Shown: positions 1 to 64,000 of the stretch, piece after piece
Numbering within the stretch: position 1 is the stretch's first letter
Layout: each line of letters opens with the position of its first letter
The notes under the pieces: generated by a model
What the model saw: the letters and a program-made list of their open reading frames with translations, nothing else
Told to the model about the DNA's origin: nothing
Databases searched by the model: none
Virus record (IMG/VR): IMGVR_UViG_3300025018_002258
Length of the DNA stretch: 64,000 nucleotides
Source: an uncultured virus (IMG/VR IMGVR_UViG_3300025018_002258)
Taxonomy: Duplodnaviria > Heunggongvirae > Uroviricota > Caudoviricetes
Strand: one strand, 5' to 3'
Translations under genes and position numbers: made by a program

Positions 1-3
1 GCT

Positions 4-2163
4 TTGGTACGAATGGCACAGCCCTGGATTTTCCGAGTCCCCCTTATTATCGGCAAGGGGAACTTTGGCAGCATGGACAAAGATAATCACGCTGCGATGA
101 GGTACATCGAAGCAAAGCTCAGTCCTGCTGCTGAAATGATGCTAGAAGATACGGTTGAAGGCATCTGTGAGTTCAAGCCGAACTATGATCAGAGACTAGA
201 AGAGCCATTGTATCTCGGGTCCAAGTTCCCAAATGTCATGATCAACGGGACCTATGGTATCGCGGTGGGTATCGCCTCTGTGACTCCCTGCCACAATCCG
301 GGTGAAGTTTGCAAGGCCATCGAACTCTTCATTAAGAATCCCAAGGCGACAGTCGATGATTTGCTCAAGGTTATGCCTGGACCAGATTGGGGCACTGGAG
401 GCATCGTTTTCGCGAACGGCGGCGTTCGGGACTATTATGAAACCGGCAAGGGAGCGTTTATAGTCCAGGGCAAAGCCGTCATTGAATCTGTCGGTTCTTC
501 GTCTCAGATTGTGATCACTGAGCTTCCCAACCTCGACCGTGGCACCAATGTCGGGATGAGCGAATTCATAGAAAGCATCGTTGAGATTGTTGAGAAGGGT
601 AAGAGTTCCATTTTAGCAGACAGCATCGAAGATATCGAGGATCGTTCTGAGGCTGAAGGAAACGTGTACAAACCCAATATCATCATTAAACTCAAGCCCA
701 GGGCGAATGCTCAAATGGTCCTTGATGAATTGTATGATAAGACTCGCTTGCGCATCAATTTCAACGTCAATCAGAACATCCTATTTGAAAACAATCCGAT
801 GCAAACTTCGATGATTGATTTGCTTCAGGCTCACATCGGACATCGCCGCGTTATCATCAAGGGTCGGATTGAAGCTTTACTCGTTAAAGCAGAGTATCGC
901 TTGAAGATGGTCGAGGCTTGCCTTGCTGCTTTGGGCAAAATAGATGAAGTGATCAAGATCGTCCGATCTGCATCTGATAGTAATGATGCCAAGGCTAAAC
1001 TCATAAAGCTGCTGAGCCTCGACGAAGAACAAGCAGAATACATCCTCAATATGCAAATACGTCAGTTGACGAAGTTGCAAGGCACCAAATTGAAGGATGA
1101 GCAAAAAGAACTCAGTGTTAGCATCAAGGACTTTAAGGATATCCTGGACAAAACAAAGCGCATCGATGATATCATTATTTCTGAGCTTGCAGATATTCGT
1201 AAGGTCTGCGACTGCAAAAGATACACCGTTATCATGCAAGGTGAGCCAACGCAGTTCAGCAACACGGACCTGATCGAAGAAGAAGAATTGTCTGTTCTTG
1301 TCGGACATGATGGATCTATTAATGTTGTCAAGCGTTTCACTGATGGCTTGACTAACAGCGAAAACGAGCGCATAGCTAAAGTTATTGATTGTGCAAATCT
1401 TGATTATTTGATGGCGGTCACAAAATCTGGAGGTTGTTACATCAGCCCATTACATCTTATTGATGTGAACACGAGAAAGAGCCATGGCAGCAATGTCCTC
1501 GGAATCGACAATAATGAAGAACTCATTGACTATTTGATTCTGCCCAACAATGCAAAGGAGCATTGCGTTTCAATATTGACTACTGGAGCAAAGATCAAGA
1601 CGAGTCCCATTGAAGAATTCGATTTGAGGAATTCAAGAAAGCAAGAGGCGATCAAGCTATCTGATGGCGATCAGGTTGTGGCGGCTGTTTCTCATCGGCA
1701 GAAAGACCACGAGTTTGTCATCATGAGTGCCGATGGTTTCGCCACAAGATATCCTTGCTCAAACGTTAAAGCATCTGGTGTCAAAACTCAGGGCGTGGCT
1801 GGATTCTCGGCTTCTGGAGGGATTCCCGTATCGCTCTCTGTGATCGAATCCGGCTTTGTTGGACATCTCTTATTCTTGACGGAAAATGGTATGGGTAAGA
1901 AGGTCCCGATGGATCAGATCCGGGTCGCTAGTGGCCGCATCAGCAAGGGCAGCAACATTGGACAAGTAGATAAGAAGACAGGTAAAGTTGCTGGAGCGGT
2001 TCCCTTGATGGAAGGGGACTATGCAACTGTTGTTACTAGCGTTGGTCAGGTCATTTTCTACGCAGAAAACAAACTTCCTGAAAAGTCCCGTTATAACAAG
2101 TGCGAAGTTATCTCCAATCTGGCAATGGGAGATAAAATCGAGAAAGTCTTGAAGCTATGGTAG
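4..2163 (+). CDS. gyrA: DNA gyrase/topoisomerase IV subunit A (5' part lies outside the window)
   Basis: GNFGS, AAMRY (catalytic Tyr), P..FPN..ING..GIAVG and GPD..TGG motifs; C-terminal beta-pinwheel-like repeats. Confidence 0.92.
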   Translation: MVRMAQPWIFRVPLIIGKGNFGSMDKDNHAAMRYIEAKLSPAAEMMLEDTVEGICEFKPNYDQRLEEPLYLGSKFPNVMINGTYGIAVGIASVTPCHNPGEVCKAIELFIKNPKATVDDLLKVMPGPDWGTGGIVFANGGVRDYYETGKGAFIVQGKAVIESVGSSSQIVITELPNLDRGTNVGMSEFIESIVEIVEKGKSSILADSIEDIEDRSEAEGNVYKPNIIIKLKPRANAQMVLDELYDKTRLRINFNVNQNILFENNPMQTSMIDLLQAHIGHRRVIIKGRIEALLVKAEYRLKMVEACLAALGKIDEVIKIVRSASDSNDAKAKLIKLLSLDEEQAEYILNMQIRQLTKLQGTKLKDEQKELSVSIKDFKDILDKTKRIDDIIISELADIRKVCDCKRYTVIMQGEPTQFSNTDLIEEEELSVLVGHDGSINVVKRFTDGLTNSENERIAKVIDCANLDYLMAVTKSGGCYISPLHLIDVNTRKSHGSNVLGIDNNEELIDYLILPNNAKEHCVSILTTGAKIKTSPIEEFDLRNSRKQEAIKLSDGDQVVAAVSHRQKDHEFVIMSADGFATRYPCSNVKASGVKTQGVAGFSASGGIPVSLSVIESGFVGHLLFLTENGMGKKVPMDQIRVASGRISKGSNIGQVDKKTGKVAGAVPLMEGDYATVVTSVGQVIFYAENKLPEKSRYNKCEVISNLAMGDKIEKVLKLW

Positions 2164-5018
2164 ACTTTGATAACTCAGAATGGATAGTTCTTGAACAAGA
2201 TCCAATATTGGCTTCAAAGATCAGACAATATTGGGAGTTGGATCGATCACAGAGAGAAGAAGAAATCAAGAAGAGGACTCGCGGCAAGAGTTACTTCGAG
2301 GATATCTATCAACTGTTGGTTTATGCCAATGGCACTATATCGAGTTACAACTATGACAATGAAACTGATACCAATGTTGTCGAAAGATTACTCCACAACT
2401 CTTTAGTGCCATATTGTTCTTTCAAGCTATTCAATGCTTTGATGGAAACGATCAGTGATCCCGTCGATATCGGAGTTTTGGTCTACTTCTTTTCGTTCAA
2501 GGCCCCGTTTGTCGTTGGGGAACTACAAAGCCGGAAAATCAACATTCATGGGTTTGTCAGCAACATCATCGCAACCCTTTCAGATTTCTGGGGTCGAGAA
2601 GATTACGACAAGATCGAAAAGCTACTTAGAGACCACATTATCAACCTTTTGTTTACCCATAAATTGAACGACACCAATTTTACCAGCGGCATGATGAGTT
2701 TTTCTTGGCTCATTGACATTTTTGGCGTTTCGGATGAGATTCTGTTCACTTCGTATTACGAACAAGAGAGAATGGTCAAAGAAAAGCTAATAGAAATGAA
2801 CTGCGAGGATTGGTCTATTTCTTTGGGCCTGAAATATCGATTGACCCATAGGCAGATTCACGAAGCTAAGGAAAAACTCGAAGAGCTTCTGGCACTCCGC
2901 GCAGGTCGCGACACGCTACCTACAATCCACCTGGAGCGTGATGGCTTTATTTTGAGACGGATCATGCCCGAAGACCCCAGACAGTTATTTTTGGGCTACA
3001 ACAACGAATATAGCTGCTGCTACCAGATTCGCGGAGCAGCTAAAACTGCGCTGTTCTATTCCATCTCGGATCCTGGAGCGGGCAACTATGAAATCGTGAC
3101 CGAAAACTATGAGCCTGTGCTTCAGTTCTTCATTTGGACAGACAATACTGATCGGAACTTGTGTATTGACAGCCTGGAACGAGGGACGCATTACAATAGA
3201 GATCTTGAAGAGACTTATGGATCGCTTCTGAAGGAGTTCGGCAAAAAAGTTGTTTCTGAGTTTGATTTTGATGGGGTTTTGGCTAGTTCAATGGGATTGT
3301 CTAACCTCTTGGACGATTGCGAACGGGCGGTTTTTCTCTATCGAGAACATCGTCCCAAAACGAAAGAGTTATTGGGGCTTCCCGAAGGTCATATTCGTAA
3401 TCGGCTCGGGCTATTCGACCCGGTTGGGGTTTCTATCGTCCCGAAGGCTCACTTTTATGCAGATGGCCTCAAGCCTCAAATCATCATTGCTGCTTCAAAG
3501 ACAGATAATCTAGTTTGGGTTTACACCAATGAATATCACTGGTCAACTGCAATCCAATTAGCAGAGATGATTCGTTCTGGCAATGATTCCCCCGAACTTC
3601 TGGAGGAATTCATATGGCACATCAGAACCGCCATTCTTCTCAACGATAAATCAACTATAGATAGAAGAGTCTTCTTCAACGATTATGTCTATGTAGATGG
3701 TGAATATAAAGATCCATACAATATATTGAGGCATTCTCCCAAACCCGAGTTAGATCCTAGTGAGGAAGTCATTGACGAGGCTATCTGGCATTTCATTCAT
3801 ATTTATATGCATGAACCAGTGATTGGATATAGGAGAGTTTTTGGGGAAGAGGAAAGGCCAGAGGGGATCGATGAAATATTGACCAATGACGAATTAGTTC
3901 TAGATCACAGAAGAAAGCTTAGAGACTACTACAAAACACAAGACGATTTTCTTTTGGCAATTCAAAAAGATCGTTCGGTTCCCGAACTGGAAGATCCTAC
4001 GGTGTACGTCAGCACTGCTGAGGAATGCAAGGGTGAATGGGTCATATCTGACTCACAAAAAGAAATAGAATACGAGACAAAAAAGGATCTCCTTGAGGAT
4101 GAGAACTTTTTTCAGCTTTTCTGTGAGGGTCTGGAAGAAAAGATTGATCGCATAATAAATAAGGGCAAAGATCTGTGGATGGCGGTTGCGGAGCCGGAAG
4201 CTCCCAAGTCTTATACTGTTGACGAGATGAGGAATCTCATGAATAATAACATTCCGGCTTCTCATTCGGCAGTTTTCAACTTTTCGAACTACATCAGGGG
4301 TCTTGACCAGAAGAATGAAGACCAGAAAGCCATTCTGGATACTATATTTGAGCTGGGCCTAGAAGATGTCCCAATCAAATCAGAGATCATTTTGAATATG
4401 GTCCAGAAGGATCTAGAATGGGGTATCGAGCATCCAGAAAAGATGATTAAAGCCTTAAATGAGCAATGGGAGCGGCGTCTTCCAGACTATCCTCACACTA
4501 TGATCGGCTATGATTTTTCAGCATATTTACTTCTGAGAGCCTATGCTGATTATTTCGGTATTCATCCAATGACAGACGAGTGGTTCGAGAAATTGCCAGA
4601 AGACTTCGCCATTGCTATAGCCAGGATTCAGGTTTTTCATTCTTTCCCAAGAAAACTGCAAGCCGGAAGCGTCTCGCCAGAGAAAACGAAGGAAATCATC
4701 AGGAACACCCATCGGATTTTTGCGGTCAACACAGTCGATCTCCTGAGCAATGAGCTAGATTATCTCTCATCGTTGATGTACAATTCTATTTTCCGAAAAG
4801 ACTACAAGGACGGCAAGATGCCTTCCTGGGAAAACCTTGAGGAATTCCTGGCGCTTGTCTTCAATTGTGCCCTAGACTCCTTGACGGATGAGTTCAAGGA
4901 TGATATAATAAGACCCCTGGAGGGCATGGACACGGATTTCTGGCACAATTTCATCTATGATATCCGTGCAAATCTGAAGGGGAACGACAGAACGGGCCTC
5001 AAAGGAGTCAAGGCTTGA
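2157..5018 (+). CDS. Large hypothetical protein (953 aa)
   Basis: Long ORF overlapping both neighbours; no family recognised. Confidence 0.7.
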   Translation: MVDFDNSEWIVLEQDPILASKIRQYWELDRSQREEEIKKRTRGKSYFEDIYQLLVYANGTISSYNYDNETDTNVVERLLHNSLVPYCSFKLFNALMETISDPVDIGVLVYFFSFKAPFVVGELQSRKINIHGFVSNIIATLSDFWGREDYDKIEKLLRDHIINLLFTHKLNDTNFTSGMMSFSWLIDIFGVSDEILFTSYYEQERMVKEKLIEMNCEDWSISLGLKYRLTHRQIHEAKEKLEELLALRAGRDTLPTIHLERDGFILRRIMPEDPRQLFLGYNNEYSCCYQIRGAAKTALFYSISDPGAGNYEIVTENYEPVLQFFIWTDNTDRNLCIDSLERGTHYNRDLEETYGSLLKEFGKKVVSEFDFDGVLASSMGLSNLLDDCERAVFLYREHRPKTKELLGLPEGHIRNRLGLFDPVGVSIVPKAHFYADGLKPQIIIAASKTDNLVWVYTNEYHWSTAIQLAEMIRSGNDSPELLEEFIWHIRTAILLNDKSTIDRRVFFNDYVYVDGEYKDPYNILRHSPKPELDPSEEVIDEAIWHFIHIYMHEPVIGYRRVFGEEERPEGIDEILTNDELVLDHRRKLRDYYKTQDDFLLAIQKDRSVPELEDPTVYVSTAEECKGEWVISDSQKEIEYETKKDLLEDENFFQLFCEGLEEKIDRIINKGKDLWMAVAEPEAPKSYTVDEMRNLMNNNIPASHSAVFNFSNYIRGLDQKNEDQKAILDTIFELGLEDVPIKSEIILNMVQKDLEWGIEHPEKMIKALNEQWERRLPDYPHTMIGYDFSAYLLLRAYADYFGIHPMTDEWFEKLPEDFAIAIARIQVFHSFPRKLQAGSVSPEKTKEIIRNTHRIFAVNTVDLLSNELDYLSSLMYNSIFRKDYKDGKMPSWENLEEFLALVFNCALDSLTDEFKDDIIRPLEGMDTDFWHNFIYDIRANLKGNDRTGLKGVKA

Positions 5019-5515
5019 ACGTATTCTTTCTAGACAGAGATCCAAAAGCCTGCGCTTATCATCATTGCGACAAACATGTCGTTAAGATGATTTTGGAATC
5101 TGCTCAGATTTTATCATCTGTTCATTGGTCGAGCGGCGGCGAGGCACCTTATCGATTGACCCACGAGAATCACCCTTGTTGCAAGTGGGCTCGCGCTTCG
5201 CTTTCCAACTATCGCTGGCTGGTTCATCTTGCTCTTGAACTTTGCTATGAATACACCTTCCGATATAACAAGATTCACAAGACGCAAGCAAAGATCGAAT
5301 GGCTTGCCGACAATGAACCTCTGATTGAAGACATTGGGTTTACAGAACCTCCGCAGGCCATGCCGGAAGAATATCAGGGCGAGGACTCAGTTGAGGCTTA
5401 CCGAAGATATTACATTGGCGAGAAATCATATTTTGCCAAGTGGAGCCATTCAGAAGCTCCAACTTGGTTTCTAAAAGGCAGATATAATGAGCGAGAATTG
5501 GGCATCATTGGTTAA
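5015..5515 (+). CDS. Pyrimidine-dimer DNA glycosylase/endonuclease V-like protein
   Basis: MNxFxLD...HCDKHVVKMILESAQ, THxNHPC.KW and AYR.YY motifs. Confidence 0.8.
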   Translation: MNVFFLDRDPKACAYHHCDKHVVKMILESAQILSSVHWSSGGEAPYRLTHENHPCCKWARASLSNYRWLVHLALELCYEYTFRYNKIHKTQAKIEWLADNEPLIEDIGFTEPPQAMPEEYQGEDSVEAYRRYYIGEKSYFAKWSHSEAPTWFLKGRYNERELGIIG

Positions 5516-8500
5516 ACAAGAAGAGGAATCATCAGCGGCAGTATCTTGGACAAAAAGACTTGTTCCAGGTGAGACTTTCAGTGGGGAAGTCACCCTGAAC
5601 CGTATTTTCTTCCCTCAGCCCCATCAGGAGAATAAGGGTTGGTATGCCCTTCAGTTTGATGCGGGTGACATAGGTTTCCTTAATGCTTCTGGCCATCTTG
5701 CTTTCATACCATTTGAAGGTATGCGCCTTTGGGTTGAGGGAACCATCGTCAATCATCCTAAGTATGGGCTCCAGGTAGAAATCACAAAGGGAGAAGAGCG
5801 CCAGATTGATGATGAAGAATACCTCAAGACTTTTTTGTCTAAGGTTCTTTTCGGAGTTGGTCCAGTTTATGCCGAACGCATCGTCAACCATTTCGGATCC
5901 CAAACGATTGACATCCTGGACAATCATCCACAACGCCTGATCGAAATCTCTGGTATTTCTCAGAAGATGATTGAGCCAATTGAAGCGTGCTGGGTTGAAC
6001 ATCGTTTCTTAAAGAACATCATCACCGAGCTTCAAAAGTATGATTTGACCATTAGTGAGTCTTTCCGAATCTATAACAAATTCCAATCTGAAGGCAAAGA
6101 TGTTCTCCAGGTCATTAAGCAGAATCCTTACAGCCTTTGTCAAGTCAGGGGCATTAGTTTTATATTTGCCGACAAGGTAGCTTTAGCTCAGGGTATCGAC
6201 CCAAATGATGCCCGCCGTATTCAGGCGCTCATTGAATACGTCCTGCTGGCCGCTACTTGGTCTGGAAACTGCTATCTCCCCAAGGAAAGGCTCATTCTTT
6301 CCCTGGATGACCAATCGTCAAAACTGAAAAATCCGATAGACATTAAAGTAAAGCAGATTACTCAGATTTTAGAGGAAATGCACAAGGAGAAGCTTGTTGT
6401 CATTGATGATGACAGAATCTACCTTAGCAAATTCTATCATTTGGAAGAATTTGTGGCAGATGAGATTATTATCCGGGTTCAAATACCAGTTGAGCCACCA
6501 GAATACAATCTGCCAAGTGGAGAGGTTGAGTATTCTCAAGAGCAATATGATGCTATCCAGGTTCTATTGCGCAACAAGGTTGTCATTTTAACTGGAGGCC
6601 CTGGGGTCGGCAAGACTACTGTTTTGAGGGCTTTCCTTGACATCGTTGATGGTTGGGGAAAACTTAGGATTCTTTGTTCGCCAACTGGGATTGCGGCGAA
6701 GCGAATGGAGTTTCAGACCGGTCGCCCGGCTGCGACCATTCATAAAACCTTGGCGCTCAAGAAAGACTATGATCTTGAGCATGACATCAAGACTTCTCCA
6801 ATTAGAGCTGACTATTTGATCATTGATGAAACTTCAATGGTAGATTTGCAACTTTTCGCTAGTATCCTGGCTTCAACAGATCGTGAAACCCAGATCATCA
6901 TCGTTGGAGATGCAGATCAGTTGGCAAGCGTTGGCCCAGGCAAAGTCTTGCCAGATTTAATCAACAGTGATGTCGTCAAGTGCGTCCGATTGAAGAAGAT
7001 CTTCCGTCAAGCAGAAGGCTCCCAGATCATTCATAATGCTCACGCGATCAACAATGGGGATATCGAAGGTCTTAACATCCCTCGCATCTCTGATTTCGTC
7101 GATGGTGAAGATGACATGGCCTTCATGGTCAAGAATAAAGCTGAAGACGTAGTTGATGCAACACAGAAAGTAATAGAAAAATTCCTCAACGAGCGCTTGG
7201 GATACAGTCTTGAGGACATCCAAGTTTTATCCCCAATGAGAAAATATGATTTGGGGACAGTAGAAATCAATTCCAGATTGCAAGATTTCTTTAATCCTAT
7301 TGTTCATGGTACTAATGATCGTTTCATTGAATCAAAGCCCTATCGTTTCAGATTGGGAGATAGGGTCATTCAAACGGAAAACGACTATGACAAAGATGTT
7401 TTCAATGGAGATATTGGTCATATTGTTTACATAGACCCTCCCAATAGAGCATTGGGTATTCTCTTCAAAAATAAAGACAATGCTAGTCAAGATCCGATGA
7501 GCACTCAACAACAATCCAATGTTGTCCATTATGACAATAAGGATATTGATCAGTTGGAATTGTCTTATGCTCTGACTGTTCATAAGTGTATTGTAGGAGA
7601 ATCTCTCATATTTACAGAATATGGTATGAGGGAGATTAAAACAATGTGCAATACACGCTCCGATGGTAGCAGGCTTAAAGATATCGAAGAAGGAGTTATG
7701 ACTCAAAACGGTATAAAGACTGCTGTCCAGTCGTTTACTGGCGACTATGAAGAGACTCTAATCCTTAGGACTCATATGGATTATGAAATCGAAGGTTCTG
7801 GTAAGCATAGAATTTTGGTATGGGACTCAGAGTCTTTAGAAACACAATATAAAATATTCTCAGATATCGAAGAAGGAGATATAGCTGTGATTCAAAGGGG
7901 ACAGGATATATTTTCCGATAGATATGTAGAGATCGATTATTCTCCCAATGGACTCCCCAATAGAAAGAATAATTCAACATATCCTATTGTTGTAGACGAG
8001 CGTGTGGCGGAATTAATGGGATATTTAGTTGGTGATGGATCATATAGAGAAAACAAAAACCATGACTTGTGTCTTCATAGCGCCGATGATTTCATTATCG
8101 AAAGATTCAGATATTTGATCAAAGAACTATTTGGAGGGAATATAGTACAGAATAGATCAAGGACGGGTAAGTGTAAGACTTTCTATTACATAGATAAAAC
8201 AGCAAGAGAATGCTTGATTGCTATGGGCTTGGATTATGCGTCTTGTAGAGATAAGAAAATACCGTGGTCTATTTTGATTTCTCCCAGATCAGTTCAGTCT
8301 TCATTCTTTAGAGCATTATTTGACACTGATGGATCTGCGAGTGGGAATACTACGAGGGTAGTTTTATCAACGAGTTCTGAGCATATTGCAAGACAAACGC
8401 AAGTAATGTTGCTGAATATGGGCATAATATCAAGAAGAATCTTTGTAGACAAATCTAACTCATATAGAATAGAGATTTATGGCCAGAATACTGCTATTTT

Positions 8501-9197
8501 TCAAGAGTTTATAGGCTTTGGACTTGAATACAAGAGACTGGCATTATCAAAAATTGTTGACAGATCTGATTCCAAAAAGGGTAAGACGAATACAGATCAT
8601 ATCCCTGGTGCCCAAAGACTTATTTCAAGCTTAAGAGATGAAATAAAGGAAGAGATGGGCAAAAAATATAGCCAGAGTGCATCAAAAGTTCTTGGATTAA
8701 AAGTTGTAAAACTGATGAGTTCAATTGCCAGTGGCTTTATTGAGAATGTGGGATATCATCATTTGAAGATTATTATTGAGTCTTTAACTGAAACAAATAT
8801 ATCCACCCCATCTTATGCCAAAATTCTAGAGATATATGATAACCATTATTTCTATGATGAGATTGAGGCGAAAGAGCCTAGTGCTGCTGAGGTCTATGAC
8901 CTTTCCGTCCCTGGGGAAGAAAACTATATAGCTAACGGATTCATCAGTCATAATAGCCAAGGAAGCGAGTTCCCCGTTGTGGTCCTATTGTGTCATAAGA
9001 GTTTCGGGATCATGCTTCAAAGGCGGTTATATTACACGGCCCTGACCAGAACGCAGAAGCTTTGCGTCATGGTCGGGCAGGTCGGAGCTTTGACTGCTGC
9101 CATCCAGAATCTTCGCGAGCGACCGAGATATACTTACCTTGAGCAGAGGCTTGTTGACAAGGCTAATGAGGAAGGAATGGTCCTTTTCGGGGACTGA
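5487..9197 (+). CDS. recD2: RecD2/TraA-like SF1B helicase containing an intein
   Basis: HhH N-terminus, GGPGVGKTT, DETSM, VGDADQL, FNGDIG; YALTVHK|SQGSEF motif split by the intein. Confidence 0.93.
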   Translation: MSENWASLVKQEEESSAAVSWTKRLVPGETFSGEVTLNRIFFPQPHQENKGWYALQFDAGDIGFLNASGHLAFIPFEGMRLWVEGTIVNHPKYGLQVEITKGEERQIDDEEYLKTFLSKVLFGVGPVYAERIVNHFGSQTIDILDNHPQRLIEISGISQKMIEPIEACWVEHRFLKNIITELQKYDLTISESFRIYNKFQSEGKDVLQVIKQNPYSLCQVRGISFIFADKVALAQGIDPNDARRIQALIEYVLLAATWSGNCYLPKERLILSLDDQSSKLKNPIDIKVKQITQILEEMHKEKLVVIDDDRIYLSKFYHLEEFVADEIIIRVQIPVEPPEYNLPSGEVEYSQEQYDAIQVLLRNKVVILTGGPGVGKTTVLRAFLDIVDGWGKLRILCSPTGIAAKRMEFQTGRPAATIHKTLALKKDYDLEHDIKTSPIRADYLIIDETSMVDLQLFASILASTDRETQIIIVGDADQLASVGPGKVLPDLINSDVVKCVRLKKIFRQAEGSQIIHNAHAINNGDIEGLNIPRISDFVDGEDDMAFMVKNKAEDVVDATQKVIEKFLNERLGYSLEDIQVLSPMRKYDLGTVEINSRLQDFFNPIVHGTNDRFIESKPYRFRLGDRVIQTENDYDKDVFNGDIGHIVYIDPPNRALGILFKNKDNASQDPMSTQQQSNVVHYDNKDIDQLELSYALTVHKCIVGESLIFTEYGMREIKTMCNTRSDGSRLKDIEEGVMTQNGIKTAVQSFTGDYEETLILRTHMDYEIEGSGKHRILVWDSESLETQYKIFSDIEEGDIAVIQRGQDIFSDRYVEIDYSPNGLPNRKNNSTYPIVVDERVAELMGYLVGDGSYRENKNHDLCLHSADDFIIERFRYLIKELFGGNIVQNRSRTGKCKTFYYIDKTARECLIAMGLDYASCRDKKIPWSILISPRSVQSSFFRALFDTDGSASGNTTRVVLSTSSEHIARQTQVMLLNMGIISRRIFVDKSNSYRIEIYGQNTAIFQEFIGFGLEYKRLALSKIVDRSDSKKGKTNTDHIPGAQRLISSLRDEIKEEMGKKYSQSASKVLGLKVVKLMSSIASGFIENVGYHHLKIIIESLTETNISTPSYAKILEIYDNHYFYDEIEAKEPSAAEVYDLSVPGEENYIANGFISHNSQGSEFPVVVLLCHKSFGIMLQRRLYYTALTRTQKLCVMVGQVGALTAAIQNLRERPRYTYLEQRLVDKANEEGMVLFGD
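7587..8954 (+). mobile_element. Intein with LAGLIDADG endonuclease in RecD2 (456 aa)
   Basis: Starts CIVGES, ends VYDLSV...ISHN followed by Ser; LMGYLVGDG and ALFDTDG blocks; visibly more AT-rich. Confidence 0.95.
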
Positions 9198-9241
9198 AAT
9201 GATAATAAAAAAAGGTCGATAGACCATATCCCGAGAATAAC

Positions 9242-9295
9242 TTGCAAGGGCTGTCAGCCTGAGATATAATCTCAATGAGGCTGACAGCCTTTTTT
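9242..9295 (+). promoter_or_regulatory. sigma70-type promoter inside a terminator-like hairpin
   Basis: TTGCAA-N17-TATAAT within GGCTGTCAGCCT...AGGCTGACAGCC followed by a T run. Confidence 0.6.
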
Positions 9296-9730
9296 GTGAG
9301 GAGAGAGATGGCTAGACCCTATGATCTGAATTGGCCTTGTACTGTATGTCCCAAATGGAGGGAGAAAGAATACAAGATCCATGATGTTGCCGCAGAAGTG
9401 AAATGGAGGGGGTTCCAGGACAACATCAAGGCTTGTGAATTCGACCCGAGATATGCCGCCCCCGATAAAGCTAATCAGTGCCCATACATCCGGTATTTTG
9501 GTAAGCAGGTTACAATGGTCGCTGTTCAATGCGACTTCTGTTACGGAGAAATCAGTCGCTTCATCGTTGAAGAGGGGAAAACCATGGAAGAATGCGCTCC
9601 ACCACCAGATATTGAACAAGGCAACAACAATGAGGGCATGCATATCTGCAATAAGTGCCTCAATAAGCCTAAAAATAAGGCTATTAAAGAAATCGTTCTA
9701 AAGAACAGGAAAAGAAGGGGCCGAGGTTAA
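9275..9730 (+). CDS. Cys-rich hypothetical protein (probably Zn-binding)
   Basis: Three CxxC pairs. Confidence 0.65.
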   Translation: MRLTAFFVRREMARPYDLNWPCTVCPKWREKEYKIHDVAAEVKWRGFQDNIKACEFDPRYAAPDKANQCPYIRYFGKQVTMVAVQCDFCYGEISRFIVEEGKTMEECAPPPDIEQGNNNEGMHICNKCLNKPKNKAIKEIVLKNRKRRGRG

Positions 9731-11049
9731 TGGCGAGTGTTAAATATAGGTGTCAAATCAGCGGCAAAATTCTATCAAAAAGCGAGGTTATTGGGATTCA
9801 GACGCCAATGGGTGTTGTCCCGGTCTCTTCTGAATTTAGAGTAGCCTATGAGGGGTTCACGAGCCTTTACACAGGGCAATTGCCCTTTCCCTCAGAGGAC
9901 CCGAATATCATCGATCTTCTGGAAATTGAAAGCGATGTCGAAAACGTTCTTGACCCGATTCAGAGAGAACTCAAGGAATTGACTCCGGTTACCATTCATG
10001 ACAAACTGTCTGATTTTATTATTGGTCAAGAAATAGCAAAGAAGACATTATCTGTTGCTTTGCATAAGCACTATACTACGATTCAAGATCACGAAAAAGA
10101 AATTGACATTCTTAAGAGCAATATCTTGTTTATTGGTGACAGCGGAGTTGGCAAGACTCATATCGCCAGGACGCTTGCCCGAATCGCTCATGTTCCTTTC
10201 ACAATCGGAGACTGCACGGGCTATACCGAAGCTGGATACGTTGGTAATGATGTTGAGGTCATTCTGTCTTCTCTAATTGCAGAAAGTCAGGGACGAGTTG
10301 ACTTGGCTGAACGAGGAGTCTGTTATCTTGACGAGTTTGATAAGATTGCAAAGAAATCTCAGGAGAACGTATCGATCACTCGCGATGTTTCGGGCGAGGG
10401 CGTGCAGCAAGCTTTATTGAAAATCGTAGAGGGCACTACAACCTATGTCCAACCGGTTGAGGTAACTCAAAGAAAGCATCCGTCTCTCGGGGGCATTAGA
10501 ATTGATTCGACGAATATCCTTTTCATCGCCGCTGGAGTTTTTCCACAGCTAGAAGATGTCATCTCCAAGAGATTGAACACGAGCCAGAAGATCGGTTTTA
10601 GGAATGACGGTCATACGACTAAAACCGAACGAGCTGAGCTATTGAAAATGGTTCGGCCTGAGGATCTGATCAAATATGGATTTTTGCCAGAGCTTGTTGG
10701 GCGCTTCCCGGTCATAGTTCCTTTCCAGCCGTTGTCCAAAGAAGATATGCTGGGGATCCTGGCTAATGTCAAGAATTCACTATATGCTCAATACGTCTAC
10801 CAATTCAAGTTGAATGAAATTGATGTTGGTCTAAATGACGAAAGCCTTGAAGCGATAGCAGAAGCGGCTGTCAATTCTCCAGTTGGAGCGAGATCACTGA
10901 AGAGCTTGATGGACATCATCTTTAATGATTTCTACTATGATAAAGTAGGTTACTATAAAGGTTCTCTACAGATCCCTCACGAATATGTGATTAAAAAGCT
11001 AGACAGCCTTCGTGAGGGACTTAAAGATGAGAGTAGACAAGCCAGATAA
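9730..11049 (+). CDS. clpX: ClpX ATP-dependent unfoldase
   Basis: Walker A GDSGVGKT, GYVG pore loop, DEFDK, RDVSGEGVQQALLK, RKH and IGF loops. Confidence 0.95.
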   Translation: MASVKYRCQISGKILSKSEVIGIQTPMGVVPVSSEFRVAYEGFTSLYTGQLPFPSEDPNIIDLLEIESDVENVLDPIQRELKELTPVTIHDKLSDFIIGQEIAKKTLSVALHKHYTTIQDHEKEIDILKSNILFIGDSGVGKTHIARTLARIAHVPFTIGDCTGYTEAGYVGNDVEVILSSLIAESQGRVDLAERGVCYLDEFDKIAKKSQENVSITRDVSGEGVQQALLKIVEGTTTYVQPVEVTQRKHPSLGGIRIDSTNILFIAAGVFPQLEDVISKRLNTSQKIGFRNDGHTTKTERAELLKMVRPEDLIKYGFLPELVGRFPVIVPFQPLSKEDMLGILANVKNSLYAQYVYQFKLNEIDVGLNDESLEAIAEAAVNSPVGARSLKSLMDIIFNDFYYDKVGYYKGSLQIPHEYVIKKLDSLREGLKDESRQAR

Positions 11050-11521
11050 TAACAACGATAACCTCATTACCATCGCCTATGAGGCTCACCAGAGGGTCAT
11101 CGAACTTATCCTATTGTTTCAAGACCGTCTCGACAAAACGAAGGATGTGATCCTGGATCAACAGACCAGGAACTTCGATTCTCATTTCAAGCAATTGAAA
11201 GAACTAGAAGATATTTCTAGGAAGATACTTGAAACGGCTACAAATAATAAAGCGACAGCCGAAAGCCTAACTATCTTGACCAATAAGATTTCAGGACTGG
11301 AAAAGCTCTTCAAGGATTCTTCAGATGGGAAAAATTACAGTGATATTATGAGCTTTCTGAAGGAATTAAATCATGTTCTAGACGATCTTTCTGGTCGCAC
11401 AAGAAAAGCAGAGCAAATAATACAGAAGATAACCTATGCTCTTCTGGGGATCTCTATTTTTGTAAACCTCTTGGGGATTTTAATCGGAGTTGGGATTGTT
11501 CCGATGCCTTGGGCTCCGTGA
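11027..11521 (+). CDS. Coiled-coil protein with C-terminal transmembrane segment
   Basis: Hydrophobic C-terminus; AAGG-N19-GAAT motif upstream at 10958-10984. Confidence 0.6.
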   Translation: MRVDKPDNNNDNLITIAYEAHQRVIELILLFQDRLDKTKDVILDQQTRNFDSHFKQLKELEDISRKILETATNNKATAESLTILTNKISGLEKLFKDSSDGKNYSDIMSFLKELNHVLDDLSGRTRKAEQIIQKITYALLGISIFVNLLGILIGVGIVPMPWAP

Positions 11522-11924
11522 GACTTTAATGAACTATGAGATGCTTCGGAGAAAGAATAAGAATTACGATAGAATCAATGATGTGATGATTAGATTGTGT
11601 AATCTCCATTTCGAGATGTTCCCGGTCCTGACTTCGTACCGACTGACTGAGGATTTGGATTTTCGAGTCATTTTGGAGAGAATTTCAGAAGAGGAACCAT
11701 CCAAAGTTTTGATTGATGATCGTCTCTTTCCATACATCTGCAAAGCAGAAGGGGTTAGAGAACTTGACATCGATTATGCTGCCTGTAAAGGAGAATGGGC
11801 TAGATTTGGAAATCTGCGAATGTTTTTCTATCATGGATCTCCAGATCGTTCAGTCGCGAAGATTTTGCTATATAATGACAAAGCACTTCTGAACAAACAA
11901 GTGATGTTCAGAGTGGCCCGATGA
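11490..11924 (+). CDS. Hypothetical protein
   Basis: Fills the gap before the tmRNA promoter; true start probably the ATG near 11529. Confidence 0.55.
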   Translation: MGLFRCLGLRETLMNYEMLRRKNKNYDRINDVMIRLCNLHFEMFPVLTSYRLTEDLDFRVILERISEEEPSKVLIDDRLFPYICKAEGVRELDIDYAACKGEWARFGNLRMFFYHGSPDRSVAKILLYNDKALLNKQVMFRVAR

Positions 11925-11939
11925 ATTCAGTTCAATCGC

Positions 11940-11968
11940 TTGACAGCAAGCGGTGGGGCTGTTATAAT
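11940..11968 (+). promoter_or_regulatory. sigma70 promoter of tmRNA
   Basis: TTGACA-N17-TATAAT, 10 nt before the mature 5' end. Confidence 0.9.
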
Positions 11969-11978
11969 CGTGGTTGTC

Positions 11979-12328
11979 GGGGATGACAGGTTTCGACGTG
12001 ATCGAAGCAGAATCGTAGGAGCGTGCAGTCGTTGGCAAGGCGACTCAAAAAAGGCCAAAACAATAAGTGCAGACAACGCACTACCACTCGCAGCCTGATA
12101 ATCAGAGCGAGGCGCGACCTGAAGTGTTCCGATTCGGGAAGCGTTCATCTTAGGAACTAGCCAGCCGGGGCTCAAACGACCGACAGCGCGAAAATAATCG
12201 TGAGGTTCTAACGGTCAAGAGATAGTCAAGAAGCTGTAGACCGAGAACTGAAGCCACTGCTCTTGAAAACGCACGTAGGAGCCTTGAGGACGCAGGTTGC
12301 GGACTCGGCTTCGATGCCGACATCTCCA
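11979..12328 (+). ncRNA. ssrA: tmRNA; tag (A)ADNALPLAA
   Basis: Acceptor stem GGGGATG/CATCTCC-A with G3.U70; GGTTTCGAC near the 5' end; tag frame 12069-12101 ends LAA-TGA-TAA; T-arm TCGGC-TTCGAT-GCCGA; CCA not encoded. Confidence 0.95.
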
Positions 12329-12375
12329 TAACAAAATCCACCATCTCCATTATTTGAGATATAATAGGGAGAGAG

Positions 12376-12966
12376 GTGGATTTTATGGTTTACGATGAAA
12401 TCAAAAATGTCAATGGAATCAAGTGCCGGTTATGTTCCTGCGATAATCCTGATTGCAAAAATGAATTCTTCAGAGTGCAGGGAGAAATCAATAGGAATTT
12501 GAAGCTTGGCAGACCTATTTATTGTTCCCTATCATGTTGTAGAATAGTGTCAAATAGAAATGGGAATAGGAACAATGATCATTTGAGGAAATATAAGAGA
12601 CAGCCAGATGAAGATAGTCCATTTAGATATTATATCAAAGTGATGCATAATAGCAACAGAAAGGACTGTGAAGTTTCAATAGATGACATTAGAGAGATAT
12701 GGACAAATCAAAATGGGATTTGTCCATATACTGGATTACATTTAGTTCTTCCAAGAACTAGTAATGGATTTGATGAAAAGGCAGATGTTATAGCAAGAGC
12801 AAGCATTGACAGAATCGACAGTTCACTACCGTATACTAAGGACAACATTCAATTCGTAAGCCATATGGCCAATTATGCTAAGGCAGATAAATCCCATGAA
12901 GACATGGTAAGATTCTGTGAGGCAATAGCAAAGAATTGGTCAAAACAAGGTCAATCTCTCGGTTGA
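12376..12966 (+). CDS. HNH/His-Me-finger-like homing endonuclease
   Basis: CPYTG...ASIDRIDSS..YTKDNIQ..N..K motif, N-terminal Zn Cys; AT-rich; probable start ATG 12385. Confidence 0.75.
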   Translation: MDFMVYDEIKNVNGIKCRLCSCDNPDCKNEFFRVQGEINRNLKLGRPIYCSLSCCRIVSNRNGNRNNDHLRKYKRQPDEDSPFRYYIKVMHNSNRKDCEVSIDDIREIWTNQNGICPYTGLHLVLPRTSNGFDEKADVIARASIDRIDSSLPYTKDNIQFVSHMANYAKADKSHEDMVRFCEAIAKNWSKQGQSLG

Positions 12967-12969
12967 AGG

Positions 12970-12995
12970 AAAACCCCGGAGAAATCCGGGGTTTT
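12970..12995. terminator. Bidirectional intrinsic terminator
   Basis: AAAACCCCGGA-GAAA-TCCGGGGTTTT between convergent genes. Confidence 0.85.
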
Positions 12996-13000
12996 CGCTT

Positions 13001-13519
13001 TTATCCAGATTCTATTTCAGGCTGTCCAAATGGCGATTTGTTTTGTGGCAAGATATAGCCTTCTTCGTCGAAGGCTTCATCTATTGGGATATCTCCCAGA
13101 TCGAGGATAGGCATCCATCCCTGGCCGTCCCATAGTTCTATGTTTTCTGGCGGAATGACACCATTATAGAAAAACGAATCAGAATAAGAATCTTGAGACC
13201 CTAGCTCGTCTCTTTCAAGGCGTCCGCTATCGACATGAACTCGAAGAATGACCGGGGCCATCCCTAAGTCTTGCCAGTCTTCATAGCCATTCTCAATAAA
13301 TCGTTGCGACTTGTCGAACCAAAAGGAGATACCATTAGGGGAAGACAGAAAGATTCTTCCAATCCGATGTGAATCATAAGACTTTCCACCGATAGAACTA
13401 GACATGTCCGGGACAAGACCTTCGGATGCGATGCTGCCTAATCTATCAGCAGAGGTGACATGATAGAGAACCACAGAAGTATTCTGTGCTATTTTTATTC
13501 GGACACAGTTGAGCCACAT
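13001..13519 (-). CDS. ADP-ribosyltransferase-fold (Tpt1/KptA-like) protein
   Basis: LYHVT....L.SI..EGL.P, IFLS and Y.G.IPPENI motifs. Confidence 0.6.
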   Translation of the reverse strand: MWLNCVRIKIAQNTSVVLYHVTSADRLGSIASEGLVPDMSSSIGGKSYDSHRIGRIFLSSPNGISFWFDKSQRFIENGYEDWQDLGMAPVILRVHVDSGRLERDELGSQDSYSDSFFYNGVIPPENIELWDGQGWMPILDLGDIPIDEAFDEEGYILPQNKSPFGQPEIESG

Positions 13520-13557
13520 GTTAACATCTTCATTGAGCGGCTAGAGAATTCCTTGTT

Positions 13558-13737
13558 TTAGCTAGTGTAGTCGTTGCAATGGAATCCAGAACCAACAAAT
13601 TGTGGCGAGAACGACTGCATGGCTCTCTTGTACTCTTTTCCATCCTTTTCGATCACGGGCTTTTTCTTTGCTTCACTCCATCCCATCTTGACCTCGAAGG
13701 TGTCTCCGTCTTTGGATTTGTAAACGTAAATCGGCAT
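13558..13737 (-). CDS. FmdB-like small protein lacking the Zn cysteines
   Basis: MPIYxY start and F.GSGF..NDY end; GGAGG RBS. Confidence 0.6.
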   Translation of the reverse strand: MPIYVYKSKDGDTFEVKMGWSEAKKKPVIEKDGKEYKRAMQSFSPQFVGSGFHCNDYTS

Positions 13738-13805
13738 TGATTTCCTCCCATACAATTATAACACAATCATTAGCTCGGACCTTCCTATATAATAGGGGAG
13801 GAGAA

Positions 13806-14132
13806 ATGATGACAGGCTGGACTAGAAACAAAATAGAATCCCTGAAGGAAGAAGTCTCTCAGTGTCATTGCTATAGCTCTGACGGCAGGTTCCATCGCAT
13901 CCTTTTGGAAATAGAAGATAGTCTCGACGCTTTAGATAGTTATTTGGCTAGATCAGAAGTTTCATCTCTCAGGGAATTGGCAAAAAAGGAGGAAGAAGAT
14001 CTTCTTCCCTATGCGGTACATGCTTGGGAAAGCCTTCAAGAGAAGGTTGGTCGGACAAAAGAGATAGATATGACCTCGAAAGAAGCAATGAGGCCAAAAC
14101 TAAAACTCGTAGATGAAACCGATCAAAAATAG
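13806..14132 (+). CDS. Hypothetical protein
   Basis: GGAGGAG RBS upstream. Confidence 0.6.
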   Translation: MMTGWTRNKIESLKEEVSQCHCYSSDGRFHRILLEIEDSLDALDSYLARSEVSSLRELAKKEEEDLLPYAVHAWESLQEKVGRTKEIDMTSKEAMRPKLKLVDETDQK

Positions 14133-14712
14133 GATAAAGGAGAAGATTCTTAAAATGAATCACATTGTAATGAATAACAATAACAACAATAGAAGTATCT
14201 CAGCAATCCGAGATTGTGTTTTCATCGTAAAAGATGGAGTTCTCGTAGACGACTCTATACCAGAAATCAAATTCCCCAAGGACTTGATCGTTTTTGGTTC
14301 TGCAAAACCAGGACTTTCCACCCTCTCTGAATACATGCAAGTCGTAATCATCAACAATTCTAATAGATATCACAGCAATCAAGAAGAGGCAGACAATATC
14401 TTCAAAAAGAAGATCGGCATGTATATCCCGACATATTACTCAGATAATGGGTATATGGATATCTTTGGCAAGATCCGAGAAGATTTCATTCCAGATACCG
14501 ATCTGAGTTTTTTCATCGGAGCTTCCTATGAAGACGTGGTATTTGCCAAGACGATAGGGTTTAGAGAGATTTTCTTGGTGAAAACGGGCGTCAGGGGCCG
14601 AGATGTCGATGAAAAGAACAGGGTCCTGGCTCTCGACCCGATGCCTATTTGTGTTGACAATTTGTGGGATGCCGTGCGTTGCATCAAACTAGCAATCGAA
14701 TATAAGAAATGA
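14113..14712 (+). CDS. Degenerate HAD-family (GmhB-like) protein
   Basis: KDGVL and SFFIGAS..D resemble HAD motifs I and IV with catalytic Asp residues missing. Confidence 0.45.
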   Translation: MKPIKNRIKEKILKMNHIVMNNNNNNRSISAIRDCVFIVKDGVLVDDSIPEIKFPKDLIVFGSAKPGLSTLSEYMQVVIINNSNRYHSNQEEADNIFKKKIGMYIPTYYSDNGYMDIFGKIREDFIPDTDLSFFIGASYEDVVFAKTIGFREIFLVKTGVRGRDVDEKNRVLALDPMPICVDNLWDAVRCIKLAIEYKK

Positions 14713-15137
14713 CCAGCCTTGCTTTATTGTGCTCTGGAATAGATGAATATGGAAGATATTCCCCAGATGAGTTGAAACATCTTCAGAGTTCTTTCGAAGA
14801 TCTGGGTTATGAAGTTAAATCTCATAAGATCATGGGTCCTGACAAGATCTTCCCCAGATTATCGGATAGTTTAGAGATTATTGTTGCGCTCGGGCTGAAT
14901 GAAAGAAAAATGCCAGATTTGTCATCAGCCGTGTTTTCAGTCCTTCCATCAATTGTCTCCGGTAAAGCCCCTGTGGATTATAGATTCGTCAAGAACAATG
15001 GAATCTATCTTCTTCAAAATGTCAATAATCTACCCCTCAACGCTACTATTTGTTGCTACGGTCTAAAATCTGTTTGCTATACAATTAGAAAGATGATTCT
15101 GGACCAGTGGGAACTAACAGATGCAACCAAGACATGA
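14709..15137 (+). CDS. Hypothetical protein
   Basis: ATGA overlap with upstream gene. Confidence 0.55.
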   Translation: MTSLALLCSGIDEYGRYSPDELKHLQSSFEDLGYEVKSHKIMGPDKIFPRLSDSLEIIVALGLNERKMPDLSSAVFSVLPSIVSGKAPVDYRFVKNNGIYLLQNVNNLPLNATICCYGLKSVCYTIRKMILDQWELTDATKT

Positions 15138-15567
15138 TGGCCATATCGAAGATGGAAGATTTGGGGTTACGCGGATTAGATGCCGTTGCCATGTCTGCTA
15201 TGATGGCTTCGTCCGTTCCGGTGCTGAAGCTTTGGTCCCGATGGGCAGTATCCCCAATTTCAAGATCCAGAAGATCCTCAATATCATTCTAAGGGGAGAG
15301 GTTGATAGTTTTTATCCCAAGACGTATGAGGAGTGGTGTATAGTCAAATTGCATGTTTGTGATGAATGCTGGAAAAAGAGTATGTCCAAGAAGATCCAGC
15401 GCCAGCAAGAGTTGAGAGAAGAAAGACGCCATGCCGAAAATGACCCGGTTGAAGAAGCCAAAGAAGAGCATTACACAGATGAAGACGACATCGAAGAGAT
15501 TCTGAGGCGCTATGAAGAGATCAAAGAGATGATCCGCAATGGAACCCATATAAGAAAGAATGTGTGA
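15121..15567 (+). CDS. Hypothetical protein with CxxC pairs
   Basis: CHVC and CDEC; acidic tail. Confidence 0.55.
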   Translation: MQPRHDGHIEDGRFGVTRIRCRCHVCYDGFVRSGAEALVPMGSIPNFKIQKILNIILRGEVDSFYPKTYEEWCIVKLHVCDECWKKSMSKKIQRQQELREERRHAENDPVEEAKEEHYTDEDDIEEILRRYEEIKEMIRNGTHIRKNV

Positions 15568-15623
15568 GTATCGCTCGCAATTGAAAGTGATTAGTCAAAA
15601 ACAATCAATAAAGGAGAAATCAA

Positions 15624-16667
15624 ATGCCGAAACTAGGTCAACTACTGATCGATAGATCGTCCGTCAAGAAGCGAAGGGCTTCTCTCGTTGAACATCTCAA
15701 GGGTGTCGTATGGGCACCAGAAGGCCAGAAAGAAGAATATATGCAGTCTGGCGCTCGCCTAATGCAAAAATTCTTCGATCTTTCCGAGGAAGAAGTCAAT
15801 CTAACTCGCCGAATCAGTGAAATCAATAATTCTGTAATCGTCAAGGGCACTAATATGACTTTGGCTCAGGCTGTTGCTAAACTTGGAAGTGTTCAGGACA
15901 CCATTTCCCTATATGACGCGCTTTTGGATCGCATTCAGGGGATGCCTATCGGAGAAAAAGAGCATGAGACTTCTTGGGTCAACATTTTGAGCGTCGAGGT
16001 TCTTTCTGGAATGAAGGAAGATATGATCAAGAAGCAAGAGCAGTTGGACGCAGCTATTCAGGCAACCAATTGGGAGGTAGAAGTTGGGGCTCAAGGTCCT
16101 CCAGTCGAACAGCGTCAACCATTGGCTGAGGCCATTGCCCATAGACAGAACAAGCAGCAGCCTCGACCGCAAGAACCTGCCGTTTACCAAGGCCCGCAGC
16201 CATCTGCTTACCAAGGCCCGCCCCAACATATGTCAACTCAATTGACTGAAGAGCAGGCAAAGATGGCAGAAGTATATCGGCAACTGGATTCCAGCGGTGA
16301 AAAGGGTTATCATGAACCGCATACCAACCCTCGCAGGCCCCAGGATGTGATTTCAGAGGCCAACTATGAAGACCCGAAGCCAGGAATGCAGAAGAAGGCC
16401 GAGACGCTAGACGCCTCTGTTGTCAGGTTTATGAACATGCCGAAAGCGAATGATCCTTCGTGTCCAGTTTGCAATTTGGAGCCAGAGATGAGAGCTACAG
16501 TTGACGCGATCTTCGATAAGACTGGAGAAGTGATGCAAGTTCATGAATATCTGGAAAGAATCGGCAAGAATATCACCGGCCCACAAGTTAGAAAGTATGT
16601 AGATGAATATCATCCTACTAGAGGTAAGCTTCAAACCAACGACGGCCCACATGTTCCAACAGTTTGA
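15624..16667 (+). CDS. DIP1984-like N-terminal domain plus low-complexity linker and CxxC domain
   Basis: KL...L..R, I.EIN and LD.AIQ.TNW pattern; strong RBS. Confidence 0.55.
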   Translation: MPKLGQLLIDRSSVKKRRASLVEHLKGVVWAPEGQKEEYMQSGARLMQKFFDLSEEEVNLTRRISEINNSVIVKGTNMTLAQAVAKLGSVQDTISLYDALLDRIQGMPIGEKEHETSWVNILSVEVLSGMKEDMIKKQEQLDAAIQATNWEVEVGAQGPPVEQRQPLAEAIAHRQNKQQPRPQEPAVYQGPQPSAYQGPPQHMSTQLTEEQAKMAEVYRQLDSSGEKGYHEPHTNPRRPQDVISEANYEDPKPGMQKKAETLDASVVRFMNMPKANDPSCPVCNLEPEMRATVDAIFDKTGEVMQVHEYLERIGKNITGPQVRKYVDEYHPTRGKLQTNDGPHVPTV

Positions 16668-16682
16668 GGCAAGGAGATAGAT

Positions 16683-17558
16683 ATGTCTGAAGAAACAATG
16701 AATCCTATTGCTGAGGCTGAAGAAGCATCTCAGGAACAATACAATCTAGAGGATTGGAATTCAGAGGCGAACGCTGAAGCTTTTGCTCTCGGCGAAGGCG
16801 CGACTAATGTTGATGCCATCGCTATGATGTATGACCATGTGGTAAAGGGAGCGTCGATGCAGTCGATAGGCACCTATGATAACATCGGAGATTCCAGCAC
16901 CAAAGATAATGTTGAACAGTATCTCAAGAGTCATCCATTTGCGCGAAAAGTATGGATGACGGTCCTTCACAACTCGGGCACCGCTGCTCAGTATGACAAG
17001 GGATTGGATACTGTCAAGGCATTCCATAACTATCACGTCAATCATAATGGCTGGAAGGCGATTGGCTATCATTTCGTCATCTCAACTGAAGGCGTGATCT
17101 ATGCTGGCCGCAAGATGGACTATACAGGCGCTCACGCTGGGACTAAGGGAAATCCTGGTTCAATTGGTGTCTGTCTTGTTGGAAACTTTGAAACAACCGA
17201 TAAACCAACAGAGGCTCAAAAGAAAGCTTTTGCTGCTTTGCAGCTAGCCTTGAACAAGGTCTGTTATGGTGGCAATGGTCTCAAAGTTCGTTTCCACAGA
17301 GAGTTCATGTCAACTGGATGTCCAGGCAAAATCACACAAGATGAAGTGATGGGCTGGGTTGAAAGCTATCAGAAACCTTCTGGTGGGACAGCCGGTCATC
17401 CAAAGGTCATCGTCGATGGCGTTGATGTCGGAGAAGGCGTATTGATTAACGGCCGGACCCATGTCAAGCTCCGCGATTTCGAGAAGGCTGACTATCTCGT
17501 CGAATGGGATCAGGCGAATTATGTAGCAACAATCACATCGCCCGCCAAGCAGACTTGA
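16683..17558 (+). CDS. N-acetylmuramoyl-L-alanine amidase (Amidase_2), probable endolysin
   Basis: VLHNS, GW.AIGYHFVI, GAH, SIGVCLVGNF, HRE..CPG Zn-amidase motifs. Confidence 0.9.
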   Translation: MSEETMNPIAEAEEASQEQYNLEDWNSEANAEAFALGEGATNVDAIAMMYDHVVKGASMQSIGTYDNIGDSSTKDNVEQYLKSHPFARKVWMTVLHNSGTAAQYDKGLDTVKAFHNYHVNHNGWKAIGYHFVISTEGVIYAGRKMDYTGAHAGTKGNPGSIGVCLVGNFETTDKPTEAQKKAFAALQLALNKVCYGGNGLKVRFHREFMSTGCPGKITQDEVMGWVESYQKPSGGTAGHPKVIVDGVDVGEGVLINGRTHVKLRDFEKADYLVEWDQANYVATITSPAKQT

Positions 17559-17615
17559 CGCCGAATCGATTCTCCGTTATAATCTCCCCGAAGCCCCGGC
17601 TTCGGGGAGATTTTT
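17555..17615 (+). promoter_or_regulatory. sigma70 promoter overlapping a terminator hairpin
   Basis: TTGACG-N17-TATAAT, then AATCTCCCCGAAGCC-CC-GGCTTCGGGGAGATT-TTT. Confidence 0.7.
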
Positions 17616-17670
17616 CTATCAATGAAGGTATTATAGGCGCTAGCGTATAACAGTATAACAGGAAGATTAA

Positions 17671-17850
17671 ATGGACAGTATGAAGGTTGAGACAAAAATC
17701 GTAGCGTTTAGACTTCCGCAAAATCAACTGGAGACTATTAAGCAATATCTTCGTGAGAAGTCTGTAAAAGAAAATCGTAATATTTCTTTATCAGATTTTA
17801 TCAGAGATGCAATTAGAAAAGAGATGCAATGGGATATAGATGAAAAATAA
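17671..17850 (+). CDS. Ribbon-helix-helix DNA-binding protein (59 aa, not in ORF track)
   Basis: My translation: MDSMKVETKIVAFRLPQNQLETIKQYLREKSVKENRNISLSDFIRDAIRKEMQWDIDEK; beta-strand plus SDFIRDAI helix. Confidence 0.7.
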   Translation: MDSMKVETKIVAFRLPQNQLETIKQYLREKSVKENRNISLSDFIRDAIRKEMQWDIDEK

Positions 17851-18787
17851 AGAACGATGTGTTATATGTAAAAAAGAATTCTTTGTGTGTAAATCGCAAT
17901 GGGGAAACATACATAAAATAACGTGTTCCAGGGGATGTGCCACTATTTATAGGAAGACATTGAAGCCCAACATACTGAAAGACAATACTGATCAAAATGA
18001 AATAATTGTTCCAAATAACATATTGGAGATCATCAACGGAGAATTATTAGGTGATGGTAGTATTGCAAAACAGGCAATAAATGCGAATTTTCTGTATGGT
18101 ACTTCTAATAGAGAGTATGCTATTTATCTCAGGAATATGCTGTCTATATTCGGAGCCGGTGAAATAAAGGAATACTCAGGCAGGGAGATAGAGGGATATG
18201 CTTGTAACACTGCATATTATTTTCAGACTAGAGTTAGCCCATCATTAACAAGCATATATGATAGATGGTACCTAAATAAGGTCAAGATAGTGCCTAAAGA
18301 TTTAAATTTATCTCCGCTAACTTGTCTCCATTGGTATATAGGTGATGGATATGTGAGTAGGGATAGAATAGGATTTTGTACTAATGGATTTCAAAAAGAG
18401 GAGGTAGAGTTTTTATCGAATTCTTTGTATGAATTGGGTTTTAGAAATTCGATGGTTAAAAAGTCTCCTAATAAAGATGGGAATCCAACATTTGAAATAG
18501 GGATGTCAGTATATAACACGAAGGAATTTCTTGATTACATCGGAGAATGTCCTGTAAGTAGTTATCTTTATAAATGGGATATTTCTGAGGAATGCGAATC
18601 ATATTATGAATATCCATATACAACTACTGATATCTCGAATCTACTTTCTATCAGTCAAACAAGCGCTAGAAAAATAACGGAAAGGGAATGGTTTAAGCCG
18701 CTTGGTGTGAAGACAAAAAGGATCTATGGAAATCTTAGATTTCATAGAGACTCTTTGGATATTATTCAAATGGCTTATCCTATCTAA
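17840..18787 (+). CDS. Free-standing LAGLIDADG homing endonuclease
   Basis: GELLGDG and WYIGDG motifs, TCSRGC Zn module; AT-rich. Confidence 0.85.
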   Translation: MKNKERCVICKKEFFVCKSQWGNIHKITCSRGCATIYRKTLKPNILKDNTDQNEIIVPNNILEIINGELLGDGSIAKQAINANFLYGTSNREYAIYLRNMLSIFGAGEIKEYSGREIEGYACNTAYYFQTRVSPSLTSIYDRWYLNKVKIVPKDLNLSPLTCLHWYIGDGYVSRDRIGFCTNGFQKEEVEFLSNSLYELGFRNSMVKKSPNKDGNPTFEIGMSVYNTKEFLDYIGECPVSSYLYKWDISEECESYYEYPYTTTDISNLLSISQTSARKITEREWFKPLGVKTKRIYGNLRFHRDSLDIIQMAYPI

Positions 18788-18791
18788 GAAG

Positions 18792-20135
18792 ATGAAAAGA
18801 ACCAAAATCGCTATAATCGGATCTGGCCCGGCTGGGTTAGTATCTGCCGCGCAGTTATGTGATATTGCTGATGTAACCGTGTTCGAAAGAGGGCCGGATA
18901 TTGACGAGAGAAACAATGTTACGGAGGGATTCGGTGGGGCTGGATTGAATTCTGACGGTAAATTCAATCTCTCTCCGCTGATTGGCAATCGTTTGACGGA
19001 GATTTTGCCGATAAATATGGTCAACCGATCTATCCAGCTAGCCGATGCTTTCTTCATGACCTTCGGCGCACCTGAAGGATCGGTCAAACAGAGCGACTAT
19101 CCCGAGAGTTTCCGAAGAGATTGTCGTCGGAACGGATTTTCTCTCATTCATGGTGCGACAAGGCATTGGGGAAGCGATATTGGGCAGGCAGTTGTCTCCA
19201 GGATTTATGAAAAGCTCAAAAGCCGAATCAACATTCTGACGAACACCGAAGCTCGTATTGTGACTCCGACCAAGATTCGGTACTCTTCGGCTGGGAAATC
19301 CTGGATCAACCAAGATTTCGACATTATCGTCGTCGCAGTGGGTCGATCTGGTGCTGATTTCATGGGCCATCTCTATGAAGACGGCGTTTTCCCCCATTCA
19401 GCGGGGGCAACAGACATAGGAATCAGATACGAATGCCCGAATGAGGTCTTCGAAGAGTTCTATCAGTGGTCCTATGAACCAAAAATCAGCATTAGGTCGT
19501 CTTTTGACGAAAGAGTCCGGTTATTTTGCAGTTGTCTCAAAGATGGTGTTGTAGCCCTGGAAGATTACGTGCATTTGAACATCGCATGTGTCAATGGCCA
19601 TAGTTATTCATCAGAATCGGGGATTGAACCTAGCGGAAATGCCAATTTTGCGGTTCTTGTGACGACCCAGTTCACCAAGCCTTTCAACGACCCCGTGACA
19701 TACTGTAATAGCATCTGCAAAACAGCCAACGCTCTCGCTGGCGGCGGCGTCTTGATGCAAACATATCCTGATTTCAAAAAGGGCCGCAGATCAACTGAAA
19801 AGCGTATCAAGGAGAACGGTGTCAACCCGAGCTATCCTAATGCTGTTGCTGGCGACCTGAGCTATGCCATCCCATACCGTCAAATGGTGGGGATCTCGGA
19901 GTTTTTGGAGTCGCTTGAAGGGGTTTTCCCAGGAGTGAAGCGTGGGATTATGTATTTTCCTGAAGTCAAGATGTACTCTCAGGAAGCCCTCATAGATCCC
20001 GAGGAATTGTATTATCAAGGAATCCCAAGTGTCTATCCTGTAGGCGATTGTAGCGGATGGACGAGAAGTTTGGCTGGGGCAGCGGCACATGCGCTGTTTG
20101 TCGCCGAGAAAATCAAGGAACGAATCAATGTTTAA
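18792..20135 (+). CDS. FAD-dependent oxidoreductase
   Basis: IIGSGPAG Rossmann motif, GFGGAG..SDGK, VGD.SG..R. Confidence 0.85.
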   Translation: MKRTKIAIIGSGPAGLVSAAQLCDIADVTVFERGPDIDERNNVTEGFGGAGLNSDGKFNLSPLIGNRLTEILPINMVNRSIQLADAFFMTFGAPEGSVKQSDYPESFRRDCRRNGFSLIHGATRHWGSDIGQAVVSRIYEKLKSRINILTNTEARIVTPTKIRYSSAGKSWINQDFDIIVVAVGRSGADFMGHLYEDGVFPHSAGATDIGIRYECPNEVFEEFYQWSYEPKISIRSSFDERVRLFCSCLKDGVVALEDYVHLNIACVNGHSYSSESGIEPSGNANFAVLVTTQFTKPFNDPVTYCNSICKTANALAGGGVLMQTYPDFKKGRRSTEKRIKENGVNPSYPNAVAGDLSYAIPYRQMVGISEFLESLEGVFPGVKRGIMYFPEVKMYSQEALIDPEELYYQGIPSVYPVGDCSGWTRSLAGAAAHALFVAEKIKERINV

Positions 20136-20325
20136 CATTCTTCGTCTTCTCTGGCTGAGAAAGAAAGTCGTCAAGATGACGGCCAGACTGGAAGCCTTGA
20201 AAGAGAAGCGAGCGCGGGCTGCCTCCAAACAGAGGCATGGCACAGTCTCCGAACTAGATGATCAAATCAAAAATCTAGAAGAGGAGCTAGAGGAAGTCAT
20301 ACAGGAGACTAGAAAACACCTGTAA
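20128..20325 (+). CDS. Small coiled-coil hypothetical protein
   Basis: AAGGA RBS, overlaps the upstream stop. Confidence 0.5.
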   Translation: MFNILRLLWLRKKVVKMTARLEALKEKRARAASKQRHGTVSELDDQIKNLEEELEEVIQETRKHL

Positions 20326-20329
20326 AGCA

Positions 20330-21307
20330 ATGAATTTCAAAGAATACTGTAGGCAAATTCAACAAGACGAAGGTCATGTTAGACCTTTCTATGCCGCCAT
20401 CGGAGAGAAAAACCGATGGCCACACAGTTTTTTTGTAGAAGAAGACCTCGGCGAAATAACATTCAATCTAAACCTTGATTTTGACAGGCCCAAAGAAGAG
20501 GTCATTGATGACTGTTTGGCAGATTTCTTTGCAAAGGTGGGAGATAACGTAGAAATCTATCACCTAAGTGATTTTAGTCCTGACAGCACTATCGTCTCAA
20601 CTGTCAATGGTAAAAGATGCTCTGTGCTGATGAGGCGGCAGTCTTGGTCAGATATGATGGGGAAGTTGCGGTCTGAAGTAAAGGCATCAACTGATGATGT
20701 CCATGAACGACTTTATGTTCATTATGCTCCCAACAAAACCAAGATTATGAAAGAACAAGAAACACCGAAGCAGGTCATGATTGACGTAGAAGTCAAAGCC
20801 ACAGAACAGCAGCCGCGATGGCAGGCAATGGACGAGTCCCTTTGGCTCACGGAGGAGGAGGCAGAGACAAGGAACCAAGAAATCAAGAAAGAAGATGCTT
20901 TAACCAGCAGACTCCGAAGTCTATGCACGAAAGCATCGAATATCCACCATCTTTTCTATCATGATCAATTTGATACAGAAGAGCAAGTAGAAGTCTACTA
21001 TGTCGTTGCCTACACTGAGGATGACATTGACTTCTTGAAGGAGAAAACCGAAATTCGGCTGCGAGACGCCGGGGGATTCGATAAATTCCAATTCGGAAGG
21101 GTTTACATTTACGTGGATGTATGGTATAGTGGTCAAGGTGGTGGCGGGCACCGCACTCTTTATTCTCCTAAGTATGCCAAGGATGAAGCAGCTAAGAGAC
21201 TGAAGAGGACGATTGAAAATACCCAAGCAATCGTAGACGAGATGGATCGTCTCATGAGAGATAAAGACCCTGATGAAAAGCTATCCAAGCATTCAAGGCC
21301 CGACTAA
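20330..21307 (+). CDS. Hypothetical protein
   Basis: 325 aa ORF in operon context. Confidence 0.65.
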   Translation: MNFKEYCRQIQQDEGHVRPFYAAIGEKNRWPHSFFVEEDLGEITFNLNLDFDRPKEEVIDDCLADFFAKVGDNVEIYHLSDFSPDSTIVSTVNGKRCSVLMRRQSWSDMMGKLRSEVKASTDDVHERLYVHYAPNKTKIMKEQETPKQVMIDVEVKATEQQPRWQAMDESLWLTEEEAETRNQEIKKEDALTSRLRSLCTKASNIHHLFYHDQFDTEEQVEVYYVVAYTEDDIDFLKEKTEIRLRDAGGFDKFQFGRVYIYVDVWYSGQGGGGHRTLYSPKYAKDEAAKRLKRTIENTQAIVDEMDRLMRDKDPDEKLSKHSRPD

Positions 21308-21608
21308 GGCTCCGCAGCAGTCGTGCAAGGGCTTCATAAGTCCACGGCAGTTCGTCAATCTCTTCGGGCATCTGCCCGTGGCCGAAGAGATTCGAGAGGC
21401 CAATTTTGGTCCAGAGCTAATGGCTCAAATCCGCCATATGGATATTGATCTATCATCCAAATACGCAATTAATCAGCCCATACCTGAAGGAGTCGTATGT
21501 AAAGGCGGCGAAGGTCATAAACTCTGGATGGCTAAGATCAAAACAGACGCTTACAAAGAGTCTTTAAAAAGCCAACGAGCAGGAGAATGGGAGAAGTATT
21601 GGGAATAG
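21273..21608 (+). pseudogene. Internally deleted RNA-ligase-like gene
   Basis: Has MKSYPSI start and EGVVCK...W.AKIKT (motifs IV/V) but no KxDG motif I; only 111 aa. Confidence 0.5.
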
Positions 21609-21614
21609 TTAGGT

Positions 21615-23084
21615 GTGATGAATACGGCATTATTTGAAAACGCTTTCAAAATCCTCAAAGACGTTGCAGACTTAGTTTACCTGAAAGATAATCAGGGAGT
21701 ATATCGGGCCGTGAATCCTAAATTCGTGGAGGTGGTAGGACAATCTCCTGAACAGATTGTGGGAAAGACACCATTCGACCTGTTCGACATCCAATTTGCG
21801 AAAGATCGCTTAGAGGAAGACGAACAGGCATTCTCTGAGGGCGAGAACATTGCCGAAGTTCGGTTTGATGACAGTATTTACTCCATTAGAAAAACTCAAC
21901 TAAAAAATGACAATGGAGAAGTCATCGGAATCATTGCCATAGGTCGAGACATAACCGAACTGAAAAAGATGCAAGAGAAATCTCAGAAGGCTGAAATTAT
22001 CTTTCGTCTTGTTCTTGATACTGTCCCAGAATCAATCTTTTGGAAGGACACCAATTCTGTCTACTTGGGAGGCAACAAGTCTTTTTCGAAGGCTTGCGGT
22101 CTCGGTGTCCAGGATATCCCAGGCAAAACAGATCAAGACATGCCCTGGAAAGAACTCGCAGACATTTATGTAGCAGATGACAGAAAAGTCGTTCAAAATG
22201 GTGAAGCCAAGGTTGAATATGAGGAGCCCTATACTGATATCAAAAGGCAGGCTATCGGTTGGGCCAGGACATCGAAAGTCCCCATTGTTTTGAATGGTCA
22301 TGGGACCATTGTGGGGATATTGGGGACATATCGAGATGTAACAGAGGAAGTTGAAGCTCGAATGGAACTAGAGCAGTATGCAATGGAGCTAGAAATCTCC
22401 AATAAAGAATTAGAGCAGTTTGCTTATGTTGCATCTCATGACTTGAAAGCTCCATTGCGTAATATCCATATCCGACTAGATCTTTTGGGGGAGGCGCTGG
22501 CAGAATGCGATGGAGATAGCGAAAAAGCCCTAGGCTTGATGGATGAGATCCATGTGTTTGCCACTAAAATGACAAAAATGGTTAATGGCCTTCTTGATTT
22601 ATCAAGATTGACAAATAAAACTCTTGATTCCAAAATAATAGATCTGGAAGAAATAATCGATGATGTCATACAAATACTACCAAACAATGGATTAAAGATA
22701 GTGGTGAATGAATTACCAGAGATTTATGGTGATGAAAGCCAGATCTATCGTCTTTTCCAAAATCTGCTTGAGAACTCAAACAAGTTTCGCGATCCTCAGA
22801 AAGAAGACAATATCGTTTGCGCCTACATTTGTTGCGATGGAAAAGACGAAGTGATATTGTGCATTGAGGACAACGGCATAGGAATGCCCAAGGATCCAGA
22901 AAACCGAGCTTTCGACATTTTCAGGTGTTTACACTCTCAAAACGAGGGTGCTGGAGAAGGTTTGGGACTGGCTATCTGTAAGAAGATCGTCGAAAGCCAT
23001 AAAGGACGAATTTGGATCGACTCCGAAGAGGGCGTCGGAACGAAGGTCTTCGTCGCCTTCAGGAAATTGTCAGGAATTGCTTGA
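21615..23084 (+). CDS. PAS-PAS sensor histidine kinase
   Basis: Two PAS domains; H box FAYVASHDLKAPLR; N box NLLENS.KF; DNGIG; G.GLGL. Confidence 0.93.
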   Translation: MMNTALFENAFKILKDVADLVYLKDNQGVYRAVNPKFVEVVGQSPEQIVGKTPFDLFDIQFAKDRLEEDEQAFSEGENIAEVRFDDSIYSIRKTQLKNDNGEVIGIIAIGRDITELKKMQEKSQKAEIIFRLVLDTVPESIFWKDTNSVYLGGNKSFSKACGLGVQDIPGKTDQDMPWKELADIYVADDRKVVQNGEAKVEYEEPYTDIKRQAIGWARTSKVPIVLNGHGTIVGILGTYRDVTEEVEARMELEQYAMELEISNKELEQFAYVASHDLKAPLRNIHIRLDLLGEALAECDGDSEKALGLMDEIHVFATKMTKMVNGLLDLSRLTNKTLDSKIIDLEEIIDDVIQILPNNGLKIVVNELPEIYGDESQIYRLFQNLLENSNKFRDPQKEDNIVCAYICCDGKDEVILCIEDNGIGMPKDPENRAFDIFRCLHSQNEGAGEGLGLAICKKIVESHKGRIWIDSEEGVGTKVFVAFRKLSGIA

Positions 23085-23109
23085 CACGATGGCGTCAGGC
23101 TGTTATAAT
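23081..23109 (+). promoter_or_regulatory. sigma70 promoter
   Basis: TTGACA-N17-TATAAT with extended TG. Confidence 0.85.
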
Positions 23110-23133
23110 ACTTTCCGATTGAGAGTGTAGACC

Positions 23134-25266
23134 ATGAGCGATCTAATCGTCGCACTACAGAGGGTTATCGATGTCAAGCCGCATCCAAACGCTGATCGTT
23201 TGGAGGTAGCTGTGATCCTTGGATGGGAGGTCATTACTCAGAAGGGTAACGTCCAGCCGGGTGACACCGTTCTATACATCCCGCCCGACGCGATGCTCCC
23301 GAGAGAACTTGCTGACAAATGGGGCGTGACTCCATACCTTTCTTGGATGAAAAATGAAGAGAAGGGTCGTGTTCGCGCTGCCAGTATTCGCAGCTACACC
23401 TCCTACGGTTTCTCTGTGCCAGCAAGCAAGTTGGACATCGAGGCAGAAATCGGAGAAGATCTCAAGGCTCATTTTGGCATCGATAAATACGAACCGCCAG
23501 AGCGTTTGGATTCTGGTGACATGGAACAGGAGAACATTTTGTTCCACAAGTTCACCGACATCCAAAGAATCCAAAACTACCCCGAAGCTTTGTTCCCTGG
23601 TGAGGAAGTCGTTGCGACCGAAAAGTTGCACGGGTGTTTGCAGGCCAGAAGTCGTGTGACAATGGCGGATTTTTCTGTCAAGGAAATCAAAGACATTGTA
23701 ATAGGAGACTGGGTATTAGGGTTGGATCCTAACGGAAAAGCGATCCCAACTTTGGTTACTAATGTCTTCAATAATGGCTTGACAGAAGATTGGCTCAGGG
23801 TTAAAGGACCTCGCATTGGTATGGGGCGAGGTAATTCTTTCTTTTCAATAACGTGTACCCCACAACATTTAATCTATACCACATCATTTGGTTATGTACC
23901 AGCAAATAAATTAGATCCAAATTTACATAAGGTCGTCATGCACAGATCAGAAATGGACTTAACCAATATACAGAAACAAGTAATTTTGGGGAAACTCCTT
24001 GGCGACGGTAGTCTTCGACTGATGAATAGTTCGGCTATTATGGAATTTAGCCATATTTTACAAAATGAAGATTACGTAGATTATTGTATGCTTCTTTTGG
24101 GGGGATTATCCAATGGGAATAAAGATCTTTACGAAAGTGGTTATGGGTCTGAGATTTTGAGATCTCAGACTATTTCGTCTTTCTTTATCAAGCATTACTT
24201 CTCGCACATGATAACAGATTGCGGCAAACAAGTATCGGATGATACTCTTGAGTTTTTATCGCCGTTGTCAATAGCTATTTGGTATATGGATGATGGCTGC
24301 CGCTTTACAAGCGGGGAGCAGGAAGATAGGGCTGGGTTCGCAGTATGTGGTTTTTCCGAGGAGAGCGTGGATTGCCTAATATCTGGGTTGAATCGCTTTG
24401 GGATAGAGGCCAAAAAATCAAACAATAGCGATGGATATGCGAGAATATGCCTTAATTCTGACGCTTCTGATAAGCTATGGATGATGATATCCCCTTATAT
24501 CTGTAAGAGTATGCAGTATAAATTGCCAGAAAGATATCAATCCGATTTTCTATGGGAGCCGAATCAATGCGTCTCTGAATATAAAACAGTTATTGTTGAA
24601 CAAGAGATAAATTCTATAGAAAAGTGTGGGGATCCGAAACAAAACAGAAGTAAGTACGATATCGAAACAGAAACCCATAATTTCTTTGCTAATGGAATAG
24701 TTGTTCATAACTCTAGCTCCAGAGTCGGCATCGTTGTCGAGGCAGGCGAAAATGGTGAGCCCGAATGGGTGTTGTGTATCGGAAGTAGCGAAAACCGCCG
24801 CAAACTGAACGAGGGAAGCTTGTACTACGTCCCCGTTGAAGACTATGGCGCTGAAAAGCTGATTGCTGCTTTTGATTCTGTCCGAGAGGAAGGGCTGAGA
24901 GGTTCGGTTATTCTGTTCGGAGAGATTTTCGGAGGCGGCGTCCAAGGCAAGTATGTCTATGGATCCCCAAAGAAGCATCTCTTCCGTGCGTTCGACTTGG
25001 CGATCAATGGCAAGTACGTTGATTATGATGTCTTCTTGCAGTTCTGCGAGGGACATGGTATAATGACTGTACCAGAGCTTTATCGTGGCCCATACGATTT
25101 TGAAGCCATGAAAGCCCTGTGCCAGGGTCAGTCCACGTTGGATACTCATATCAGAGAAGGAATCGTTGTTAAGCCCGTCAAGGGTAGACTGGCCGAGCGT
25201 CGGCCGGTCTACAAATTCCTCAACCCTGATTACGAAACCAAGAAAGACAACCCGGATTCACATTGA
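23134..25266 (+). CDS. RNA ligase (DRB0094/Rnl2-like) containing an intein
   Basis: HPNADRLE N-terminus, EKLHG motif I, GEIFG, FDL, REGIVVK, K..NPDY. Confidence 0.9.
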   Translation: MSDLIVALQRVIDVKPHPNADRLEVAVILGWEVITQKGNVQPGDTVLYIPPDAMLPRELADKWGVTPYLSWMKNEEKGRVRAASIRSYTSYGFSVPASKLDIEAEIGEDLKAHFGIDKYEPPERLDSGDMEQENILFHKFTDIQRIQNYPEALFPGEEVVATEKLHGCLQARSRVTMADFSVKEIKDIVIGDWVLGLDPNGKAIPTLVTNVFNNGLTEDWLRVKGPRIGMGRGNSFFSITCTPQHLIYTTSFGYVPANKLDPNLHKVVMHRSEMDLTNIQKQVILGKLLGDGSLRLMNSSAIMEFSHILQNEDYVDYCMLLLGGLSNGNKDLYESGYGSEILRSQTISSFFIKHYFSHMITDCGKQVSDDTLEFLSPLSIAIWYMDDGCRFTSGEQEDRAGFAVCGFSEESVDCLISGLNRFGIEAKKSNNSDGYARICLNSDASDKLWMMISPYICKSMQYKLPERYQSDFLWEPNQCVSEYKTVIVEQEINSIEKCGDPKQNRSKYDIETETHNFFANGIVVHNSSSRVGIVVEAGENGEPEWVLCIGSSENRRKLNEGSLYYVPVEDYGAEKLIAAFDSVREEGLRGSVILFGEIFGGGVQGKYVYGSPKKHLFRAFDLAINGKYVDYDVFLQFCEGHGIMTVPELYRGPYDFEAMKALCQGQSTLDTHIREGIVVKPVKGRLAERRPVYKFLNPDYETKKDNPDSH
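23635..24711 (+). mobile_element. Intein with LAGLIDADG endonuclease in RNA ligase (359 aa)
   Basis: CLQA...YDIETETHNFFANGIVVHN followed by Ser; LLGDG and WYMDDG blocks. Confidence 0.95.
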
Positions 25267-25802
25267 TGGCAACACCAATGATAACAAGGATCTATGTAGC
25301 TCACTATTTGCCTCCAAGCGTTAATGCGGTAATGCAACACTTGGATATTGATAGTGAATCGCATCTTACCTTGTTGCAAACAACAAGATATCATCTCTTT
25401 CTGGACTACGATCCAGAAAAGGTGAGGCAATCGTTCAATGAGTTGGCCCAAGATTTTGGACCGATTTATTGCAGGTTTACGGGAGTGGGGCTGATGAAGC
25501 ATTCAAACGAATGCCTTGTAGCCTTGGTGGAAATGAGAAGAGGGGCTGAGTTGTATTCCAGGCTGCTATCAGAATGTGAAAAGAATTGGGGAAACTTTGG
25601 AACATCCCATGACTTTTTGCCCCATGTCACCTTGCGATGGAATAACAAGGGGCGAGGTCTGGTGCCTCTGGAGGATATTCGCAGCTACTCTTGGACCCTT
25701 GACCGCCTAACCGTAAAGATAGAAACATCCTATAATATCCCTGGTGCTGGAGAAGACTTTGAGATATCAGAGGATGTTTTACTTAAAGGAGAAAGCAAAT
25801 GA
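25263..25802 (+). CDS. 2H phosphoesterase (2'-5' RNA ligase/cyclic phosphodiesterase family)
   Basis: Two HxT motifs (HLTL, PHVTL); directly after the RNA ligase. Confidence 0.75.
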   Translation: MMATPMITRIYVAHYLPPSVNAVMQHLDIDSESHLTLLQTTRYHLFLDYDPEKVRQSFNELAQDFGPIYCRFTGVGLMKHSNECLVALVEMRRGAELYSRLLSECEKNWGNFGTSHDFLPHVTLRWNNKGRGLVPLEDIRSYSWTLDRLTVKIETSYNIPGAGEDFEISEDVLLKGESK

Positions 25803-26548
25803 GGAAGCTACTCGTCGCGTTGGTGATCGCCTTGTGCAGCATCAGCGCGTTTGCAGAAGAAGTCGTAACCCCCACCGCTGCTGATGGGCCTTCGGCTCAG
25901 TCGGTCAGCAGCGGTTTTGACGGCACTCGCTTCAACCTCTTGTACATTCAGGATGGTCAGAGCGCAAAGCCGGGTCTTTCTATGGAGCGCGAACTGCCGT
26001 ACAACGTTCGTTTCCATTGGGCGACCGTGTATGACACCAGCGATGATGCTGTCGCAACCGGGCCGATGTTTGGTTATCCGGTGATCAAGAGTAAGTATAT
26101 CGACGTTGAAGCTCTTGTCGGCGTTATGCAGAATCTTGGGGACGGAAACGGTAAGACTCAGTTTGTCTATGGTGGATCGGTTTCTGTAGACATGCTGGAA
26201 GTCTTTGACCCGGAGCAGGTTTCATCGACGCGCCCTTCGGCGCAGTTCTTTGGGCCTAAGCCGCGCCGAAGCTTGAATGGCCTTGGCCTGCTCGCCACCT
26301 ACACCGAGGACGATGGTGTTGGCGGTGGATTGGGTTGGACCTGGGAAGTCGCCGATGGTATCGGTTTGACCCCCGGAGTCGTTCTGAACCATCCCGACGA
26401 GGCCCTTAACGTCTCACTCGCCGCTGGTGCATCCGTGCGCCTCTGGGGCGACGCTCACTCCTCAGTCGCAGGTTGGGGAGGCTGGCAGTACAGCTTTGAA
26501 GGTTATGGCCGTCCAGCCATGGGCGTCCTCTTCGGTACTGACTTCTGA
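25799..26548 (+). CDS. Secreted protein, possibly an outer-membrane beta-barrel
   Basis: Sec signal ending AFA, Gly/aromatic beta-strand pattern, terminal Phe. Confidence 0.55.
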   Translation: MRKLLVALVIALCSISAFAEEVVTPTAADGPSAQSVSSGFDGTRFNLLYIQDGQSAKPGLSMERELPYNVRFHWATVYDTSDDAVATGPMFGYPVIKSKYIDVEALVGVMQNLGDGNGKTQFVYGGSVSVDMLEVFDPEQVSSTRPSAQFFGPKPRRSLNGLGLLATYTEDDGVGGGLGWTWEVADGIGLTPGVVLNHPDEALNVSLAAGASVRLWGDAHSSVAGWGGWQYSFEGYGRPAMGVLFGTDF

Positions 26549-26554
26549 TGTTGC

Positions 26555-26580
26555 GGGGAGGAGGGTCAAATCTCCTCCCC
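26555..26580. terminator. GC-rich hairpin between convergent genes
   Basis: GGGGAGGAG...CTCCTCCCC. Confidence 0.55.
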
Positions 26581-26853
26581 CAACAACCAAACTTCAAACT
26601 CTTTATCACTTGCCCCAAGCTTTTCGCAAAGTTTATGCTTCGGTATTGCTGGCATAGCATATGGGTCCGGTGGAACAAAAACTCCGATAGCCACTTGTTC
26701 TTCATTAAGGCAACAAAAAACCAGCCCATTCGCATTGCTGGTTCTTCCGTTGAAATCAGATGGCTTTTGGATATCGTCCGATGAGCGCCAACCGGAAAAT
26801 AAATCTCGCGCCTCTTCAAAGGTTACAGACACCCCATAGATCATTTTCTGCAT
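26566..26853 (-). CDS. Hypothetical protein
   Basis: GAGGGGTG RBS; AATG-N19-GAAT promoter variant. Confidence 0.6.
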   Translation of the reverse strand: MQKMIYGVSVTFEEARDLFSGWRSSDDIQKPSDFNGRTSNANGLVFCCLNEEQVAIGVFVPPDPYAMPAIPKHKLCEKLGASDKEFEVWLLGEEI

Positions 26854-27064
26854 AATTTCACCCCTCTATGATTCTCAATCTTCCAACCAAAATCATTCAT
26901 ATAACCAAAATTCAACAATAAGAAGGGAAATGCCTGCGAATGCTATAAATTCTATCAGATGTATTCGCTACGGGCGTTGGCGTCATAAGGTTTTTTGCCA
27001 GAATTTGCTGTAAGAAGAAGGAGACTTTGGGAGTTTAGCAGAAAAAACCCTTAGGAGAGAACGA

Positions 27065-27688
27065 ATGGCTTCTACTAGAAACAAGATAGAGCAAACATTA
27101 AGGGAAATCTATGCTTGCATTTCTGATGAACGCAGAGATGCAGTCGTTCATTCAGCCCTTCTCAAAATGGCTTATAAGGATGACAACGAAAGCAATGTCC
27201 TTTCTGCTGTTATGGACGCTCTTGATGAAACAGGGGCAGAAGATGTTTCACCGGTCTCTCTATCCTGTATTAAGCTCGAAGCTTCCAGCGAACTCATCGG
27301 TTGGGAGGATATCGAACAATACCTCCAAGAAGATCACATTGATGATTTTGAAACTCGTCTTGCAGCAGTTGATCGTGAACGAGATGATCAAGACGAAAGC
27401 CGTCAGCATAAGATGAATGAAGAGGGGTATTATCGAGAGCCAGATGAACTCCAGGGCCACAAGGGCGTTAATAAGCTTGACAGCGAATATCGAGCAAACG
27501 ACAATCGAGAATATGACGCCTCAGCAAAAACCTACACCTATCCGTCTTCCGACCCGACCGATCCTCAAAAACTGGAAAAAGTGACTCTTGGCCTCGACAA
27601 TCGAAGGCTGCCCGAAGGTGACATCTATGACGCTGTGCTAGATGTCTGGCCACCACGAACAAGGGCGGATGTGCAAGCACGATCATGA
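27065..27688 (+). CDS. Acidic hypothetical protein, putative late gene
   Basis: AGGAG RBS; AAGG-N19-GAAA at 27018-27044. Confidence 0.65.
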   Translation: MASTRNKIEQTLREIYACISDERRDAVVHSALLKMAYKDDNESNVLSAVMDALDETGAEDVSPVSLSCIKLEASSELIGWEDIEQYLQEDHIDDFETRLAAVDRERDDQDESRQHKMNEEGYYREPDELQGHKGVNKLDSEYRANDNREYDASAKTYTYPSSDPTDPQKLEKVTLGLDNRRLPEGDIYDAVLDVWPPRTRADVQARS

Positions 27689-27957
27689 CAAAGATAGATA
27701 CATTTAGAACAATGAAAGCCATAGCTTCCGAATGGAGAAGATATGCTGAGAACCTGGACGATCAGACCTTGAGGAATGAGGCAGAGATTTTAGAGAAGAT
27801 TGCGGAAGACTATGGTGAAGTCGCGCTGAAAAAGTTCCACAAGGATCCGCCCGAACATGAAGAACTTGCGCTCGAAGACGAGCGCAAGGGCGCTCCCGAA
27901 GTGGCCACCGAAGAGCAGTTGGGCGTCAAGAGAAAGAAATTCTCTAAGGTGTCTTGA
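27685..27957 (+). CDS. Hypothetical protein
   Basis: ATGA overlap. Confidence 0.6.
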   Translation: MTKIDTFRTMKAIASEWRRYAENLDDQTLRNEAEILEKIAEDYGEVALKKFHKDPPEHEELALEDERKGAPEVATEEQLGVKRKKFSKVS

Positions 27958-27982
27958 CGTACTGCTATTGCCCTACTATAAT
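27954..27982 (+). promoter_or_regulatory. sigma70 promoter
   Basis: TTGACG-N17-TATAAT. Confidence 0.8.
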
Positions 27983-27996
27983 AAGGATGTTATGGA

Positions 27997-28194
27997 ATGA
28001 AGATCAAATGCCCACATTGCGGAGAGGTCATTGAAAAGAAAGCTTCCTCCAAAAGAGGAGTCGCAATGATCATGGTGCAGGTTGATTACACGATTAAATG
28101 CCCTGTCTGCAAGCAGTCTTTTAACCACAACTCTGCGTTCGGAACTGAATTCGAACTTCCTGAAGAAAACGTACTGCAACAAAAACTTGCCTAA
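27997..28194 (+). CDS. Small zinc-ribbon protein
   Basis: CPHC and CPVC. Confidence 0.65.
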   Translation: MKIKCPHCGEVIEKKASSKRGVAMIMVQVDYTIKCPVCKQSFNHNSAFGTEFELPEENVLQQKLA

Positions 28195-28214
28195 CCAAGA
28201 CAGGAGATAAAGGC

Positions 28215-29432
28215 ATGTCCTCTGGCACTCCCGGTGCTCATAGCGCTCCCACTTTGAGCGCTGCTCGTAAGAAATTCAGTGAGATTGAAGATGCCCTGAC
28301 TGTGGCCGCAACTCACAACCTGAACGTGCTGATGAGAGGTGAACGAGGCGTCGGGAAGACGATGTTGGCTCACCAAATCGTCCGTGACATGAAGCTGAGG
28401 ATGAAATACTTCAGCACTTCGACTTTGGATCCATTTGCCGACCTGATCGGTATTCCCGTTCCCTTCAAGGCCAAAGAGGGCCTATCAACAGAAGCGATCC
28501 TCCGCGAATCCATCGAACATATCTTGGGGCTGAGCCAGGAACGGCCCAGCGAAGATGCGGTCCAGGCAACGTTGCTCTATCTCCAAAGCCGTGCCGAAGT
28601 GGAGCAATCAAAGAACGACGATGATATGATTCGATATCTTCGCGCCAAGGATATCAATGAGGCGCAGTTCATGTTCTTTGACGAACTGAACCGTAGCCAT
28701 AAGAGAGTCCGCAATGCCGTTCTTGAAATCATTCAGTTCAAGAGCCTTAACGGTGAGCGCCTGAAGCATATGCAAATGGCCTGGGCTGCGATCAACCCGA
28801 GCGATAGTGAGGATTATGAAACCGAACCTTTGGATGAAGCTCTGAAGGATAGGTTCCATTTCCACATCGATGTCCCGTATGAGTTGAATCCAGTCTATCT
28901 GGATGACAAGTACGGCAGTCGCCATCTGACGGAGAAAGTCTTTGAATGGTGGCATGGCTTGACTGATGACCTTCGCTCAAAGTGCTCGCCGCGAAGAGTG
29001 GAAATCATCATCAATGCCATGTACCAGGGCATTGACCATCGGTGGATTTCCCCGTTGGATCATCCTTTGCCCCTCAAGGACCTGCATGTGGCCATCGAAA
29101 ACTTACTGGGCAAGATCGACCTGACTCACATCAAGAAGAACCAGGAGCACTTCATCGAAGTGTTGCGGAGCAAGGAGATCCACAACAAGGAGTTTGTGGA
29201 TACTTGCCGCATTCTGCAAACTCTGGATGCAAAGCAGATCGCCGAGTTGGCCGATGTCGTTCTGGCGATGCCAGAAGATTTCGTTGCAAAACTCGTCCAT
29301 CGTCAAGGCAAGTTTGAAGACGTTCGGCGGCAACTGTATCGCATCTACGGTGAGACTCCGACTCTCTTCCAGGAGTATGTCCTGAAGTTCCAGAGCATCG
29401 CTGCTGTCGCCCCCAAAAAGGAGGAAGAGTGA
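28215..29432 (+). CDS. MoxR-like AAA+ ATPase
   Basis: GERGVGKT, DL.GIP, FFDELNR, AINP, D.AL.DRF. Confidence 0.88.
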   Translation: MSSGTPGAHSAPTLSAARKKFSEIEDALTVAATHNLNVLMRGERGVGKTMLAHQIVRDMKLRMKYFSTSTLDPFADLIGIPVPFKAKEGLSTEAILRESIEHILGLSQERPSEDAVQATLLYLQSRAEVEQSKNDDDMIRYLRAKDINEAQFMFFDELNRSHKRVRNAVLEIIQFKSLNGERLKHMQMAWAAINPSDSEDYETEPLDEALKDRFHFHIDVPYELNPVYLDDKYGSRHLTEKVFEWWHGLTDDLRSKCSPRRVEIIINAMYQGIDHRWISPLDHPLPLKDLHVAIENLLGKIDLTHIKKNQEHFIEVLRSKEIHNKEFVDTCRILQTLDAKQIAELADVVLAMPEDFVAKLVHRQGKFEDVRRQLYRIYGETPTLFQEYVLKFQSIAAVAPKKEEE

Positions 29433-30910
29433 GCAAGGAAGCAAAGGCTATCATACCGGGGATTACTGATCACGAGCAGAAACCCCCGAATTTGATCGAT
29501 TATGTCGATCATCACTACTCCGATTATGCTTATAAGCGGAGTTACTACCTTGACTTGCTTTTTGAAATGGAGGAGAAGTACCCGCAGTTTACATACTTCA
29601 TCTTCAACACCAGTATGCCTATCTTCGTTGATGATCCGAGGTTTGTACAAACGGCGGCGGTTTCTTACAACTTGATCACGAAATGCATGAAGTATTTCTG
29701 GAACGCTTCGTTCTTCGATACTTTGACGCCTGAACAGATCAAGTTTGTGATGATCCATGAGACCCTACATTTGCAGTTGGCGCATCCGATGTGGGCGCGG
29801 CACATGCAGTTCAAGGAGATCTGGAACATTGCTTGCGATGTGGTTATCAACGACCTTATCTCTAGGGATTTCAAAGATGTTGATGTCCCGGATTGGGTTT
29901 GGTCTGGACAAAAGGCTGTGGGCTACGACTGTGCTGATGTTAGCGCAGAAAAGGTCTATGAGGAAATCCTGAAGCAAGCCAAGATCTTCGAAATCGTCTA
30001 CACCGGCCAGGATGGTAAGGGGGAGAAGAAGAAGGGCCAGGGTAAAGGCCAGGGTAAAGGCCAGGGCGATGATGGCGACGGTGAGGGCCAGGGTGTCAAC
30101 CCTGGAGACATCGGCAAAGATGACGTAGAAGGTGAAGGCTTCGAAATCATCGTCGGAGGCGGCTGTCAGTCAATCGACGATCATAGCGGGTGGATTGACA
30201 TCCCCGCTGAGCGTGTCGAGCAAGTTGCCAAGGAAATCAAAGAGATTTTCAGTAGCGACAATCAGGATAAAACAAGAGGGACAGAAAGCAGCGATGCTGG
30301 TCGTTTGGTATACAAGCGAAAAAATGAGTTCTCTCTTCGCCGGTATGTCCAAACGATTGTCACCAAACGATTCGATGAAGAGTTCACTGAAAACTGGAGG
30401 CGCTTCAATCCGAAGCTGGCAACCATCTATCCTGATGTCATTCTGCCGCATTCATTGTTGGCAGAGGCCAGGGCTTCCATCGAATTGCTTTTCATGATCG
30501 ATGTTTCGGGCAGTGTCCCGGACTTCATGGTCAGTGAATTCGTCGCTATCGCAAAGCATCACGCCAAAGACCATGGTGTCAAGACCTGCTCCTTTGACGC
30601 TGATGTTCGGGAGTTCGATCTGAGGACCATGAAAAAGGATGGCAAAGAGGTCATTCCCGGCGGCGGCGGCACCAGCTTTGAGGCCGTTGTCGAATGGGTC
30701 CTTCAGAACAACCCTGGATACGATGTCGTCTTCGTTTTGACGGATGGTTGGGGTGGCGACTTCAATCCCGCTAAAATCGATCCGAAGAAATGGTTCTGGA
30801 TCATCAGCCCGAACGGAGACAAGGTGGACCTCCGTTATGGCAAGTCCATTATGATTCCCGAAGAGTACATCGACAAGTCTGCTAAAAACAAGAAAGAGTG
30901 GTGGGAATGA
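29429..30910 (+). CDS. Metallopeptidase-like (HExxH) plus VWA domain protein (DUF2201-like)
   Basis: HETLH, NIACD..IN, MIDAS DVSGS, GGGGT, LTDG; usual partner of MoxR ATPases. Confidence 0.85.
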   Translation: MSKEAKAIIPGITDHEQKPPNLIDYVDHHYSDYAYKRSYYLDLLFEMEEKYPQFTYFIFNTSMPIFVDDPRFVQTAAVSYNLITKCMKYFWNASFFDTLTPEQIKFVMIHETLHLQLAHPMWARHMQFKEIWNIACDVVINDLISRDFKDVDVPDWVWSGQKAVGYDCADVSAEKVYEEILKQAKIFEIVYTGQDGKGEKKKGQGKGQGKGQGDDGDGEGQGVNPGDIGKDDVEGEGFEIIVGGGCQSIDDHSGWIDIPAERVEQVAKEIKEIFSSDNQDKTRGTESSDAGRLVYKRKNEFSLRRYVQTIVTKRFDEEFTENWRRFNPKLATIYPDVILPHSLLAEARASIELLFMIDVSGSVPDFMVSEFVAIAKHHAKDHGVKTCSFDADVREFDLRTMKKDGKEVIPGGGGTSFEAVVEWVLQNNPGYDVVFVLTDGWGGDFNPAKIDPKKWFWIISPNGDKVDLRYGKSIMIPEEYIDKSAKNKKEWWE

Positions 30911-31914
30911 TGAGCGTCCGACCATATAGAAAAGACAGACAATTAGTCACTGGAGAGTTCAGGCAGTGGGATGAAACGACCCACATGTCTGCGCTGAACC
31001 ATCTGACCACTATGGCCCTGAACGACCCCGACAACTTCATTGAACAAGTTGAATATGCGGTCGTGGCTGGTAGTTGGCTTTTCGGCCTTGCTCACGAAGA
31101 TTCCGACATGGATATCAAAGGCTTCCATGTGCTGCCCTTGAGTGAAATCTTAAGCGTCAAGGGCGACCGGGAAACCACCGGCCGTGCAGGGACTCGTGTT
31201 CATCTCGGCGGTGAACAAGTTGAATTCCAGGAAATCGAAAAGTTCATCAACGGTTGCATTGCCAACAACCCAACGATTCTTGAAGTGCTCTTCGCAGATG
31301 AGCAATTCGTTTTGGTGCTCGGAGACGCAGCCCGTGAACTGCGAGAACACTCCGACAGGTTCTTGGTGCCGGAACGAATCTTCCAGGCGTTTTCGAACTA
31401 CGCCATCAGTCAAGTCGATGACATGAAATCGAAGCTTTGGGCCGCTTTTGTGGAAGAAGAGGCGGTTAAAGCTGACAGCATCTTAACGACCTACGATTTC
31501 AACAAGCTAGACTTCAAGAAAATCGGCTTTGGCGTTCATCAACTGGACCAAGATAAACTGAAGCGTGACAAGGTGAAGCGCATAGCCAACTTTGAGGCGG
31601 CTTACGAAGTCCATCCAGAATACTTTGATGGAAGATATGACACAAAGCATGCGGCTCATTCTTTGCGTCTTCTTTTGTCGGGTTATCATTGCTTGTCCAC
31701 GGGTCAGTTCGTAACAATGCCACCCAACGACGGTGTTGATTTTCTGCGCAAAATCCGCAAAGATGAGGTCTCTCTGGCGGGTTTCTTCGAATACATCTAC
31801 CAGATGTTCGAGAAAGTCATCGAGGCTAGGGAAAATCCAGCGTGGGAACGAGACGAACCCGACTACGAGTTTATCAACGATCTGCTTTACACTGTTCGAA
31901 TGAGAAGCAGATGA
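30907..31914 (+). CDS. Pol-beta-superfamily nucleotidyltransferase (RNA-repair associated)
   Basis: GS.LFGL...SD.D.KG, NP.ILE.LF, K..AH..RLL. Confidence 0.8.
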   Translation: MMSVRPYRKDRQLVTGEFRQWDETTHMSALNHLTTMALNDPDNFIEQVEYAVVAGSWLFGLAHEDSDMDIKGFHVLPLSEILSVKGDRETTGRAGTRVHLGGEQVEFQEIEKFINGCIANNPTILEVLFADEQFVLVLGDAARELREHSDRFLVPERIFQAFSNYAISQVDDMKSKLWAAFVEEEAVKADSILTTYDFNKLDFKKIGFGVHQLDQDKLKRDKVKRIANFEAAYEVHPEYFDGRYDTKHAAHSLRLLLSGYHCLSTGQFVTMPPNDGVDFLRKIRKDEVSLAGFFEYIYQMFEKVIEARENPAWERDEPDYEFINDLLYTVRMRSR

Positions 31915-32510
31915 AAACAGGAGAAGAAGTAATGGCTGATCGTTTGTTCTTGGTTTTTGGGCCTTCTGGTTCTGGGAAGACTTCAATCGTCTCAGGGGCT
32001 TTGGCGAGAGATGATCGGCTCGTGAAACCGACAACCTATACAACCCGACCTATGCGAGATGGTGAAAAGCATGGGCGGGATTACTATTTCTTGTCGGAGG
32101 ACGAGTTTGAAGATATGAGGGGTAAATTCACTGAGACCAGCCGATATCACAACCATTGGTACGGTTCTGTGGCGAATGATGCTTGGGATCATTTCTATGT
32201 TGGCAAGGATGTCATCATGATTCTGGATTTCAACGGCATCAAGGCGTACTACGACTGGAGTATCGACACCGGAATCATCCGTCCGGTCGTCATCGCCATT
32301 ATTGCACAGGATCCCGTTGGTCAGATCATGGAGCGAGCTAAGAAAACGGGAGAGACCGCCCGGCAGGTCAGCGACCGCATCGCCTTGATGGAAGACGAGG
32401 CCGCTCTGGCTGCCGATCCCCTGGTGGACCACATCATTGAGAACAGGGCGGGAGACCTTGACGGCTCGGTCGAAACTCTATTAGAGTTTATCGACTTGCA
32501 GAGACAGTGA
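31911..32510 (+). CDS. gmk: Guanylate kinase-like protein
   Basis: GPSGSGKT, TTRPMR.GE..G.DY.F, YG. Confidence 0.85.
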   Translation: MKTGEEVMADRLFLVFGPSGSGKTSIVSGALARDDRLVKPTTYTTRPMRDGEKHGRDYYFLSEDEFEDMRGKFTETSRYHNHWYGSVANDAWDHFYVGKDVIMILDFNGIKAYYDWSIDTGIIRPVVIAIIAQDPVGQIMERAKKTGETARQVSDRIALMEDEAALAADPLVDHIIENRAGDLDGSVETLLEFIDLQRQ

Positions 32511-32571
32511 CCTGTTCGTTATAATGAAGTTGTCCGAGGAGCCCTGGCCTCTGGCCGGGGCTTTTTGGTGT

Positions 32572-33228
32572 ATGGAGAAAGAGTTGGCAAGAACTGAAGG
32601 ACAATACGACTTTGGATTTGATCTGGATGATGTTCTTTTCCCTTGTGCAGAGCCGTTGATCGAGGCTTGTAAAAAAGCAGGATGGATACCCGAAGATTTT
32701 ACGCTTGAAGATCTGGAAAGATCTAGACTTCATGAACAGTTTGGATGGGAAGAATATCGCGAAGGCGAATTCTTGACTCCTGATTTCTTCAGAGATCAGG
32801 AGCCCTTTCCAGAGGTCCTTAATGCAATCCTTTCTTGGAAAAGAATGGACGCAAGGACCTGCTTTATCACAGCCCGGCGAGAGCCAGCCGAACAGGCAAC
32901 GAAGGAGGTGATGCAATCACTTGGCTTCTCGCCGGGCTGTGTTTTCTTTAGCCCTACCGAAAAGAAGCATTTGATAGCTCAGGAGTTGGGGCTGCTCCTT
33001 TTTGTAGATGATAGACCTGATTCCTCATTGAATATGGCTGGAGTTATTCCTTACAGCTTCAATATGCCATATAGATTCAATGAGTACATCGACCGCGAAA
33101 TCAAAGCCAAGAAGATTTCCAATCTATATAGAGAAGATTGGCAGACGACCGAGGATTTGATAACAGGTAAGGGAATTCATCATTCTGTATTCAACACGTT
33201 GGAGAAATACGTTGAACAAGAAGCATAA
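32572..33228 (+). CDS. HAD-family 5'-nucleotidase-like protein
   Basis: DLDDVL motif I, ITAR, FVDD. Confidence 0.75.
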   Translation: MEKELARTEGQYDFGFDLDDVLFPCAEPLIEACKKAGWIPEDFTLEDLERSRLHEQFGWEEYREGEFLTPDFFRDQEPFPEVLNAILSWKRMDARTCFITARREPAEQATKEVMQSLGFSPGCVFFSPTEKKHLIAQELGLLLFVDDRPDSSLNMAGVIPYSFNMPYRFNEYIDREIKAKKISNLYREDWQTTEDLITGKGIHHSVFNTLEKYVEQEA

Positions 33229-33601
33229 TAAAGCCAATGTAGCTAGGAAGAGAAAGCCTAGAATTCAATTGACTGCGACTAGCACTTTTGATGACTACTG
33301 CAAGGCAATATATGACCCGGACAGAGGAATGTTCGGGGACACTTCCGGCTGGTCAGTCGAGCGACAGATGAAAGCGGCCGTTAAGGCTGGCAACGACAAA
33401 TGGAAAGAGTGGGATCACCACTTCGTCCCTGAAAGCGAAAAGCGTCGCCGTGGCCGAAAGGGCTGGTCAAAAGCTAAGAAGAAGCAGAAAGCCAGAGAAG
33501 AACGGCTACACGGATCAGATCGTGAAAACGATAGGGAGCTGGATTCTAAAGAATCCAATGTGGCAGCTAATGTTGCCCCTGGCGATTTTACGAAGAACTG
33601 A
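33212..33601 (+). CDS. Basic hypothetical protein
   Basis: ORF in operon context. Confidence 0.5.
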   Translation: MNKKHNKANVARKRKPRIQLTATSTFDDYCKAIYDPDRGMFGDTSGWSVERQMKAAVKAGNDKWKEWDHHFVPESEKRRRGRKGWSKAKKKQKAREERLHGSDRENDRELDSKESNVAANVAPGDFTKN

Positions 33602-33700
33602 CCGGTATGAAAAAGGAAAAGGACCCGGAAACACTATTAACCTTTTGAAAAAGGTTTCCGGGTCCTTTTCCATGAAATCGTATTCATAACGGAGGAATAT

Positions 33701-34912
33701 ATGAATAGCAAATGGCCCTTTCATCTTTCGCCAATAAAAATCAATGAAGTCCTCAACTATGTTGAGGAAGGATACGGCGAGAGAACAATAGCAAGAGAAC
33801 TTGGTTTAAGAACAACCCAAGTAGACAAGGCAATCAGAGCATTCAAGGCTGGCACCCTGAGCCGAGAAAACGGCAAGATCGTTTACAATAACGAAGCATT
33901 TGAAATCAGTAATTCGATTCAGATTTCGAAGCGAGATATCTCTCTTCTGGAGAAACTCACGAAACAGGTCGAGGCTCAAGTTGACCCCAAGCTTTTTGAA
34001 TCTGTACTCGTTCCGGTTGATGAGCAAAGCAGAGGCAAGGTCCAGACTGTTCACTGGGCATCTAGTCAAGAAGACATAGCTTCACTTTGGGAAGCTGCAA
34101 GCAAAGTCAACGAGAAGATCATTGAAAGGCATTTGAGTATGCCCTTCTTTGATACCATCATTGATGATCCTGGCCCAATCGCTATCTCTTTCATTTCAGA
34201 CCATCACATCGCGCCATATGCACCGTGCGATCTGAAGAAAATGGCAGAAGATGCGGCATTGATCGCTGCCACTCCGGGCGCATATGCTATTCTGGGAGGA
34301 GATGGAGTTGATAACCATATCAAGCATCAAACAGCCGTCATACTTCAAGAATCAACCCCTGACATTCAGTGGCAACTCTATGACCATTATTTGAATCTAT
34401 TGAATGTTGATGATAGTATTTTGGTCATGATTTCTGGAAACCATGATGACTGGACGATAGATTTTGCTGGTATAGACATGGTGTCTGTTTTATCTAGAAA
34501 GCATAAACTGCATTATGCACCAGATGAGGCATATATCAACCTGAAGCTTGGGAATCAGAAATATGTCATCGGCATGAGACATAAATATCGCTTCAACTCT
34601 TCCTCCAACCTCGGGTATACTGTGAAGAAGTGGTATGATGAGGGTAAAATCCCGTTCGATATCGGTTGCATCGGACACCATCATGACGCTCATTACGAAA
34701 TCTTCTATAAGCATAGCCAGGAGAGAATTGCTTTCAGGCCGGGATCGTACCAGATTTCCAGCACTTTCGCAAGGCGAAATGGTTTCAACCCATCGCGACC
34801 TGTTGCCCCGACTGTTGTTCTTTGGGGAGATCGTCGCGAGATGATGGCTTTCAAGGATGTCAAACAAGGTGTCGAATACCTCACTTATCTCCGACAAAAG
34901 GCCGGACTCTAA
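33701..34912 (+). CDS. HTH plus calcineurin-like metallophosphoesterase
   Basis: N-terminal IARELGL HTH; SDHH, GD.VD, GNHD, GHHH. Confidence 0.8.
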   Translation: MNSKWPFHLSPIKINEVLNYVEEGYGERTIARELGLRTTQVDKAIRAFKAGTLSRENGKIVYNNEAFEISNSIQISKRDISLLEKLTKQVEAQVDPKLFESVLVPVDEQSRGKVQTVHWASSQEDIASLWEAASKVNEKIIERHLSMPFFDTIIDDPGPIAISFISDHHIAPYAPCDLKKMAEDAALIAATPGAYAILGGDGVDNHIKHQTAVILQESTPDIQWQLYDHYLNLLNVDDSILVMISGNHDDWTIDFAGIDMVSVLSRKHKLHYAPDEAYINLKLGNQKYVIGMRHKYRFNSSSNLGYTVKKWYDEGKIPFDIGCIGHHHDAHYEIFYKHSQERIAFRPGSYQISSTFARRNGFNPSRPVAPTVVLWGDRREMMAFKDVKQGVEYLTYLRQKAGL

Positions 34913-35153
34913 GCCCTTGGTTATTGTGTTTCCCGGTGTGTCTGTGCCACCGGGTAGTACAGCTTATTTCCTGTCCAAACATGTCCTGAAAAGCATTGAG
35001 GCACTGGATGAGACCTTCGAGCAGATGGCTGAGTTCGTGAAACAGTCAGAACCATCAATAGTCATTGCTATCGTCCCGAAGCGTTTTCGACTGGACATCT
35101 TAGCATACCTCAATGGAATCGTTGACAAAATAGAATTCTTGGATGAGCCATGA
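34857..35153 (+). CDS. Hypothetical protein
   Basis: Overlaps both neighbours. Confidence 0.45.
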   Translation: MSNKVSNTSLISDKRPDSKPLVIVFPGVSVPPGSTAYFLSKHVLKSIEALDETFEQMAEFVKQSEPSIVIAIVPKRFRLDILAYLNGIVDKIEFLDEP

Positions 35154-35755
35154 TTTACAATGAATATACGCTGAAAAATGGGAAAGACAACATACTGATA
35201 GGATTTGCAGGCGCTCCAAGTTCAGGTAAAGATTCCATAGCTGAATCGGTGAATAGAGCCATAACGAATAAGAGTAGCGTTGTTGATGAAATGGCCAGAA
35301 AGTATATCGAGAAATATGGCAATACTTTCAGTGTCTTTCAACAAATCTTGATATACCAAAAACAACTAGACAGAGAAAATGAAGTCCTTTCCACTTACAA
35401 AGTCGGCCTTTCTGCTAGTCCTCGGTTCTTGGCTTACATTTATGCTGGTATACTCCTGTCAAGTCTTGAACGAGAACCGGAAGAGGCCGAATACGGAGCA
35501 GTAACAGATCTTTACGGAGAGGCTATTAAATCGCTGAGGGACTATAAATTCGTGTTCCTATGCGAGCCACTTGATATCTACGACGAGGATGGGTTAAGAT
35601 GGAACGACCGGGAGCAGGCAGAGATGATCCACCGCTGCGTTCGCTCTTTTTTGGAATTACATGGTAAGTCGTACATTCTTCTGCCGAGAGGCACAGCAGA
35701 AGAGAGACTGAAAATTGTAATGGAGGTCATGGGAGCCAAAAGAGCGAATGAATAG
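35150..35755 (+). CDS. NadR/AAA_28-like P-loop kinase
   Basis: GAPSSGK, E.AR.Y, EDG.R, G..EERL. Confidence 0.7.
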   Translation: MIYNEYTLKNGKDNILIGFAGAPSSGKDSIAESVNRAITNKSSVVDEMARKYIEKYGNTFSVFQQILIYQKQLDRENEVLSTYKVGLSASPRFLAYIYAGILLSSLEREPEEAEYGAVTDLYGEAIKSLRDYKFVFLCEPLDIYDEDGLRWNDREQAEMIHRCVRSFLELHGKSYILLPRGTAEERLKIVMEVMGAKRANE

Positions 35756-35768
35756 TTGGGTGATAGCT

Positions 35769-36050
35769 ATGCCTAATAAACCATACGTTAGTCTTCAAGA
35801 CAGATTTAGTAAAGAAGAGGAATACACCAGATGGGGTGTTCCAATGAAGAAGAAATCTCCAGGTACGACGGACAAAATCCAGGAGGCTCTTCAAGAAGGC
35901 TGGATTCAACCAGAAGATGCTGACCTACCAGGACAACAGCCACAACAGCCACAACAGCCACAACAGCAGCCGATGCTTCAGGGTGTTGCTGCGGTCAAAG
36001 CGAAAGCACAAAGGAAGTTGAGGAAGTTCTTCCATGAAAAAAGCGAATAG
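35769..36050 (+). CDS. Hypothetical protein with QQP repeats
   Basis: GAGG-N19-GAAT at 35723-35749; 9-bp CAACAGCCA tandem repeat. Confidence 0.6.
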   Translation: MPNKPYVSLQDRFSKEEEYTRWGVPMKKKSPGTTDKIQEALQEGWIQPEDADLPGQQPQQPQQPQQQPMLQGVAAVKAKAQRKLRKFFHEKSE

Positions 36051-36459
36051 CTATTCTTCTCAGTCCATCTCAAGCCCGGTGAGGGTTTTGGCTGGCGTTG
36101 TCTTGGTAGTTGTGTGTTTAACTTTTGGAGTCATCACTCTTCGGAATCTCAAATATATCCTCCCCATCAATGTTGAGACTGCGGCTGTCGTCTCGACGGA
36201 AAATGTTCCAGCGAAGATTGTTGAACATAATGGCCGACGATATATGATCGTTGAACTTGGAGACTTTGGCAAAGAACCGGAGCCAGTCGTAGAACCGGAA
36301 AAGCCAGTCGAACCTGAAACACCTAAGAATGAAATACTAGAGCAGCCTCAGGTCGAGGCCGCTCCAGAAATGAGTCAAAATAATGGAGGACATGAACATG
36401 ACGCCGGAACAGATGAAGGGGCTCTTGGAACAGATGGGGATAGTTATGGGGGACAGTGA
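36034..36459 (+). CDS. Membrane-anchored hypothetical protein
   Basis: N-terminal TM helix, acidic Pro-rich tail. Confidence 0.6.
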   Translation: MKKANSYSSQSISSPVRVLAGVVLVVVCLTFGVITLRNLKYILPINVETAAVVSTENVPAKIVEHNGRRYMIVELGDFGKEPEPVVEPEKPVEPETPKNEILEQPQVEAAPEMSQNNGGHEHDAGTDEGALGTDGDSYGGQ

Positions 36460-36859
36460 AGACAGCACTGAAGATTATGCTAGAATGGCAGCCGAGAATA
36501 TCAAGTTCATCCTGCAAAAAGACCAAAGAGAGATTCTTGAGGGGGCCACTCACAAGGTCAATAACTATCGGGCTTTGATCGGTTCTCTTGTAACAGAAGA
36601 AATGTCTCTCACCAGCCATCCCTCTCTGTCTACAGGAGAATCCCTCCTGATGCACCTTTGCTACTCCGTTATGAGAGAATTGAAAGATGTCATCGTATGG
36701 GCAGCATTTCACCAGGAAGACAAGGACTTCAGAGATTGGATTTTAAGAGAGGTTTTTGATGTAGACATTAGAGTCCAAGAGGAAGTCTTGGATAACTCTA
36801 TGGAGTTTTCAGAAGATGATGATTCAGAGGAATCAAACAACGACAACGAAGAGCTTTAA
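36383..36859 (+). CDS. Acidic hypothetical protein
   Basis: ORF with GGAGGA RBS near its start. Confidence 0.6.
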   Translation: MEDMNMTPEQMKGLLEQMGIVMGDSEDSTEDYARMAAENIKFILQKDQREILEGATHKVNNYRALIGSLVTEEMSLTSHPSLSTGESLLMHLCYSVMRELKDVIVWAAFHQEDKDFRDWILREVFDVDIRVQEEVLDNSMEFSEDDDSEESNNDNEEL

Positions 36860-37265
36860 TCTGTCGAAAAGCCGTAATGAATGGCTGAAGCATCTTTCAG
36901 GGAAGGACCCAAGCCCTTTTCTGAAAGATGCTTCGCCTTCTTTCAGAGGACCACTTTTAGCTCATCTGGCATCTTTTGAGCCAGACTGGATCGTCTTCAG
37001 CGAACTGAAAAGCGACATGGGGGCTTCTCCTCTGGTTTATATTGCTGGAAATGGGGTTATTGTCCCGCTTGGTTGTAAACATTGTCTCATAGGCTCCAGG
37101 AGCTATGACGGGCAAAGATTAACCATAGCAGCGAAGCAGGCGGTCCCATTCTCCCAGCGATCAACGGCTTTGGACGATTTTTCGTTCCTCTTCGACAGAA
37201 TTCTATTCTTTTGTCCATATTGCAATCGTCTGATTAAAGATTATGCTGGAGATTTCATAGCATGA
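36816..37265 (+). CDS. Hypothetical protein with two CxxC
   Basis: CKHC and CPYC. Confidence 0.55.
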   Translation: MMIQRNQTTTTKSFNLSKSRNEWLKHLSGKDPSPFLKDASPSFRGPLLAHLASFEPDWIVFSELKSDMGASPLVYIAGNGVIVPLGCKHCLIGSRSYDGQRLTIAAKQAVPFSQRSTALDDFSFLFDRILFFCPYCNRLIKDYAGDFIA

Positions 37266-37579
37266 GATGGGGACAGGTAAGAAAGAACGCAGATATAGGA
37301 ATCCAATCCTTTGTCGATTCTCATTTGAAGCGAAGGATTGGGGCTGTTGCCGATTACCTAGATAAAGACGACCCTCGTAGGCCCTTCATTCTTAGTGTTC
37401 TCTCTCGGGCATTAAAGGGTCAAGACTTGACACAGAGGCAAATGTCATACTTCGAAAGTATTGAGGAAGTCTATCTTGCGAGAGAGAAAGCCCAGAGAGA
37501 GCCGCCTGATTTTGACCGAGACTTATGGCGAGACAGAATCATCGTCGATAAGTCTACGGTCCATATGGGTTGCTGGTAA
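37262..37579 (+). CDS. Hypothetical protein
   Basis: ATGA overlap. Confidence 0.55.
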   Translation: MRWGQVRKNADIGIQSFVDSHLKRRIGAVADYLDKDDPRRPFILSVLSRALKGQDLTQRQMSYFESIEEVYLAREKAQREPPDFDRDLWRDRIIVDKSTVHMGCW

Positions 37580-38789
37580 TTCCAGGAGCCACACCCGAAA
37601 GTGGCGGGCCACTGCGCCTCAATGCTCCACCGGCCAAATTCCCAACGATACCAGCGCCTTGACCAGCAACGTTACCCGCAGCTTCAGCGGCGGTCATTTG
37701 CGGTCTGAAGAGTGCGTTGGTGATTAACTGAAGACCTCTTTTGGCGATTTCGTTTAGGGTAATGCCGCTTCTCTTTTGAGCACCAATCAAGAATACGTCA
37801 TTGAGCGTCTTATCGTCTTTTGGAAGAGTTCCCCCATGGGCCTGAAAGAGTTCCTTAAACCTATTGAACAAAGGGATCATCAGGGTTGGACCGACTTTTG
37901 ATTGGACGATATTTTCAGGGTTGAAAGAAGTGGCTGCGGCAACAGCTTCAGGGGCCAACTTGGAATATCCTCCAAGGTCTCCGTAAACTTGATATTCAGG
38001 ATCGAGGACTCTTTCTCCTGGCATCATACCGTGAGCAACACCGCCCGAAAACAATGGATCTCTTCCTCTTCCCATTGGCCGAGTCTCTGGAAGATAGGCC
38101 CCCTGCGCGATAGTCCCAGGATCACCGATATATGTTTGTTGACCGGGCTGCATTTGACCAGGATTCAACATGTTCTTTCCAGTTTGCCAAGTTTGCTGGG
38201 TGCCCCTTGAAATATCGGAGAACGTCTGAGGGATATAGGTTTGCTTAGATGAGGCTTGTTGAGCTTCCTTTGTAAACTTTGGGCGGCTATGGGCCATCAA
38301 TGCTGCCCCCGCTCGCGCCCCGACGTTGGTTGAAGAGCTAAAACCTGGAGTATGAGGATAACCCTGTCGATATACAGGAGTGTTGTAAATATCGGCTCCG
38401 GTTTGATAATCCCAGGTCAACTTTTCTAGACTCTTTCTGTCTTTTAATAGAGTTTGGTACGAATCAATGAGGGGTTTAACGAGTGGCCCTTGACCACCTA
38501 TGGCTTGTTCAGAAACTTCTTGATGCAATTCGACCAAAGCTTTAATGGCTGCAACAAAATTATTGAGCTTACCTTTAATACCAGGAGCATACCCAGGGCG
38601 ATTTCCAGCAGGGGCTTGAGTCACAGGACGAAAATCTCTAGCTAACTTGGTGAGAACATCTATTTCAATCTCTGCGGTTTTTATATGTCTGTCCAAATCC
38701 ATAGCAGATCTCAACATGAAATCTGCTGACCTGGAATCTTGTTCCATTTCTAGTTGTTGTGCTAGTTTTGTTAGTTTGTAGACAGACAT
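37554..38789 (-). CDS. Low-complexity putative virion protein
   Basis: AAGG-N19-GAAT at 38835-38809; N-terminal L.KLA..LE......AD motif; KEAQ. Confidence 0.6.
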   Translation of the reverse strand: MSVYKLTKLAQQLEMEQDSRSADFMLRSAMDLDRHIKTAEIEIDVLTKLARDFRPVTQAPAGNRPGYAPGIKGKLNNFVAAIKALVELHQEVSEQAIGGQGPLVKPLIDSYQTLLKDRKSLEKLTWDYQTGADIYNTPVYRQGYPHTPGFSSSTNVGARAGAALMAHSRPKFTKEAQQASSKQTYIPQTFSDISRGTQQTWQTGKNMLNPGQMQPGQQTYIGDPGTIAQGAYLPETRPMGRGRDPLFSGGVAHGMMPGERVLDPEYQVYGDLGGYSKLAPEAVAAATSFNPENIVQSKVGPTLMIPLFNRFKELFQAHGGTLPKDDKTLNDVFLIGAQKRSGITLNEIAKRGLQLITNALFRPQMTAAEAAGNVAGQGAGIVGNLAGGALRRSGPPLSGVAPGITSNPYGP

Positions 38790-38859
38790 AGCTTCGCTCA
38801 ATAGTAGTATTCCTCATCCCACCGGCCCTTCCCTTCGACGAATTGGAATTTATGTTGGC

Positions 38860-38888
38860 TTGACACGTAGGTTCGACCGTGCTATAAT
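38860..38888 (+). promoter_or_regulatory. sigma70 promoter
   Basis: TTGACA-N17-TATAAT with extended TG. Confidence 0.85.
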
Positions 38889-38908
38889 CTTGGAGGGAGA
38901 ATAGTACG

Positions 38909-39481
38909 ATGCTACCTCAGATAATGGTCCTTCTAGGATTCATCCTGGCTTTGTTATGGAGCGTCAGCCCCCTGCTTCCCATATTGGGAGGAACCCTGCT
39001 ACTGGCAGGTGGTTCCCTTTGGAGGCAGATCTACGACCGGGGCAATGTGTTCTACAACGATTGGCGGTTCTATGACGAGCGTTGGAAAATCGCCACCGAA
39101 AAGCGCAAAACCATCCTGGATCGAATGGCCAACGCGATTGATCAGTTCTCTGGGTTTGAAGGAGCAATACTGAGAGATATGAGCGCCGACCGCAGCGCTG
39201 CTGGATTTCTCATGCAAAGTTTCCCGACGATTGAAACGATGACAGCAACAAGGGATCTCTATCAACAGATCGTTGCTGTTGAGACTGAAATCAATCAGTT
39301 ACGCCAGGAAACTGCTAAGTGGAACAAGGAAGTCCAGCAACTCGTCATGGACGGCTGGTTCAACCTGTGCCTTCCAAGCGGAATTCGACAGGTCGTCAAT
39401 CCAACTCTGACCACTCCTTCGGGTGATCTATCTCCCGACCCTGATGCAGGGCTGTCTAGCGTCAATACTCGTCAATGGTGA
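38909..39481 (+). CDS. LemA-like membrane protein
   Basis: N-terminal TM; KR..IL, FE..IL, FP.I, L..QI...E.EI...R...N pattern. Confidence 0.6.
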   Translation: MLPQIMVLLGFILALLWSVSPLLPILGGTLLLAGGSLWRQIYDRGNVFYNDWRFYDERWKIATEKRKTILDRMANAIDQFSGFEGAILRDMSADRSAAGFLMQSFPTIETMTATRDLYQQIVAVETEINQLRQETAKWNKEVQQLVMDGWFNLCLPSGIRQVVNPTLTTPSGDLSPDPDAGLSSVNTRQW

Positions 39482-39496
39482 AAACGCGGAGACTCC

Positions 39497-39525
39497 TTGA
39501 AAGCTGGGCGCGGATGAGTTATAAT
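39497..39525 (+). promoter_or_regulatory. sigma70 promoter
   Basis: TTGAAA-N17-TATAAT. Confidence 0.7.
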
Positions 39526-39560
39526 TAGGGCAGGCCGCCCGGCCTTCAAGGAGTCAAGGA

Positions 39561-40565
39561 ATGAATAAAGAAACTCGAAAACACCACATCATTGTCGATG
39601 TCCCCAAGGACATCCCATCAGAATTCGTTCATGAAATCTATGAGAATGTCATCAAGGAAGCCGTCCAAGTCTTCTACGTCAAAAACCACGATTACAACTC
39701 TTCTTGGCGTATTGAAAGCGTCGATTCTGTCACCAGAGAAATCCTGACCCGTTGCTACAGAACCCTCAAATTGCTGGAACTGGAAAGTGAAGGCAAGGAA
39801 GGCAAAGTCGCCGAGGGCATTGAGAGTGAACTCAAGGATGTCATCAATTGGGCCATCTTCGGTGTCCTTCTGCGCCGTGGATATGGTCTCGACCTGGATC
39901 AAGCCTTAGCTGACCCGACCGGGATCAATCTCAATGATTTCAGCAAGGCTCCTCCCGAGCCAGCATTTGAGCCTTGGGCTATTCCTGAGCGAGGATCAGT
40001 TCCCGACCTTCTATTAGACGAAGAAAAGCCAGTCCAGCCAGTCCAGCAAGTCAAGGTCATCGAAGGCACCCCGATATCTTCGCCGAGAACAACAGGCACG
40101 GTCGGTTCTGATTGGGATGTTTTTGCGGAAGATATCGCAGAAGCAGAAAAAGTTGCGATGGGCGATCCCAACGCTGGTTTAACGATGGAGATTACGAGGG
40201 AAATCAATTCTCTCTATAGCATCCTAATGCAGAAGAGTAACCCGTATCCGGCAGTCATCTTCTTGCCTGTCGAAAACCCGATCAATCAGATTGGCCAATT
40301 TGCTATCGGCCCGAATGTCTATGTCCAGTCTCAAGCTCTTTCTCCTGCTCATAGTCAGTTGGTTGTTGATGGATTGTTGGTTGATAAGGTTACATACATT
40401 AGAGTCAAGGAGAATGGTGCTTTCGATGGGCGCTATGAGACGGACACAGAGGCTCAGGTTTTGGCTCAATTGGGATTCTTGGCAGAGGTTAAACAAAGCG
40501 GAGAAGTGGACCTTGCCGGTCAGAACGCAGCGGCTCAACTTTTCCTGGCCAACCAAAAACTCTAG
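39561..40565 (+). CDS. DUF1599/nucleotide-modification-associated domain protein
   Basis: KNHDY..SW...EL.D.INWA in the N-terminal ~105 aa. Confidence 0.65.
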   Translation: MNKETRKHHIIVDVPKDIPSEFVHEIYENVIKEAVQVFYVKNHDYNSSWRIESVDSVTREILTRCYRTLKLLELESEGKEGKVAEGIESELKDVINWAIFGVLLRRGYGLDLDQALADPTGINLNDFSKAPPEPAFEPWAIPERGSVPDLLLDEEKPVQPVQQVKVIEGTPISSPRTTGTVGSDWDVFAEDIAEAEKVAMGDPNAGLTMEITREINSLYSILMQKSNPYPAVIFLPVENPINQIGQFAIGPNVYVQSQALSPAHSQLVVDGLLVDKVTYIRVKENGAFDGRYETDTEAQVLAQLGFLAEVKQSGEVDLAGQNAAAQLFLANQKL

Positions 40566-40618
40566 AAAGAAGGAATCTGCCATGCCTTACAAGTAAAGTG
40601 AAATAGAGGTGATAAGGC

Positions 40619-41605
40619 ATGGCAGAGATTACTAGCAGTATTCCCTATACTAGCGCACTTGTCTCGCTGGAGACTACACAGCAATTGAATACAATGGCTG
40701 CCGACATCATTTATGTCAGTATTCCAAACTTCCCGAATTATGCTATGATTCGCAGATTGAGGGTTACTGCTGTCGAGGATGGTATCTCGGGGAATGTTGA
40801 TGTCCGCGTTTTGAGCGATGGGGCGGGGTATCGCGCTGCCACAACCGATCATGGTCGTCAGCAGTTTGTCTATCTTGCGTACAATGATGAAGCAGGTAAT
40901 GGGTTGCCTCTTTTGACATGGGAACTAGATGAAACATTTGCCGCCCCTGTTTATTACCAAGATGATACTTTTTCAAATACTTTTCACCTCTCTTTGGAAA
41001 ATGTATCCTTGACCGGGGCAACAGCATTTACTGTTGAGGTCTGGGCAGATCAGATTACAAATGGTGCTGGCTACTCTGGAAGACTTCAATCTTTCAGAGA
41101 GGCATATATACTTTATGATAACAGCGCAACAGATTTTGTTGATTATACTCTTGCGATGAGAAATCCATGGCATCAAACAAGAAGCGCTCTTCAAATACTT
41201 GACGACATCGATTTCAATGATGAATATTTCTACATCGGAGCCATGAAACGATTTTCGAAGGTCTATTGTCATATTGGTACCCCAATCGACAATGCAACAG
41301 ACATCAACCTCGTGGCAGAATATCTAGATAACACTGGTACTTGGCAGGCATTGACCGTAGCTAATAACACGGACGTGGCGATGGTAAGCGGTGGTGCTAC
41401 TATCAATCTTCCATTTTCCTACAGTGGATCAATCTATTGGACTGCTCCTTCAGATTGGGGACGATTAGCACTTCCAGATGTCGGTGCCGTTGCGCCGCCT
41501 GATGGTGATCATCCTAGATATTGGGTTCGCTTCGCGGTAGATGATACTCCTGCCACTTGGCCAACATTCTATTCGTTTAGACAACATGCCGCGACAGGCG
41601 CATAA
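40619..41605 (+). CDS. Beta-rich putative structural protein
   Basis: Thr/Ala/aromatic-rich; AAGG-N19-GTAA upstream. Confidence 0.55.
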   Translation: MAEITSSIPYTSALVSLETTQQLNTMAADIIYVSIPNFPNYAMIRRLRVTAVEDGISGNVDVRVLSDGAGYRAATTDHGRQQFVYLAYNDEAGNGLPLLTWELDETFAAPVYYQDDTFSNTFHLSLENVSLTGATAFTVEVWADQITNGAGYSGRLQSFREAYILYDNSATDFVDYTLAMRNPWHQTRSALQILDDIDFNDEYFYIGAMKRFSKVYCHIGTPIDNATDINLVAEYLDNTGTWQALTVANNTDVAMVSGGATINLPFSYSGSIYWTAPSDWGRLALPDVGAVAPPDGDHPRYWVRFAVDDTPATWPTFYSFRQHAATGA

Positions 41606-41645
41606 AGCTCCATGATCTGATATAATACCTCTACGAGGTGTTAGA

Positions 41646-42026
41646 ATGAAGATGGCGCTGGGCGATATCTATGGTATGTGCTCTCCTTCTCATGGGCAAG
41701 CGTTGGTAAAGTTTTCGGGCATGCCTTTTCCGGTTAAGACCGCTTATCGTGTTAGCAAGATCGTCCGAATTTTGCTGGCTGAGTATCAGCTTGTCGAAGA
41801 CCAAAGACGAAAAATGGTTCAAGAGATGGGCGAGGCATCTGAAGACGGAGAAACAGTCGTTTCAGAAAAGAACAAGGCACAATTCCTTGAAGATCTGAAC
41901 GACCTATTGACAGAAGAGGTGGAAGTGGACTTCGAGCCATTGAAATTTAGCGAAATCGGAGGGGATATCGTCCTCTCGGCTCAAGAGTTCGCAATCCTGG
42001 AGAAACTGTTCGATATGGAAGAGTAA
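41646..42026 (+). CDS. Hypothetical phage protein
   Basis: GAGGTG RBS; acidic helical protein. Confidence 0.6.
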   Translation: MKMALGDIYGMCSPSHGQALVKFSGMPFPVKTAYRVSKIVRILLAEYQLVEDQRRKMVQEMGEASEDGETVVSEKNKAQFLEDLNDLLTEEVEVDFEPLKFSEIGGDIVLSAQEFAILEKLFDMEE

Positions 42027-42467
42027 TCACTCCTTTGAGGCCATTTCTGCTATATCTATCCAGTAGATCCACATGGTCTTGACGGCACCGATGATATCAG
42101 CCAATCTGTCTGGCTTAACGATGTATGAATTTGCCCCCAGGGCGTAGCACTCATTAATGTCTTCTTGACGGCTAGAGGTTGTCCAGATAACAACAGGGAT
42201 TCTCTTCGTATCATCTTGCTCTTTGATTTCCTTCAAAGCTTGATAGCCATTTTTTCTGGGCATATCCAGATCCAGCAGGATCAGAACTGGCACATTCTTA
42301 AGCTCTTCGCTGGAAAGTTTTGACATTAATTCTGTGCCATTTTCAACAAGAATCAAACGTCCAACATCGAGATTGGCCCTCTCAAAAGCAAGCCTCAGGA
42401 TCTCCCTGTCGCTTTCCTGATCATCAGCCATTATTATGATAACCTTGTCTTTGTTGGACATGTTCAT
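42027..42467 (-). CDS. Single-domain response regulator (Rcp1-like)
   Basis: ADD, LLDLDMPRKNG, IPVVIWTTS, GANSYIVKP. Confidence 0.92.
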   Translation of the reverse strand: MNMSNKDKVIIIMADDQESDREILRLAFERANLDVGRLILVENGTELMSKLSSEELKNVPVLILLDLDMPRKNGYQALKEIKEQDDTKRIPVVIWTTSSRQEDINECYALGANSYIVKPDRLADIIGAVKTMWIYWIDIAEMASKE

Positions 42468-42571
42468 ACCTCTATGTAACCTTCACGAGAACAGTCTCTT
42501 TTTCCTTCATGGATTCTGGCCAAAAAAGGTAAGAGGGGCAAAACTCAATAACTCTTACTGAGAGGTCAAAC

Positions 42572-43810
42572 ATGCCGCAATATCCTAGAGCAACCACAAC
42601 ATCTGGTATTAGCCCCATATCTCTTGCTAATAATGCTACAATAGATGCTTTCAATAGATTAAGGGTTTCGGATCCTCATACTCTTTTTGATAGCAAGCAG
42701 CTTTATGATAACCAGCCTTTATTCTGGGACGAGGATACTAGCGGGGTAGGAGCAGGGATAGTTTATGATGTTGATAAAAGCGAATCCGTCTTAACCGTCG
42801 GTACGGTCGATGCTGAATATGCTATTAGGCAAAGTAAAAGATACATCAATTATCAGCCTGGGCATTCTCAGTTGGTATTGATAACAGGAAATATTCAAGG
42901 TGGAAAAGAGAATGTCACAAAAAGAATAGGATTTTTTGATGACCAAAATGGAATTTTCTTTGAAACAAATGGTACTGATTTTTATGTAACAAAACGAACC
43001 TATACTACTGGCGCAGCAATTGATACTCAGGTTATTCAAGCAGATTGGAATATAGACTCTTTTAATGGTAGGGGATCTTCTAGAACGGTTTTGGACCTAT
43101 CTAAAACTCAAATTTTTGTTATAGATTATGAATGGTTAGGGGTCGGACGTGTAAGATTAGGGTTTGTTATAAGATGACAGATCTTCTACTGCCATGAATT
43201 TAGGAATGCTAATATTCAAACAGAAGTCTATATGACGACTCCCACTTTGCCAATAAGATATGAAATTCGAAATACAGGAGTCGCAGCTAGTAGTTCTTCT
43301 ATGCAAGCCATCTGTTCTACTGTGATTTCAGAAGGTGGATATAATCCTAGAGGAGTTATACGTTCAGTAGATACAACCATAACGGCTAAGGCTATGAGCA
43401 CAACTTTGATTCCTCTCCTTCAAATCAGATTAAAATCTTCACATATACGTTCAACGGCCGATATCATATCAACCAGCATTTTTTCCGCTGATGTTGCAAG
43501 ATTTAGATGGGCATTGATTTTGAATCCATCTGTAGCTGGAGGGGTGGCGGCAGTCTGGAACTCCGTTACTAATAGTGCCATTGAATATGATTTAACTGCT
43601 ACTGGAACTGTCTCGGGAGGGACGCAAATAGCTTCTGGATATTATTTCTCGTCTAATCAGAGTGCTAATTTTAATCTTCCCGCCCTAGAGAACTCTTTGA
43701 CAATTGCAGCAGATATAGCTGGAACTTCTGATGTCCTAATTTTGGCTTGCCAAACAACAACCGGAGCCGCTAATCTGTTTGGAACTTTATCTTGGAAGGA
43801 ATATAACTAA
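42572..43810 (+). CDS. Putative structural protein interrupted by one in-frame TGA (43175-43177)
   Basis: The two track ORFs share a frame; sequence reads continuously GFVIR*QIFYCHEFRNAN...YMTTPTLPIRYEI. Confidence 0.7.
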
Positions 43811-43812
43811 AA

Positions 43813-44310
43813 TCAGGCAGTTCTAAGATGTTTCAAATAGTCAAAATCAAAGATCTGAGAGACCTTTTCAACATCCTCAGAGGATTGAAGACGGATTCCG
43901 CTTTTGACAGAATTATAAACTCTCTTTCCTTGAAAGGAAGAGTATCGGAGAATCTTATCTAGAATTTTCCAGTCATCTGAGAGACTGTCTTTGTCAACAA
44001 AGAAGCTTGCGCCAGCTTCAAGGGATTCTTTGTCAAGATCTTCAGACCCGTAGGCCGTTAGAATTATGATGGGCTTGTCTACAGCAATTTCACAATTCCG
44101 AATCAAATCTAGGCCATTGACTGATCCCAGGCGATAATCTATGATGAAGGCATCATATGATCCCTCAGTGACCTTTTCACAGAATTCTTCTGGAGTTTTG
44201 GCCCATTCAATATCAAAATCTATACTCTGGGACCTCTTAAGCATCAAGGAAATTGTATTGAAATCCTCTTGGATGTCTTCTACATATAATACTCGCAATG
44301 TCTTACTCAT
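43813..44310 (-). CDS. Response regulator receiver protein
   Basis: VED, IDYRLG..NGLD, IILTA, GA..FVDK. Confidence 0.88.
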   Translation of the reverse strand: MSKTLRVLYVEDIQEDFNTISLMLKRSQSIDFDIEWAKTPEEFCEKVTEGSYDAFIIDYRLGSVNGLDLIRNCEIAVDKPIIILTAYGSEDLDKESLEAGASFFVDKDSLSDDWKILDKILRYSSFQGKRVYNSVKSGIRLQSSEDVEKVSQIFDFDYLKHLRTA

Positions 44311-45481
44311 GATTGCATGTCGCCCTCGGAAGCTTGATCAAAAACCTAGTTCCTACCCTAATTTCACTCTCTACCTCTATCATCCCTCTATGTTTTTCGA
44401 TAATCTTCTTACATATGGCCATTCCCATACCCGTCCCCTCGTATTCTGGGTAGATCTTGTGGAATGGCTTGAAAACCTCATCTTTGTACTTCATGTCGAA
44501 CCCGATTCCATTGTCTTCGTACTTGATAATATGGTAACAAGAGTCGGTCTCATATGACAATTTTACTACGGGATTGGGTTTGTTGTAGAACTTGATAGAG
44601 TTCTCGAACAGATTTTGGAAGACACTACGAATTTGAATCCTGTTGGCAAAAATAAGCGGAAAATCAGTTTCTACTTCTAGCTTGAGAAAGTCATCTTTCT
44701 GAAGGTCCTGCAAGGCTTCCCTGGCCACTTCAACAACGTCAAATTCTTCATGGGGATGATTTTCTTTAGTAACCCTGGAGAAAATGAGCAAACTATCGAT
44801 CATCTCTCTCATCCTCTGAGCGGACGAATGGATGCGATCCAGATGTTCTAAACTTTCTTCTGCCAGGATATCATGAGCGTCTTCCAGGAGGCAATCAGCC
44901 ATGACCCTGATGGTTCTCAATGGACCTTTCAGATCGTGAGAAACGATGTAAGCAAACTCTTCGAGGCTTCGGTTACTTTCTTCTAGTCGTGTTTTCATAA
45001 CAACATCAGGTGTAATGTCTTCCATCATTTCTAAAAAGCTGATTACCTTTCCTTTGCTATTATAGACTGGGGAGATGGATGCTTTATTCCAAAACGGGCG
45101 TCCATCTTTGGTATAATTTAGGATCTCAGTTTCGATTCTGTGTTTTTTGGCAATGGCGGATTTGATCTCGTCCTTAGTTGACTGACTTGTTTTAGGCCCT
45201 TGCAAAAATCTAGGATTCCTTCCGAGGATCTCTTCCTTAGAATAGCCAGTGATTCTTTGATATGCCTTGTTACAATATAGGATTTCATGGTCGCCGTCGC
45301 TTTTTGTTATAATGATGCCTTCCGCCGCAGATTCTATTGCTAGATTTTTGACTGTCAATTCATCATATTGCTCTTCATACCTTTTGTATAGAAATCTTGT
45401 TTTACTTAGCTCTCTCTTTCTACAATAAATCAGGAGGATGGCCAAACAAACGGCACCCCCAGCAAGCAATATCATATCCAT
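44303..45481 (-). CDS. Membrane-anchored LOV-like PAS histidine kinase
   Basis: TM, GRNPRFLQG, NY.KDG.PFWN, SHDLKGPLR, NSIKF, DNGIG, GTGMG. Confidence 0.92.
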   Translation of the reverse strand: MDMILLAGGAVCLAILLIYCRKRELSKTRFLYKRYEEQYDELTVKNLAIESAAEGIIITKSDGDHEILYCNKAYQRITGYSKEEILGRNPRFLQGPKTSQSTKDEIKSAIAKKHRIETEILNYTKDGRPFWNKASISPVYNSKGKVISFLEMMEDITPDVVMKTRLEESNRSLEEFAYIVSHDLKGPLRTIRVMADCLLEDAHDILAEESLEHLDRIHSSAQRMREMIDSLLIFSRVTKENHPHEEFDVVEVAREALQDLQKDDFLKLEVETDFPLIFANRIQIRSVFQNLFENSIKFYNKPNPVVKLSYETDSCYHIIKYEDNGIGFDMKYKDEVFKPFHKIYPEYEGTGMGMAICKKIIEKHRGMIEVESEIRVGTRFLIKLPRATCNHE

Positions 45482-45539
45482 AGCGACCTCTTAGACATAT
45501 TATAGGAATTCGCAAGGGACTCCTTGTCGAGCCTTCGGC

Positions 45540-45569
45540 TTGACAGGGGGGGCTGGGCCGTGGTATAAT
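45540..45569 (+). promoter_or_regulatory. sigma70 promoter
   Basis: TTGACA-N18-TATAAT with extended TG. Confidence 0.8.
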
Positions 45570-45588
45570 GAGGCATAAGGAGCGGATC

Positions 45589-46557
45589 ATGCCCCAGGAT
45601 GCCATCGTTATCGACTTCCCGAACCTTTTTCATCGGGCGTTTTACGCTGCCCCGCCGTTGACATATAAGGACCCCAAGGCAGACGAGCCAAAATCAACCG
45701 GGGCAATCCTGACAGCCTTCCGCATCATCCGAAGGCTTTGCCGTGAGTATCCTGTCCCTCCGATTTTCGCGTTGGAAGGTGGCCGTCGCCATTCTGACCT
45801 CCAGGAAGAAATCGTCATCACGGCTGAAGATGATATTCCAAATCAGGTAGTCTCTTTCAAAAAACCGATCAAGAAGATACAAGAAGGCGAACGATCTGCG
45901 GTCGGCCCAACGACTGTTCGGGAAGGGGTCGAGGAGAAAAAGGATCGTCGGGAAATCAGTGCTGAGTACAAGGCAAATCGTGACAACTCGCGTCCTGGTG
46001 ATTTCAAGTATCAATGGAATGCCGTTATTGACATGGTTAGGACCGGCAACGGAACCATTTGGTCTGTTCCAGGGTATGAAGCTGACGACCTATTGGCGAG
46101 CTACGCCAAGGATCATGACTGCTACCTATTTACCAACGACAAAGACTTGAATGCCGTCTTGCGACCCGGTGTGGTCATCGTCAAGTACGGCTTCAAGGAC
46201 TTGATCGAAGTGGATGTCGATTCCTTCGTCGAAGAGTATGGATTTGAGCCGAAACATTGGGCGACGTATCGTGCTCTGACTGGAGATCCTTCGGACAATA
46301 TCAAGGGGGTTCCCGGTTGGGGACCAAAGAAGAGTACGAGCGCCATCATCAATTATGGAGGAGATGTTGAGCGAATGAAAAATGAAGGTTATGAAAAACA
46401 CTTCAAGGTTCTTCGATCTGAATGGGCTTGTTTTGAAGAAAGCTTGGCTCTAGTCCAGTTGAGGCCCGACATCCTCTTCGATGAGAAGCCTGAAGAACTG
46501 GACTTGGGTACAATGGAGACTTTCCTGCGTGCCAACTATGGATTTACGCAGTTCTAG
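45589..46557 (+). CDS. 5'-3' exonuclease/flap endonuclease
   Basis: YKANR, EADD, DKDL, GDPSDNIKGVPGWG.K. Confidence 0.9.
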   Translation: MPQDAIVIDFPNLFHRAFYAAPPLTYKDPKADEPKSTGAILTAFRIIRRLCREYPVPPIFALEGGRRHSDLQEEIVITAEDDIPNQVVSFKKPIKKIQEGERSAVGPTTVREGVEEKKDRREISAEYKANRDNSRPGDFKYQWNAVIDMVRTGNGTIWSVPGYEADDLLASYAKDHDCYLFTNDKDLNAVLRPGVVIVKYGFKDLIEVDVDSFVEEYGFEPKHWATYRALTGDPSDNIKGVPGWGPKKSTSAIINYGGDVERMKNEGYEKHFKVLRSEWACFEESLALVQLRPDILFDEKPEELDLGTMETFLRANYGFTQF

Positions 46558-47269
46558 GTTTAAAGTCTTCGTAATCAAGCTGTAAATCCTGGCGAAAAGC
46601 CCCTATCGCGCTTTTCATGATGTCGGTCAATTGGCGAGCCTTGATAGAGTTCAGCTTTTCATAAAAGAACCCTGATAGAGGAAAGCCCATTCCAAGATCA
46701 ACAATAGTGTATGCCTTCTGATCAACGGAGAGGGTATATTCTAGCATCACCTGATCAACAGGGATGGGATCAATGATGTGCCTGGAAGTTTCAGGCACAT
46801 TCCTTCTAGTGAATTGCTCAATGTAGTCATAGTCCTCATCCGCCATCTTCTTTTCTGGGATGATATTGATAGAAAACCAGGGAAGATGAGGAGTCTTGAC
46901 AAGCTCAAACCAGCAGACATTCTGTCCCTCTTGTTTTCTGATGGTTCCCCAGAACTCTTCAGCCCTATTCCAAGTCCTAGCATGAAAAGCAAGATAGAAA
47001 TTGGATTCCTCAACGTCTATCGGCCATTTGATAAACTGCTTAGACCTTGAAGGTGTGGCTATCCCATTCTGATCTTCCTCCCATCCCGAAACTTGGCGGG
47101 CATCCTCAGATGGCATAATGATTTCACGAAGAACATCTGAAGGGAGTTCTGATTTTTGAGGGATTTCCAATCTAGGAAGCATTTCTTCAATTGGTTCATT
47201 CGGGGCATTATCAAAAACAGACTGGAGATCCCTAGATGCCCTGGACCCCTTTTGTGGTATTTTGTCCAT
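46544..47269 (-). CDS. Hypothetical protein
   Basis: 241 aa ORF; TATAAT 6 nt before the ATG (possibly leaderless). Confidence 0.65.
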   Translation of the reverse strand: MDKIPQKGSRASRDLQSVFDNAPNEPIEEMLPRLEIPQKSELPSDVLREIIMPSEDARQVSGWEEDQNGIATPSRSKQFIKWPIDVEESNFYLAFHARTWNRAEEFWGTIRKQEGQNVCWFELVKTPHLPWFSINIIPEKKMADEDYDYIEQFTRRNVPETSRHIIDPIPVDQVMLEYTLSVDQKAYTIVDLGMGFPLSGFFYEKLNSIKARQLTDIMKSAIGAFRQDLQLDYEDFKPRTA

Positions 47270-47281
47270 GGACTGATTATA

Positions 47282-47836
47282 TCAGAAGCGAGATCGCAAT
47301 GCGTTGTCAATGAGGCCAGTCAATTGTCTGACAAGGTTAATCACGCCAGTCGCTCTGCCCTGAGATACGCTTGTTGCTATGTCTGCTTGCTCTACTGGTG
47401 ATAATCTGCTTTCGGAACCTCCAAAAGCGTTATCCCAGGTTCCGGGGCCTTTGCCCATCATTGTGCTGTAAACATCGCCAATGTCTTGAGGATTACTCAT
47501 GATAGTTTGAGGCAATCTTCCCTCAGCCCAGAGATTAGGATCAATAGTTCTCTTGATCTTTTCGATGAGGACTTGAAACTGTTTCGCGAATGGACTTTTC
47601 ATCAGAGAGGGAACAAGAAGTTTCATAGCATTGGTGTACTCATTGCCAAGAATGTTTGCTAGAACACTCCAAATATCTTGATTGGCAATGGTTGGAACGC
47701 CAGTGGCAGCAGGAGCCGCTTGAGCGGATTTACTCATTTTGTTTTGCTTCGCCATCGCTTCCAGAACGAAGTCATTAATGAAGAATTGTCCTTGACTTTC
47801 ATGATAAGCCAAGCTGACTGCGGTCTTATAATCCAT
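47282..47836 (-). CDS. Putative virion protein
   Basis: Palindromic promoter upstream; KSAQ motif followed by an Ala/Pro linker. Confidence 0.6.
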   Translation of the reverse strand: MDYKTAVSLAYHESQGQFFINDFVLEAMAKQNKMSKSAQAAPAATGVPTIANQDIWSVLANILGNEYTNAMKLLVPSLMKSPFAKQFQVLIEKIKRTIDPNLWAEGRLPQTIMSNPQDIGDVYSTMMGKGPGTWDNAFGGSESRLSPVEQADIATSVSQGRATGVINLVRQLTGLIDNALRSRF

Positions 47837-47842
47837 GATGTC

Positions 47843-47886
47843 CCTCAGAGGATTATTCTTCAGGAACAGAGAATAATCCTCTGAGG
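47843..47886. promoter_or_regulatory. Palindromic bidirectional GAGG-N19-GAAT promoter
   Basis: 17-bp perfect inverted repeat CCTCAGAGGATTATTCT/AGAATAATCCTCTGAGG gives the motif on both strands. Confidence 0.75.
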
Positions 47887-48543
47887 ATGTTAGAAATGAT
47901 TGATATGGCTCAATATTTCGAAGAATTAGGGATGCACAGGTCGGCAGATGCAGCCTTCAAGTTTGCCCTGCGAAAAGAGGCCCAGCCAGCGCCAGCAGGA
48001 GCAGCAGGAGCAGCACCCGCCCCGACGCCAAATGTTACCATCGGTGAGTTTTTCAGACAAGCTCAGGCGGGGGATTACATGGCCATTCTGAAAAATCAGT
48101 TGGCACCTTTTGTCCAGGAAAGCCATCTTGGAGAGCTTTTGAAACTCATAGCAGAATCTCCAGTCCAAAGACTCTATGACAGGATGAAAAACATCAAATT
48201 TACACCATTCAATGAGAACAAGGTGGGACTAATGGATTGGAACAAGAACCCATCCATGCTGAGTTCTGGACAAGAAGAGGGTGGAACCTCCGAGGTATAT
48301 TTGCAGCGAAAACCAGAACAAGACTTGAGGATTTTCCTTCCAGTATTGACAAGCTGGGGGCTAGAGCTTGCTGGCCTCCATGGTTTCATTTCTGGATATC
48401 AGAGCATGACCAATATGCCTGACATTTCTAAGTCTCCTTCTGGCATTCCTGGTACTTGGAATACAACAAAGGGGCAATTGTACCAACTCCCAACTCAGGG
48501 TCCAGAGAATTATCAAAAGGCTGCACAGAGCAAAAGATCATAA
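47887..48543 (+). CDS. Putative virion protein
   Basis: MA..FE.LG..RSAD motif; KEAQ followed by an Ala/Pro linker. Confidence 0.6.
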   Translation: MLEMIDMAQYFEELGMHRSADAAFKFALRKEAQPAPAGAAGAAPAPTPNVTIGEFFRQAQAGDYMAILKNQLAPFVQESHLGELLKLIAESPVQRLYDRMKNIKFTPFNENKVGLMDWNKNPSMLSSGQEEGGTSEVYLQRKPEQDLRIFLPVLTSWGLELAGLHGFISGYQSMTNMPDISKSPSGIPGTWNTTKGQLYQLPTQGPENYQKAAQSKRS

Positions 48544-48544
48544 G

Positions 48545-48745
48545 ATGTACAAGAAAGCAAAAAAGATAAAGCAACAAAAGGGACAAGAGGCGGTTCCCCT
48601 CAAAAAACTAGCTCGGGCAAAGGCTCTAATATCTAGGGGATGCAAGCGCGAAGCCCGAACCTCTCTGGCTTGCTTGATAGAGGAATTCCCGAACTCTGTA
48701 GCTGTCATCGCTGCAAGAGAATTATTGAAAAGTCTTGACGGCTAG
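48545..48745 (+). CDS. Small basic TPR-like protein
   Basis: LI.EFPNS.A..AARE.L pattern. Confidence 0.5.
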   Translation: MYKKAKKIKQQKGQEAVPLKKLARAKALISRGCKREARTSLACLIEEFPNSVAVIAARELLKSLDG

Positions 48746-48763
48746 CTGTTAAGGGGATATAAT
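48735..48763 (+). promoter_or_regulatory. sigma70 promoter
   Basis: TTGACG-N17-TATAAT. Confidence 0.8.
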
Positions 48764-48779
48764 CAATGCTGAGGTCACT

Positions 48780-49175
48780 ATGAGTTATTCGATGCCTGTC
48801 AATTGGAAGGCACTACTGAAAGACGCTCAATGGTTTGAGTTTGACCACAACGGGTCTAGATATCGAGCCGCGAATTATAAGCTGGATGGCGGAACATTCA
48901 TTGCTATCCACAAATTCGTTGGTATTGATAAGTGCCAAGCGGGGAATGGTTGGGCTGGTCAAACATGGTGTTCGGCCAATGACTCGGTCGATGGCTGGCC
49001 GTCAAAGATTGAGGCAGAAAACATCATCAATGCCAGCCAGTCGGATGCTAAGCTTGAAAAACCCACTGCTACATCTTCGGCTGAAGAGACTCCAAGCATT
49101 CGGACAACCCCATCACAAAACAATGTTGTTGATGGGATTCCGTTGCCCCCGCCAGGAGAAAGACGGTACAATTAA
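48780..49175 (+). CDS. Hypothetical protein
   Basis: GAGGT RBS after the promoter. Confidence 0.6.
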   Translation: MSYSMPVNWKALLKDAQWFEFDHNGSRYRAANYKLDGGTFIAIHKFVGIDKCQAGNGWAGQTWCSANDSVDGWPSKIEAENIINASQSDAKLEKPTATSSAEETPSIRTTPSQNNVVDGIPLPPPGERRYN

Positions 49176-49414
49176 TGGAACCCCACAGTATAATCGGCGG
49201 CATCATCATAGGTTCCGCCTTCATAAAGCTGCTGCTTTTCTGGAGGGAATTGGGCTCCCTCTGCTCTCCTTTCAAAAAGGATAACCAAGAAATTTACCGC
49301 CAACACTTGCTCGCCAAAAAAGCTCAGAAAATGAACCTAGAATCTGGTCGGCCAAGCACCTGAAATAATCGCCGATAACTAGCTTCACACCTCCCTTTCT
49401 CATATAAGAAATGG

Positions 49415-50425
49415 ATGGTAAAGTATATCGGCTCAAAACGTAAAATCATACCATACATCCTTGATACCGTTCAGAATCTTGATGGTGTTGAAACTGTTGT
49501 AGATCTCTTTTCCGGCACTTCTCGCGTTGGATATGCCTTTAAAGATCACGGCTATCGGACCATCTCCAGCGATCTCAACTATTACGCATATGTCTTGGCG
49601 ACAGGGCTTGTTGTTGCTGATGATAATAGACTCGAAGAAACGACTGAGATCATCAAGGAACTCAACAACCTCAAGGGTGAAGCTGGATATGTGACGCAGA
49701 CGTTTTGTATTGATTCCAACTTCTTTCAACCCCAAAATGGTGAGCGCATCGATGCAATCAGAGGGTGGATCGCGAATGCTGATCTAGACTTTGAATTGGA
49801 AGCCGTTTTATTGACATCCTTGATGCTTGCAGCAGACCGCGTTGATTCTACCACGGGAGTTCAGATGGCTTACTTGAAAAAGTGGGCCAAAAGGTCATAT
49901 AATGATCTGGAGCTTCGGGTGCCTGAACTATTGCCACCTTCCAAGCATGGGAAGTGTCTAGCTGTTCAGGGGGATGCAGCAGAAATGGCCGGTCATCTTC
50001 AGGCTGATCTGTTCTATCTTGACCCTCCTTACAACCAGCACAAATATCTCGGAAACTATCATATCTGGGAGACTTTGTGTAAATGGGATAAACCTGAAGT
50101 CTATGGTGTGGCTTGCAAAAGAGAAGACTGCAAGACTAGAAAGAGTGATTTCAATTCAAAGGTTAGAGCTTTTGATGCTTTGAAATCAACGGTTGACAAC
50201 ATAAATGCTAGATATGTCATTATCTCATTCAATGATGAAGGATACATATCTAAAGATGAAATGGAAACATTCCTCTCGGAAAGAGGAGAACTGAGAACAG
50301 AAGAGATTGATTACAAGAGATATGTAGGAGCACAGATCGGCATCTTCAACCCTCAAGGGGAGAAGGTCGGGAAAGTGGAAAAGCTCAGGAATGTTGAATA
50401 TCTCTATGTTCTCGAAAAGGAGTAA
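49415..50425 (+). CDS. DNA adenine methyltransferase (D12/FokI-like)
   Basis: YIGSK, DLFSGT, YLDPPYN..Y..NYH. Confidence 0.9.
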   Translation: MVKYIGSKRKIIPYILDTVQNLDGVETVVDLFSGTSRVGYAFKDHGYRTISSDLNYYAYVLATGLVVADDNRLEETTEIIKELNNLKGEAGYVTQTFCIDSNFFQPQNGERIDAIRGWIANADLDFELEAVLLTSLMLAADRVDSTTGVQMAYLKKWAKRSYNDLELRVPELLPPSKHGKCLAVQGDAAEMAGHLQADLFYLDPPYNQHKYLGNYHIWETLCKWDKPEVYGVACKREDCKTRKSDFNSKVRAFDALKSTVDNINARYVIISFNDEGYISKDEMETFLSERGELRTEEIDYKRYVGAQIGIFNPQGEKVGKVEKLRNVEYLYVLEKE

Positions 50426-50429
50426 TGAA

Positions 50430-53316
<2,887 letters not shown>

Positions 53317-53452
53317 GAATCCTCAAGGTAAATCTATCCCTACAACTGGTCTGGGGTAGTTGCAGCGAAAGCGAAGAGCAGGAGTGAAAGGACTCCATGA
53401 GAATTAGTAAACACCAAAGATAAGTTTTACTAAGCTCTCTAAACCAGGACTG

Positions 53453-55039
53453 ATGCAACACGATAGGGCTGGGGATTTTTACACACCTTTGCCATGGGTC
53501 GGCAAGGCTCATGAATACATCAAAAAGCACAATATGCTGACGGGTGATATTCAGACATGGGATCCTTGCGCAGGGCAAGGCAACTTACTATTTCCACCGC
53601 AGTACACCCTCCCTCATATGATCCTGTCTACGATTCAGGATGATGATATCAATGTACTCAAGGCTCTGAGTCTCCCAGAGGATACCCAAATCTTTCAGTG
53701 CGATTTCCTGAACACCCTTGACTACCCTCCAGAGATTAAACATCGATTGTTACATCATAAAAACTGGCTGTTCATAATGAACCCGCCATTCATTGTCGGC
53801 AATGATCTAGGAGCATCTTTCGGTTCTGGTAGCGTCAAGACTGGAGTTTCTGATAATCTCATCAAGGACGAGATGAAAGAACTGAAGCTTCATCAGGCTT
53901 GCCAGAATACATCGACTCAGTTCATGTTCCGTATCCTGCAAATAGTTAAGGAATACGACCTGAATGCGATTGTCGGGACTTTCAGCAATGCTTCATTCCT
54001 GACAGGGATGAACTACGCCAATTTCAGAGAAGTTTGGGAAGAGGTTTTCGGTTTCCAGGGAGGATTTTGTTTCCCATCAACAGAGTTCGACGGGTTGAAA
54101 AAGAAGTGGCCGGTAGTCTTTACAGTTTGGAAGACGGGGGCACCGCCTGGGCCTGTCAGGGTTGATGTTTATGAGGGCATCAACAACATGACTGGTAAAA
54201 AAGCCTTCGTCCCAGCGGAACAACCGCTTTCCAAATGGGTTGATCGGCCGAGCAAGACAATCATTAGACCTCCAGTGAGTTCTGCGCTGACGATTCACGC
54301 GGCCAAGGGCCGCTCAGACAAAATGGCAAAGGATGCTATTGGGCATCTGGCCTGGAACGCAAATAATGTGCGAGACGCCCATCTCGCAGCCATCTTATCG
54401 GGTCCTTCTCATTCAGGACATGGATGGAGCATCACCAAATACAACTTTTCTCAGTCAATGGTCGCATTCGCCGCCGCGAAGCTTGTCAAAGAAGACTGGC
54501 TCAACAACAGAGATGAATTCAATGTCCCAGACAACTATCATGATGATTACGAAGAGTTTTATTACGATTCTGTCATCTATGCTCTGTTCCATTCTTCAAA
54601 TCAGACAGTAAGCCTTGGAGATGTTGCATACAATGGCAAGGTTTATGATATTCGGAACGAGTTTTTCTGGATTCCAGGAGACCATTTCGCAACATTTGAT
54701 ATACCAGATGATGTCAGGTCCGATATGTGGATTCCGAGGGACACTTTTGTTTCGAAGTGGGTCCATTGCAACTATAACGCGCTTTCGCAGGAGGCGCAGC
54801 GAGTCGTATCGGCCGCAACTGAAATTGTTAAGGTCTCAGCGCCATATCGACTTGACAAGAATGTCGATATGAAGTATCAATTGGATCGTTGGGATGCTGG
54901 CTGGTATCAGATCCACCAGGGGCTTACGAAAGTCAAAAGCGCAGAATTCGTCGAAGAATTGAACGAATTCTACCGGAACTACAGGCTGTTGGAAACCAAT
55001 ATGGAACGGATTCACAAAAGGTTGGGGATTTTGCCCTGA
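53453..55039 (+). CDS. N6-adenine DNA methyltransferase-like protein
   Basis: GDFYTP, WDPCAGQGNL, NPPF. Confidence 0.75.
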   Translation: MQHDRAGDFYTPLPWVGKAHEYIKKHNMLTGDIQTWDPCAGQGNLLFPPQYTLPHMILSTIQDDDINVLKALSLPEDTQIFQCDFLNTLDYPPEIKHRLLHHKNWLFIMNPPFIVGNDLGASFGSGSVKTGVSDNLIKDEMKELKLHQACQNTSTQFMFRILQIVKEYDLNAIVGTFSNASFLTGMNYANFREVWEEVFGFQGGFCFPSTEFDGLKKKWPVVFTVWKTGAPPGPVRVDVYEGINNMTGKKAFVPAEQPLSKWVDRPSKTIIRPPVSSALTIHAAKGRSDKMAKDAIGHLAWNANNVRDAHLAAILSGPSHSGHGWSITKYNFSQSMVAFAAAKLVKEDWLNNRDEFNVPDNYHDDYEEFYYDSVIYALFHSSNQTVSLGDVAYNGKVYDIRNEFFWIPGDHFATFDIPDDVRSDMWIPRDTFVSKWVHCNYNALSQEAQRVVSAATEIVKVSAPYRLDKNVDMKYQLDRWDAGWYQIHQGLTKVKSAEFVEELNEFYRNYRLLETNMERIHKRLGILP

Positions 55040-55056
55040 CGGAAAGACAGGTAGGA

Positions 55057-55362
55057 ATGAAAGACGAAAGCAAGGTTCTTATGAATTGTCTTGTGATCAC
55101 AACGCTATCTTTGGTATCCATGACATACAAGTATGTAGCTTTAATCACAATGAGTCCCCCGCATAATGACGCTGTGGCTGGTGATAATACAGAGGAACAT
55201 TCAAAGATCCTACCATATTATCCAGAAATCGGTATGTCTCCAGAGCAAGTTGATAAGGTTTGGACTTTTGAGTGTTTAGAAGAAGCTTGCCATGTGGGAA
55301 CTAATGACAATGATGTGAAATTGGTTACATACAGAGAGGGGGCAGATCGTTTTTTTGGATGA
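55057..55362 (+). CDS. Hypothetical protein
   Basis: 3' part of track ORF 54889-55362; start uncertain. Confidence 0.4.
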   Translation: MKDESKVLMNCLVITTLSLVSMTYKYVALITMSPPHNDAVAGDNTEEHSKILPYYPEIGMSPEQVDKVWTFECLEEACHVGTNDNDVKLVTYREGADRFFG

Positions 55363-55576
55363 TATGGTTTTTGATGTTAGGCGGGGCTATAATTGGAAGA
55401 GTCTGGGCAATTTCGAAGGGGAATATACCTTACCCGAACCATGGAAGCCAAAAGAAATTCCAGATCCAGCTAAGAAGCTTGACGCGGAGCGGCTATTGGA
55501 GTATAATGGCTCCAGTGAGGAAGATGATGGGAATCAAAATCTGGCTCGATGACGCTCGGGAGGCCCCCGAGGGTTG

Positions 55577-56871
55577 TGAACAGTTGCCATAAATTTTATA
55601 GAAATCTCATGATTCTTATGCAAATCAAGATTCTGAAAAATAGATTCCTACAGAATAAAGGAATCTTGGACTAAACCCGAGAACTAACAGCCATGATCAA
55701 GGTCGAAAGACATTTCTGTAAAGGCAATCCCGAAATCATCAGGCTTTGCCATCTCTCTAAAGAACTCTACAATAAATGTAACTTCTTCATGAGAGACAAC
55801 TTTTCCAAAGGAATTAGAACCCCCGATATTTCTACCTTGATCAACCTTGTCAAAGATGAGGATTGTTTCAAGAACCTGCACAATACTAAGACAGCAAAAC
55901 AAACAATCAGACAATGCTTGTCGGACTGGACCAACTTCTTCAGATCTATGACTGCTTACAAAAAGAGTCCAGAAAAATTTATCAGATTCCCCAAACCACC
56001 GAAATACAAGAAAGAAATGGCACAAGTCATTTTTTACAACGAAACAATCAGGAGAAAACCACTCAAGCAAGGAATCATTCAACCAACCAATGACTGTTTC
56101 CAGATCAAATCAGATAAACCGTTTAAACAAGTAATTATAACTCCCAAGTCCTTTGGATTTGTGATAGAAGTAAGATATGAAATCCCAGATGAACCAACCA
56201 AACCAAGAGCTAAAGGCACTTGTTCAATCGATCTTGGTGTAAACAACTTAGCAGCGATAACTTCAGATCAGCATGATCCAATACTGATCAATGGTCGAAT
56301 CGTTAAGAGTTTCAACCAATGGTTTAACAAAAATCCTAATAAGTTCAACTCAATGAAAAGATACTGGAGACTAGAGAACTACTTCCACCATGTTTCCAAG
56401 ATGATTGTTGAAAACTGCAAAGCCAACAATGTTGGTACAATTATAATTGGAAAGAATGATGGTTGGAAGAACGAAATGAACATGGGAAAGAAGAATAATC
56501 AGACATTCCAGTATATACCATTTTGCAGATTGATTCAGAAGATTCAGTATAAGGCAGAGATGGTCGGGATCAAGGTTATTTTCACAGAGGAAAGTTATAC
56601 GAGCAAGGCGTCCTTCATTGATGGAGACCCATTAGATGGGTCAAAGATTAGTGGAAAGAGGATTAATCGAGGTTTGTATAAGAGTAAAGAAGGGAAATTG
56701 ATCAATGCAGATGTCAATGGATCGTTGAATATTTGCAAAAAAGTAATCCCAAAGATTGAAGAAGATCGATGGGGCAGGAGCGTTGCCGCAACGCCCGTGG
56801 CAGTGAACCCGCTAAGCTGGTTCACTGCCCAAACATAAGGAATCTTCAGATTTATGTAGATTTTTATGAAC
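55577..56871 (+). mobile_element. Non-autonomous TnpB-only element (no transposase)
   Basis: TGAAC at both ends; imperfect ~33-bp inverted repeats at 55588-55620 and 56834-56868; interrupts a gene. Confidence 0.7.
55693..56838 (+). CDS. tnpB: RNA-guided endonuclease TnpB
   Basis: SK.LYN, IDLGVNNL, YKA...GI.V...EESYTSK, NADVNGS.NI. Confidence 0.92.
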   Translation: MIKVERHFCKGNPEIIRLCHLSKELYNKCNFFMRDNFSKGIRTPDISTLINLVKDEDCFKNLHNTKTAKQTIRQCLSDWTNFFRSMTAYKKSPEKFIRFPKPPKYKKEMAQVIFYNETIRRKPLKQGIIQPTNDCFQIKSDKPFKQVIITPKSFGFVIEVRYEIPDEPTKPRAKGTCSIDLGVNNLAAITSDQHDPILINGRIVKSFNQWFNKNPNKFNSMKRYWRLENYFHHVSKMIVENCKANNVGTIIIGKNDGWKNEMNMGKKNNQTFQYIPFCRLIQKIQYKAEMVGIKVIFTEESYTSKASFIDGDPLDGSKISGKRINRGLYKSKEGKLINADVNGSLNICKKVIPKIEEDRWGRSVAATPVAVNPLSWFTAQT

Positions 56872-57048
56872 GGTATGATGTCCTATTGGCTTTGGAGCAG
56901 GCTGTTGTTGAAAACAAACTGACAAAGATCCCAGAAGTAAGGATCCACACAACAAATGGTGCAGCCAGAAAAAGAATGGAACAAGCTCTCGAAAGTATAC
57001 AATTAAAAGTCGAAGAATATAGAATAGAAGAGGAAAATCAAGAGAATA

Positions 57049-57618
57049 ATGGCAAGGAAAGATCTGACTGAAATCGTTGTTCTGGACCTAGAGGCAACTT
57101 GTTGGGGAACAAGAGAGGAACAAGGATCGCAACCACAAGAAATCATCGAAGTCGGCATTTCCCGACTGCCCTTGGTAAGCCTGGAGCCAATTCGAGAAGC
57201 AGAAATCATCGTCAAACCAAGATGGAGCAAGGTGAGTGATTTCTGCGCTGGCTTGACAACTTTGACGCAAGAAGATGTTGACAAGGGAATAGATGTCTCC
57301 GAGGCACTAGACATACTTTGGAAAAGGTATGGGGCCGGATCCAAAATGGTAGCTTGTTGGGGCACATGGGATTTCGATCATATCCATAGGGAGACCAATA
57401 GCAAGGAGTTGCAGAATCCAATCGGAAGTTTGCGAATGGATGTTAAATCGTTTTACTCGATGGTCAGAGGGATGACCAAAGGTGTAGGGATGATGACTGC
57501 TCTTGACCAACTAGGGATAGAGCATGAAGGTACTCACCACAGAGGCGATGATGACGCACTTAATATCGCAAGAGTCTTGGCAAAGCTGCTGAAGGGCTCA
57601 AGGGAGTCCTTGCATTAA
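57049..57618 (+). CDS. DEDDh 3'-5' exonuclease (KapD/ERI-like)
   Basis: LDLEATC, EIIE.G, WG..D, HH.G.DDA. Confidence 0.88.
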   Translation: MARKDLTEIVVLDLEATCWGTREEQGSQPQEIIEVGISRLPLVSLEPIREAEIIVKPRWSKVSDFCAGLTTLTQEDVDKGIDVSEALDILWKRYGAGSKMVACWGTWDFDHIHRETNSKELQNPIGSLRMDVKSFYSMVRGMTKGVGMMTALDQLGIEHEGTHHRGDDDALNIARVLAKLLKGSRESLH

Positions 57619-57627
57619 AGAACAGAG

Positions 57628-58278
57628 ATGTGGACTAGAATCGGGAACCAAAAGGACTGGTACGATTACAGGGTCGCTAACACTCCCCCTTGGGAAGTGA
57701 AGTTTGAAGGCGACCCCATTGAGTTTCCATGTCTCGTTTCGACCGAAACGCCATCTGCCGATTTGTATCGGCATTTCTTCATCTACGAGAAGGACCTGGA
57801 AGAAATGTTCTCCGTCATCAGGGGACAAAATCCAGTCGATCTTGAGGTCATCCTTGCCCCGGCTTTGACCGTTGAGGATGTCGATCACAACAATTTAGAT
57901 CTGTTAGTTGATCCTGAAGAGCGTCGATTCATGGACAACCTGATTGAACTCTTCAATCGCCTCAAGGGCGAAAGGTTCCCCCACGCTCTTGAAGTCTCCG
58001 AAAAGAGTGGATTGGTTCTGGAGCGGGGCCTGGAGATTATGGTCCGGCTCATGCGGAGAGGATATGTTGGACTTGGCGTTTCCCCCCTGATCACCAGCCC
58101 AGCAGAGCAAAAGTTGTTCTCGATGCTAATGCAATATAGCTATCAGCAGAAGGCTTCGGTTTTCTCAATCGGCACCATTCAGAAGGAACTTGGTGTCCCC
58201 AGAGAGTTTTTGGCCACCTTGTTGACCAGCATGGCAGAAAAGGGCATGATTCTCTGCAAGAACAACAGCATTTTGTGA
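57628..58278 (+). CDS. Hypothetical protein, possibly winged-helix C-terminus
   Basis: Two helix-turn-helix-like segments. Confidence 0.55.
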   Translation: MWTRIGNQKDWYDYRVANTPPWEVKFEGDPIEFPCLVSTETPSADLYRHFFIYEKDLEEMFSVIRGQNPVDLEVILAPALTVEDVDHNNLDLLVDPEERRFMDNLIELFNRLKGERFPHALEVSEKSGLVLERGLEIMVRLMRRGYVGLGVSPLITSPAEQKLFSMLMQYSYQQKASVFSIGTIQKELGVPREFLATLLTSMAEKGMILCKNNSIL

Positions 58279-58529
58279 CGCAACAATCGCGCCATTCCCA
58301 TCGACGGACGAATGGGCCGTCAATGGGCTGGAAGCTGTGGGCCAGATGGGAACCCACATTAGCCAGAGCTTTCAGTCCTCCCTGTTCGCCGTAAAGAAAG
58401 GTAATCCTTGGGTTAGATAGATGTTTGTGTTTTCATCGATGATGATGATTATAAGAAAATCCAAACAACTATCCTCCCCCTCCTCCCCGAAGAAGAATAC
58501 AGCTACGACGGGGCCGAGCGCGGAATCGC

Positions 58530-58558
58530 TTGACATAGCGCTTCAGAAGTGTTATAAT
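58530..58558 (+). promoter_or_regulatory. sigma70 promoter
   Basis: TTGACA-N17-TATAAT with extended TG. Confidence 0.85.
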
Positions 58559-58637
58559 CGTCAGGCTGGAGCGCTATATGGGCTGTTTAGCATCCTTGGC
58601 GATCCTTATCTAATAGCAAAGATCGAAGAGGCTTTTA

Positions 58638-59372
58638 TTGATGAATGGCAAGGATGAATTCCTGCTAGATGGTTGCGACGAACAAAAGAAGAATAGCGTC
58701 CACGCAGTCATTTCAGCATATCGATCACTTTTGACTCCTATTTCGTATGTCAGCATGCCGATAACGACTGGTAAGCTATATTACGAGGTCCTTGACAAAA
58801 TGGGTTCTGTTTTGACTAAAGATCAGGTCTATGATCAGATCATTCGACCGAACGGAGAGCGCGGATTGGACTTCGCGCAGTCCATTGAGGGGCTGCCGAC
58901 GTTCCCTGTCGTGGCTCCAGCGATTTTTGAAGCCAAACAGATGCGATGGACCGAAAGAGAATACATGTATCTCTGGTATCGCATTCTGGAAGAAAAAGCT
59001 CGCGAAATCTGGATGAGTCCGGGCTGGCAGTACAGCAACGGCTGCTCGGAAGAATTCACAAGAGCAATGAAGATTCAGTGGGATTTTGTGAGGTTGGATC
59101 CCACGACAGAAGATGAGCCATTGCCTATCCGGGCCTATGATGCTCTAGGCAATGAGCTGAACATCTACGATGGCACAAAGTTGGTGTTTGAAGCGATAGT
59201 AGATCTGAAAGATCGTGGGCACGATTGTCCAAAACTAATAGAGTGCTTACATGAATTGGTCAACTATGCTGGGGTTTATTATACCTACGGCAAAGACCAG
59301 GGGTGGGTCTGTCCGCATGAGGTTGACTACGAACAAATGGCCGCTTGGTCGGAACAAATTCGGTCTCTTTAG
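58638..59372 (+). CDS. DUF4406/deoxyribosyltransferase-like protein
   Basis: YVS.PIT.G and GWQYS.GC..E motifs. Confidence 0.55.
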   Translation: MMNGKDEFLLDGCDEQKKNSVHAVISAYRSLLTPISYVSMPITTGKLYYEVLDKMGSVLTKDQVYDQIIRPNGERGLDFAQSIEGLPTFPVVAPAIFEAKQMRWTEREYMYLWYRILEEKAREIWMSPGWQYSNGCSEEFTRAMKIQWDFVRLDPTTEDEPLPIRAYDALGNELNIYDGTKLVFEAIVDLKDRGHDCPKLIECLHELVNYAGVYYTYGKDQGWVCPHEVDYEQMAAWSEQIRSL

Positions 59373-59486
59373 GTCGGATAAGGGATTGAGATCCACGTTG
59401 TCACAATCAAACTTAACTGAAATCGGTAGACTATATGATGTCAGTGCAAATACCATAAAAAATGGGCAAAATATTACGGACGATAA

Positions 59487-60488
59487 ATGGATTACATAGG
59501 CTCGAAAATCAAGCTGAATGAATGGATTTTTGGAACCATCGAAAGCATCGTTGATGAAAATGATGATCCGTTTCTGGATGCCTGTTGTGGCTCTGGCGCG
59601 GTAAGTCGCTATGCAGCAAATGAATGTTATGAGGTCATCGCCAATGACATCATGAAGTTTGCCAGCGTCATTGCCAATGGAAGCATCGGAGTTTCAGACC
59701 CGATGCTTGTTGAAGCACGAGACCATATTCGGGCCATCGACGCCCTTGACCCCATTGAAGGGTTCTTTTTTCACAACTTCTGCGACGAATCAGACTCTCC
59801 CAGGCTCTATTTCACAGCAGCAAATGCTGGAAAGATAGACGCAGCCAGAGCTTATCTCGAATATATCCCTCCAGGAAAGCTGAAAGACTATTTGCTTTAC
59901 TGCGGGATAGAAGCCCTGAGCCGCGTTTCCAACACGACAGGTGTACAATCTGCTTTCCTGAAGAAGTTTAAAACCCGCGCTCTAAATGACTTCAGATTTA
60001 GGCTTGAAGATGTGATTCGGGGACATATATCAGGGGCTTTCAATGAAGATGTCTTGACACTTCTCACGGACCACGATCTCAAATATGACATTCTCTATCT
60101 AGATCCCCCATACAATCATCGTCAATATGGACCAAACTATCATCTTTATGAGACTTTTGTCAGGAATGACGATCCGGCAGTGAACGGATCAACAGGGCTA
60201 AGAAGTTGGCAGGAAGAATCAAAAAGTGATTTCTGTTCCAAGAAGGCTTGTTTGGAGTTTCTGAAGCAAGTGATTGGGGCCTCGACCGCCAAATGGAACT
60301 TTATTTCTTACAACTCAGACGGCATTATGACGAAAGAAGACGTGATGGGAACCTTTGAGGGTTGTCAATGTTTCGAACAGCTCTATCGGCGCTATCGATC
60401 TGATGTTAGTGAGACAAGACAGTATAACGAAAGCGACTTGGTTGAATACCTCTTCGCGATTCCAGGAAAAATTCCTGGAATCGCTTGA
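59487..60488 (+). CDS. DNA adenine methyltransferase (D12/FokI-like), second copy
   Basis: YIGSK, DACCGSG, YLDPPYN.RQY..NYH. Confidence 0.9.
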   Translation: MDYIGSKIKLNEWIFGTIESIVDENDDPFLDACCGSGAVSRYAANECYEVIANDIMKFASVIANGSIGVSDPMLVEARDHIRAIDALDPIEGFFFHNFCDESDSPRLYFTAANAGKIDAARAYLEYIPPGKLKDYLLYCGIEALSRVSNTTGVQSAFLKKFKTRALNDFRFRLEDVIRGHISGAFNEDVLTLLTDHDLKYDILYLDPPYNHRQYGPNYHLYETFVRNDDPAVNGSTGLRSWQEESKSDFCSKKACLEFLKQVIGASTAKWNFISYNSDGIMTKEDVMGTFEGCQCFEQLYRRYRSDVSETRQYNESDLVEYLFAIPGKIPGIA

Positions 60489-60513
60489 CAGTTGGGGCGA
60501 TTCGCGATATAAT
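60485..60513 (+). promoter_or_regulatory. sigma70 promoter of the Pth2-like operon
   Basis: TTGACA-N17-TATAAT. Confidence 0.88.
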
Positions 60514-60536
60514 TGGGGCTATAACGGAGGAAGAAC

Positions 60537-60887
60537 ATGTTGGACAGATTGTAGGACTCGAAACACTTCTTTGTTGTTGTTCGCACAGACATTCCCATAG
60601 AACAGCAACTCGTTCAAGCCATTCATGCCGCCCATGAATCCGGCATTCACCTCTCCCCGTCGAGCGACAAGACGAATTCCGTCGTTGTCTGCGCCGTCAA
60701 ATCGGAACAACAGCTTCTCAACGCTCAGGACAGAGTGGAAGCGAATGGTATCCGAACCATTTTGTTCCGAGAACCAGATATCGGCAACGAGGCAACCGCC
60801 TTTGCAACCGAACCTATTCCAAGCGATCAACGGCACATGTTAAAAAATCTCCAGCTTTGGAAGATGAAGGAGTTGTTGCCATGTTGA
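60537..60887 (+). CDS. Pth2-like peptidyl-tRNA hydrolase with an in-frame TAG at codon 6 (not in ORF track)
   Basis: GGAGG RBS; my translation MLDRL*DSKHFFVVVRTDIPIEQQLVQAIHAAHE...VVVCAVKSEQQL...LFREPDIGNEATAFATEP...NLQLW; VR.D, Q..HA and EPD....TA match Pth2-fold proteins. Confidence 0.75.
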
Positions 60888-60964
60888 ACGTTTTTCTTTA
60901 GGGTGGTCGTGCTCCTCCCCATTTGGCATTCTCGGATCCCCATTTGGGGCTGACATTTTGCTAA
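60881..60964 (+). CDS. Mini-ORF MLNVFL*GGRAPPHLAFSDPHLGLTFC, putative leader/arrest peptide
   Basis: AAGGAG RBS at 60867-60872; start overlaps the Pth2 stop; TAG at 60899-60901 followed by GGRAPP. Confidence 0.5.
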
Positions 60965-60981
60965 ACAAGTAGGAGAAAAAG

Positions 60982-61329
60982 ATGGAAACCGTTAGAGAAA
61001 TTCTGGACATTCTGACCGAGTGCATCAAGGAAGCTTCTGAACATCAGAAGAAAGCCAAGTGGTTGCGCCGAACCGTACATTTGCATCCAAAGCATGATGA
61101 GTGGATGGAAGAGTTGGCTGAAGTGCCGTATCGTTACGATGTCGGCACTCGCGCCAAGTACATCTCGGCTTTGCTGGCTTTTCACCATGAAATCCGTGGT
61201 CAGAGATTTGATGGCCACGATTCTTGGAGACATGATGCCTTCCCGCATGTCTTCAAGATGGTCTTGGATCAGTTGAGAGAAGAATTTTCCGAAACTCTCG
61301 CTCTTGTCTATGCTGATCTAGCAGCCTAA
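60982..61329 (+). CDS. Hypothetical helical protein, third gene of the Pth2 operon
   Basis: AGGAG RBS; followed by a hairpin at 61337-61362. Confidence 0.7.
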   Translation: METVREILDILTECIKEASEHQKKAKWLRRTVHLHPKHDEWMEELAEVPYRYDVGTRAKYISALLAFHHEIRGQRFDGHDSWRHDAFPHVFKMVLDQLREEFSETLALVYADLAA

Positions 61330-61362
61330 ATCAGCCTGGGGAGTGGGGCAACTCACTCCCCA

Positions 61363-62127
61363 ATGGAGATCACAATGGAATACCAAGAAATGAAGGAAAG
61401 ATTGACAAAAGCCCTAGAGGGTATGGATGTAACTGATCTGGAGAAATTCAAAAGAGAAATATGTATAGAGCTTACAAATAGAAGAAGAATCTGGACTGAT
61501 ATTTTGAAAGAAAAATATGAAACTGAGGGATACTACGATTTTCGTAGTTCGATAGATTGGAAAGACGCAGATCAGAGAAACAAACTCTATGAAAAAGAGA
61601 AGGCAGCCAAGAAAGCAGCAGAAACAGCAGTAAGAGAAATCATTAGAGATTTCACCGATGTGGCATGTCAGGGAGTTTTAACGGGTGGTTCTGCTCGTTG
61701 GTGGTGGAGCAAACTGGACGATCCTGAACGACAAAATAAACCAACAGAGATCAGCGATGAAGCTAAATCGCTTTCTGGTATAATGCTAAATCATTCTTTC
61801 TGGTGGCCAAACAAAGGAAGATATTTGGATTATATCGACGTAAGAGAACATGTTGCCGCTGTCCTCCATGCAGTTAGCAATGCTGAGGATATTGTCTTAA
61901 GGGATGACAGAACGATTGAAGAAGAAATATCAATGGGTGTTTCGTCCGCTGCTGTTTATGATGGTTTCAGACGTTTCTATATGTATCGTGAGAACTTAGA
62001 GAAGGAACTATTGGACGATCATCACTGTGGTGATTGTATCAAAGTGGCTTGTAGTTGTTCTCGTTGCATTATCGACGATGCTCGGGGTTCCGCCGAGGAA
62101 TTCATGAGAGAGGCAGGCTGGCTCTGA
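61363..62127 (+). CDS. Hypothetical protein with C-terminal Cys/His cluster
   Basis: HCGDC...CSC.RC. Confidence 0.65.
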   Translation: MEITMEYQEMKERLTKALEGMDVTDLEKFKREICIELTNRRRIWTDILKEKYETEGYYDFRSSIDWKDADQRNKLYEKEKAAKKAAETAVREIIRDFTDVACQGVLTGGSARWWWSKLDDPERQNKPTEISDEAKSLSGIMLNHSFWWPNKGRYLDYIDVREHVAAVLHAVSNAEDIVLRDDRTIEEEISMGVSSAAVYDGFRRFYMYRENLEKELLDDHHCGDCIKVACSCSRCIIDDARGSAEEFMREAGWL

Positions 62128-62171
62128 AAGAATCATGCTCCTTGGCTGTTCCTTAGCCAAGGAGCATCGAA

Positions 62172-62561
62172 ATGCGAGACTACTATAAAACGCAGCCGCC
62201 GCCTGGACTGACAGAGGTTCGACGCGAAATCTGGAGCCTTCAACTTGCCATTGATCGCCTCGGAGATGAGATTAAAGAAAAACAGCAGCAGGTTCAAGAA
62301 CTGGAACGAAAGAAAGAAGCTGTTTTTGCCGACTGCAAGCATGATTGGGAAGAGAAATATACTCCTGTCCATTACGAGGGGTACAGAGTCCCCAGCGACC
62401 GCGAAATGGGGCTTGAACTTGGTGTTGACTCTAGGCCAGCAACTTATGTTTCGGCCACGACTGAGAAGAAATGGACTCGAACCTGCAAAAAGTGTGGCAA
62501 GCAAGAAGTGACTTCCCGGACCCGAGAGGTCAAGCAGGAATTGCCAAGCTGGAATTCGTGA
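62172..62561 (+). CDS. Coiled-coil and Zn-ribbon hypothetical protein
   Basis: CKH.W and CKKCG; AAGGAG RBS. Confidence 0.65.
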   Translation: MRDYYKTQPPPGLTEVRREIWSLQLAIDRLGDEIKEKQQQVQELERKKEAVFADCKHDWEEKYTPVHYEGYRVPSDREMGLELGVDSRPATYVSATTEKKWTRTCKKCGKQEVTSRTREVKQELPSWNS

Positions 62562-62573
62562 GCGAATCGCCCC

Positions 62574-62602
62574 TTGACACCACCGGGCGCTCGTGCTATA
62601 AT
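62574..62602 (+). promoter_or_regulatory. sigma70 promoter
   Basis: TTGACA-N17-TATAAT with extended TG. Confidence 0.85.
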
Positions 62603-62607
62603 AAGCG

Positions 62608-63480
62608 GTGGAGATTGGCGAGATGGCCCACGAGAAAGAACCATTCATTTCTGCGTCCCGTAGCATCGCCTTGATGTCGGGACGCAGAAGCATGATGGAC
62701 AACATTCGGCTGGCAAACGTCGGAGGTTGTTCTTTTGGAACTGATGCTCTGGTCTATGAAGACCAGATTGTCGAAATCGTTGCCTCTCCGGTCAACTCTG
62801 AACTCCTGATTACTCGCAAGGCCAACGATAATGCCGTCGTGATCATTAAGCCTGATGGCGAACTTTTGCGGTATCACGGTGAAATCGCCCACATGTATCG
62901 CCATCTGGCAAAGGTCCACAAGGTTGCCTTCCTTCGCCGACAGGGCGATCTAGCAACTTTCCTTGGCGAACGCCGAAAATCTATCAAATCTCTCGGGCTT
63001 GGGTTCGAAGAAGATGGCGTACCGCGTCCTGAGCAAATCAAACAAGATGAAGTTCCCGAAGGCGTCACAGAGAGAACTCTGATTTTGGCCGAGTTTTCCT
63101 ATGAAGAAATCGCTCCCCGTCTTGGAGATGACAAAAAGGGCGAAATCAAATTCAAGGACGAAAAGGTGGCATACAAGCTGAACAGTCCTCGACTGATCTG
63201 CTTTAAGAACTCTCCCGTTTGTGTAGGGTGTGGTCGCGAAGGTGTGCTGTTTCGTCTGGAGTGGCCTCCGCATCACGGATCGCCACATCTCAATTTGTAC
63301 TCTGAAGATGGGGAGATTATGACACATGATCATATCATCCCTCAGTCCAAGTACAAAGCAATCAAAGGATCCCTCCAGGGCCTTCATGGTCAGAGGAACT
63401 TGCAAACTATGTGTTATCTTTGCAATACCAAAAAGGCAGACACGTTGCCTGAAGGAATCGAAGAAAATAAGCACGCATGA
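62608..63480 (+). CDS. Protein with C-terminal HNH nuclease domain
   Basis: CVGC...T.DHIIP.SK...NLQTMC..CN..K. Confidence 0.8.
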   Translation: MEIGEMAHEKEPFISASRSIALMSGRRSMMDNIRLANVGGCSFGTDALVYEDQIVEIVASPVNSELLITRKANDNAVVIIKPDGELLRYHGEIAHMYRHLAKVHKVAFLRRQGDLATFLGERRKSIKSLGLGFEEDGVPRPEQIKQDEVPEGVTERTLILAEFSYEEIAPRLGDDKKGEIKFKDEKVAYKLNSPRLICFKNSPVCVGCGREGVLFRLEWPPHHGSPHLNLYSEDGEIMTHDHIIPQSKYKAIKGSLQGLHGQRNLQTMCYLCNTKKADTLPEGIEENKHA

Positions 63481-63536
63481 CATATAATTGAGCTATGAGA
63501 ATATGGTGTTAATGAAGCACCGAAGGAGAAACTGAA

Positions 63537-63764
63537 ATGAAGAAGATCGCAGTAGAATCGAGTGCTCTGTCCAACGTTGGATACGACATCCCATCGGAAA
63601 CTCTCTATGTGGAGTTCACCAGCGGCTCAATCTATCGCTACGCCAGCGTCCCTGCAAAGGTTATTTTGGCTATGCTTTTATCGAGCAGTGTGGGAAAGTA
63701 TTTCAGTTCGTATATCCGAACTGTATACGAATTCAAAGAAGTCAAGGAATGGCCTGAGATTTAA
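63537..63764 (+). CDS. KTSC domain protein
   Basis: V.SS.L..VGYD....L.VEF..G..Y.Y..VP...S.GKYF...IR. Confidence 0.9.
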   Translation: MKKIAVESSALSNVGYDIPSETLYVEFTSGSIYRYASVPAKVILAMLLSSSVGKYFSSYIRTVYEFKEVKEWPEI

Positions 63765-63772
63765 GGCCGGAC

Positions 63773-63801
63773 TTGACAAGCGTCCGTGCCCGTGGTATAA
63801 T
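63773..63801 (+). promoter_or_regulatory. sigma70 promoter
   Basis: TTGACA-N17-TATAAT with extended TG. Confidence 0.85.
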
Positions 63802-63824
63802 CCCTGGACGGAAAGGAGAGTGCC

Positions 63825-64000
63825 ATGGGCAGCATTGCCATTATCGGAGATTGCCACGGGAAATTCAAATCCTTGAATTCCATTCTGCTTCGGTTGTCCG
63901 TGGATTTTCCCGAAGTTGACACGGTGATTCAGGTCGGAGACTTCGGTTATTGGCCCAGAATCGGATCGATAGGTCATTGGCTCAACAGTCTCCGCGTTCC
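63825..64000 (+). CDS. Metallophosphoesterase (runs off the window end)
   Basis: My translation MGSIAIIGDCHG...IQVGDFGYWP; AAGGAG RBS. Confidence 0.8.
   Translation, partial: MGSIAIIGDCHGKFKSLNSILLRLSVDFPEVDTVIQVGDFGYWPRIGSIGHWLNSLRV

What the first reader, a model, noticed from the sequence alone, without database searches (positions are those of the whole stretch)
60485..60887. Pth2-like gene that can only be translated by reading through an amber codon at position 6
Seen: a perfect TTGACA-N17-TATAAT promoter, GGAGG RBS and ATG at 60537, then five codons (MLDRL) and TAG at 60552-60554. An uninterrupted 110-codon Pth2-like domain follows in the same frame. No in-frame ATG/GTG/TTG lies between the TAG and the first conserved strand (FVVVRTD), so the ORF caller missed it. 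TAG ends other genes here (2163, 21608, 36050, 40565, 46557), so this is not genome-wide recoding. Established: very short minigenes (lambda bar type) shed peptidyl-tRNA, which is Pth's substrate, and prfB is autoregulated by termination efficiency at an early stop. Inference: the amber acts as a sensor, so Pth2 is made only when termination is weak or a suppressor tRNA is present, for example under anti-phage translation attack.
Basis: partly seen in the sequence, partly recalled or inferred. Interest (0 to 1): 0.92.

Follow-up and report, generated by a model that had tools for sequence, protein, structure and literature searches.

The report
Amber-gated phage Pth2-like gene
A large phage keeps a UAG stop as the sixth codon of a small tRNA-hydrolase-like gene, a design shared by dozens of phage lineages that carry their own UAG-reading tRNA next to the gene, so the enzyme is probably made only when that tRNA overrides the stop; in this particular phage the tRNA gene has been deleted.

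Summary
A 12/12 sigma-70 promoter, GGAGG and ATG 60537 are followed by MLDRL, TAG at 60552-54 and 110 open codons. The product has the Pth2 fold.

The stop is not an error. It stands in two assemblies and in contigs of four runs.

It is also conserved. 52 of 73 dereplicated homologous phage loci have ATG plus 1-7 codons plus an in-frame TAG just before the first strand. Three lineages carry a TAG inside the domain.

A tRNA(CUA) gene lies within the fetched flank in 54 of 73 clusters. It is the nearest tRNA in 47 of the 59 representatives that have any tRNA within 3 kb. One lineage has a TGA gate with a tRNA(UCA) nearby.

The best reading is that translation is gated by a phage-encoded amber suppressor.

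In this window the tRNA is absent from 64 kb plus 6.9 kb. A 96%-identical sibling carries one 1.07 kb upstream. The window has a 2.8-kb deletion there.

The minigene and anti-phage-attack ideas are untested.

The scan noted the same design earlier on other DNA. I found no paper describing it.

The parts
60485..60513 (+). sigma-70-type promoter: TTGACA (60485-60490), 17-nt spacer, TATAAT (60508-60513)
   Evidence: 12 of 12 matches. Both hexamers are identical in the 96% sibling L123.
60526..60530 (+). Shine-Dalgarno GGAGG, 6 nt before the ATG
   Evidence: A strict SD core precedes the leader ATG in 20 of 52 amber clusters; the rest are A-rich, AT-rich lineages.
60537..60551 (+). five-codon leader ATG TTG GAC AGA TTG (MLDRL), in frame with the domain
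   Evidence: Both differences from L123 in the leader are synonymous. Homologues have leaders of 2 to 8 codons.
60552..60554 (+). in-frame amber codon TAG (the gate), followed by G
   Evidence: An early TAG is conserved in 52 of 73 clusters. The base after the TAG is A in 36, G in 13, C in 3 and T in 0 of 52.
60555..60887 (+). Pth2-like domain, 110 codons plus TGA stop
   Evidence: Pfam PTH2 23.4 bits. Family profile against PDB Pth2 entry 2zv3, E 3.7e-8. AlphaFold2 mean pLDDT 89.3. The top 13 Foldseek hits are Pth2-fold structures, 10 deposited as Pth2 or Bit1, with TM 0.71-0.79.
59387..59477 (.). 91-bp filler at a deletion junction. The sibling L123 and the 80% relative L124 carry about 2.8 kb here: a 412-aa ORF, a 548-aa GHKL ATPase and a tRNA(CUA).
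   Evidence: In L123 the tRNA ends 5 nt into the restored homology at window 59478. A contig in run X3 joins 59383 to 59478 differently from the window.
59487..60488 (+). D12-class N6-adenine DNA methyltransferase directly upstream. In L123 it lies between the tRNA(CUA) and the Pth2-like gene.
   Evidence: Pfam PF02086, E 9.7e-32.
11979..12331 (+). phage-encoded tmRNA (context: second translation-rescue element of the same genome)
   Evidence: ARAGORN. Rfam RF00023, 89.3 bits. In L011 and L135 a tmRNA lies near the tRNA(CUA): 54 nt after it in L011 and about 1.1 kb after it in L135.

Best explanation
This is a real gene of a large (jumbo-type) phage that uses the standard code.

Shown by comparison, not by experiment: the reading frame starts at ATG 60537 and runs through a UAG at codon 6 into a Pth2-fold domain. 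The full 116-residue protein can be made only if the UAG is decoded. In the family, a phage-encoded amber-suppressor tRNA(CUA), usually the nearest tRNA gene, supplies that decoding. Without it RF1 releases the pentapeptide MLDRL and no enzyme is made. The output of the gene is therefore set by the competition between the suppressor and RF1.

Inferred: the design ties the amount of the Pth2-like enzyme to the level of amber suppression in the infected cell. This could work as a feed-forward timer or as demand matching. The enzyme's job is linked to the suppressor tRNA, because ungated family members sit next to a tRNA(CUA) as well.

Specific to this genome: a 2.8-kb deletion has removed the neighbouring tRNA(CUA). 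Here the gate is orphaned. The gene is probably silent unless a suppressor is encoded in the unsampled part of the genome or is supplied by the co-occurring sibling phage.
For: 1. Anatomy. Promoter, SD, ATG, five codons, TAG and 110 open codons are all present, with no alternative start for 60 codons.

2. Conservation of the gate. 98 loci fall into 73 clusters at 90% identity.
- 45 clusters have ATG plus 1-7 codons plus TAG and no canonical start before the first strand.
- 7 more have the same gate plus a possible GTG, TTG or ATG within the last codons.
- In these 52 gated clusters the stop is always TAG.
- The background for the same pattern is 33 of 885 other frames, split evenly among the three stops.

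3. True decoding. In-frame TAGs lie inside the domain in L037, L049 and L054/L061, and the conserved FREPD half continues in frame.

4. Linkage to the suppressor.
- A tRNA(CUA) lies in the fetched flank in 54 of 73 clusters: 39 of 52 gated and 14 of 18 ungated. The window's own cluster counts only through L123.
- It is the nearest tRNA in 47 of the 59 representatives that have any tRNA within 3 kb. It makes up 55 of 183 tRNAs there, and in 14 loci it is the only one.
- Wider searches found it 3.3 kb away in Serratia phage BF, 2.8 kb away in GAP32 and 6.9 kb away in the contig of L001.

5. Matching switch. L060 and L063 have a TGA gate and a tRNA(UCA) within about 3.2 kb.

6. Selection. The window differs from L123 at 12 synonymous and 4 non-synonymous sites. 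Both leader changes are synonymous.

7. Standard code. 12 of 80 ORFs in the window end in TAG. Reading TAG as sense gives no TAG-specific gain in open frames.

8. Fold.

9. Deletion of the tRNA here.
Against: - No cognate tRNA exists in the 64-kb window or in the 6.9 kb beyond it. Relaxed ARAGORN settings gave up to 260 noise calls, none with a CUA anticodon. The mechanism therefore cannot be shown for this genome.
- 13 of 52 gated clusters had no tRNA(CUA) in the fetched flank. After wider searches two still had none: L009 on a 149-kb contig and L005 on a 46-kb contig.
- Ralstonia phage RsoM2USA has none within 10 kb on either side.
- The tRNA also sits next to ungated family members. The linkage may therefore reflect a shared function rather than the gate.
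- In 28 of 52 gated clusters the codon after the TAG is Ile (ATT, ATA or ATC), a near-cognate start.
- The amino acid inserted at the TAG is unknown.
- No protein, ribosome-profiling or reporter data exist. No RNA run was listed.
Confidence: 0.72

Rival explanations
1. The UAG senses termination strength without a dedicated tRNA. Host near-cognate tRNAs read through when RF1 is limiting or translation is under attack, as prfB senses RF2.
For: The gate sits very early in the frame (codon 3 to 9), as in autoregulatory recoding sites. This genome has no suppressor within 71 kb. Some gated lineages show no tRNA(CUA) in the DNA at hand. The base after the TAG is never T in 52 clusters. From memory, not from a call, that would fit selection on termination context.
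Against: The specific and repeated linkage to a tRNA(CUA) is unexplained by this reading. So is the TGA gate that goes with a tRNA(UCA). Second TAGs inside the domain would make basal read-through vanishingly rare. The product is not a release factor, so there is no prfB-like loop.
Confidence: 0.12
2. The leader is a coupling mini-ORF. Ribosomes terminate at UAG and re-initiate at or just after it on a non-canonical start, so the UAG is never decoded.
For: In 28 of 52 gated clusters the next codon is ATT, ATA or ATC. In mycobacteriophage IkeLoa the arrangement is ATG-TAG-GTG, and annotators start the gene at that GTG.
Against: In the window the next codons are GAC TCG AAA CAC, none of them start-like. 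24 of 52 clusters have no near-cognate start after the TAG. Internal TAGs in L037, L049 and L054 cannot be bypassed this way. The reading gives no reason for TAG only, or for the neighbouring tRNA(CUA).
Confidence: 0.06
3. In this particular genome the gene is a recent relic. After the tRNA was deleted it is no longer expressed and is drifting, even though the family design is functional.
For: The 2.8-kb deletion removed the tRNA that both the 96% sibling and the 80% relative keep. No replacement lies within 71 kb.
Against: The frame, promoter and SD are intact. Differences from the sibling are 12 synonymous against 4 non-synonymous. tRNA genes (Glu, Met) begin 5.9 kb past the window's end, so a suppressor may lie further on. 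Both variants seem to co-occur in run X3, so a suppressor could be supplied in trans.
Confidence: 0.3
4. The TAG is a sequencing or assembly error, or a private nonsense mutation.
For: None beyond the bare fact of an in-frame stop.
Against: Two assemblies, a variant strain and contigs of four runs all keep it. It is conserved across the family.
Confidence: 0.01

Closest known systems
Stop-codon-recoded phages with their own suppressor tRNA (TAG read as Gln, 'code 15': crAss-like, Lak and others; preprint 10.1101/2021.08.26.457843, passages read)
   Same: A phage-encoded tRNA(CUA) overrides UAG in a host that uses the standard code. In-frame stops are proposed to delay expression until the tRNA is made.
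   Different: In those phages 26-71% of genes carry in-frame stops. Here TAG still ends 12 of 80 ORFs, and I found one convincing gated gene in 64 kb. The gate sits at the extreme 5' end of one small gene family. The word 'hydrolase' does not occur in that preprint.
bldA tRNA-Leu(UAA) and TTA-codon gating of developmental genes in Streptomyces (recalled, not from a call)
   Same: A single dedicated tRNA decides whether a few target genes can be translated.
   Different: bldA reads a rare sense codon. Here the codon is a stop, so RF1 competes and failure yields a 2- to 8-residue peptide. The tRNA and its target are also adjacent.
prfB (RF2) autoregulation through an early in-frame UGA (recalled)
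   Same: An early in-frame stop turns termination efficiency into a level of gene expression.
   Different: prfB needs a +1 frameshift, and its product is the factor that reads the stop. Here the frame does not shift and the product is a Pth2-like hydrolase, not a release factor.
Canonical Pth2 (PF01981; archaeal and eukaryotic peptidyl-tRNA hydrolase; PDB 2zv3, 3erj, 1xty, 1q7s)
   Same: The fold matches (TM 0.71-0.79). The shared motifs are R-x-D after strand 1, Q..HA in helix 1, an acidic residue and a Thr in the C-terminal loop.
   Different: Sequence identity is only 15-28%. The G-K-G-K loop is two residues shorter and its Lys is not conserved. The NCBIfam Pth2 equivalog scores 16.6 bits against a cut-off of 126. 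Phages CBB and L009 carry an ordinary canonical Pth2 as well as this gated paralogue.
Lambda bar-type minigenes
   Same: SD, ATG, a few codons and a stop. The most common leader in the family is ATG plus one codon (29 of 52 clusters).
   Different: bar minigenes are free-standing and toxic through peptidyl-tRNA drop-off. Here the mini-frame continues in frame into a conserved domain and goes with a suppressor tRNA. Any drop-off role is untested.

Membership tests
Pth2 (PF01981) peptidyl-tRNA hydrolase | Match to the family profile above the curated threshold | tested here: met
   The Pfam match is marginal: 23.4 bits against a cut-off of 23, E 7.4e-5. The profile of 67 family members hits 7 solved Pth2-family chains at E below 0.01, best 2zv3 at 3.7e-8. 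The NCBIfam Pth2 equivalog is not met: 16.6 bits against 126.
Pth2 (PF01981) peptidyl-tRNA hydrolase | Pth2 alpha/beta fold | tested here: met
   AlphaFold2 gives mean pLDDT 89.3 and pTM 0.82. Foldseek ranks 1-13 are all Pth2-fold structures, 10 deposited as Pth2 or Bit1 and 3 as proteins of unknown function, with E from 1e-6 to 2e-4 and TM 0.71-0.79.
Pth2 (PF01981) peptidyl-tRNA hydrolase | Conserved active-site residues of canonical Pth2 | tested here: inconclusive
   R10, Q21, H24, E73, D75 and T81 are invariant in 67 sequences and align with canonical motifs. The Lys of the canonical GKGK loop has no conserved counterpart. Which residues are catalytic is recalled, not tested.
Pth2 (PF01981) peptidyl-tRNA hydrolase | Hydrolysis of peptidyl-tRNA | not testable with these tools
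   This needs an enzyme assay.
Suppressor-tRNA-dependent (programmed) stop-codon read-through gene | In-frame stop conserved among homologues, with coding sequence continuing in frame | tested here: met
   52 of 73 clusters have the early TAG. Three lineages have internal TAGs. The window differs from its sibling at 12 synonymous and 4 non-synonymous sites.
Suppressor-tRNA-dependent (programmed) stop-codon read-through gene | Cognate suppressor tRNA encoded in the same genome | tested here: not met
   None was found in the window (64 kb) or in the next 6.9 kb. The rest of the genome is not held. The feature is met in the 96% sibling L123, 1.07 kb upstream, and in 39 of 52 gated clusters.
Suppressor-tRNA-dependent (programmed) stop-codon read-through gene | Read-through protein observed | not testable with these tools
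   No RNA holder was listed, and no proteomics is at hand.
Genome-wide TAG reassignment (code 15) | Many genes with in-frame TAG, and TAG not used as a terminator | tested here: not met
   12 of 80 ORFs end in TAG. They include topoisomerase II, which ends at profile position 698 of 701. Reading TAG as sense adds 2% open-frame cover, against 4% for TGA and 3% for TAA.
prfB-type autoregulatory recoding | A +1 frameshift at the early stop, with a product that recognises that stop | tested here: not met
   The domain is in the same frame as the ATG. The product is Pth2-like, not a release factor. No release-factor domain was found in the window's ORFs.

The most novel reading that the evidence does not exclude
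The tRNA(CUA) and the Pth2-like enzyme form a closed control loop. The enzyme, a Pth2 fold with a rebuilt substrate loop, removes the acyl or peptidyl group from the phage's own suppressor tRNA, or clears the products of suppression. The amber codon at the head of its gene is the sensor. More active suppressor then makes more enzyme, which lowers suppressor activity.

This would be a self-limiting 'governor' that lets a standard-code phage run a stop-codon suppressor safely. It would also be a plausible stepping stone to full TAG recoding.

The deletion variant in this window would be a natural knockout of one half of the loop.
Probability: 0.15. Interest if true: 0.92.

Novelty: new variant of a known kind. 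Interest (0 to 1): 0.82.

Why it matters
- **A target for orphan suppressor tRNAs.** Suppressor tRNAs in standard-code jumbo phages have had no known target. [quoted passage not shown] This family supplies a natural, conserved target.
- **A mis-annotated gene.** The gene is systematically missed or truncated by annotation. 14 of the 40 listed phage records have no feature under the match. GAP32 and CBB annotate only the 3' 77 codons. Salmonella phage Arash labels a 50-codon stub and calls its CUA tRNA 'tRNA-Phe'.
- **A possible new switch.** If confirmed, this is a natural one-tRNA, one-gene translational switch in phages. It would be a possible intermediate on the road to stop-codon reassignment and a source of natural amber-suppression parts.
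- **A testable system.** Cultured phages with the gate make it directly testable.

Tried and rejected
- **Whole genome.** None is held for this window, so I could not look for a suppressor tRNA or release factor genome-wide.
- **Finding the same phage elsewhere.** An exact 54-base pattern gave 0 hits in viral contigs. Megablast of 8 kb gave no match in cultured phages.
- **Single-sequence search against PDB.** 0 hits. The family profile was needed.
- **Hidden tRNA.** Rfam at E up to 1 gave only the tmRNA plus three sub-threshold sRNA matches. ARAGORN with introns allowed and with thresholds down to 70% gave up to 260 noise calls, none with a CUA anticodon.
- **Which amino acid the suppressors insert.** Nearest-neighbour comparison of 63 unique tRNA(CUA) with 332 other phage tRNAs gave low, scattered matches: Arg 11, Met 7, Asn 6 and so on. 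It was not informative. In L054 the internal TAG lines up with Glu of close relatives. That is one case, judged by eye.
- **Expression.** No RNA holder was listed for the stretch.
- **Raw reads.** All runs are kept as contigs, so depth and rare variants could not be judged. 7 difference rows were not shown.
- **Local code test.** It is crude and uses only 1 to 20 kb per locus.
- **Second gated gene in the window.** Of 11 TAG candidates, 3 have an SD-like motif: 30126, 36762 and 60552. The one at 30126 has a start one codon later. The one at 36762 was not followed up.
- **Bar-minigene idea.** I considered peptidyl-tRNA drop-off feeding Pth. No computation bears on it.
- **Literature.** Five searches and passages of seven papers gave no description of an amber-gated Pth2-like gene. 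Subscription journals and supplements were not searched.
Full report
**What is in the window**

The window is 45.3% G+C and densely coded under the standard code. In a greedy set of 80 ORFs, 42 end in TGA, 26 in TAA and 12 in TAG.

Its genes are those of a large phage:
- topoisomerase II;
- an ExoV-like helicase-nuclease;
- an RNA ligase with a LAGLIDADG insert;
- an NAD-dependent DNA ligase;
- an amidase endolysin;
- a virion protein;
- two D12 methyltransferases;
- a TnpB element;
- a tmRNA at 11979-12331.

No whole genome is held for it.

**The observation**

- TTGACA lies at 60485-90, then 17 nt, then TATAAT at 60508-13, a 12/12 match.
- GGAGG lies at 60526-30 and ATG at 60537.
- MLDRL follows, then TAG at 60552-54, then 110 open codons to TGA at 60885-87.
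- The next canonical in-frame start is 60 codons downstream.
One is topoisomerase II, which ends at position 698 of a 701-position profile.

**The product has the Pth2 fold**

- The 110-residue product scores 23.4 bits on Pfam PTH2, against a cut-off of 23.
- A profile of 67 family members reaches solved Pth2 structures, with 2zv3 at E 3.7e-8.
- The AlphaFold2 model has mean pLDDT 89.3.
- Its 13 best Foldseek matches are all Pth2-fold structures, with TM 0.71-0.79. Ten are deposited as Pth2 or Bit1 and three as proteins of unknown function.

**The stop is real**

- An independent metagenome contig (L122) is 99.98% identical over 10,896 bases and has the same TAG.
- A 96% variant (L123) keeps MLDRL-TAG with two synonymous changes in the leader.
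- In each of four public runs a contig spans 60552-54 without a difference. These runs are stored as contigs, and 7 difference rows were not shown.

**The stop is conserved**

I gathered 98 homologous loci:
- the best 80 of 160 relatives in viral contigs;
- 14 of the 16 metagenome loci, because L136 and L137 start inside the domain;
- three cultured phages;
- the window itself.

They fall into 73 clusters at 90% identity.

| Class | Clusters |
|---|---|
| ATG plus 1-7 codons plus in-frame TAG, no canonical start before the first strand | 45 |
| Same gate plus a possible GTG, TTG or ATG in the last codons | 7 |
| Ordinary start | 10 |
| N-terminal fusion | 8 |
| GTG-led leader with TAG (L132) | 1 |
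| TAA gate (L014) | 1 |
| TGA gate (L060/L063) | 1 |

Further details of the gate:
- The leader is most often ATG plus one codon, in 29 of 52 clusters.
- The residue before the TAG is Thr in 22 of 52.
- The base after the TAG is A in 36, G in 13, C in 3 and T in 0.
- Among 885 other open frames of 90 or more codons in the same loci, the gate-like pattern appears 33 times, 11 for each stop codon.
- In genome contigs only 7 loci matched, all on MAG contigs. Four are gated.

**The UAG is decoded, not bypassed**

- L037 and L054/L061 carry a second TAG inside the domain. L049 has an ordinary start and an internal TAG.
- In each case the conserved C-terminal half continues in frame.
- Re-initiation after a leader cannot explain these cases.
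- In the window the codons after the TAG are GAC TCG AAA CAC, none of them start-like.

**The partner is a tRNA(CUA)**

- ARAGORN finds a tRNA with anticodon CUA in the fetched flank in 54 of 73 clusters: 39 of 52 gated and 14 of 18 with ordinary starts or fusions. The window's own cluster counts only through L123.
- Flanks were 3 kb for viral loci, 10 kb for metagenome loci and 1.5 kb for the three cultured phages.
- This is not merely a tRNA-array neighbourhood. Of 72 representatives, 59 have a tRNA within 3 kb. In 47 of those the nearest one is CUA. CUA makes up 55 of 183 tRNAs there, against 17 for the next most common, CAU. In 14 loci it is the only tRNA.
- Wider searches found it 3.3 kb downstream in Serratia phage BF, 2.8 kb downstream in GAP32 and 6.9 kb upstream in the contig of L001. 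They did not find it in the contigs of L009 and L005.
- The one TGA-gated lineage has a tRNA(UCA) within about 3.2 kb.

Cultured phages with the gate that I read myself:

| Phage | Leader | tRNA(CUA) |
|---|---|---|
| Serratia BF | MTH-TAG | 3.3 kb downstream |
| Yersinia fHe-Yen9-04 | MSH-TAG | annotated tRNA-Sup-CTA, 3.1 kb downstream |
| GAP32 | MAQ-TAG | 2.8 kb downstream |
| CBB | MAQ-TAG | 3.7 kb downstream |
| Acinetobacter ME3 | MT-TAG | 430 bp upstream |
| Salmonella Arash | ML-TAG | 1 kb downstream, annotated as tRNA-Phe |
| Ralstonia RsoM2USA | ML-TAG | none within 10 kb |
| Mycobacteriophage IkeLoa | ATG-TAG-GTG | 250 bp downstream |

**This genome has lost the tRNA**

- No tRNA lies in the 64 kb.
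- L122 extends 6.9 kb past the window's end and holds only tRNA-Glu and tRNA-Met.
- Relaxed searches give no CUA candidate.
- The sibling L123 has about 2.8 kb between window positions 59386 and 59478 that the window lacks. This stretch holds a 412-aa ORF, a 548-aa GHKL ATPase and a tRNA(CUA) ending 5 nt into the restored homology. The window has a 91-bp filler instead.
- The 80% relative L124 shares those two proteins and also has a tRNA(CUA) there, though of unrelated sequence. The window's state is therefore a deletion.
- In run X3 one contig bridges the window's junction, and another joins 59383 to 59478 differently. This fits both forms living together.
- The gene itself looks healthy. 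The promoter hexamers and SD are unchanged, and differences from L123 are 12 synonymous against 4 non-synonymous.

**How it most likely works**

Shown by comparison:
- The frame needs UAG decoding.
- The family travels with an amber-suppressor tRNA.

Inferred:
- The suppressor competes with RF1 at codon 6. The enzyme level therefore follows suppressor activity.
- Because ungated members are also linked to the tRNA, the enzyme's function probably concerns the suppressor or its consequences.
- That function could be clearing products of read-through, alongside the phage tmRNA. More boldly, it could be acting on the suppressor tRNA itself.

Phages CBB and L009 also carry an ordinary canonical Pth2, so this paralogue likely does something distinct.

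The context effects of neighbouring bases on suppression and termination are recalled knowledge, not tested here.

**Literature**

- The XacN1 paper reports two tRNA(CUA) genes and states that no target gene could be found (PMC5852040, passages). In XacN1 the family member is an ungated fusion.
- A jumbo-phage survey notes PTH2 in these phages (PMC7824862, passages).
- A paper on tRNA arrays notes a PTH2-like gene inside arrays of cluster C mycobacteriophages (PMC5966550, passages).
- The recoding preprint (10.1101/2021.08.26.457843, passages) treats genome-wide recoding only.
- None of these mentions an amber codon in this gene.
- Five searches found nothing closer.

Earlier notes of this scan describe the same design on other DNA (e1-5680253, e1-4040081, e1-5749954). 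I treated them as leads and tested the claim here independently.

**Verdict**

- This is a new variant of known kinds, namely suppressor-dependent read-through and tRNA-gated translation.
- In this genome it is caught as an orphan after loss of its tRNA.

Noticed in passing
L123:4055-7025 (absent from the window between 59386 and 59478): The deleted segment holds a 548-aa GHKL ATPase. It matches Pfam HATPase_c_3 and, weakly, NCBIfam MzaB and BbrUII/HgiDII restriction-enzyme models. It lies next to the D12 methyltransferase that the window keeps. This may be a restriction-modification-like pair of which the window retains only the methylase.
   Followed up: partly
window 55577-56873: A TnpB / IS605-family element (ORF 55693-56838, OrfB_IS605 plus Cas12f1-like TNB domains) is present in the window but absent from the 96% sibling L123. 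This is a recent insertion or loss.
   Followed up: partly
window 61375-62076: About 700 bp inside ORF 61363-62127 has no counterpart in L123, where positions 8918 and 8919 join window 61374 to 62077. This is another indel between the two strains.
   Followed up: no
window 21615-23084 (+), 44303-45481 (-), 42027-42467 (-), 43813-44310 (-): The phage encodes two PAS-HisKA-HATPase histidine kinases and two stand-alone response-regulator receiver proteins. That is a two-component signalling set in a phage genome.
   Followed up: no
window 23134-25266 and 17840-18787: The RNA ligase ORF is interrupted by a LAGLIDADG homing-endonuclease domain (residues 274-466) flanked by ligase halves, which looks like an intein. 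A second, free-standing LAGLIDADG ORF lies at 17840-18787.
   Followed up: no
window 42572-43177 and 43232-43810: One PHROG family (phrog_1645, virion structural protein) is split over two adjacent same-strand ORFs, covering profile positions 44-227 and 249-438.
   Followed up: no
window 36759-36764: An ATG-TAG 'start-stop' with an SD-like GAGAGG upstream lies in frame, 17 codons before the ATG of ORF 36816-37265. It may be chance.
   Followed up: no
L025:1939-2688, L028:1718-2449, L053:2221-2985: In three phage lineages an HNH/NUMOD3 homing endonuclease is fused behind a duplicated copy of the leader, the TAG and the first 20 or so codons of the Pth2-like gene. It lies directly upstream of an intact gated copy. 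The endonuclease appears to have invaded the gene and inherited its amber gate.
   Followed up: partly
L060:2989-3915, L012:2461-3309, L138 (XacN1 ORF364): Some family members are fused to a domain of about 180 aa with H-D-like motifs (WHDxGKP ... DMDxH). It is C-terminal in L060 and N-terminal in L012 and XacN1. Pfam gave no hit for that part.
   Followed up: partly
L140 (Salmonella phage Arash) 3310-3384: The tRNA annotated as tRNA-Phe in the record is read by ARAGORN as anticodon CUA. The annotated 'peptidyl-tRNA hydrolase' there covers only the last 50 codons of the gated gene.
   Followed up: partly
L124:9812-9883 versus L123:6951-7025: The two closest relatives keep a tRNA(CUA) at the same place, but the two tRNAs are unrelated in sequence. 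L124's resembles that of L002. The suppressor gene appears to have been replaced while its position was kept.
   Followed up: no

Follow-up and report, generated by a model that had tools for sequence, protein, structure and literature searches.

The window analysed here is a stretch of 64,000 nucleotides from an uncultured virus of the Caudoviricetes, in which two short frames behind a full-consensus promoter are each broken by an in-frame amber codon. This raises the question when such genes are expressed and what their products do. The preliminary description had proposed a self-contained unit that senses and repairs failure of translation termination. Our analysis points, with moderate confidence, to a phage circuit which measures amber suppression against termination by RF1 and switches on proteins that may recycle tRNAs and ribosomes. 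The circuit is real and widespread, its gating is likely, and the copy in the window is atypical.

Organization of the locus

The following features were assigned:

60485–60513, plus strand: sigma-70 promoter TTGACA-17-TATAAT, matching the consensus at 12 of 12 positions
60537–60887, plus strand: Pth2-fold gene of 116 codons with an in-frame amber at codon 6
60552–60554, plus strand: first amber gate (TAG), inside the Pth2-fold frame
60881–60964, plus strand: leader ORF with the second amber gate at 60899–60901 and RAPP at 60908–60919
60982–61329, plus strand: gene of protein H, 115 aa, all-helical, a divergent representative of a large phage family without a name
61337–61362, plus strand: GC-rich hairpin with a GCAA loop and without a U-tract
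59387–59477, plus strand: 91-bp patch, the site of the lost suppressor tRNA
61363–62127, plus strand: 254-aa ORF, possibly co-transcribed, dispensable

Perfect TTGACA-17-TATAAT promoters occur four times between 58 and 64 kb (at 58530, 60485, 62574 and 63773), and the full-consensus promoter of the unit is also present in locus L142, a relative with 80% identity in the Pth2-like protein. The Pth2-like frame has a Shine-Dalgarno sequence at 60526–60530; five codons lead from the ATG at 60537 to the TAG at 60552–60554, followed by 110 open codons up to the TGA at 60885–60887. The leader has its own Shine-Dalgarno sequence (60867–60872), and its ATG at 60881 lies four bases 5' of the Pth2 stop, so that the two frames overlap. 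Its TAG is codon 7, RAPP follows three codons past the TAG with nine codons preceding it, and the frame ends with TAA at 60962–60964. H is preceded by a third Shine-Dalgarno sequence (60971–60975) and starts at 60982.

The promoter, the three frames with their ribosome binding sites and the hairpin are thus all present as the preliminary description had listed them. That the hairpin closes the unit is less clear. It folds better than expected (z -2.8, 0 of 200 shuffles as good), is kept in the 96% relative L141 and gives way to another hairpin at the corresponding position of L142. However, it lacks the U-tract of an intrinsic terminator and was not called as one, and an ORF without a promoter of its own follows directly; its role as the operon end is therefore unproven. 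This 254-aa ORF was considered as a core part and rejected, as it is deleted in L141; only a 22-residue Cys motif is common to it and Pth2 neighbours elsewhere. Behind it lies a strong 13-bp hairpin (62133–62167, z -5.6), which is terminator-like on the minus strand.

By appearance the window looks like part of a large phage (it encodes a tmRNA, and the sequence was found in groundwater runs); no RNA run is listed among the runs that contain it. The tmRNA, at 11979–12331, represents another ribosome-rescue function of this genome. A 381-aa ORF at 55693–56838 resembles, by eye, a TnpB/IS605 protein. A D12-class adenine methyltransferase gene (59487–60488) separates the tRNA site from the promoter and is probably a later insertion, since it is absent at that place in L142.

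A Pth2-like fold with its own invariant residues

The first frame had been described as an amber-gated Pth2. In sequence searches the protein matches Pfam PTH2 (PF01981) marginally, with an E-value of 7e-5 and 23.4 bits against a gathering score of 23, and it stays far below the NCBIfam equivalog cutoffs (PRK04322, 16.6 of 126 bits; TIGR00283, 12.1 of 82 bits). The predicted structure (pLDDT 92) superimposes on Pth2 1WN2 with a Z-score of 14.3 and an rmsd of 1.8 over 102 residues, and Foldseek aligns it to 2ZV3 (E 1.5e-6, TM 0.75), which places it within the Pth2 fold. DUF2000 protein Atu0240 (2GAX) is also matched, with a Z-score of 11.7.

The catalytic triad of Pth2 consists of Lys, Asp and Thr. 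In the alignment of the Pth2-like family the Lys of the solved Pth2 proteins corresponds to Gln, Tyr or a gap, and the Asp to an invariant Glu73. Across 106 homologs the family has instead its own set of invariant residues: Q21, H24, E73, D75 and T81. Judged from this alignment, Asp75 and Thr81 could substitute for the catalytic residues. Since the canonical residues are lacking and another set is kept, the chemistry may differ. Presumably the protein resembles the PTRHD1 subfamily. The Pth2 fold and the in-frame amber of the earlier assignment are thus retained; the protein misses the equivalog cutoffs and differs from the solved Pth2 proteins at residues of the triad, its activity as a peptidyl-tRNA hydrolase is putative, and the gating itself is inferred.

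An alternative start behind the amber was searched for, and no in-frame ATG, GTG or TTG occurs before residue 61, far behind strand 1 of the fold. Therefore no start that bypasses the amber yields the whole Pth2 domain.

The amber gate is conserved in related phages

Searches with the Pth2-like protein (the best 80 of 114 matches from one search, and 7 of 46 GenBank matches) gave 77 distinct loci. An ATG and a stop codon stand just before the domain in 54 of them, and this stop is TAG in all 54, while the terminal stops of these genes are TAA or TGA in 75 of 77. The complete collection comprises 124 distinct loci with a Pth2-like gene: 62 with an N-terminal gate, 55 with their own ATG, six long fusions and one with a TAG and no ATG. 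The N-terminal stop is TAG in 60 of the 62 and TAA and TGA in one each. Among the 55 genes with their own ATG, 40 are preceded by an amber-PP leader and H; in 38 of the 40 loci that were measured, H directly adjoins the Pth2-like start or runs across it. The 60 N-terminal TAG gates and the 40 leader-gated genes add up to 100 of the 124 phage loci in which a TAG gate belongs either to the gene itself or to the leader of its operon.

The gated proteins are diverse, with a median identity of 37% and 28 clusters at 60%; identities and tree are based on 55 entries labelled as gated, four of which were added by eye. On a quick tree ten changes suffice to explain the N-gate label, and as the label is clustered in this way, the loci do not represent independent origins. 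Compared at the sequence level, the TAG codon is kept across deep divergence of the Pth2-like proteins, and the design as a whole is kept in many related phages. Cultured carriers of an amber ahead of the Pth2-like frame are ME3, BF, RsoM2USA, Arash, XacN1 and IkeLoa; RaK2 has an in-frame TAG but no close ATG. In cellular genomes two loci only were found, both on MAG contigs. In contigs of four runs, two of them with partial cover, no variant at either amber of the window is among the variants listed.

In many GenBank jumbo phages the Pth2-like frame is unannotated or truncated, and amber gating would explain this. In L027, L030, L032 and L052 the frames of HNH-like ORFs start by repeating the N-terminus of the Pth2-like protein, which suggests that an endonuclease was inserted into the Pth2-like gene.

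Protein H co-occurs with the Pth2-like protein

Whether H belongs to the Pth2-like gene had been set beforehand as one point on which the preliminary description would stand or fall. A search with H alone, using 28 H members as queries, led to 47 loci (two of them duplicates of each other, and three on contigs already known from the earlier searches), of which 45 have a Pth2-like gene and 41 a CUA tRNA. Two proteins are fusions of H and the Pth2-like domain. The association elsewhere is hence borne out. H-like ORFs flank Pth2-like genes in a cluster of 31 loci.

The H family is large, with 2349 clusters at E<=0.001, where the helical profile may draw false matches at the weak end, and 577 at 1e-10. 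Structure prediction for H alone, as had been suggested, gave an all-helical model and no informative fold match: hits in the Atlas were all under 0.8, Foldseek returned none at E<=0.001, and the best Z-score by VIA was 5.8, to generic helices. H belongs to no PHROG family, Pfam gave one sub-cutoff match among 26 members, and no match was obtained in NCBIfam or among PDB sequences. Two further partner families were found, an HD-like domain and a family of ~80 aa, each amber-broken in some loci. The ~80-aa family occurs in 24 loci; in those with a long fusion as the Pth2-like gene (L020:771, L038:792) it has an amber gate of its own. In Serratia phage BF (L085:1821-2387) an HD-like gene with its own internal TAG follows the gated Pth2-like gene and is annotated in pieces in GenBank. 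Release-factor-like GGQ/GQH ORFs lie ~1.5 kb upstream of the module in L026, L042 and L066.

A leader with an amber and a stall motif precedes H

An ATG-TAG-PP leader is present within 200 nt upstream of 56 of 73 distinct H genes, compared with 2 of 178 control ORFs. With TAA in place of TAG the same pattern matches five times in the 73 H genes, and with TGA never. The strict pattern is missing in 17 of the 73, several of which abut a gated Pth2 or show near variants, and 18 leaders carry two ambers.

The leaders end in two ways. Of the 56, 25 have R[GSAD]PP, and in 20 of these a sense codon comes next, whereas 30 of the 31 other xPP leaders continue with a stop codon (Fisher p 1e-9). All four Pro codons are used. 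Pro-Pro-stop causes ribosome stalling. In the accessible part of PMC12992588, RAPP and RGPP are described as arrest motifs that are resistant to EF-P, while RDPP and RSPP are partly permissive, with partial activity.

The distance from PP to the H start is 65 nt in the median. The leader pairs better with the ribosome binding site of its own locus than with swapped ones in 53 of 56 cases (control ORFs, 38 of 60), and composition-matched shuffles give a median z of -3.4. In the folding model a ribosome at PP cuts the cost of opening the H binding site from 10.4 to 2.9 kcal/mol, with a fall in 52 of 56 loci. The window is the single opposite locus: here the ribosome at PP raises the cost from 4.6 to 6.6, although this result varies with the stretch folded (3.7 versus 7.9 free). 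L141 behaves like the window and L142 is flat without a switch. For the whole leader region of the window, folding is no better than in shuffles (z -0.1). The leader's own ribosome binding site is buried in the model (13.3 kcal/mol) and the leader is therefore probably coupled to translation of the Pth2-like gene. The leader frame terminates 17 nt upstream of H, and in this copy coupled translation across two successive ambers may stand in for the hairpin switch.

A proposed circuit of amber readthrough and ribosome stalling

From these data we propose the following. One promoter would drive the whole unit. Normally RF1 would terminate at the early UAG, and nothing would be made. Where a charged phage tRNA-CUA outcompetes RF1, readthrough would give the Pth2-fold protein; the same ribosomes would open the overlapping leader, read past the UAG there and come to a halt at RxPP or PP-stop, and this stall would free the Shine-Dalgarno sequence of H, which would otherwise be paired with the leader mRNA. 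In the event of failing UAG termination, the Pth2-fold protein and H would then serve as a backup, returning peptidyl-tRNA or stalled ribosomes to use and so weakening the signal. On the evidence of the sequences, both proteins are probably made only when a UAG-reading phage tRNA overrides the stops.

The single steps are not equally firm. The layout of the locus, its conservation, the linkage to the tRNA and the pairing predicted by folding are observations. Readthrough of UAG by the linked tRNA-CUA is very likely. Stalling at the leader and unmasking of the H binding site are quite probable. An action of the two proteins on the 3' ends of tRNAs or on stalled ribosomes, with recycling of peptidyl-tRNA and damping of the signal, is a tentative suggestion, favoured because of the analogy with prfB. 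The anatomy fits the sensing of failed UAG termination, with both ambers and the xPP motif conserved, so this part of the preliminary description is kept; repair, ribosome rescue and an anti-defence effect are putative functions.

If the gating is true, the amber-suppressor tRNAs which are frequent in large phages with standard code, and for which no target is known, gain conserved natural targets. The circuit adds a two-step logic, with stop readthrough followed by a ribosome stall, and the leaders of the module are candidates for arrest peptides of unusually small size. The large unnamed H family would become tied to translation. ME3, BF, Arash and the mycobacteriophage IkeLoa make the gate directly testable.

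A wider role is conceivable, and we regard it as rather unlikely: tRNA-CUA, the gated Pth2-fold protein and H might form a dedicated substitute and sensor for RF1. With host termination disabled, UAG would pass to the tRNA, and the proteins would release or recycle the product. This would amount to a self-regulated, prfB-like second route of amber termination against an unrecognised defence that targets termination, and possibly to a stepping stone to full TAG recoding.

The suppressor tRNA and what it may report

A CUA tRNA is present in 116 of the 156 loci collected, while the next commonest anticodon occurs in 15. Among 94 CUA tRNAs of the loci N73 is A in 59, G in 20, T in 12 and C in 3, and no conserved synthetase identity was found among them. 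The 31:39 position of the anticodon stem is mismatched in 28 of the 94.

The missing common acceptor identity would suit a sensor of tRNA damage, an alternative that we consider improbable. Cognate tRNAs compete for charging by their synthetase; an orphan tRNA-CUA would be charged by a host synthetase only when a defence nuclease destroys the cognate tRNAs, and readthrough would switch on a kit for the repair of tRNA ends. The HD-like domain as alternative partner, fused in XacN1 and amber-broken in BF, would fit such a kit, but the HD match is weak (E 0.016, under the cutoff). Jumbo-phage PTH2 is classed under RNA repair in the accessible text of PMC7824862. Against this reading, loss of tRNAs should also slow translation of the gated genes themselves.

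TAG is an ordinary stop outside the module

Apart from the module, the phage of the window uses code 11. TAG ends 9 of 59 ORFs of at least 150 aa in the window, a count that includes some spurious frames on the opposite strand, and 95 of 557 long frames in the loci collected. Within the 64 kb examined of this genome no genome-wide or late-block readthrough of TAG, as in code-15 phages, was seen; the CUA tRNA, the other mark of such phages, is absent from the window and present in the 96% and 80% relatives.

This bears on the idea of a code switch or timer with positive feedback, in which H or the Pth2-fold protein would inhibit RF1 and so hold amber suppression on, either to express late genes or to damage host proteins. 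For recoded phages a role of suppressor tRNAs in the timing of late genes has been proposed (bioRxiv 2021.08.26.457843, as far as its text was accessible), and in the H family basic residues are conserved and the net charge is +6 in the median. However, a scan for SD-ATG-TAG-ORF in 709 kb of overlapping loci revealed no wider regulon, as 27 of 30 matches are genes of the module, the window has just these two strong gates, and TAG still terminates ordinary genes. We give this idea little credence.

Loss of the tRNA in the window copy

In L142 the CUA tRNA stands directly before the promoter, and in L141 before the methyltransferase gene, at the end of a 2.8-kb stretch with two genes and the tRNA. 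In the window 91 unrelated bases replace this stretch. The patch matches none of the other loci collected except the near-identical L140, and no CUA tRNA was found in the 6.9 kb beyond the window in L140. Within the window, ARAGORN, ARAGORN at low threshold, Rfam, a pattern search and nhmmer detected no hidden CUA tRNA, and positive controls were recovered. Run X3 contains both alleles. By this comparison of sequences the window copy has lost the adjacent CUA tRNA at the syntenic site. As the usual fourth part is missing there, the unit is not self-contained as had been claimed.

The copy would depend on a tRNA encoded at another site of its genome or supplied by a co-infecting relative, or else on basal leak. 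No CUA tRNA lies within 2 kb of 21 of the 62 N-gated loci, and the tRNA may therefore often lie elsewhere. This weakens another explanation, which accepts the circuit in the family and sees the window copy as an orphan, silent or decaying after the loss of its tRNA. The replaced tRNA, the failing folding switch and the divergent H, which lacks the HIAY motif and has a net charge of -5, would agree with decay. But in L141 and L142, which both retain the tRNA, H diverges to the same degree, and in the window both frames, both ambers and all three ribosome binding sites are intact, which makes this explanation distinctly improbable. To read the ambers as nonsense mutations or sequencing errors, or as plain Gln codons in a genome with code 15, is hardly credible, and this reading is largely refuted: code-15 phages with CUA tRNAs exist and gene callers do give truncated products, but the same codon stands at the same place across proteins of 37% identity, TAG ends normal genes, a second TAG occurs in just 2 of 62 gated frames, and independent runs agree on the ambers.

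Comparison with known systems

Each regulatory part has a precedent, and the circuit as a whole is apparently undescribed. The preliminary description knew of no account of this architecture, and our search, covering mainly open-access literature without supplements, found none of the amber-gated design either; a prior mention is possible. The accessible parts of PMC8386662, PMC11202043, PMC6514570 and PMC4929431 contain nothing on it, and in that of PMC7824862 the word 'suppressor' is absent and the passage on jumbo-phage PTH2 mentions no amber gate. For XacN1, a jumbo phage with standard code, CUA tRNAs were found and extension of the annotated stops gave no target (PMC5852040, accessible text). 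Directly upstream of its ORF364 (HD-like and Pth2-like) we found SD-ATG-Lys-TAG in frame, as in the module.

Pth2 (PF01981; 1WN2, 2ZV3, 3ERJ) and DUF2000 Atu0240 (2GAX) have the fold in common with the Pth2-like protein, which differs from known Pth2 by its own invariant set and its distance from the equivalog cutoff.

Code-15 phages with recoded late genes, as far as described in the accessible text (bioRxiv 10.1101/2021.08.26.457843), likewise use a phage CUA tRNA to make in-frame TAG conditional; recoded phage genomes are also treated in PMC13037316, in the part accessible. Unlike these, genomes with the gated module have the standard code, their one to three ambers are confined to gene starts, and their tRNA shows no shared Gln identity.

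The arrest peptides ApdA, ApdP, ApcA and those of the SecM type (PMC12992588, accessible part) likewise place R[A/G/S/D]PP in a uORF positioned to control the next initiation. These known RAPP peptides are longer and depend on upstream residues, whereas the phage nascent chains have only 5–15 residues up to the motif and no signal or membrane segment; the window leader, with nine codons before RAPP, has no N-terminal secretion or membrane segment of the pulling-force sensors (Sec/YidC class). In addition, the phage leaders need an in-frame amber to be read first, about half of them use PP-stop, and they are encoded by the phage and not by the host.

What the module would share with prfB is a stop codon early in the frame of a gene for translation, through which expression responds to failure of termination. 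The gene of RF2 is autoregulated by an early in-frame UGA and a frameshift, and its expression rises when termination fails. In contrast to this frameshift at UGA, the module would use tRNA readthrough at UAG together with a stall leader, and a role of its product as a release factor would be conjectural.

Follow-up and report, generated by a model that had tools for sequence, protein, structure and literature searches.

The window (the whole stretch of DNA that was analysed, 64 kb) resembles part of a large phage, with gyrase, RecD2, RNA ligase, RlaP, DNA ligase, inteins and tmRNA. Three units lie 3′ of a sigma-70-type promoter: a Pth2-like gene, a short leader and gene X (ATG at 60982). Their features are:

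60485..60513, + strand: sigma-70-type promoter TTGACA-17-TATAAT (12/12 consensus match, by consensus match only), 23 nt 5′ of the Pth2-like start; kept in L099
60537..60887, + strand: Pth2-like gene, start ATG at 60537, MLDRL, then an in-frame TAG as codon 6 (60552-54)
60867..60872, + strand: leader Shine-Dalgarno (SD) AAGGAG, within the 3′ end of the Pth2-like frame (from the sequence)
60881..60964, + strand: leader ORF MLNVFL-UAG-GGRAPPHLAFSDPHLGLTFC-UAA; the same design occurs in 84 distinct leaders
60899..60901, + strand: gating amber, G next; the stop covaries with the anticodon of the linked tRNA
60908..60919, + strand: Arg-Ala-Pro-Pro arrest-type motif, codons 10-13 (from the sequence and family comparison)
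60912..60975, + strand: predicted hairpin, CUCCU 60912-16 with AGGAG 60971-75, inner stem 60922-28 with 60959-65 (constrained folding)
60971..60976, + strand: gene X SD AGGAGA (from sequence and fold)
60982..61329, + strand: gene X, encoding a basic, all-helical protein of 115 aa whose phage family is uncharacterised (alignments A2-A4)

The leader ATG overlaps the last codons and the TGA (60885-87) of the Pth2-like frame, its TAA lies at 60962-64, and the readthrough frame stops 6 nt 5′ of the SD of X; the segments considered for pairing are TTTTTCTTT (60891-99), CTCCT (60912-16) and AGGAGAAAAA (60971-80). Re-reading of the sequence returned the same positions for leader, ribosome-binding site (RBS), amber, RAPP, pairing segments and next ATG as an earlier sequence-only reading of this DNA. 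The RAPP of the leader is the only one across the six frames of the window. That reading had also proposed that the leader repeats the design of the upstream gene; this holds for the early amber (codon 6 upstream, MLDRL-TAG) and fails for the 'ML...L' start, the residue 5′ of the amber being variable (T 21, P 17, L 11 of 84 leaders).

The stretch is present in groundwater and aquifer DNA sequencing runs, and no RNA run containing it was found among the runs listed. Four of these runs were compared, and contigs of two other runs (X2 record 2, X3 record 12) match 60661-61256 with 0 differences; since these contigs are identical and L099, a relative with 96% identity, keeps both ambers and the RAPP, sequencing error does not account for the leader and its ambers. 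Plus-strand coding cover of the window rises from 0.722 to 0.738 when TAG is read as sense, too little for amber recoding (code 15), compared with 0.535 to 0.752 in a Lak locus (L225), and several long genes of the window terminate at TAG. The phage uses the standard code, with no genome-wide UAG recoding.

Several further observations concern the surroundings. The tmRNA gene lies at 11979-12328 (tag ADNALPLAA) and may share a translation-repair theme with the RNA ligase and RlaP; two PAS-domain histidine kinases are encoded at 21615-23084 and 44303-45481, and two D12-class adenine methyltransferases at 59487-60488 and 49415-50425. The module is flanked by two swappable segments, 59373-59478 and 61362-62076: the upstream DNA (59373-59478) differs from that of L099, whose tRNA-CUA ends at the breakpoint and in which the counterpart of the 59487-60488 methyltransferase lies between tRNA-CUA and the Pth2-like promoter, and a 254-aa gene 3′ of X is missing from L099 and from one contig of run X3. 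A GC-rich inverted repeat (61338-61361) lies directly 3′ of X and adjoins the insertion point of the 254-aa gene.

Pth2-like gene and gene X

The Pth2-like gene was matched to PF01981 with 23.4 bits (cut-off 23), and a PDB search with profile A1 returned 2zv3 (E 9e-6), the top six chains being of Pth2 type. The alignment leaves the GK lysine without counterpart, sets DAG against EPD and retains the Thr; Lys, Asp and Thr are what we take to be the catalytic set of Pth2 peptidyl-tRNA hydrolase, and the name 'Pth2-like' was chosen because the missing lysine makes hydrolase activity uncertain. By similarity to this gene 177 loci were collected (best 80 of 160 viral matches, best 80 of 421 metagenome matches and 14 of 243 phage records), which together with the window gave 146 distinct loci. 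Among the matches listed, 82 of these 146 have an opening of start, short peptide and TAG, while the gene is intact in 31, fused or long in 22 and otherwise built in 11. Cultured phages with an amber-gated Pth2-like gene are ME3, BF, GAP32, Arash and Bxz1-like mycobacteriophages. The early amber has left many phage Pth2-like genes without annotation or with a wrongly placed start. PTH2 in jumbo phages has been read as a likely ribosome-rescue enzyme in PMC7824862; in-frame stops, leaders and suppressor tRNAs are absent from the available portion of that paper, with 0 occurrences of both 'suppressor' and 'stop codon'.

Serratia phage BF and Cronobacter phage GAP32 (L007:1806-2400, L008:1806-2400) carry an HD-like gene 3′ of the amber-gated Pth2-like gene, itself interrupted by an in-frame TAG (ELDTG-TAG-GDP) and annotated as fragments; the HD-like gene is intact in ME3 and Arash, and HD-Pth2 fusions occur in XacN1-like phages and L147 (the HD label is a reading of the sequence). 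A start-TAG-GTG arrangement abuts the annotated peptidyl-tRNA hydrolase of mycobacteriophages Catera and ScoobyDoobyDoo (L016:1468-1476, L017:1468-1476), with tRNA-CUA downstream, and the annotated hydrolase start in these two may be wrong. Internal ambers at a similar position, past the HAA helix, were seen in the Pth2-like genes of L003:2501-2800 and L015:1501-1815, the latter with two.

Gene X gave a structure model with a pLDDT of 84.5. Searches of Pfam, PHROG, NCBIfam and PDB sequences yielded no match common to its members, Atlas only matches at 0.79, and the fold search only Foldseek hits with E above 0.69 (best VIA Z 6.0, rmsd 2.8, 66 aligned residues), which is no fold match. Two X subfamilies were joined by HHalign (P 80%, E 1.3e-5), the far one not being reached with the window's X alone as query; tblastn of cultured-phage records with two X members returned no relative, and neither the window's X nor two X proteins from ochre loci found anything when used singly to search for loci. 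X is fused to a Pth2-like domain in 9 loci, and because of these natural fusions, and because it is a basic helical protein without family or fold, we infer that it is a partner of the Pth2-like protein, perhaps one that binds tRNA or the ribosome. Homologues of X in records titled Absconditabacterales/SR1 or unclassified bacterium (L221-L223) are accompanied by no leader, Pth2-like gene or tRNA-CUA.

Conservation of the leader and linked tRNAs

Leaders of the form M-x-TAG-x-PP were found at about 55 places among the Pth2-derived loci (matches listed), so that the search for conserved mini-ORFs of stop and Pro-Pro beside phage Pth2 genes, proposed with the sequence-only reading, had a clear outcome: they are widespread. 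The genes behind them belong in 34 cases to one family that includes the window's X, in 9 to a second family and in 5 to long Pth2 fusions. The second, unrelated family (122-139 aa) follows the leader in L038, L049, L051, L056, L073, L083, L089, L093 and L096, a third in L081 and L144; the fusions of L030, L034, L035, L050 and L055 (227-266 aa) have a different N-terminal domain, with tRNA-CUA upstream in four. The leader heads X-Pth2 operons in many loci, and from this arrangement it belongs to gene X and not to the Pth2 stop.

For the 108 X loci with enough upstream DNA, stops in frame before Pro-Pro and 30-110 nt upstream of X were counted as TAG 85, TAA 4 and TGA 0, the 85 of 108 being partly circular. 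Shifted frames of the X loci gave 19-32 in-frame TAG...PP each, and 815 other ORFs of the same loci gave TAA 18, TGA 18 and TAG 40; 31 of these 40 belong to X copies or to other families that carry a leader. Since the X family had been defined from leader-bearing loci, loci were fetched again by X alone: 41 distinct loci were obtained, with a strict leader in 26, a Pth2-like gene in 32 and tRNA-CUA in 34, and after removal of 5 re-finds the leader was present at 22 of 36 newly fetched loci. The loci behind all these counts are not phylogenetically independent. Variants among the misses comprise leaders of the type R(S/G)P-stop (L091, L180-182, L208), X genes gated directly by an in-frame amber of their own (L003, L207), X genes coupled to amber-gated Pth2 genes (L020, L025, L114) and an amber-gated Pth2 that itself terminates KPP-stop, 58 nt 5′ of X (L113); the leader is absent at L196, L214 and L221-223 among the X loci examined.

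tRNA genes were sought with ARAGORN, whose 'Pyl' and 'SeC' labels follow the anticodon. A tRNA with CUA anticodon was found in 156 of 223 loci (129 distinct sequences), and at 72 of 92 amber-leader loci; 19 show none within the available DNA, and L074 received a UUA call, its tRNA-CUA appearing only at a relaxed threshold. The tRNA-CUA are ordinary cloverleaves with short variable loops, G1-C72 in 107 of 129 and mixed discriminators, and the identity elements of the set indicate no single amino acid. The three UAA leaders (L082, L124, L145) all have tRNA-UUA, which in L082 lies 5 kb away in the record; the Pth2 of L124 is likewise UAA-gated, and the TGA-gated Pth2-HD fusion L147 has tRNA-UCA. 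The match of stop and anticodon has a nominal p of 6e-5, which is overstated because L082 and L145 look related. No tRNA was seen in the short sequences of two UAA-gated Pth2 loci (L112, L150). Amber recoding was considered behind the ochre gate of L082 and was not seen in four 20-kb pieces of the 242-kb record. Three of 15 Lak matches were examined, from phages that are amber-recoded, and in 3/3 the order is tRNA-UUA, a leader M(E/K)LQ(H/F)W-UAA-VT..RG(S)P, an X-like gene (a weak match, 7.0 bits) and a Pth2-like gene. This UUA tRNA is reported in 51/51 Lak genomes, and nothing else in the part of PMC8346664 that was available points to recoding of TAA. That the anticodon of the linked tRNA follows the gating stop codon is shown by comparison of these loci.

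Sixteen other short ORFs with an SD and an early TAG are listed for the window, and taken singly the leader might pass for a chance ORF, a pseudogene or a sign of genome-wide UAG recoding; at family level this is refuted by the conservation, the covariation of stop and anticodon, the small gain in coding cover and the long genes ending at TAG, and we give it next to no weight. Conservation, reading frame and covariation, all obtained by comparison between loci, confirm the leader as a real, conserved and widespread regulatory element.

Predicted hairpin and a proposed readthrough switch

Hairpin and opening costs were computed. The distance from the PP end to the X ATG has a median of 59 nt (50-71 nt for the central 80%), and 82 leaders were folded with the ribosome footprint held open, 2 longer-spaced leaders being excluded. 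With a ribosome on the amber, 11.1 kcal/mol is needed to open the X start region, against 4.1 with one on PP and 10.4 in naked mRNA; the gain from amber to PP exceeds 2 in 78 of 82 leaders, and pairing of the start region peaks at the Pro codons and the next 12 nt. Shuffled spacers gave 6.0 with a gain of 0.5, and 67 of 82 leaders beat all 12 of their shuffles, that of L099 failing to do so. Cognate arms pair better than non-cognate ones (-13.1 vs -8.2), the cognate arm being the best partner in 17 of 81 cases and among the top five in 39 of 81. In Lak-B1 the cost of opening the start drops from 12.0 kcal/mol to 3.3. When two leader subgroups, of 11 and 12 sequences, were aligned with MAFFT and folded with RNAalifold, 0 and 2 pairs and no consensus hairpin resulted; the arms do not align, and pair-level covariation was not seen in these subgroups. 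The family has a uORF at a fixed distance upstream of a start predicted to be sequestered, and the window copy of this hairpin is weak: freeing its SD takes 6.0 kcal/mol while a ribosome sits on the amber, 2.8 at RAP/P and 2.7 in naked mRNA, a local hairpin keeps part of the SD paired even in the stalled state (constrained folds), the arms rank behind 14 of 80 foreign arms, and 60860-61000 folded without constraint does not surpass its shuffles (z -0.1). The trait, strong in the family, is poorly developed in the window.

Two pairings with the SD had been proposed; CUCCU:AGGAG was recovered (p 0.94-0.99 with the ribosome at the amber), whereas the U-tract was never the top SD partner. The U-tract just 5′ of the amber, complementary to the SD region in the window, speaks for a reading in which a pause at the amber, through slow termination or uncharged tRNA, would open the RBS, with X on when readthrough fails. 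This we regard as very improbable, since the start is most closed at exactly that position (6.0 vs 2.8 for the window SD, 11.1 vs 4.1 for the family), and X and Pth2 gated elsewhere by their own in-frame ambers mean that readthrough is on. The other route proposed in the sequence-only reading, by which a ribosome that reads through and stalls on RAPP would free the RBS downstream, is supported by comparison and folding, with the stalling itself a presumed step.

The motif in the 84 distinct leaders is RGPP in 41, RSPP in 6, RAPP in 3 and RDPP in 3, the rest being mostly xKPP or xRPP. RxPP is present in 54 of 84 (Arg codons AGR 30, CGN 24), so that a RAPP-like motif near the uORF end is conserved as peptide in the window and these leaders, and 30 of 84 are without Arg at -2. 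The amber-to-PP spacing is 3-5 codons in 73 of 84, a purine follows the amber in 78 of 84, and a second TAG lies within 8 codons upstream in 29. The chain up to the second Pro comprises 13 residues in the window, with a median of 12 (63 of 84 leaders with ATG). The stall site is given in the accessible part of PMC10951233; RGPP is the strongest arrester reported in the available text of PMC12992588, and according to the sections at hand RAPP by itself is insufficient, most RAPP-like proteins of E. coli and B. subtilis having failed to stall (PMC12992588, PMC10987492). With chains of about 12 residues, stalling at the RxPP of the leader is plausible, although a chain as short as the 13 residues of the window may fail to stall.

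The leader is, in our judgement, probably a translational ON-switch that is gated by stop readthrough, with stalling at RxPP and with X as its output. By default, ribosomes would start the leader and terminate at the UAG, the hairpin between Pro codons and SD would stay intact and X would be off. When the module's own suppressor tRNA (CUA) outcompetes release factor at the leader UAG, the ribosome would move six codons on, occupy RAP/P and stall there, melt the 5′ arm and free the X start. The sign of the switch comes from comparison, readthrough being read as 'on' because X and Pth2 are gated elsewhere by their own in-frame ambers (L003, L207; L113 as a variant), and since the Pth2-like gene carries a UAG that gates it directly, Pth2-like protein and X would appear under the same condition.

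The window lacks one component of this switch: no tRNA-CUA was found in its 64 kb, and a 13-nt tRNA-CUA match at 45324, inside another gene and with E 0.05, was rejected. The window copy could therefore be orphaned, or need a tRNA in trans, its tRNA-CUA having gone with a replacement of the DNA upstream of 59478; this is unlikely on balance, yet it deserves to be kept in mind, as the tRNA-CUA of L099 ends where similarity to the window begins and the window hairpin is weak. Against it, the window shows no damage to promoter, ambers, RAPP or either reading frame, it is 64 kb of a genome, and the tRNA of L082 lies 5 kb away. Such a loss would concern the window copy and not the element, and it overlaps with the readthrough switch.

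True arrest may also be dispensable, the Pro codons being kept as an anti-SD (CCUCC) and the hairpin being opened by a ribosome that passes or terminates just beyond. In 56 of 84 leaders the motif opens its Pro pair with CCT, which pairs with the SD, so that the same bases also act as anti-SD; PP is immediately followed by a stop in 39 of 84 and the readthrough frame of the window ends close to the SD, and very short chains and the reported insufficiency of RAPP alone point the same way. We nevertheless think it improbable, since Arg is kept through both AGR and CGN codons, RGPP, RSPP, RAPP and RDPP are motifs reported, in the text available, as arrest-permissive and depleted in proteomes, the R(S/G)P-stop and RGSP variants retain the peptide pattern, and the stem begins 3′ of the Pro codons in many leaders.

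For the readthrough switch with stalling, we infer readthrough itself and its signal. The signal could be tRNA supply or charging, which would make the leader a timer or limiter of suppression, or it could be weak termination, which would raise readthrough as in prfB autoregulation. Weakened termination is the most likely signal, in roughly even balance with simple tRNA supply or charging; it is favoured because the gate moves to UAA once UAG is sense and because the product is peptidyl-tRNA-hydrolase-like, and it also fits tandem ambers as threshold raisers. More tentatively, and with less than even confidence, the module (suppressor tRNA, leader, X and Pth2-like gene, sometimes with an HD domain) might be a termination-stress sensor, in which the tRNA would have no other role than rivalling release factor at the stops of the module itself, and a peptidyl-tRNA clean-up complex would be switched on when termination is impaired by host defence or by phage.

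Relation to known systems

Streptomyces bldA is a case of one tRNA gating a set of genes, and in ermCL-type attenuators the position of the ribosome on a short leader sets SD sequestration. Leader and module would share the ribosome-position logic of ermCL and the single-tRNA gating of bldA; unlike these, they involve no antibiotic or rare sense codon, the gate being a stop codon and the tRNA lying inside the module. Autoregulation of prfB (RF2) uses frameshifting at an internal UGA. Common to prfB and the module would be an early in-frame stop as sensor and the logic that poor termination leads to more of a protein that handles peptidyl-tRNA, but where prfB has a +1 frameshift the module would have a dedicated tRNA read the stop in frame, and leader and hairpin would pass the effect on to a second gene.

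The leader would work like the attenuators of the RAPP-type arrest peptides (ApdA, ApdP and the RQH family, SecM with RAGP, and CruR), with decoding of an in-frame stop as its input where those have pulling force, and it is carried by phage whereas they are chromosomal. ApdA, ApdP and RQH are defined, in the accessible text of PMC10987492, by an N-terminal secretion signal or TM segment, a spacer of >30 residues and sec/yidC downstream; the leader, of about 12 residues, has neither localisation signal nor 30-residue spacer and is followed by X. The words 'phage' and 'amber' do not occur in the available main text of PMC12992588, nor does 'phage' in that of PMC10987492. No description of leader or module was found in the literature, subscription journals and supplements lying outside the search. 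Arrest-peptide regulation would gain stop-codon decoding as a new input, and the leaders are among the shortest candidate RxPP stallers.

Recoded phages (Lak, crAss-like, Agate, Jade) have a phage suppressor tRNA and readthrough-conditional expression in common with the module, as far as the available parts of 10.1101/2021.08.26.457843 and PMC7886860 describe them. The code here is standard, in contrast, and gating is confined to two or three genes, those of the module; where Lak phages are recoded, their module relies on a second tRNA, with UUA anticodon. The TAA-suppressor tRNA of Lak phages, a published puzzle in the accessible text of PMC8346664 (51/51 genomes), directly precedes a TAA-gated leader in three Lak records, which provides an answer. 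Suppressor tRNAs of standard-code phages have been read, in the portions available of PMC7886860 and 10.1101/2021.08.26.457843, as incipient recoding; the module offers a purpose for those of phages without recoded genomes. If true, the sensor reading would explain suppressor tRNAs in standard-code phages together with the Lak UUA tRNA, and the module would be a seed from which genome-wide recoding could grow. The amber-gated Pth2-like gene is testable in cultured phages already, and the leader on reporters. Set beside these systems, the leader appears to be a case of translational attenuation, possibly with a new kind of sensing module behind it.
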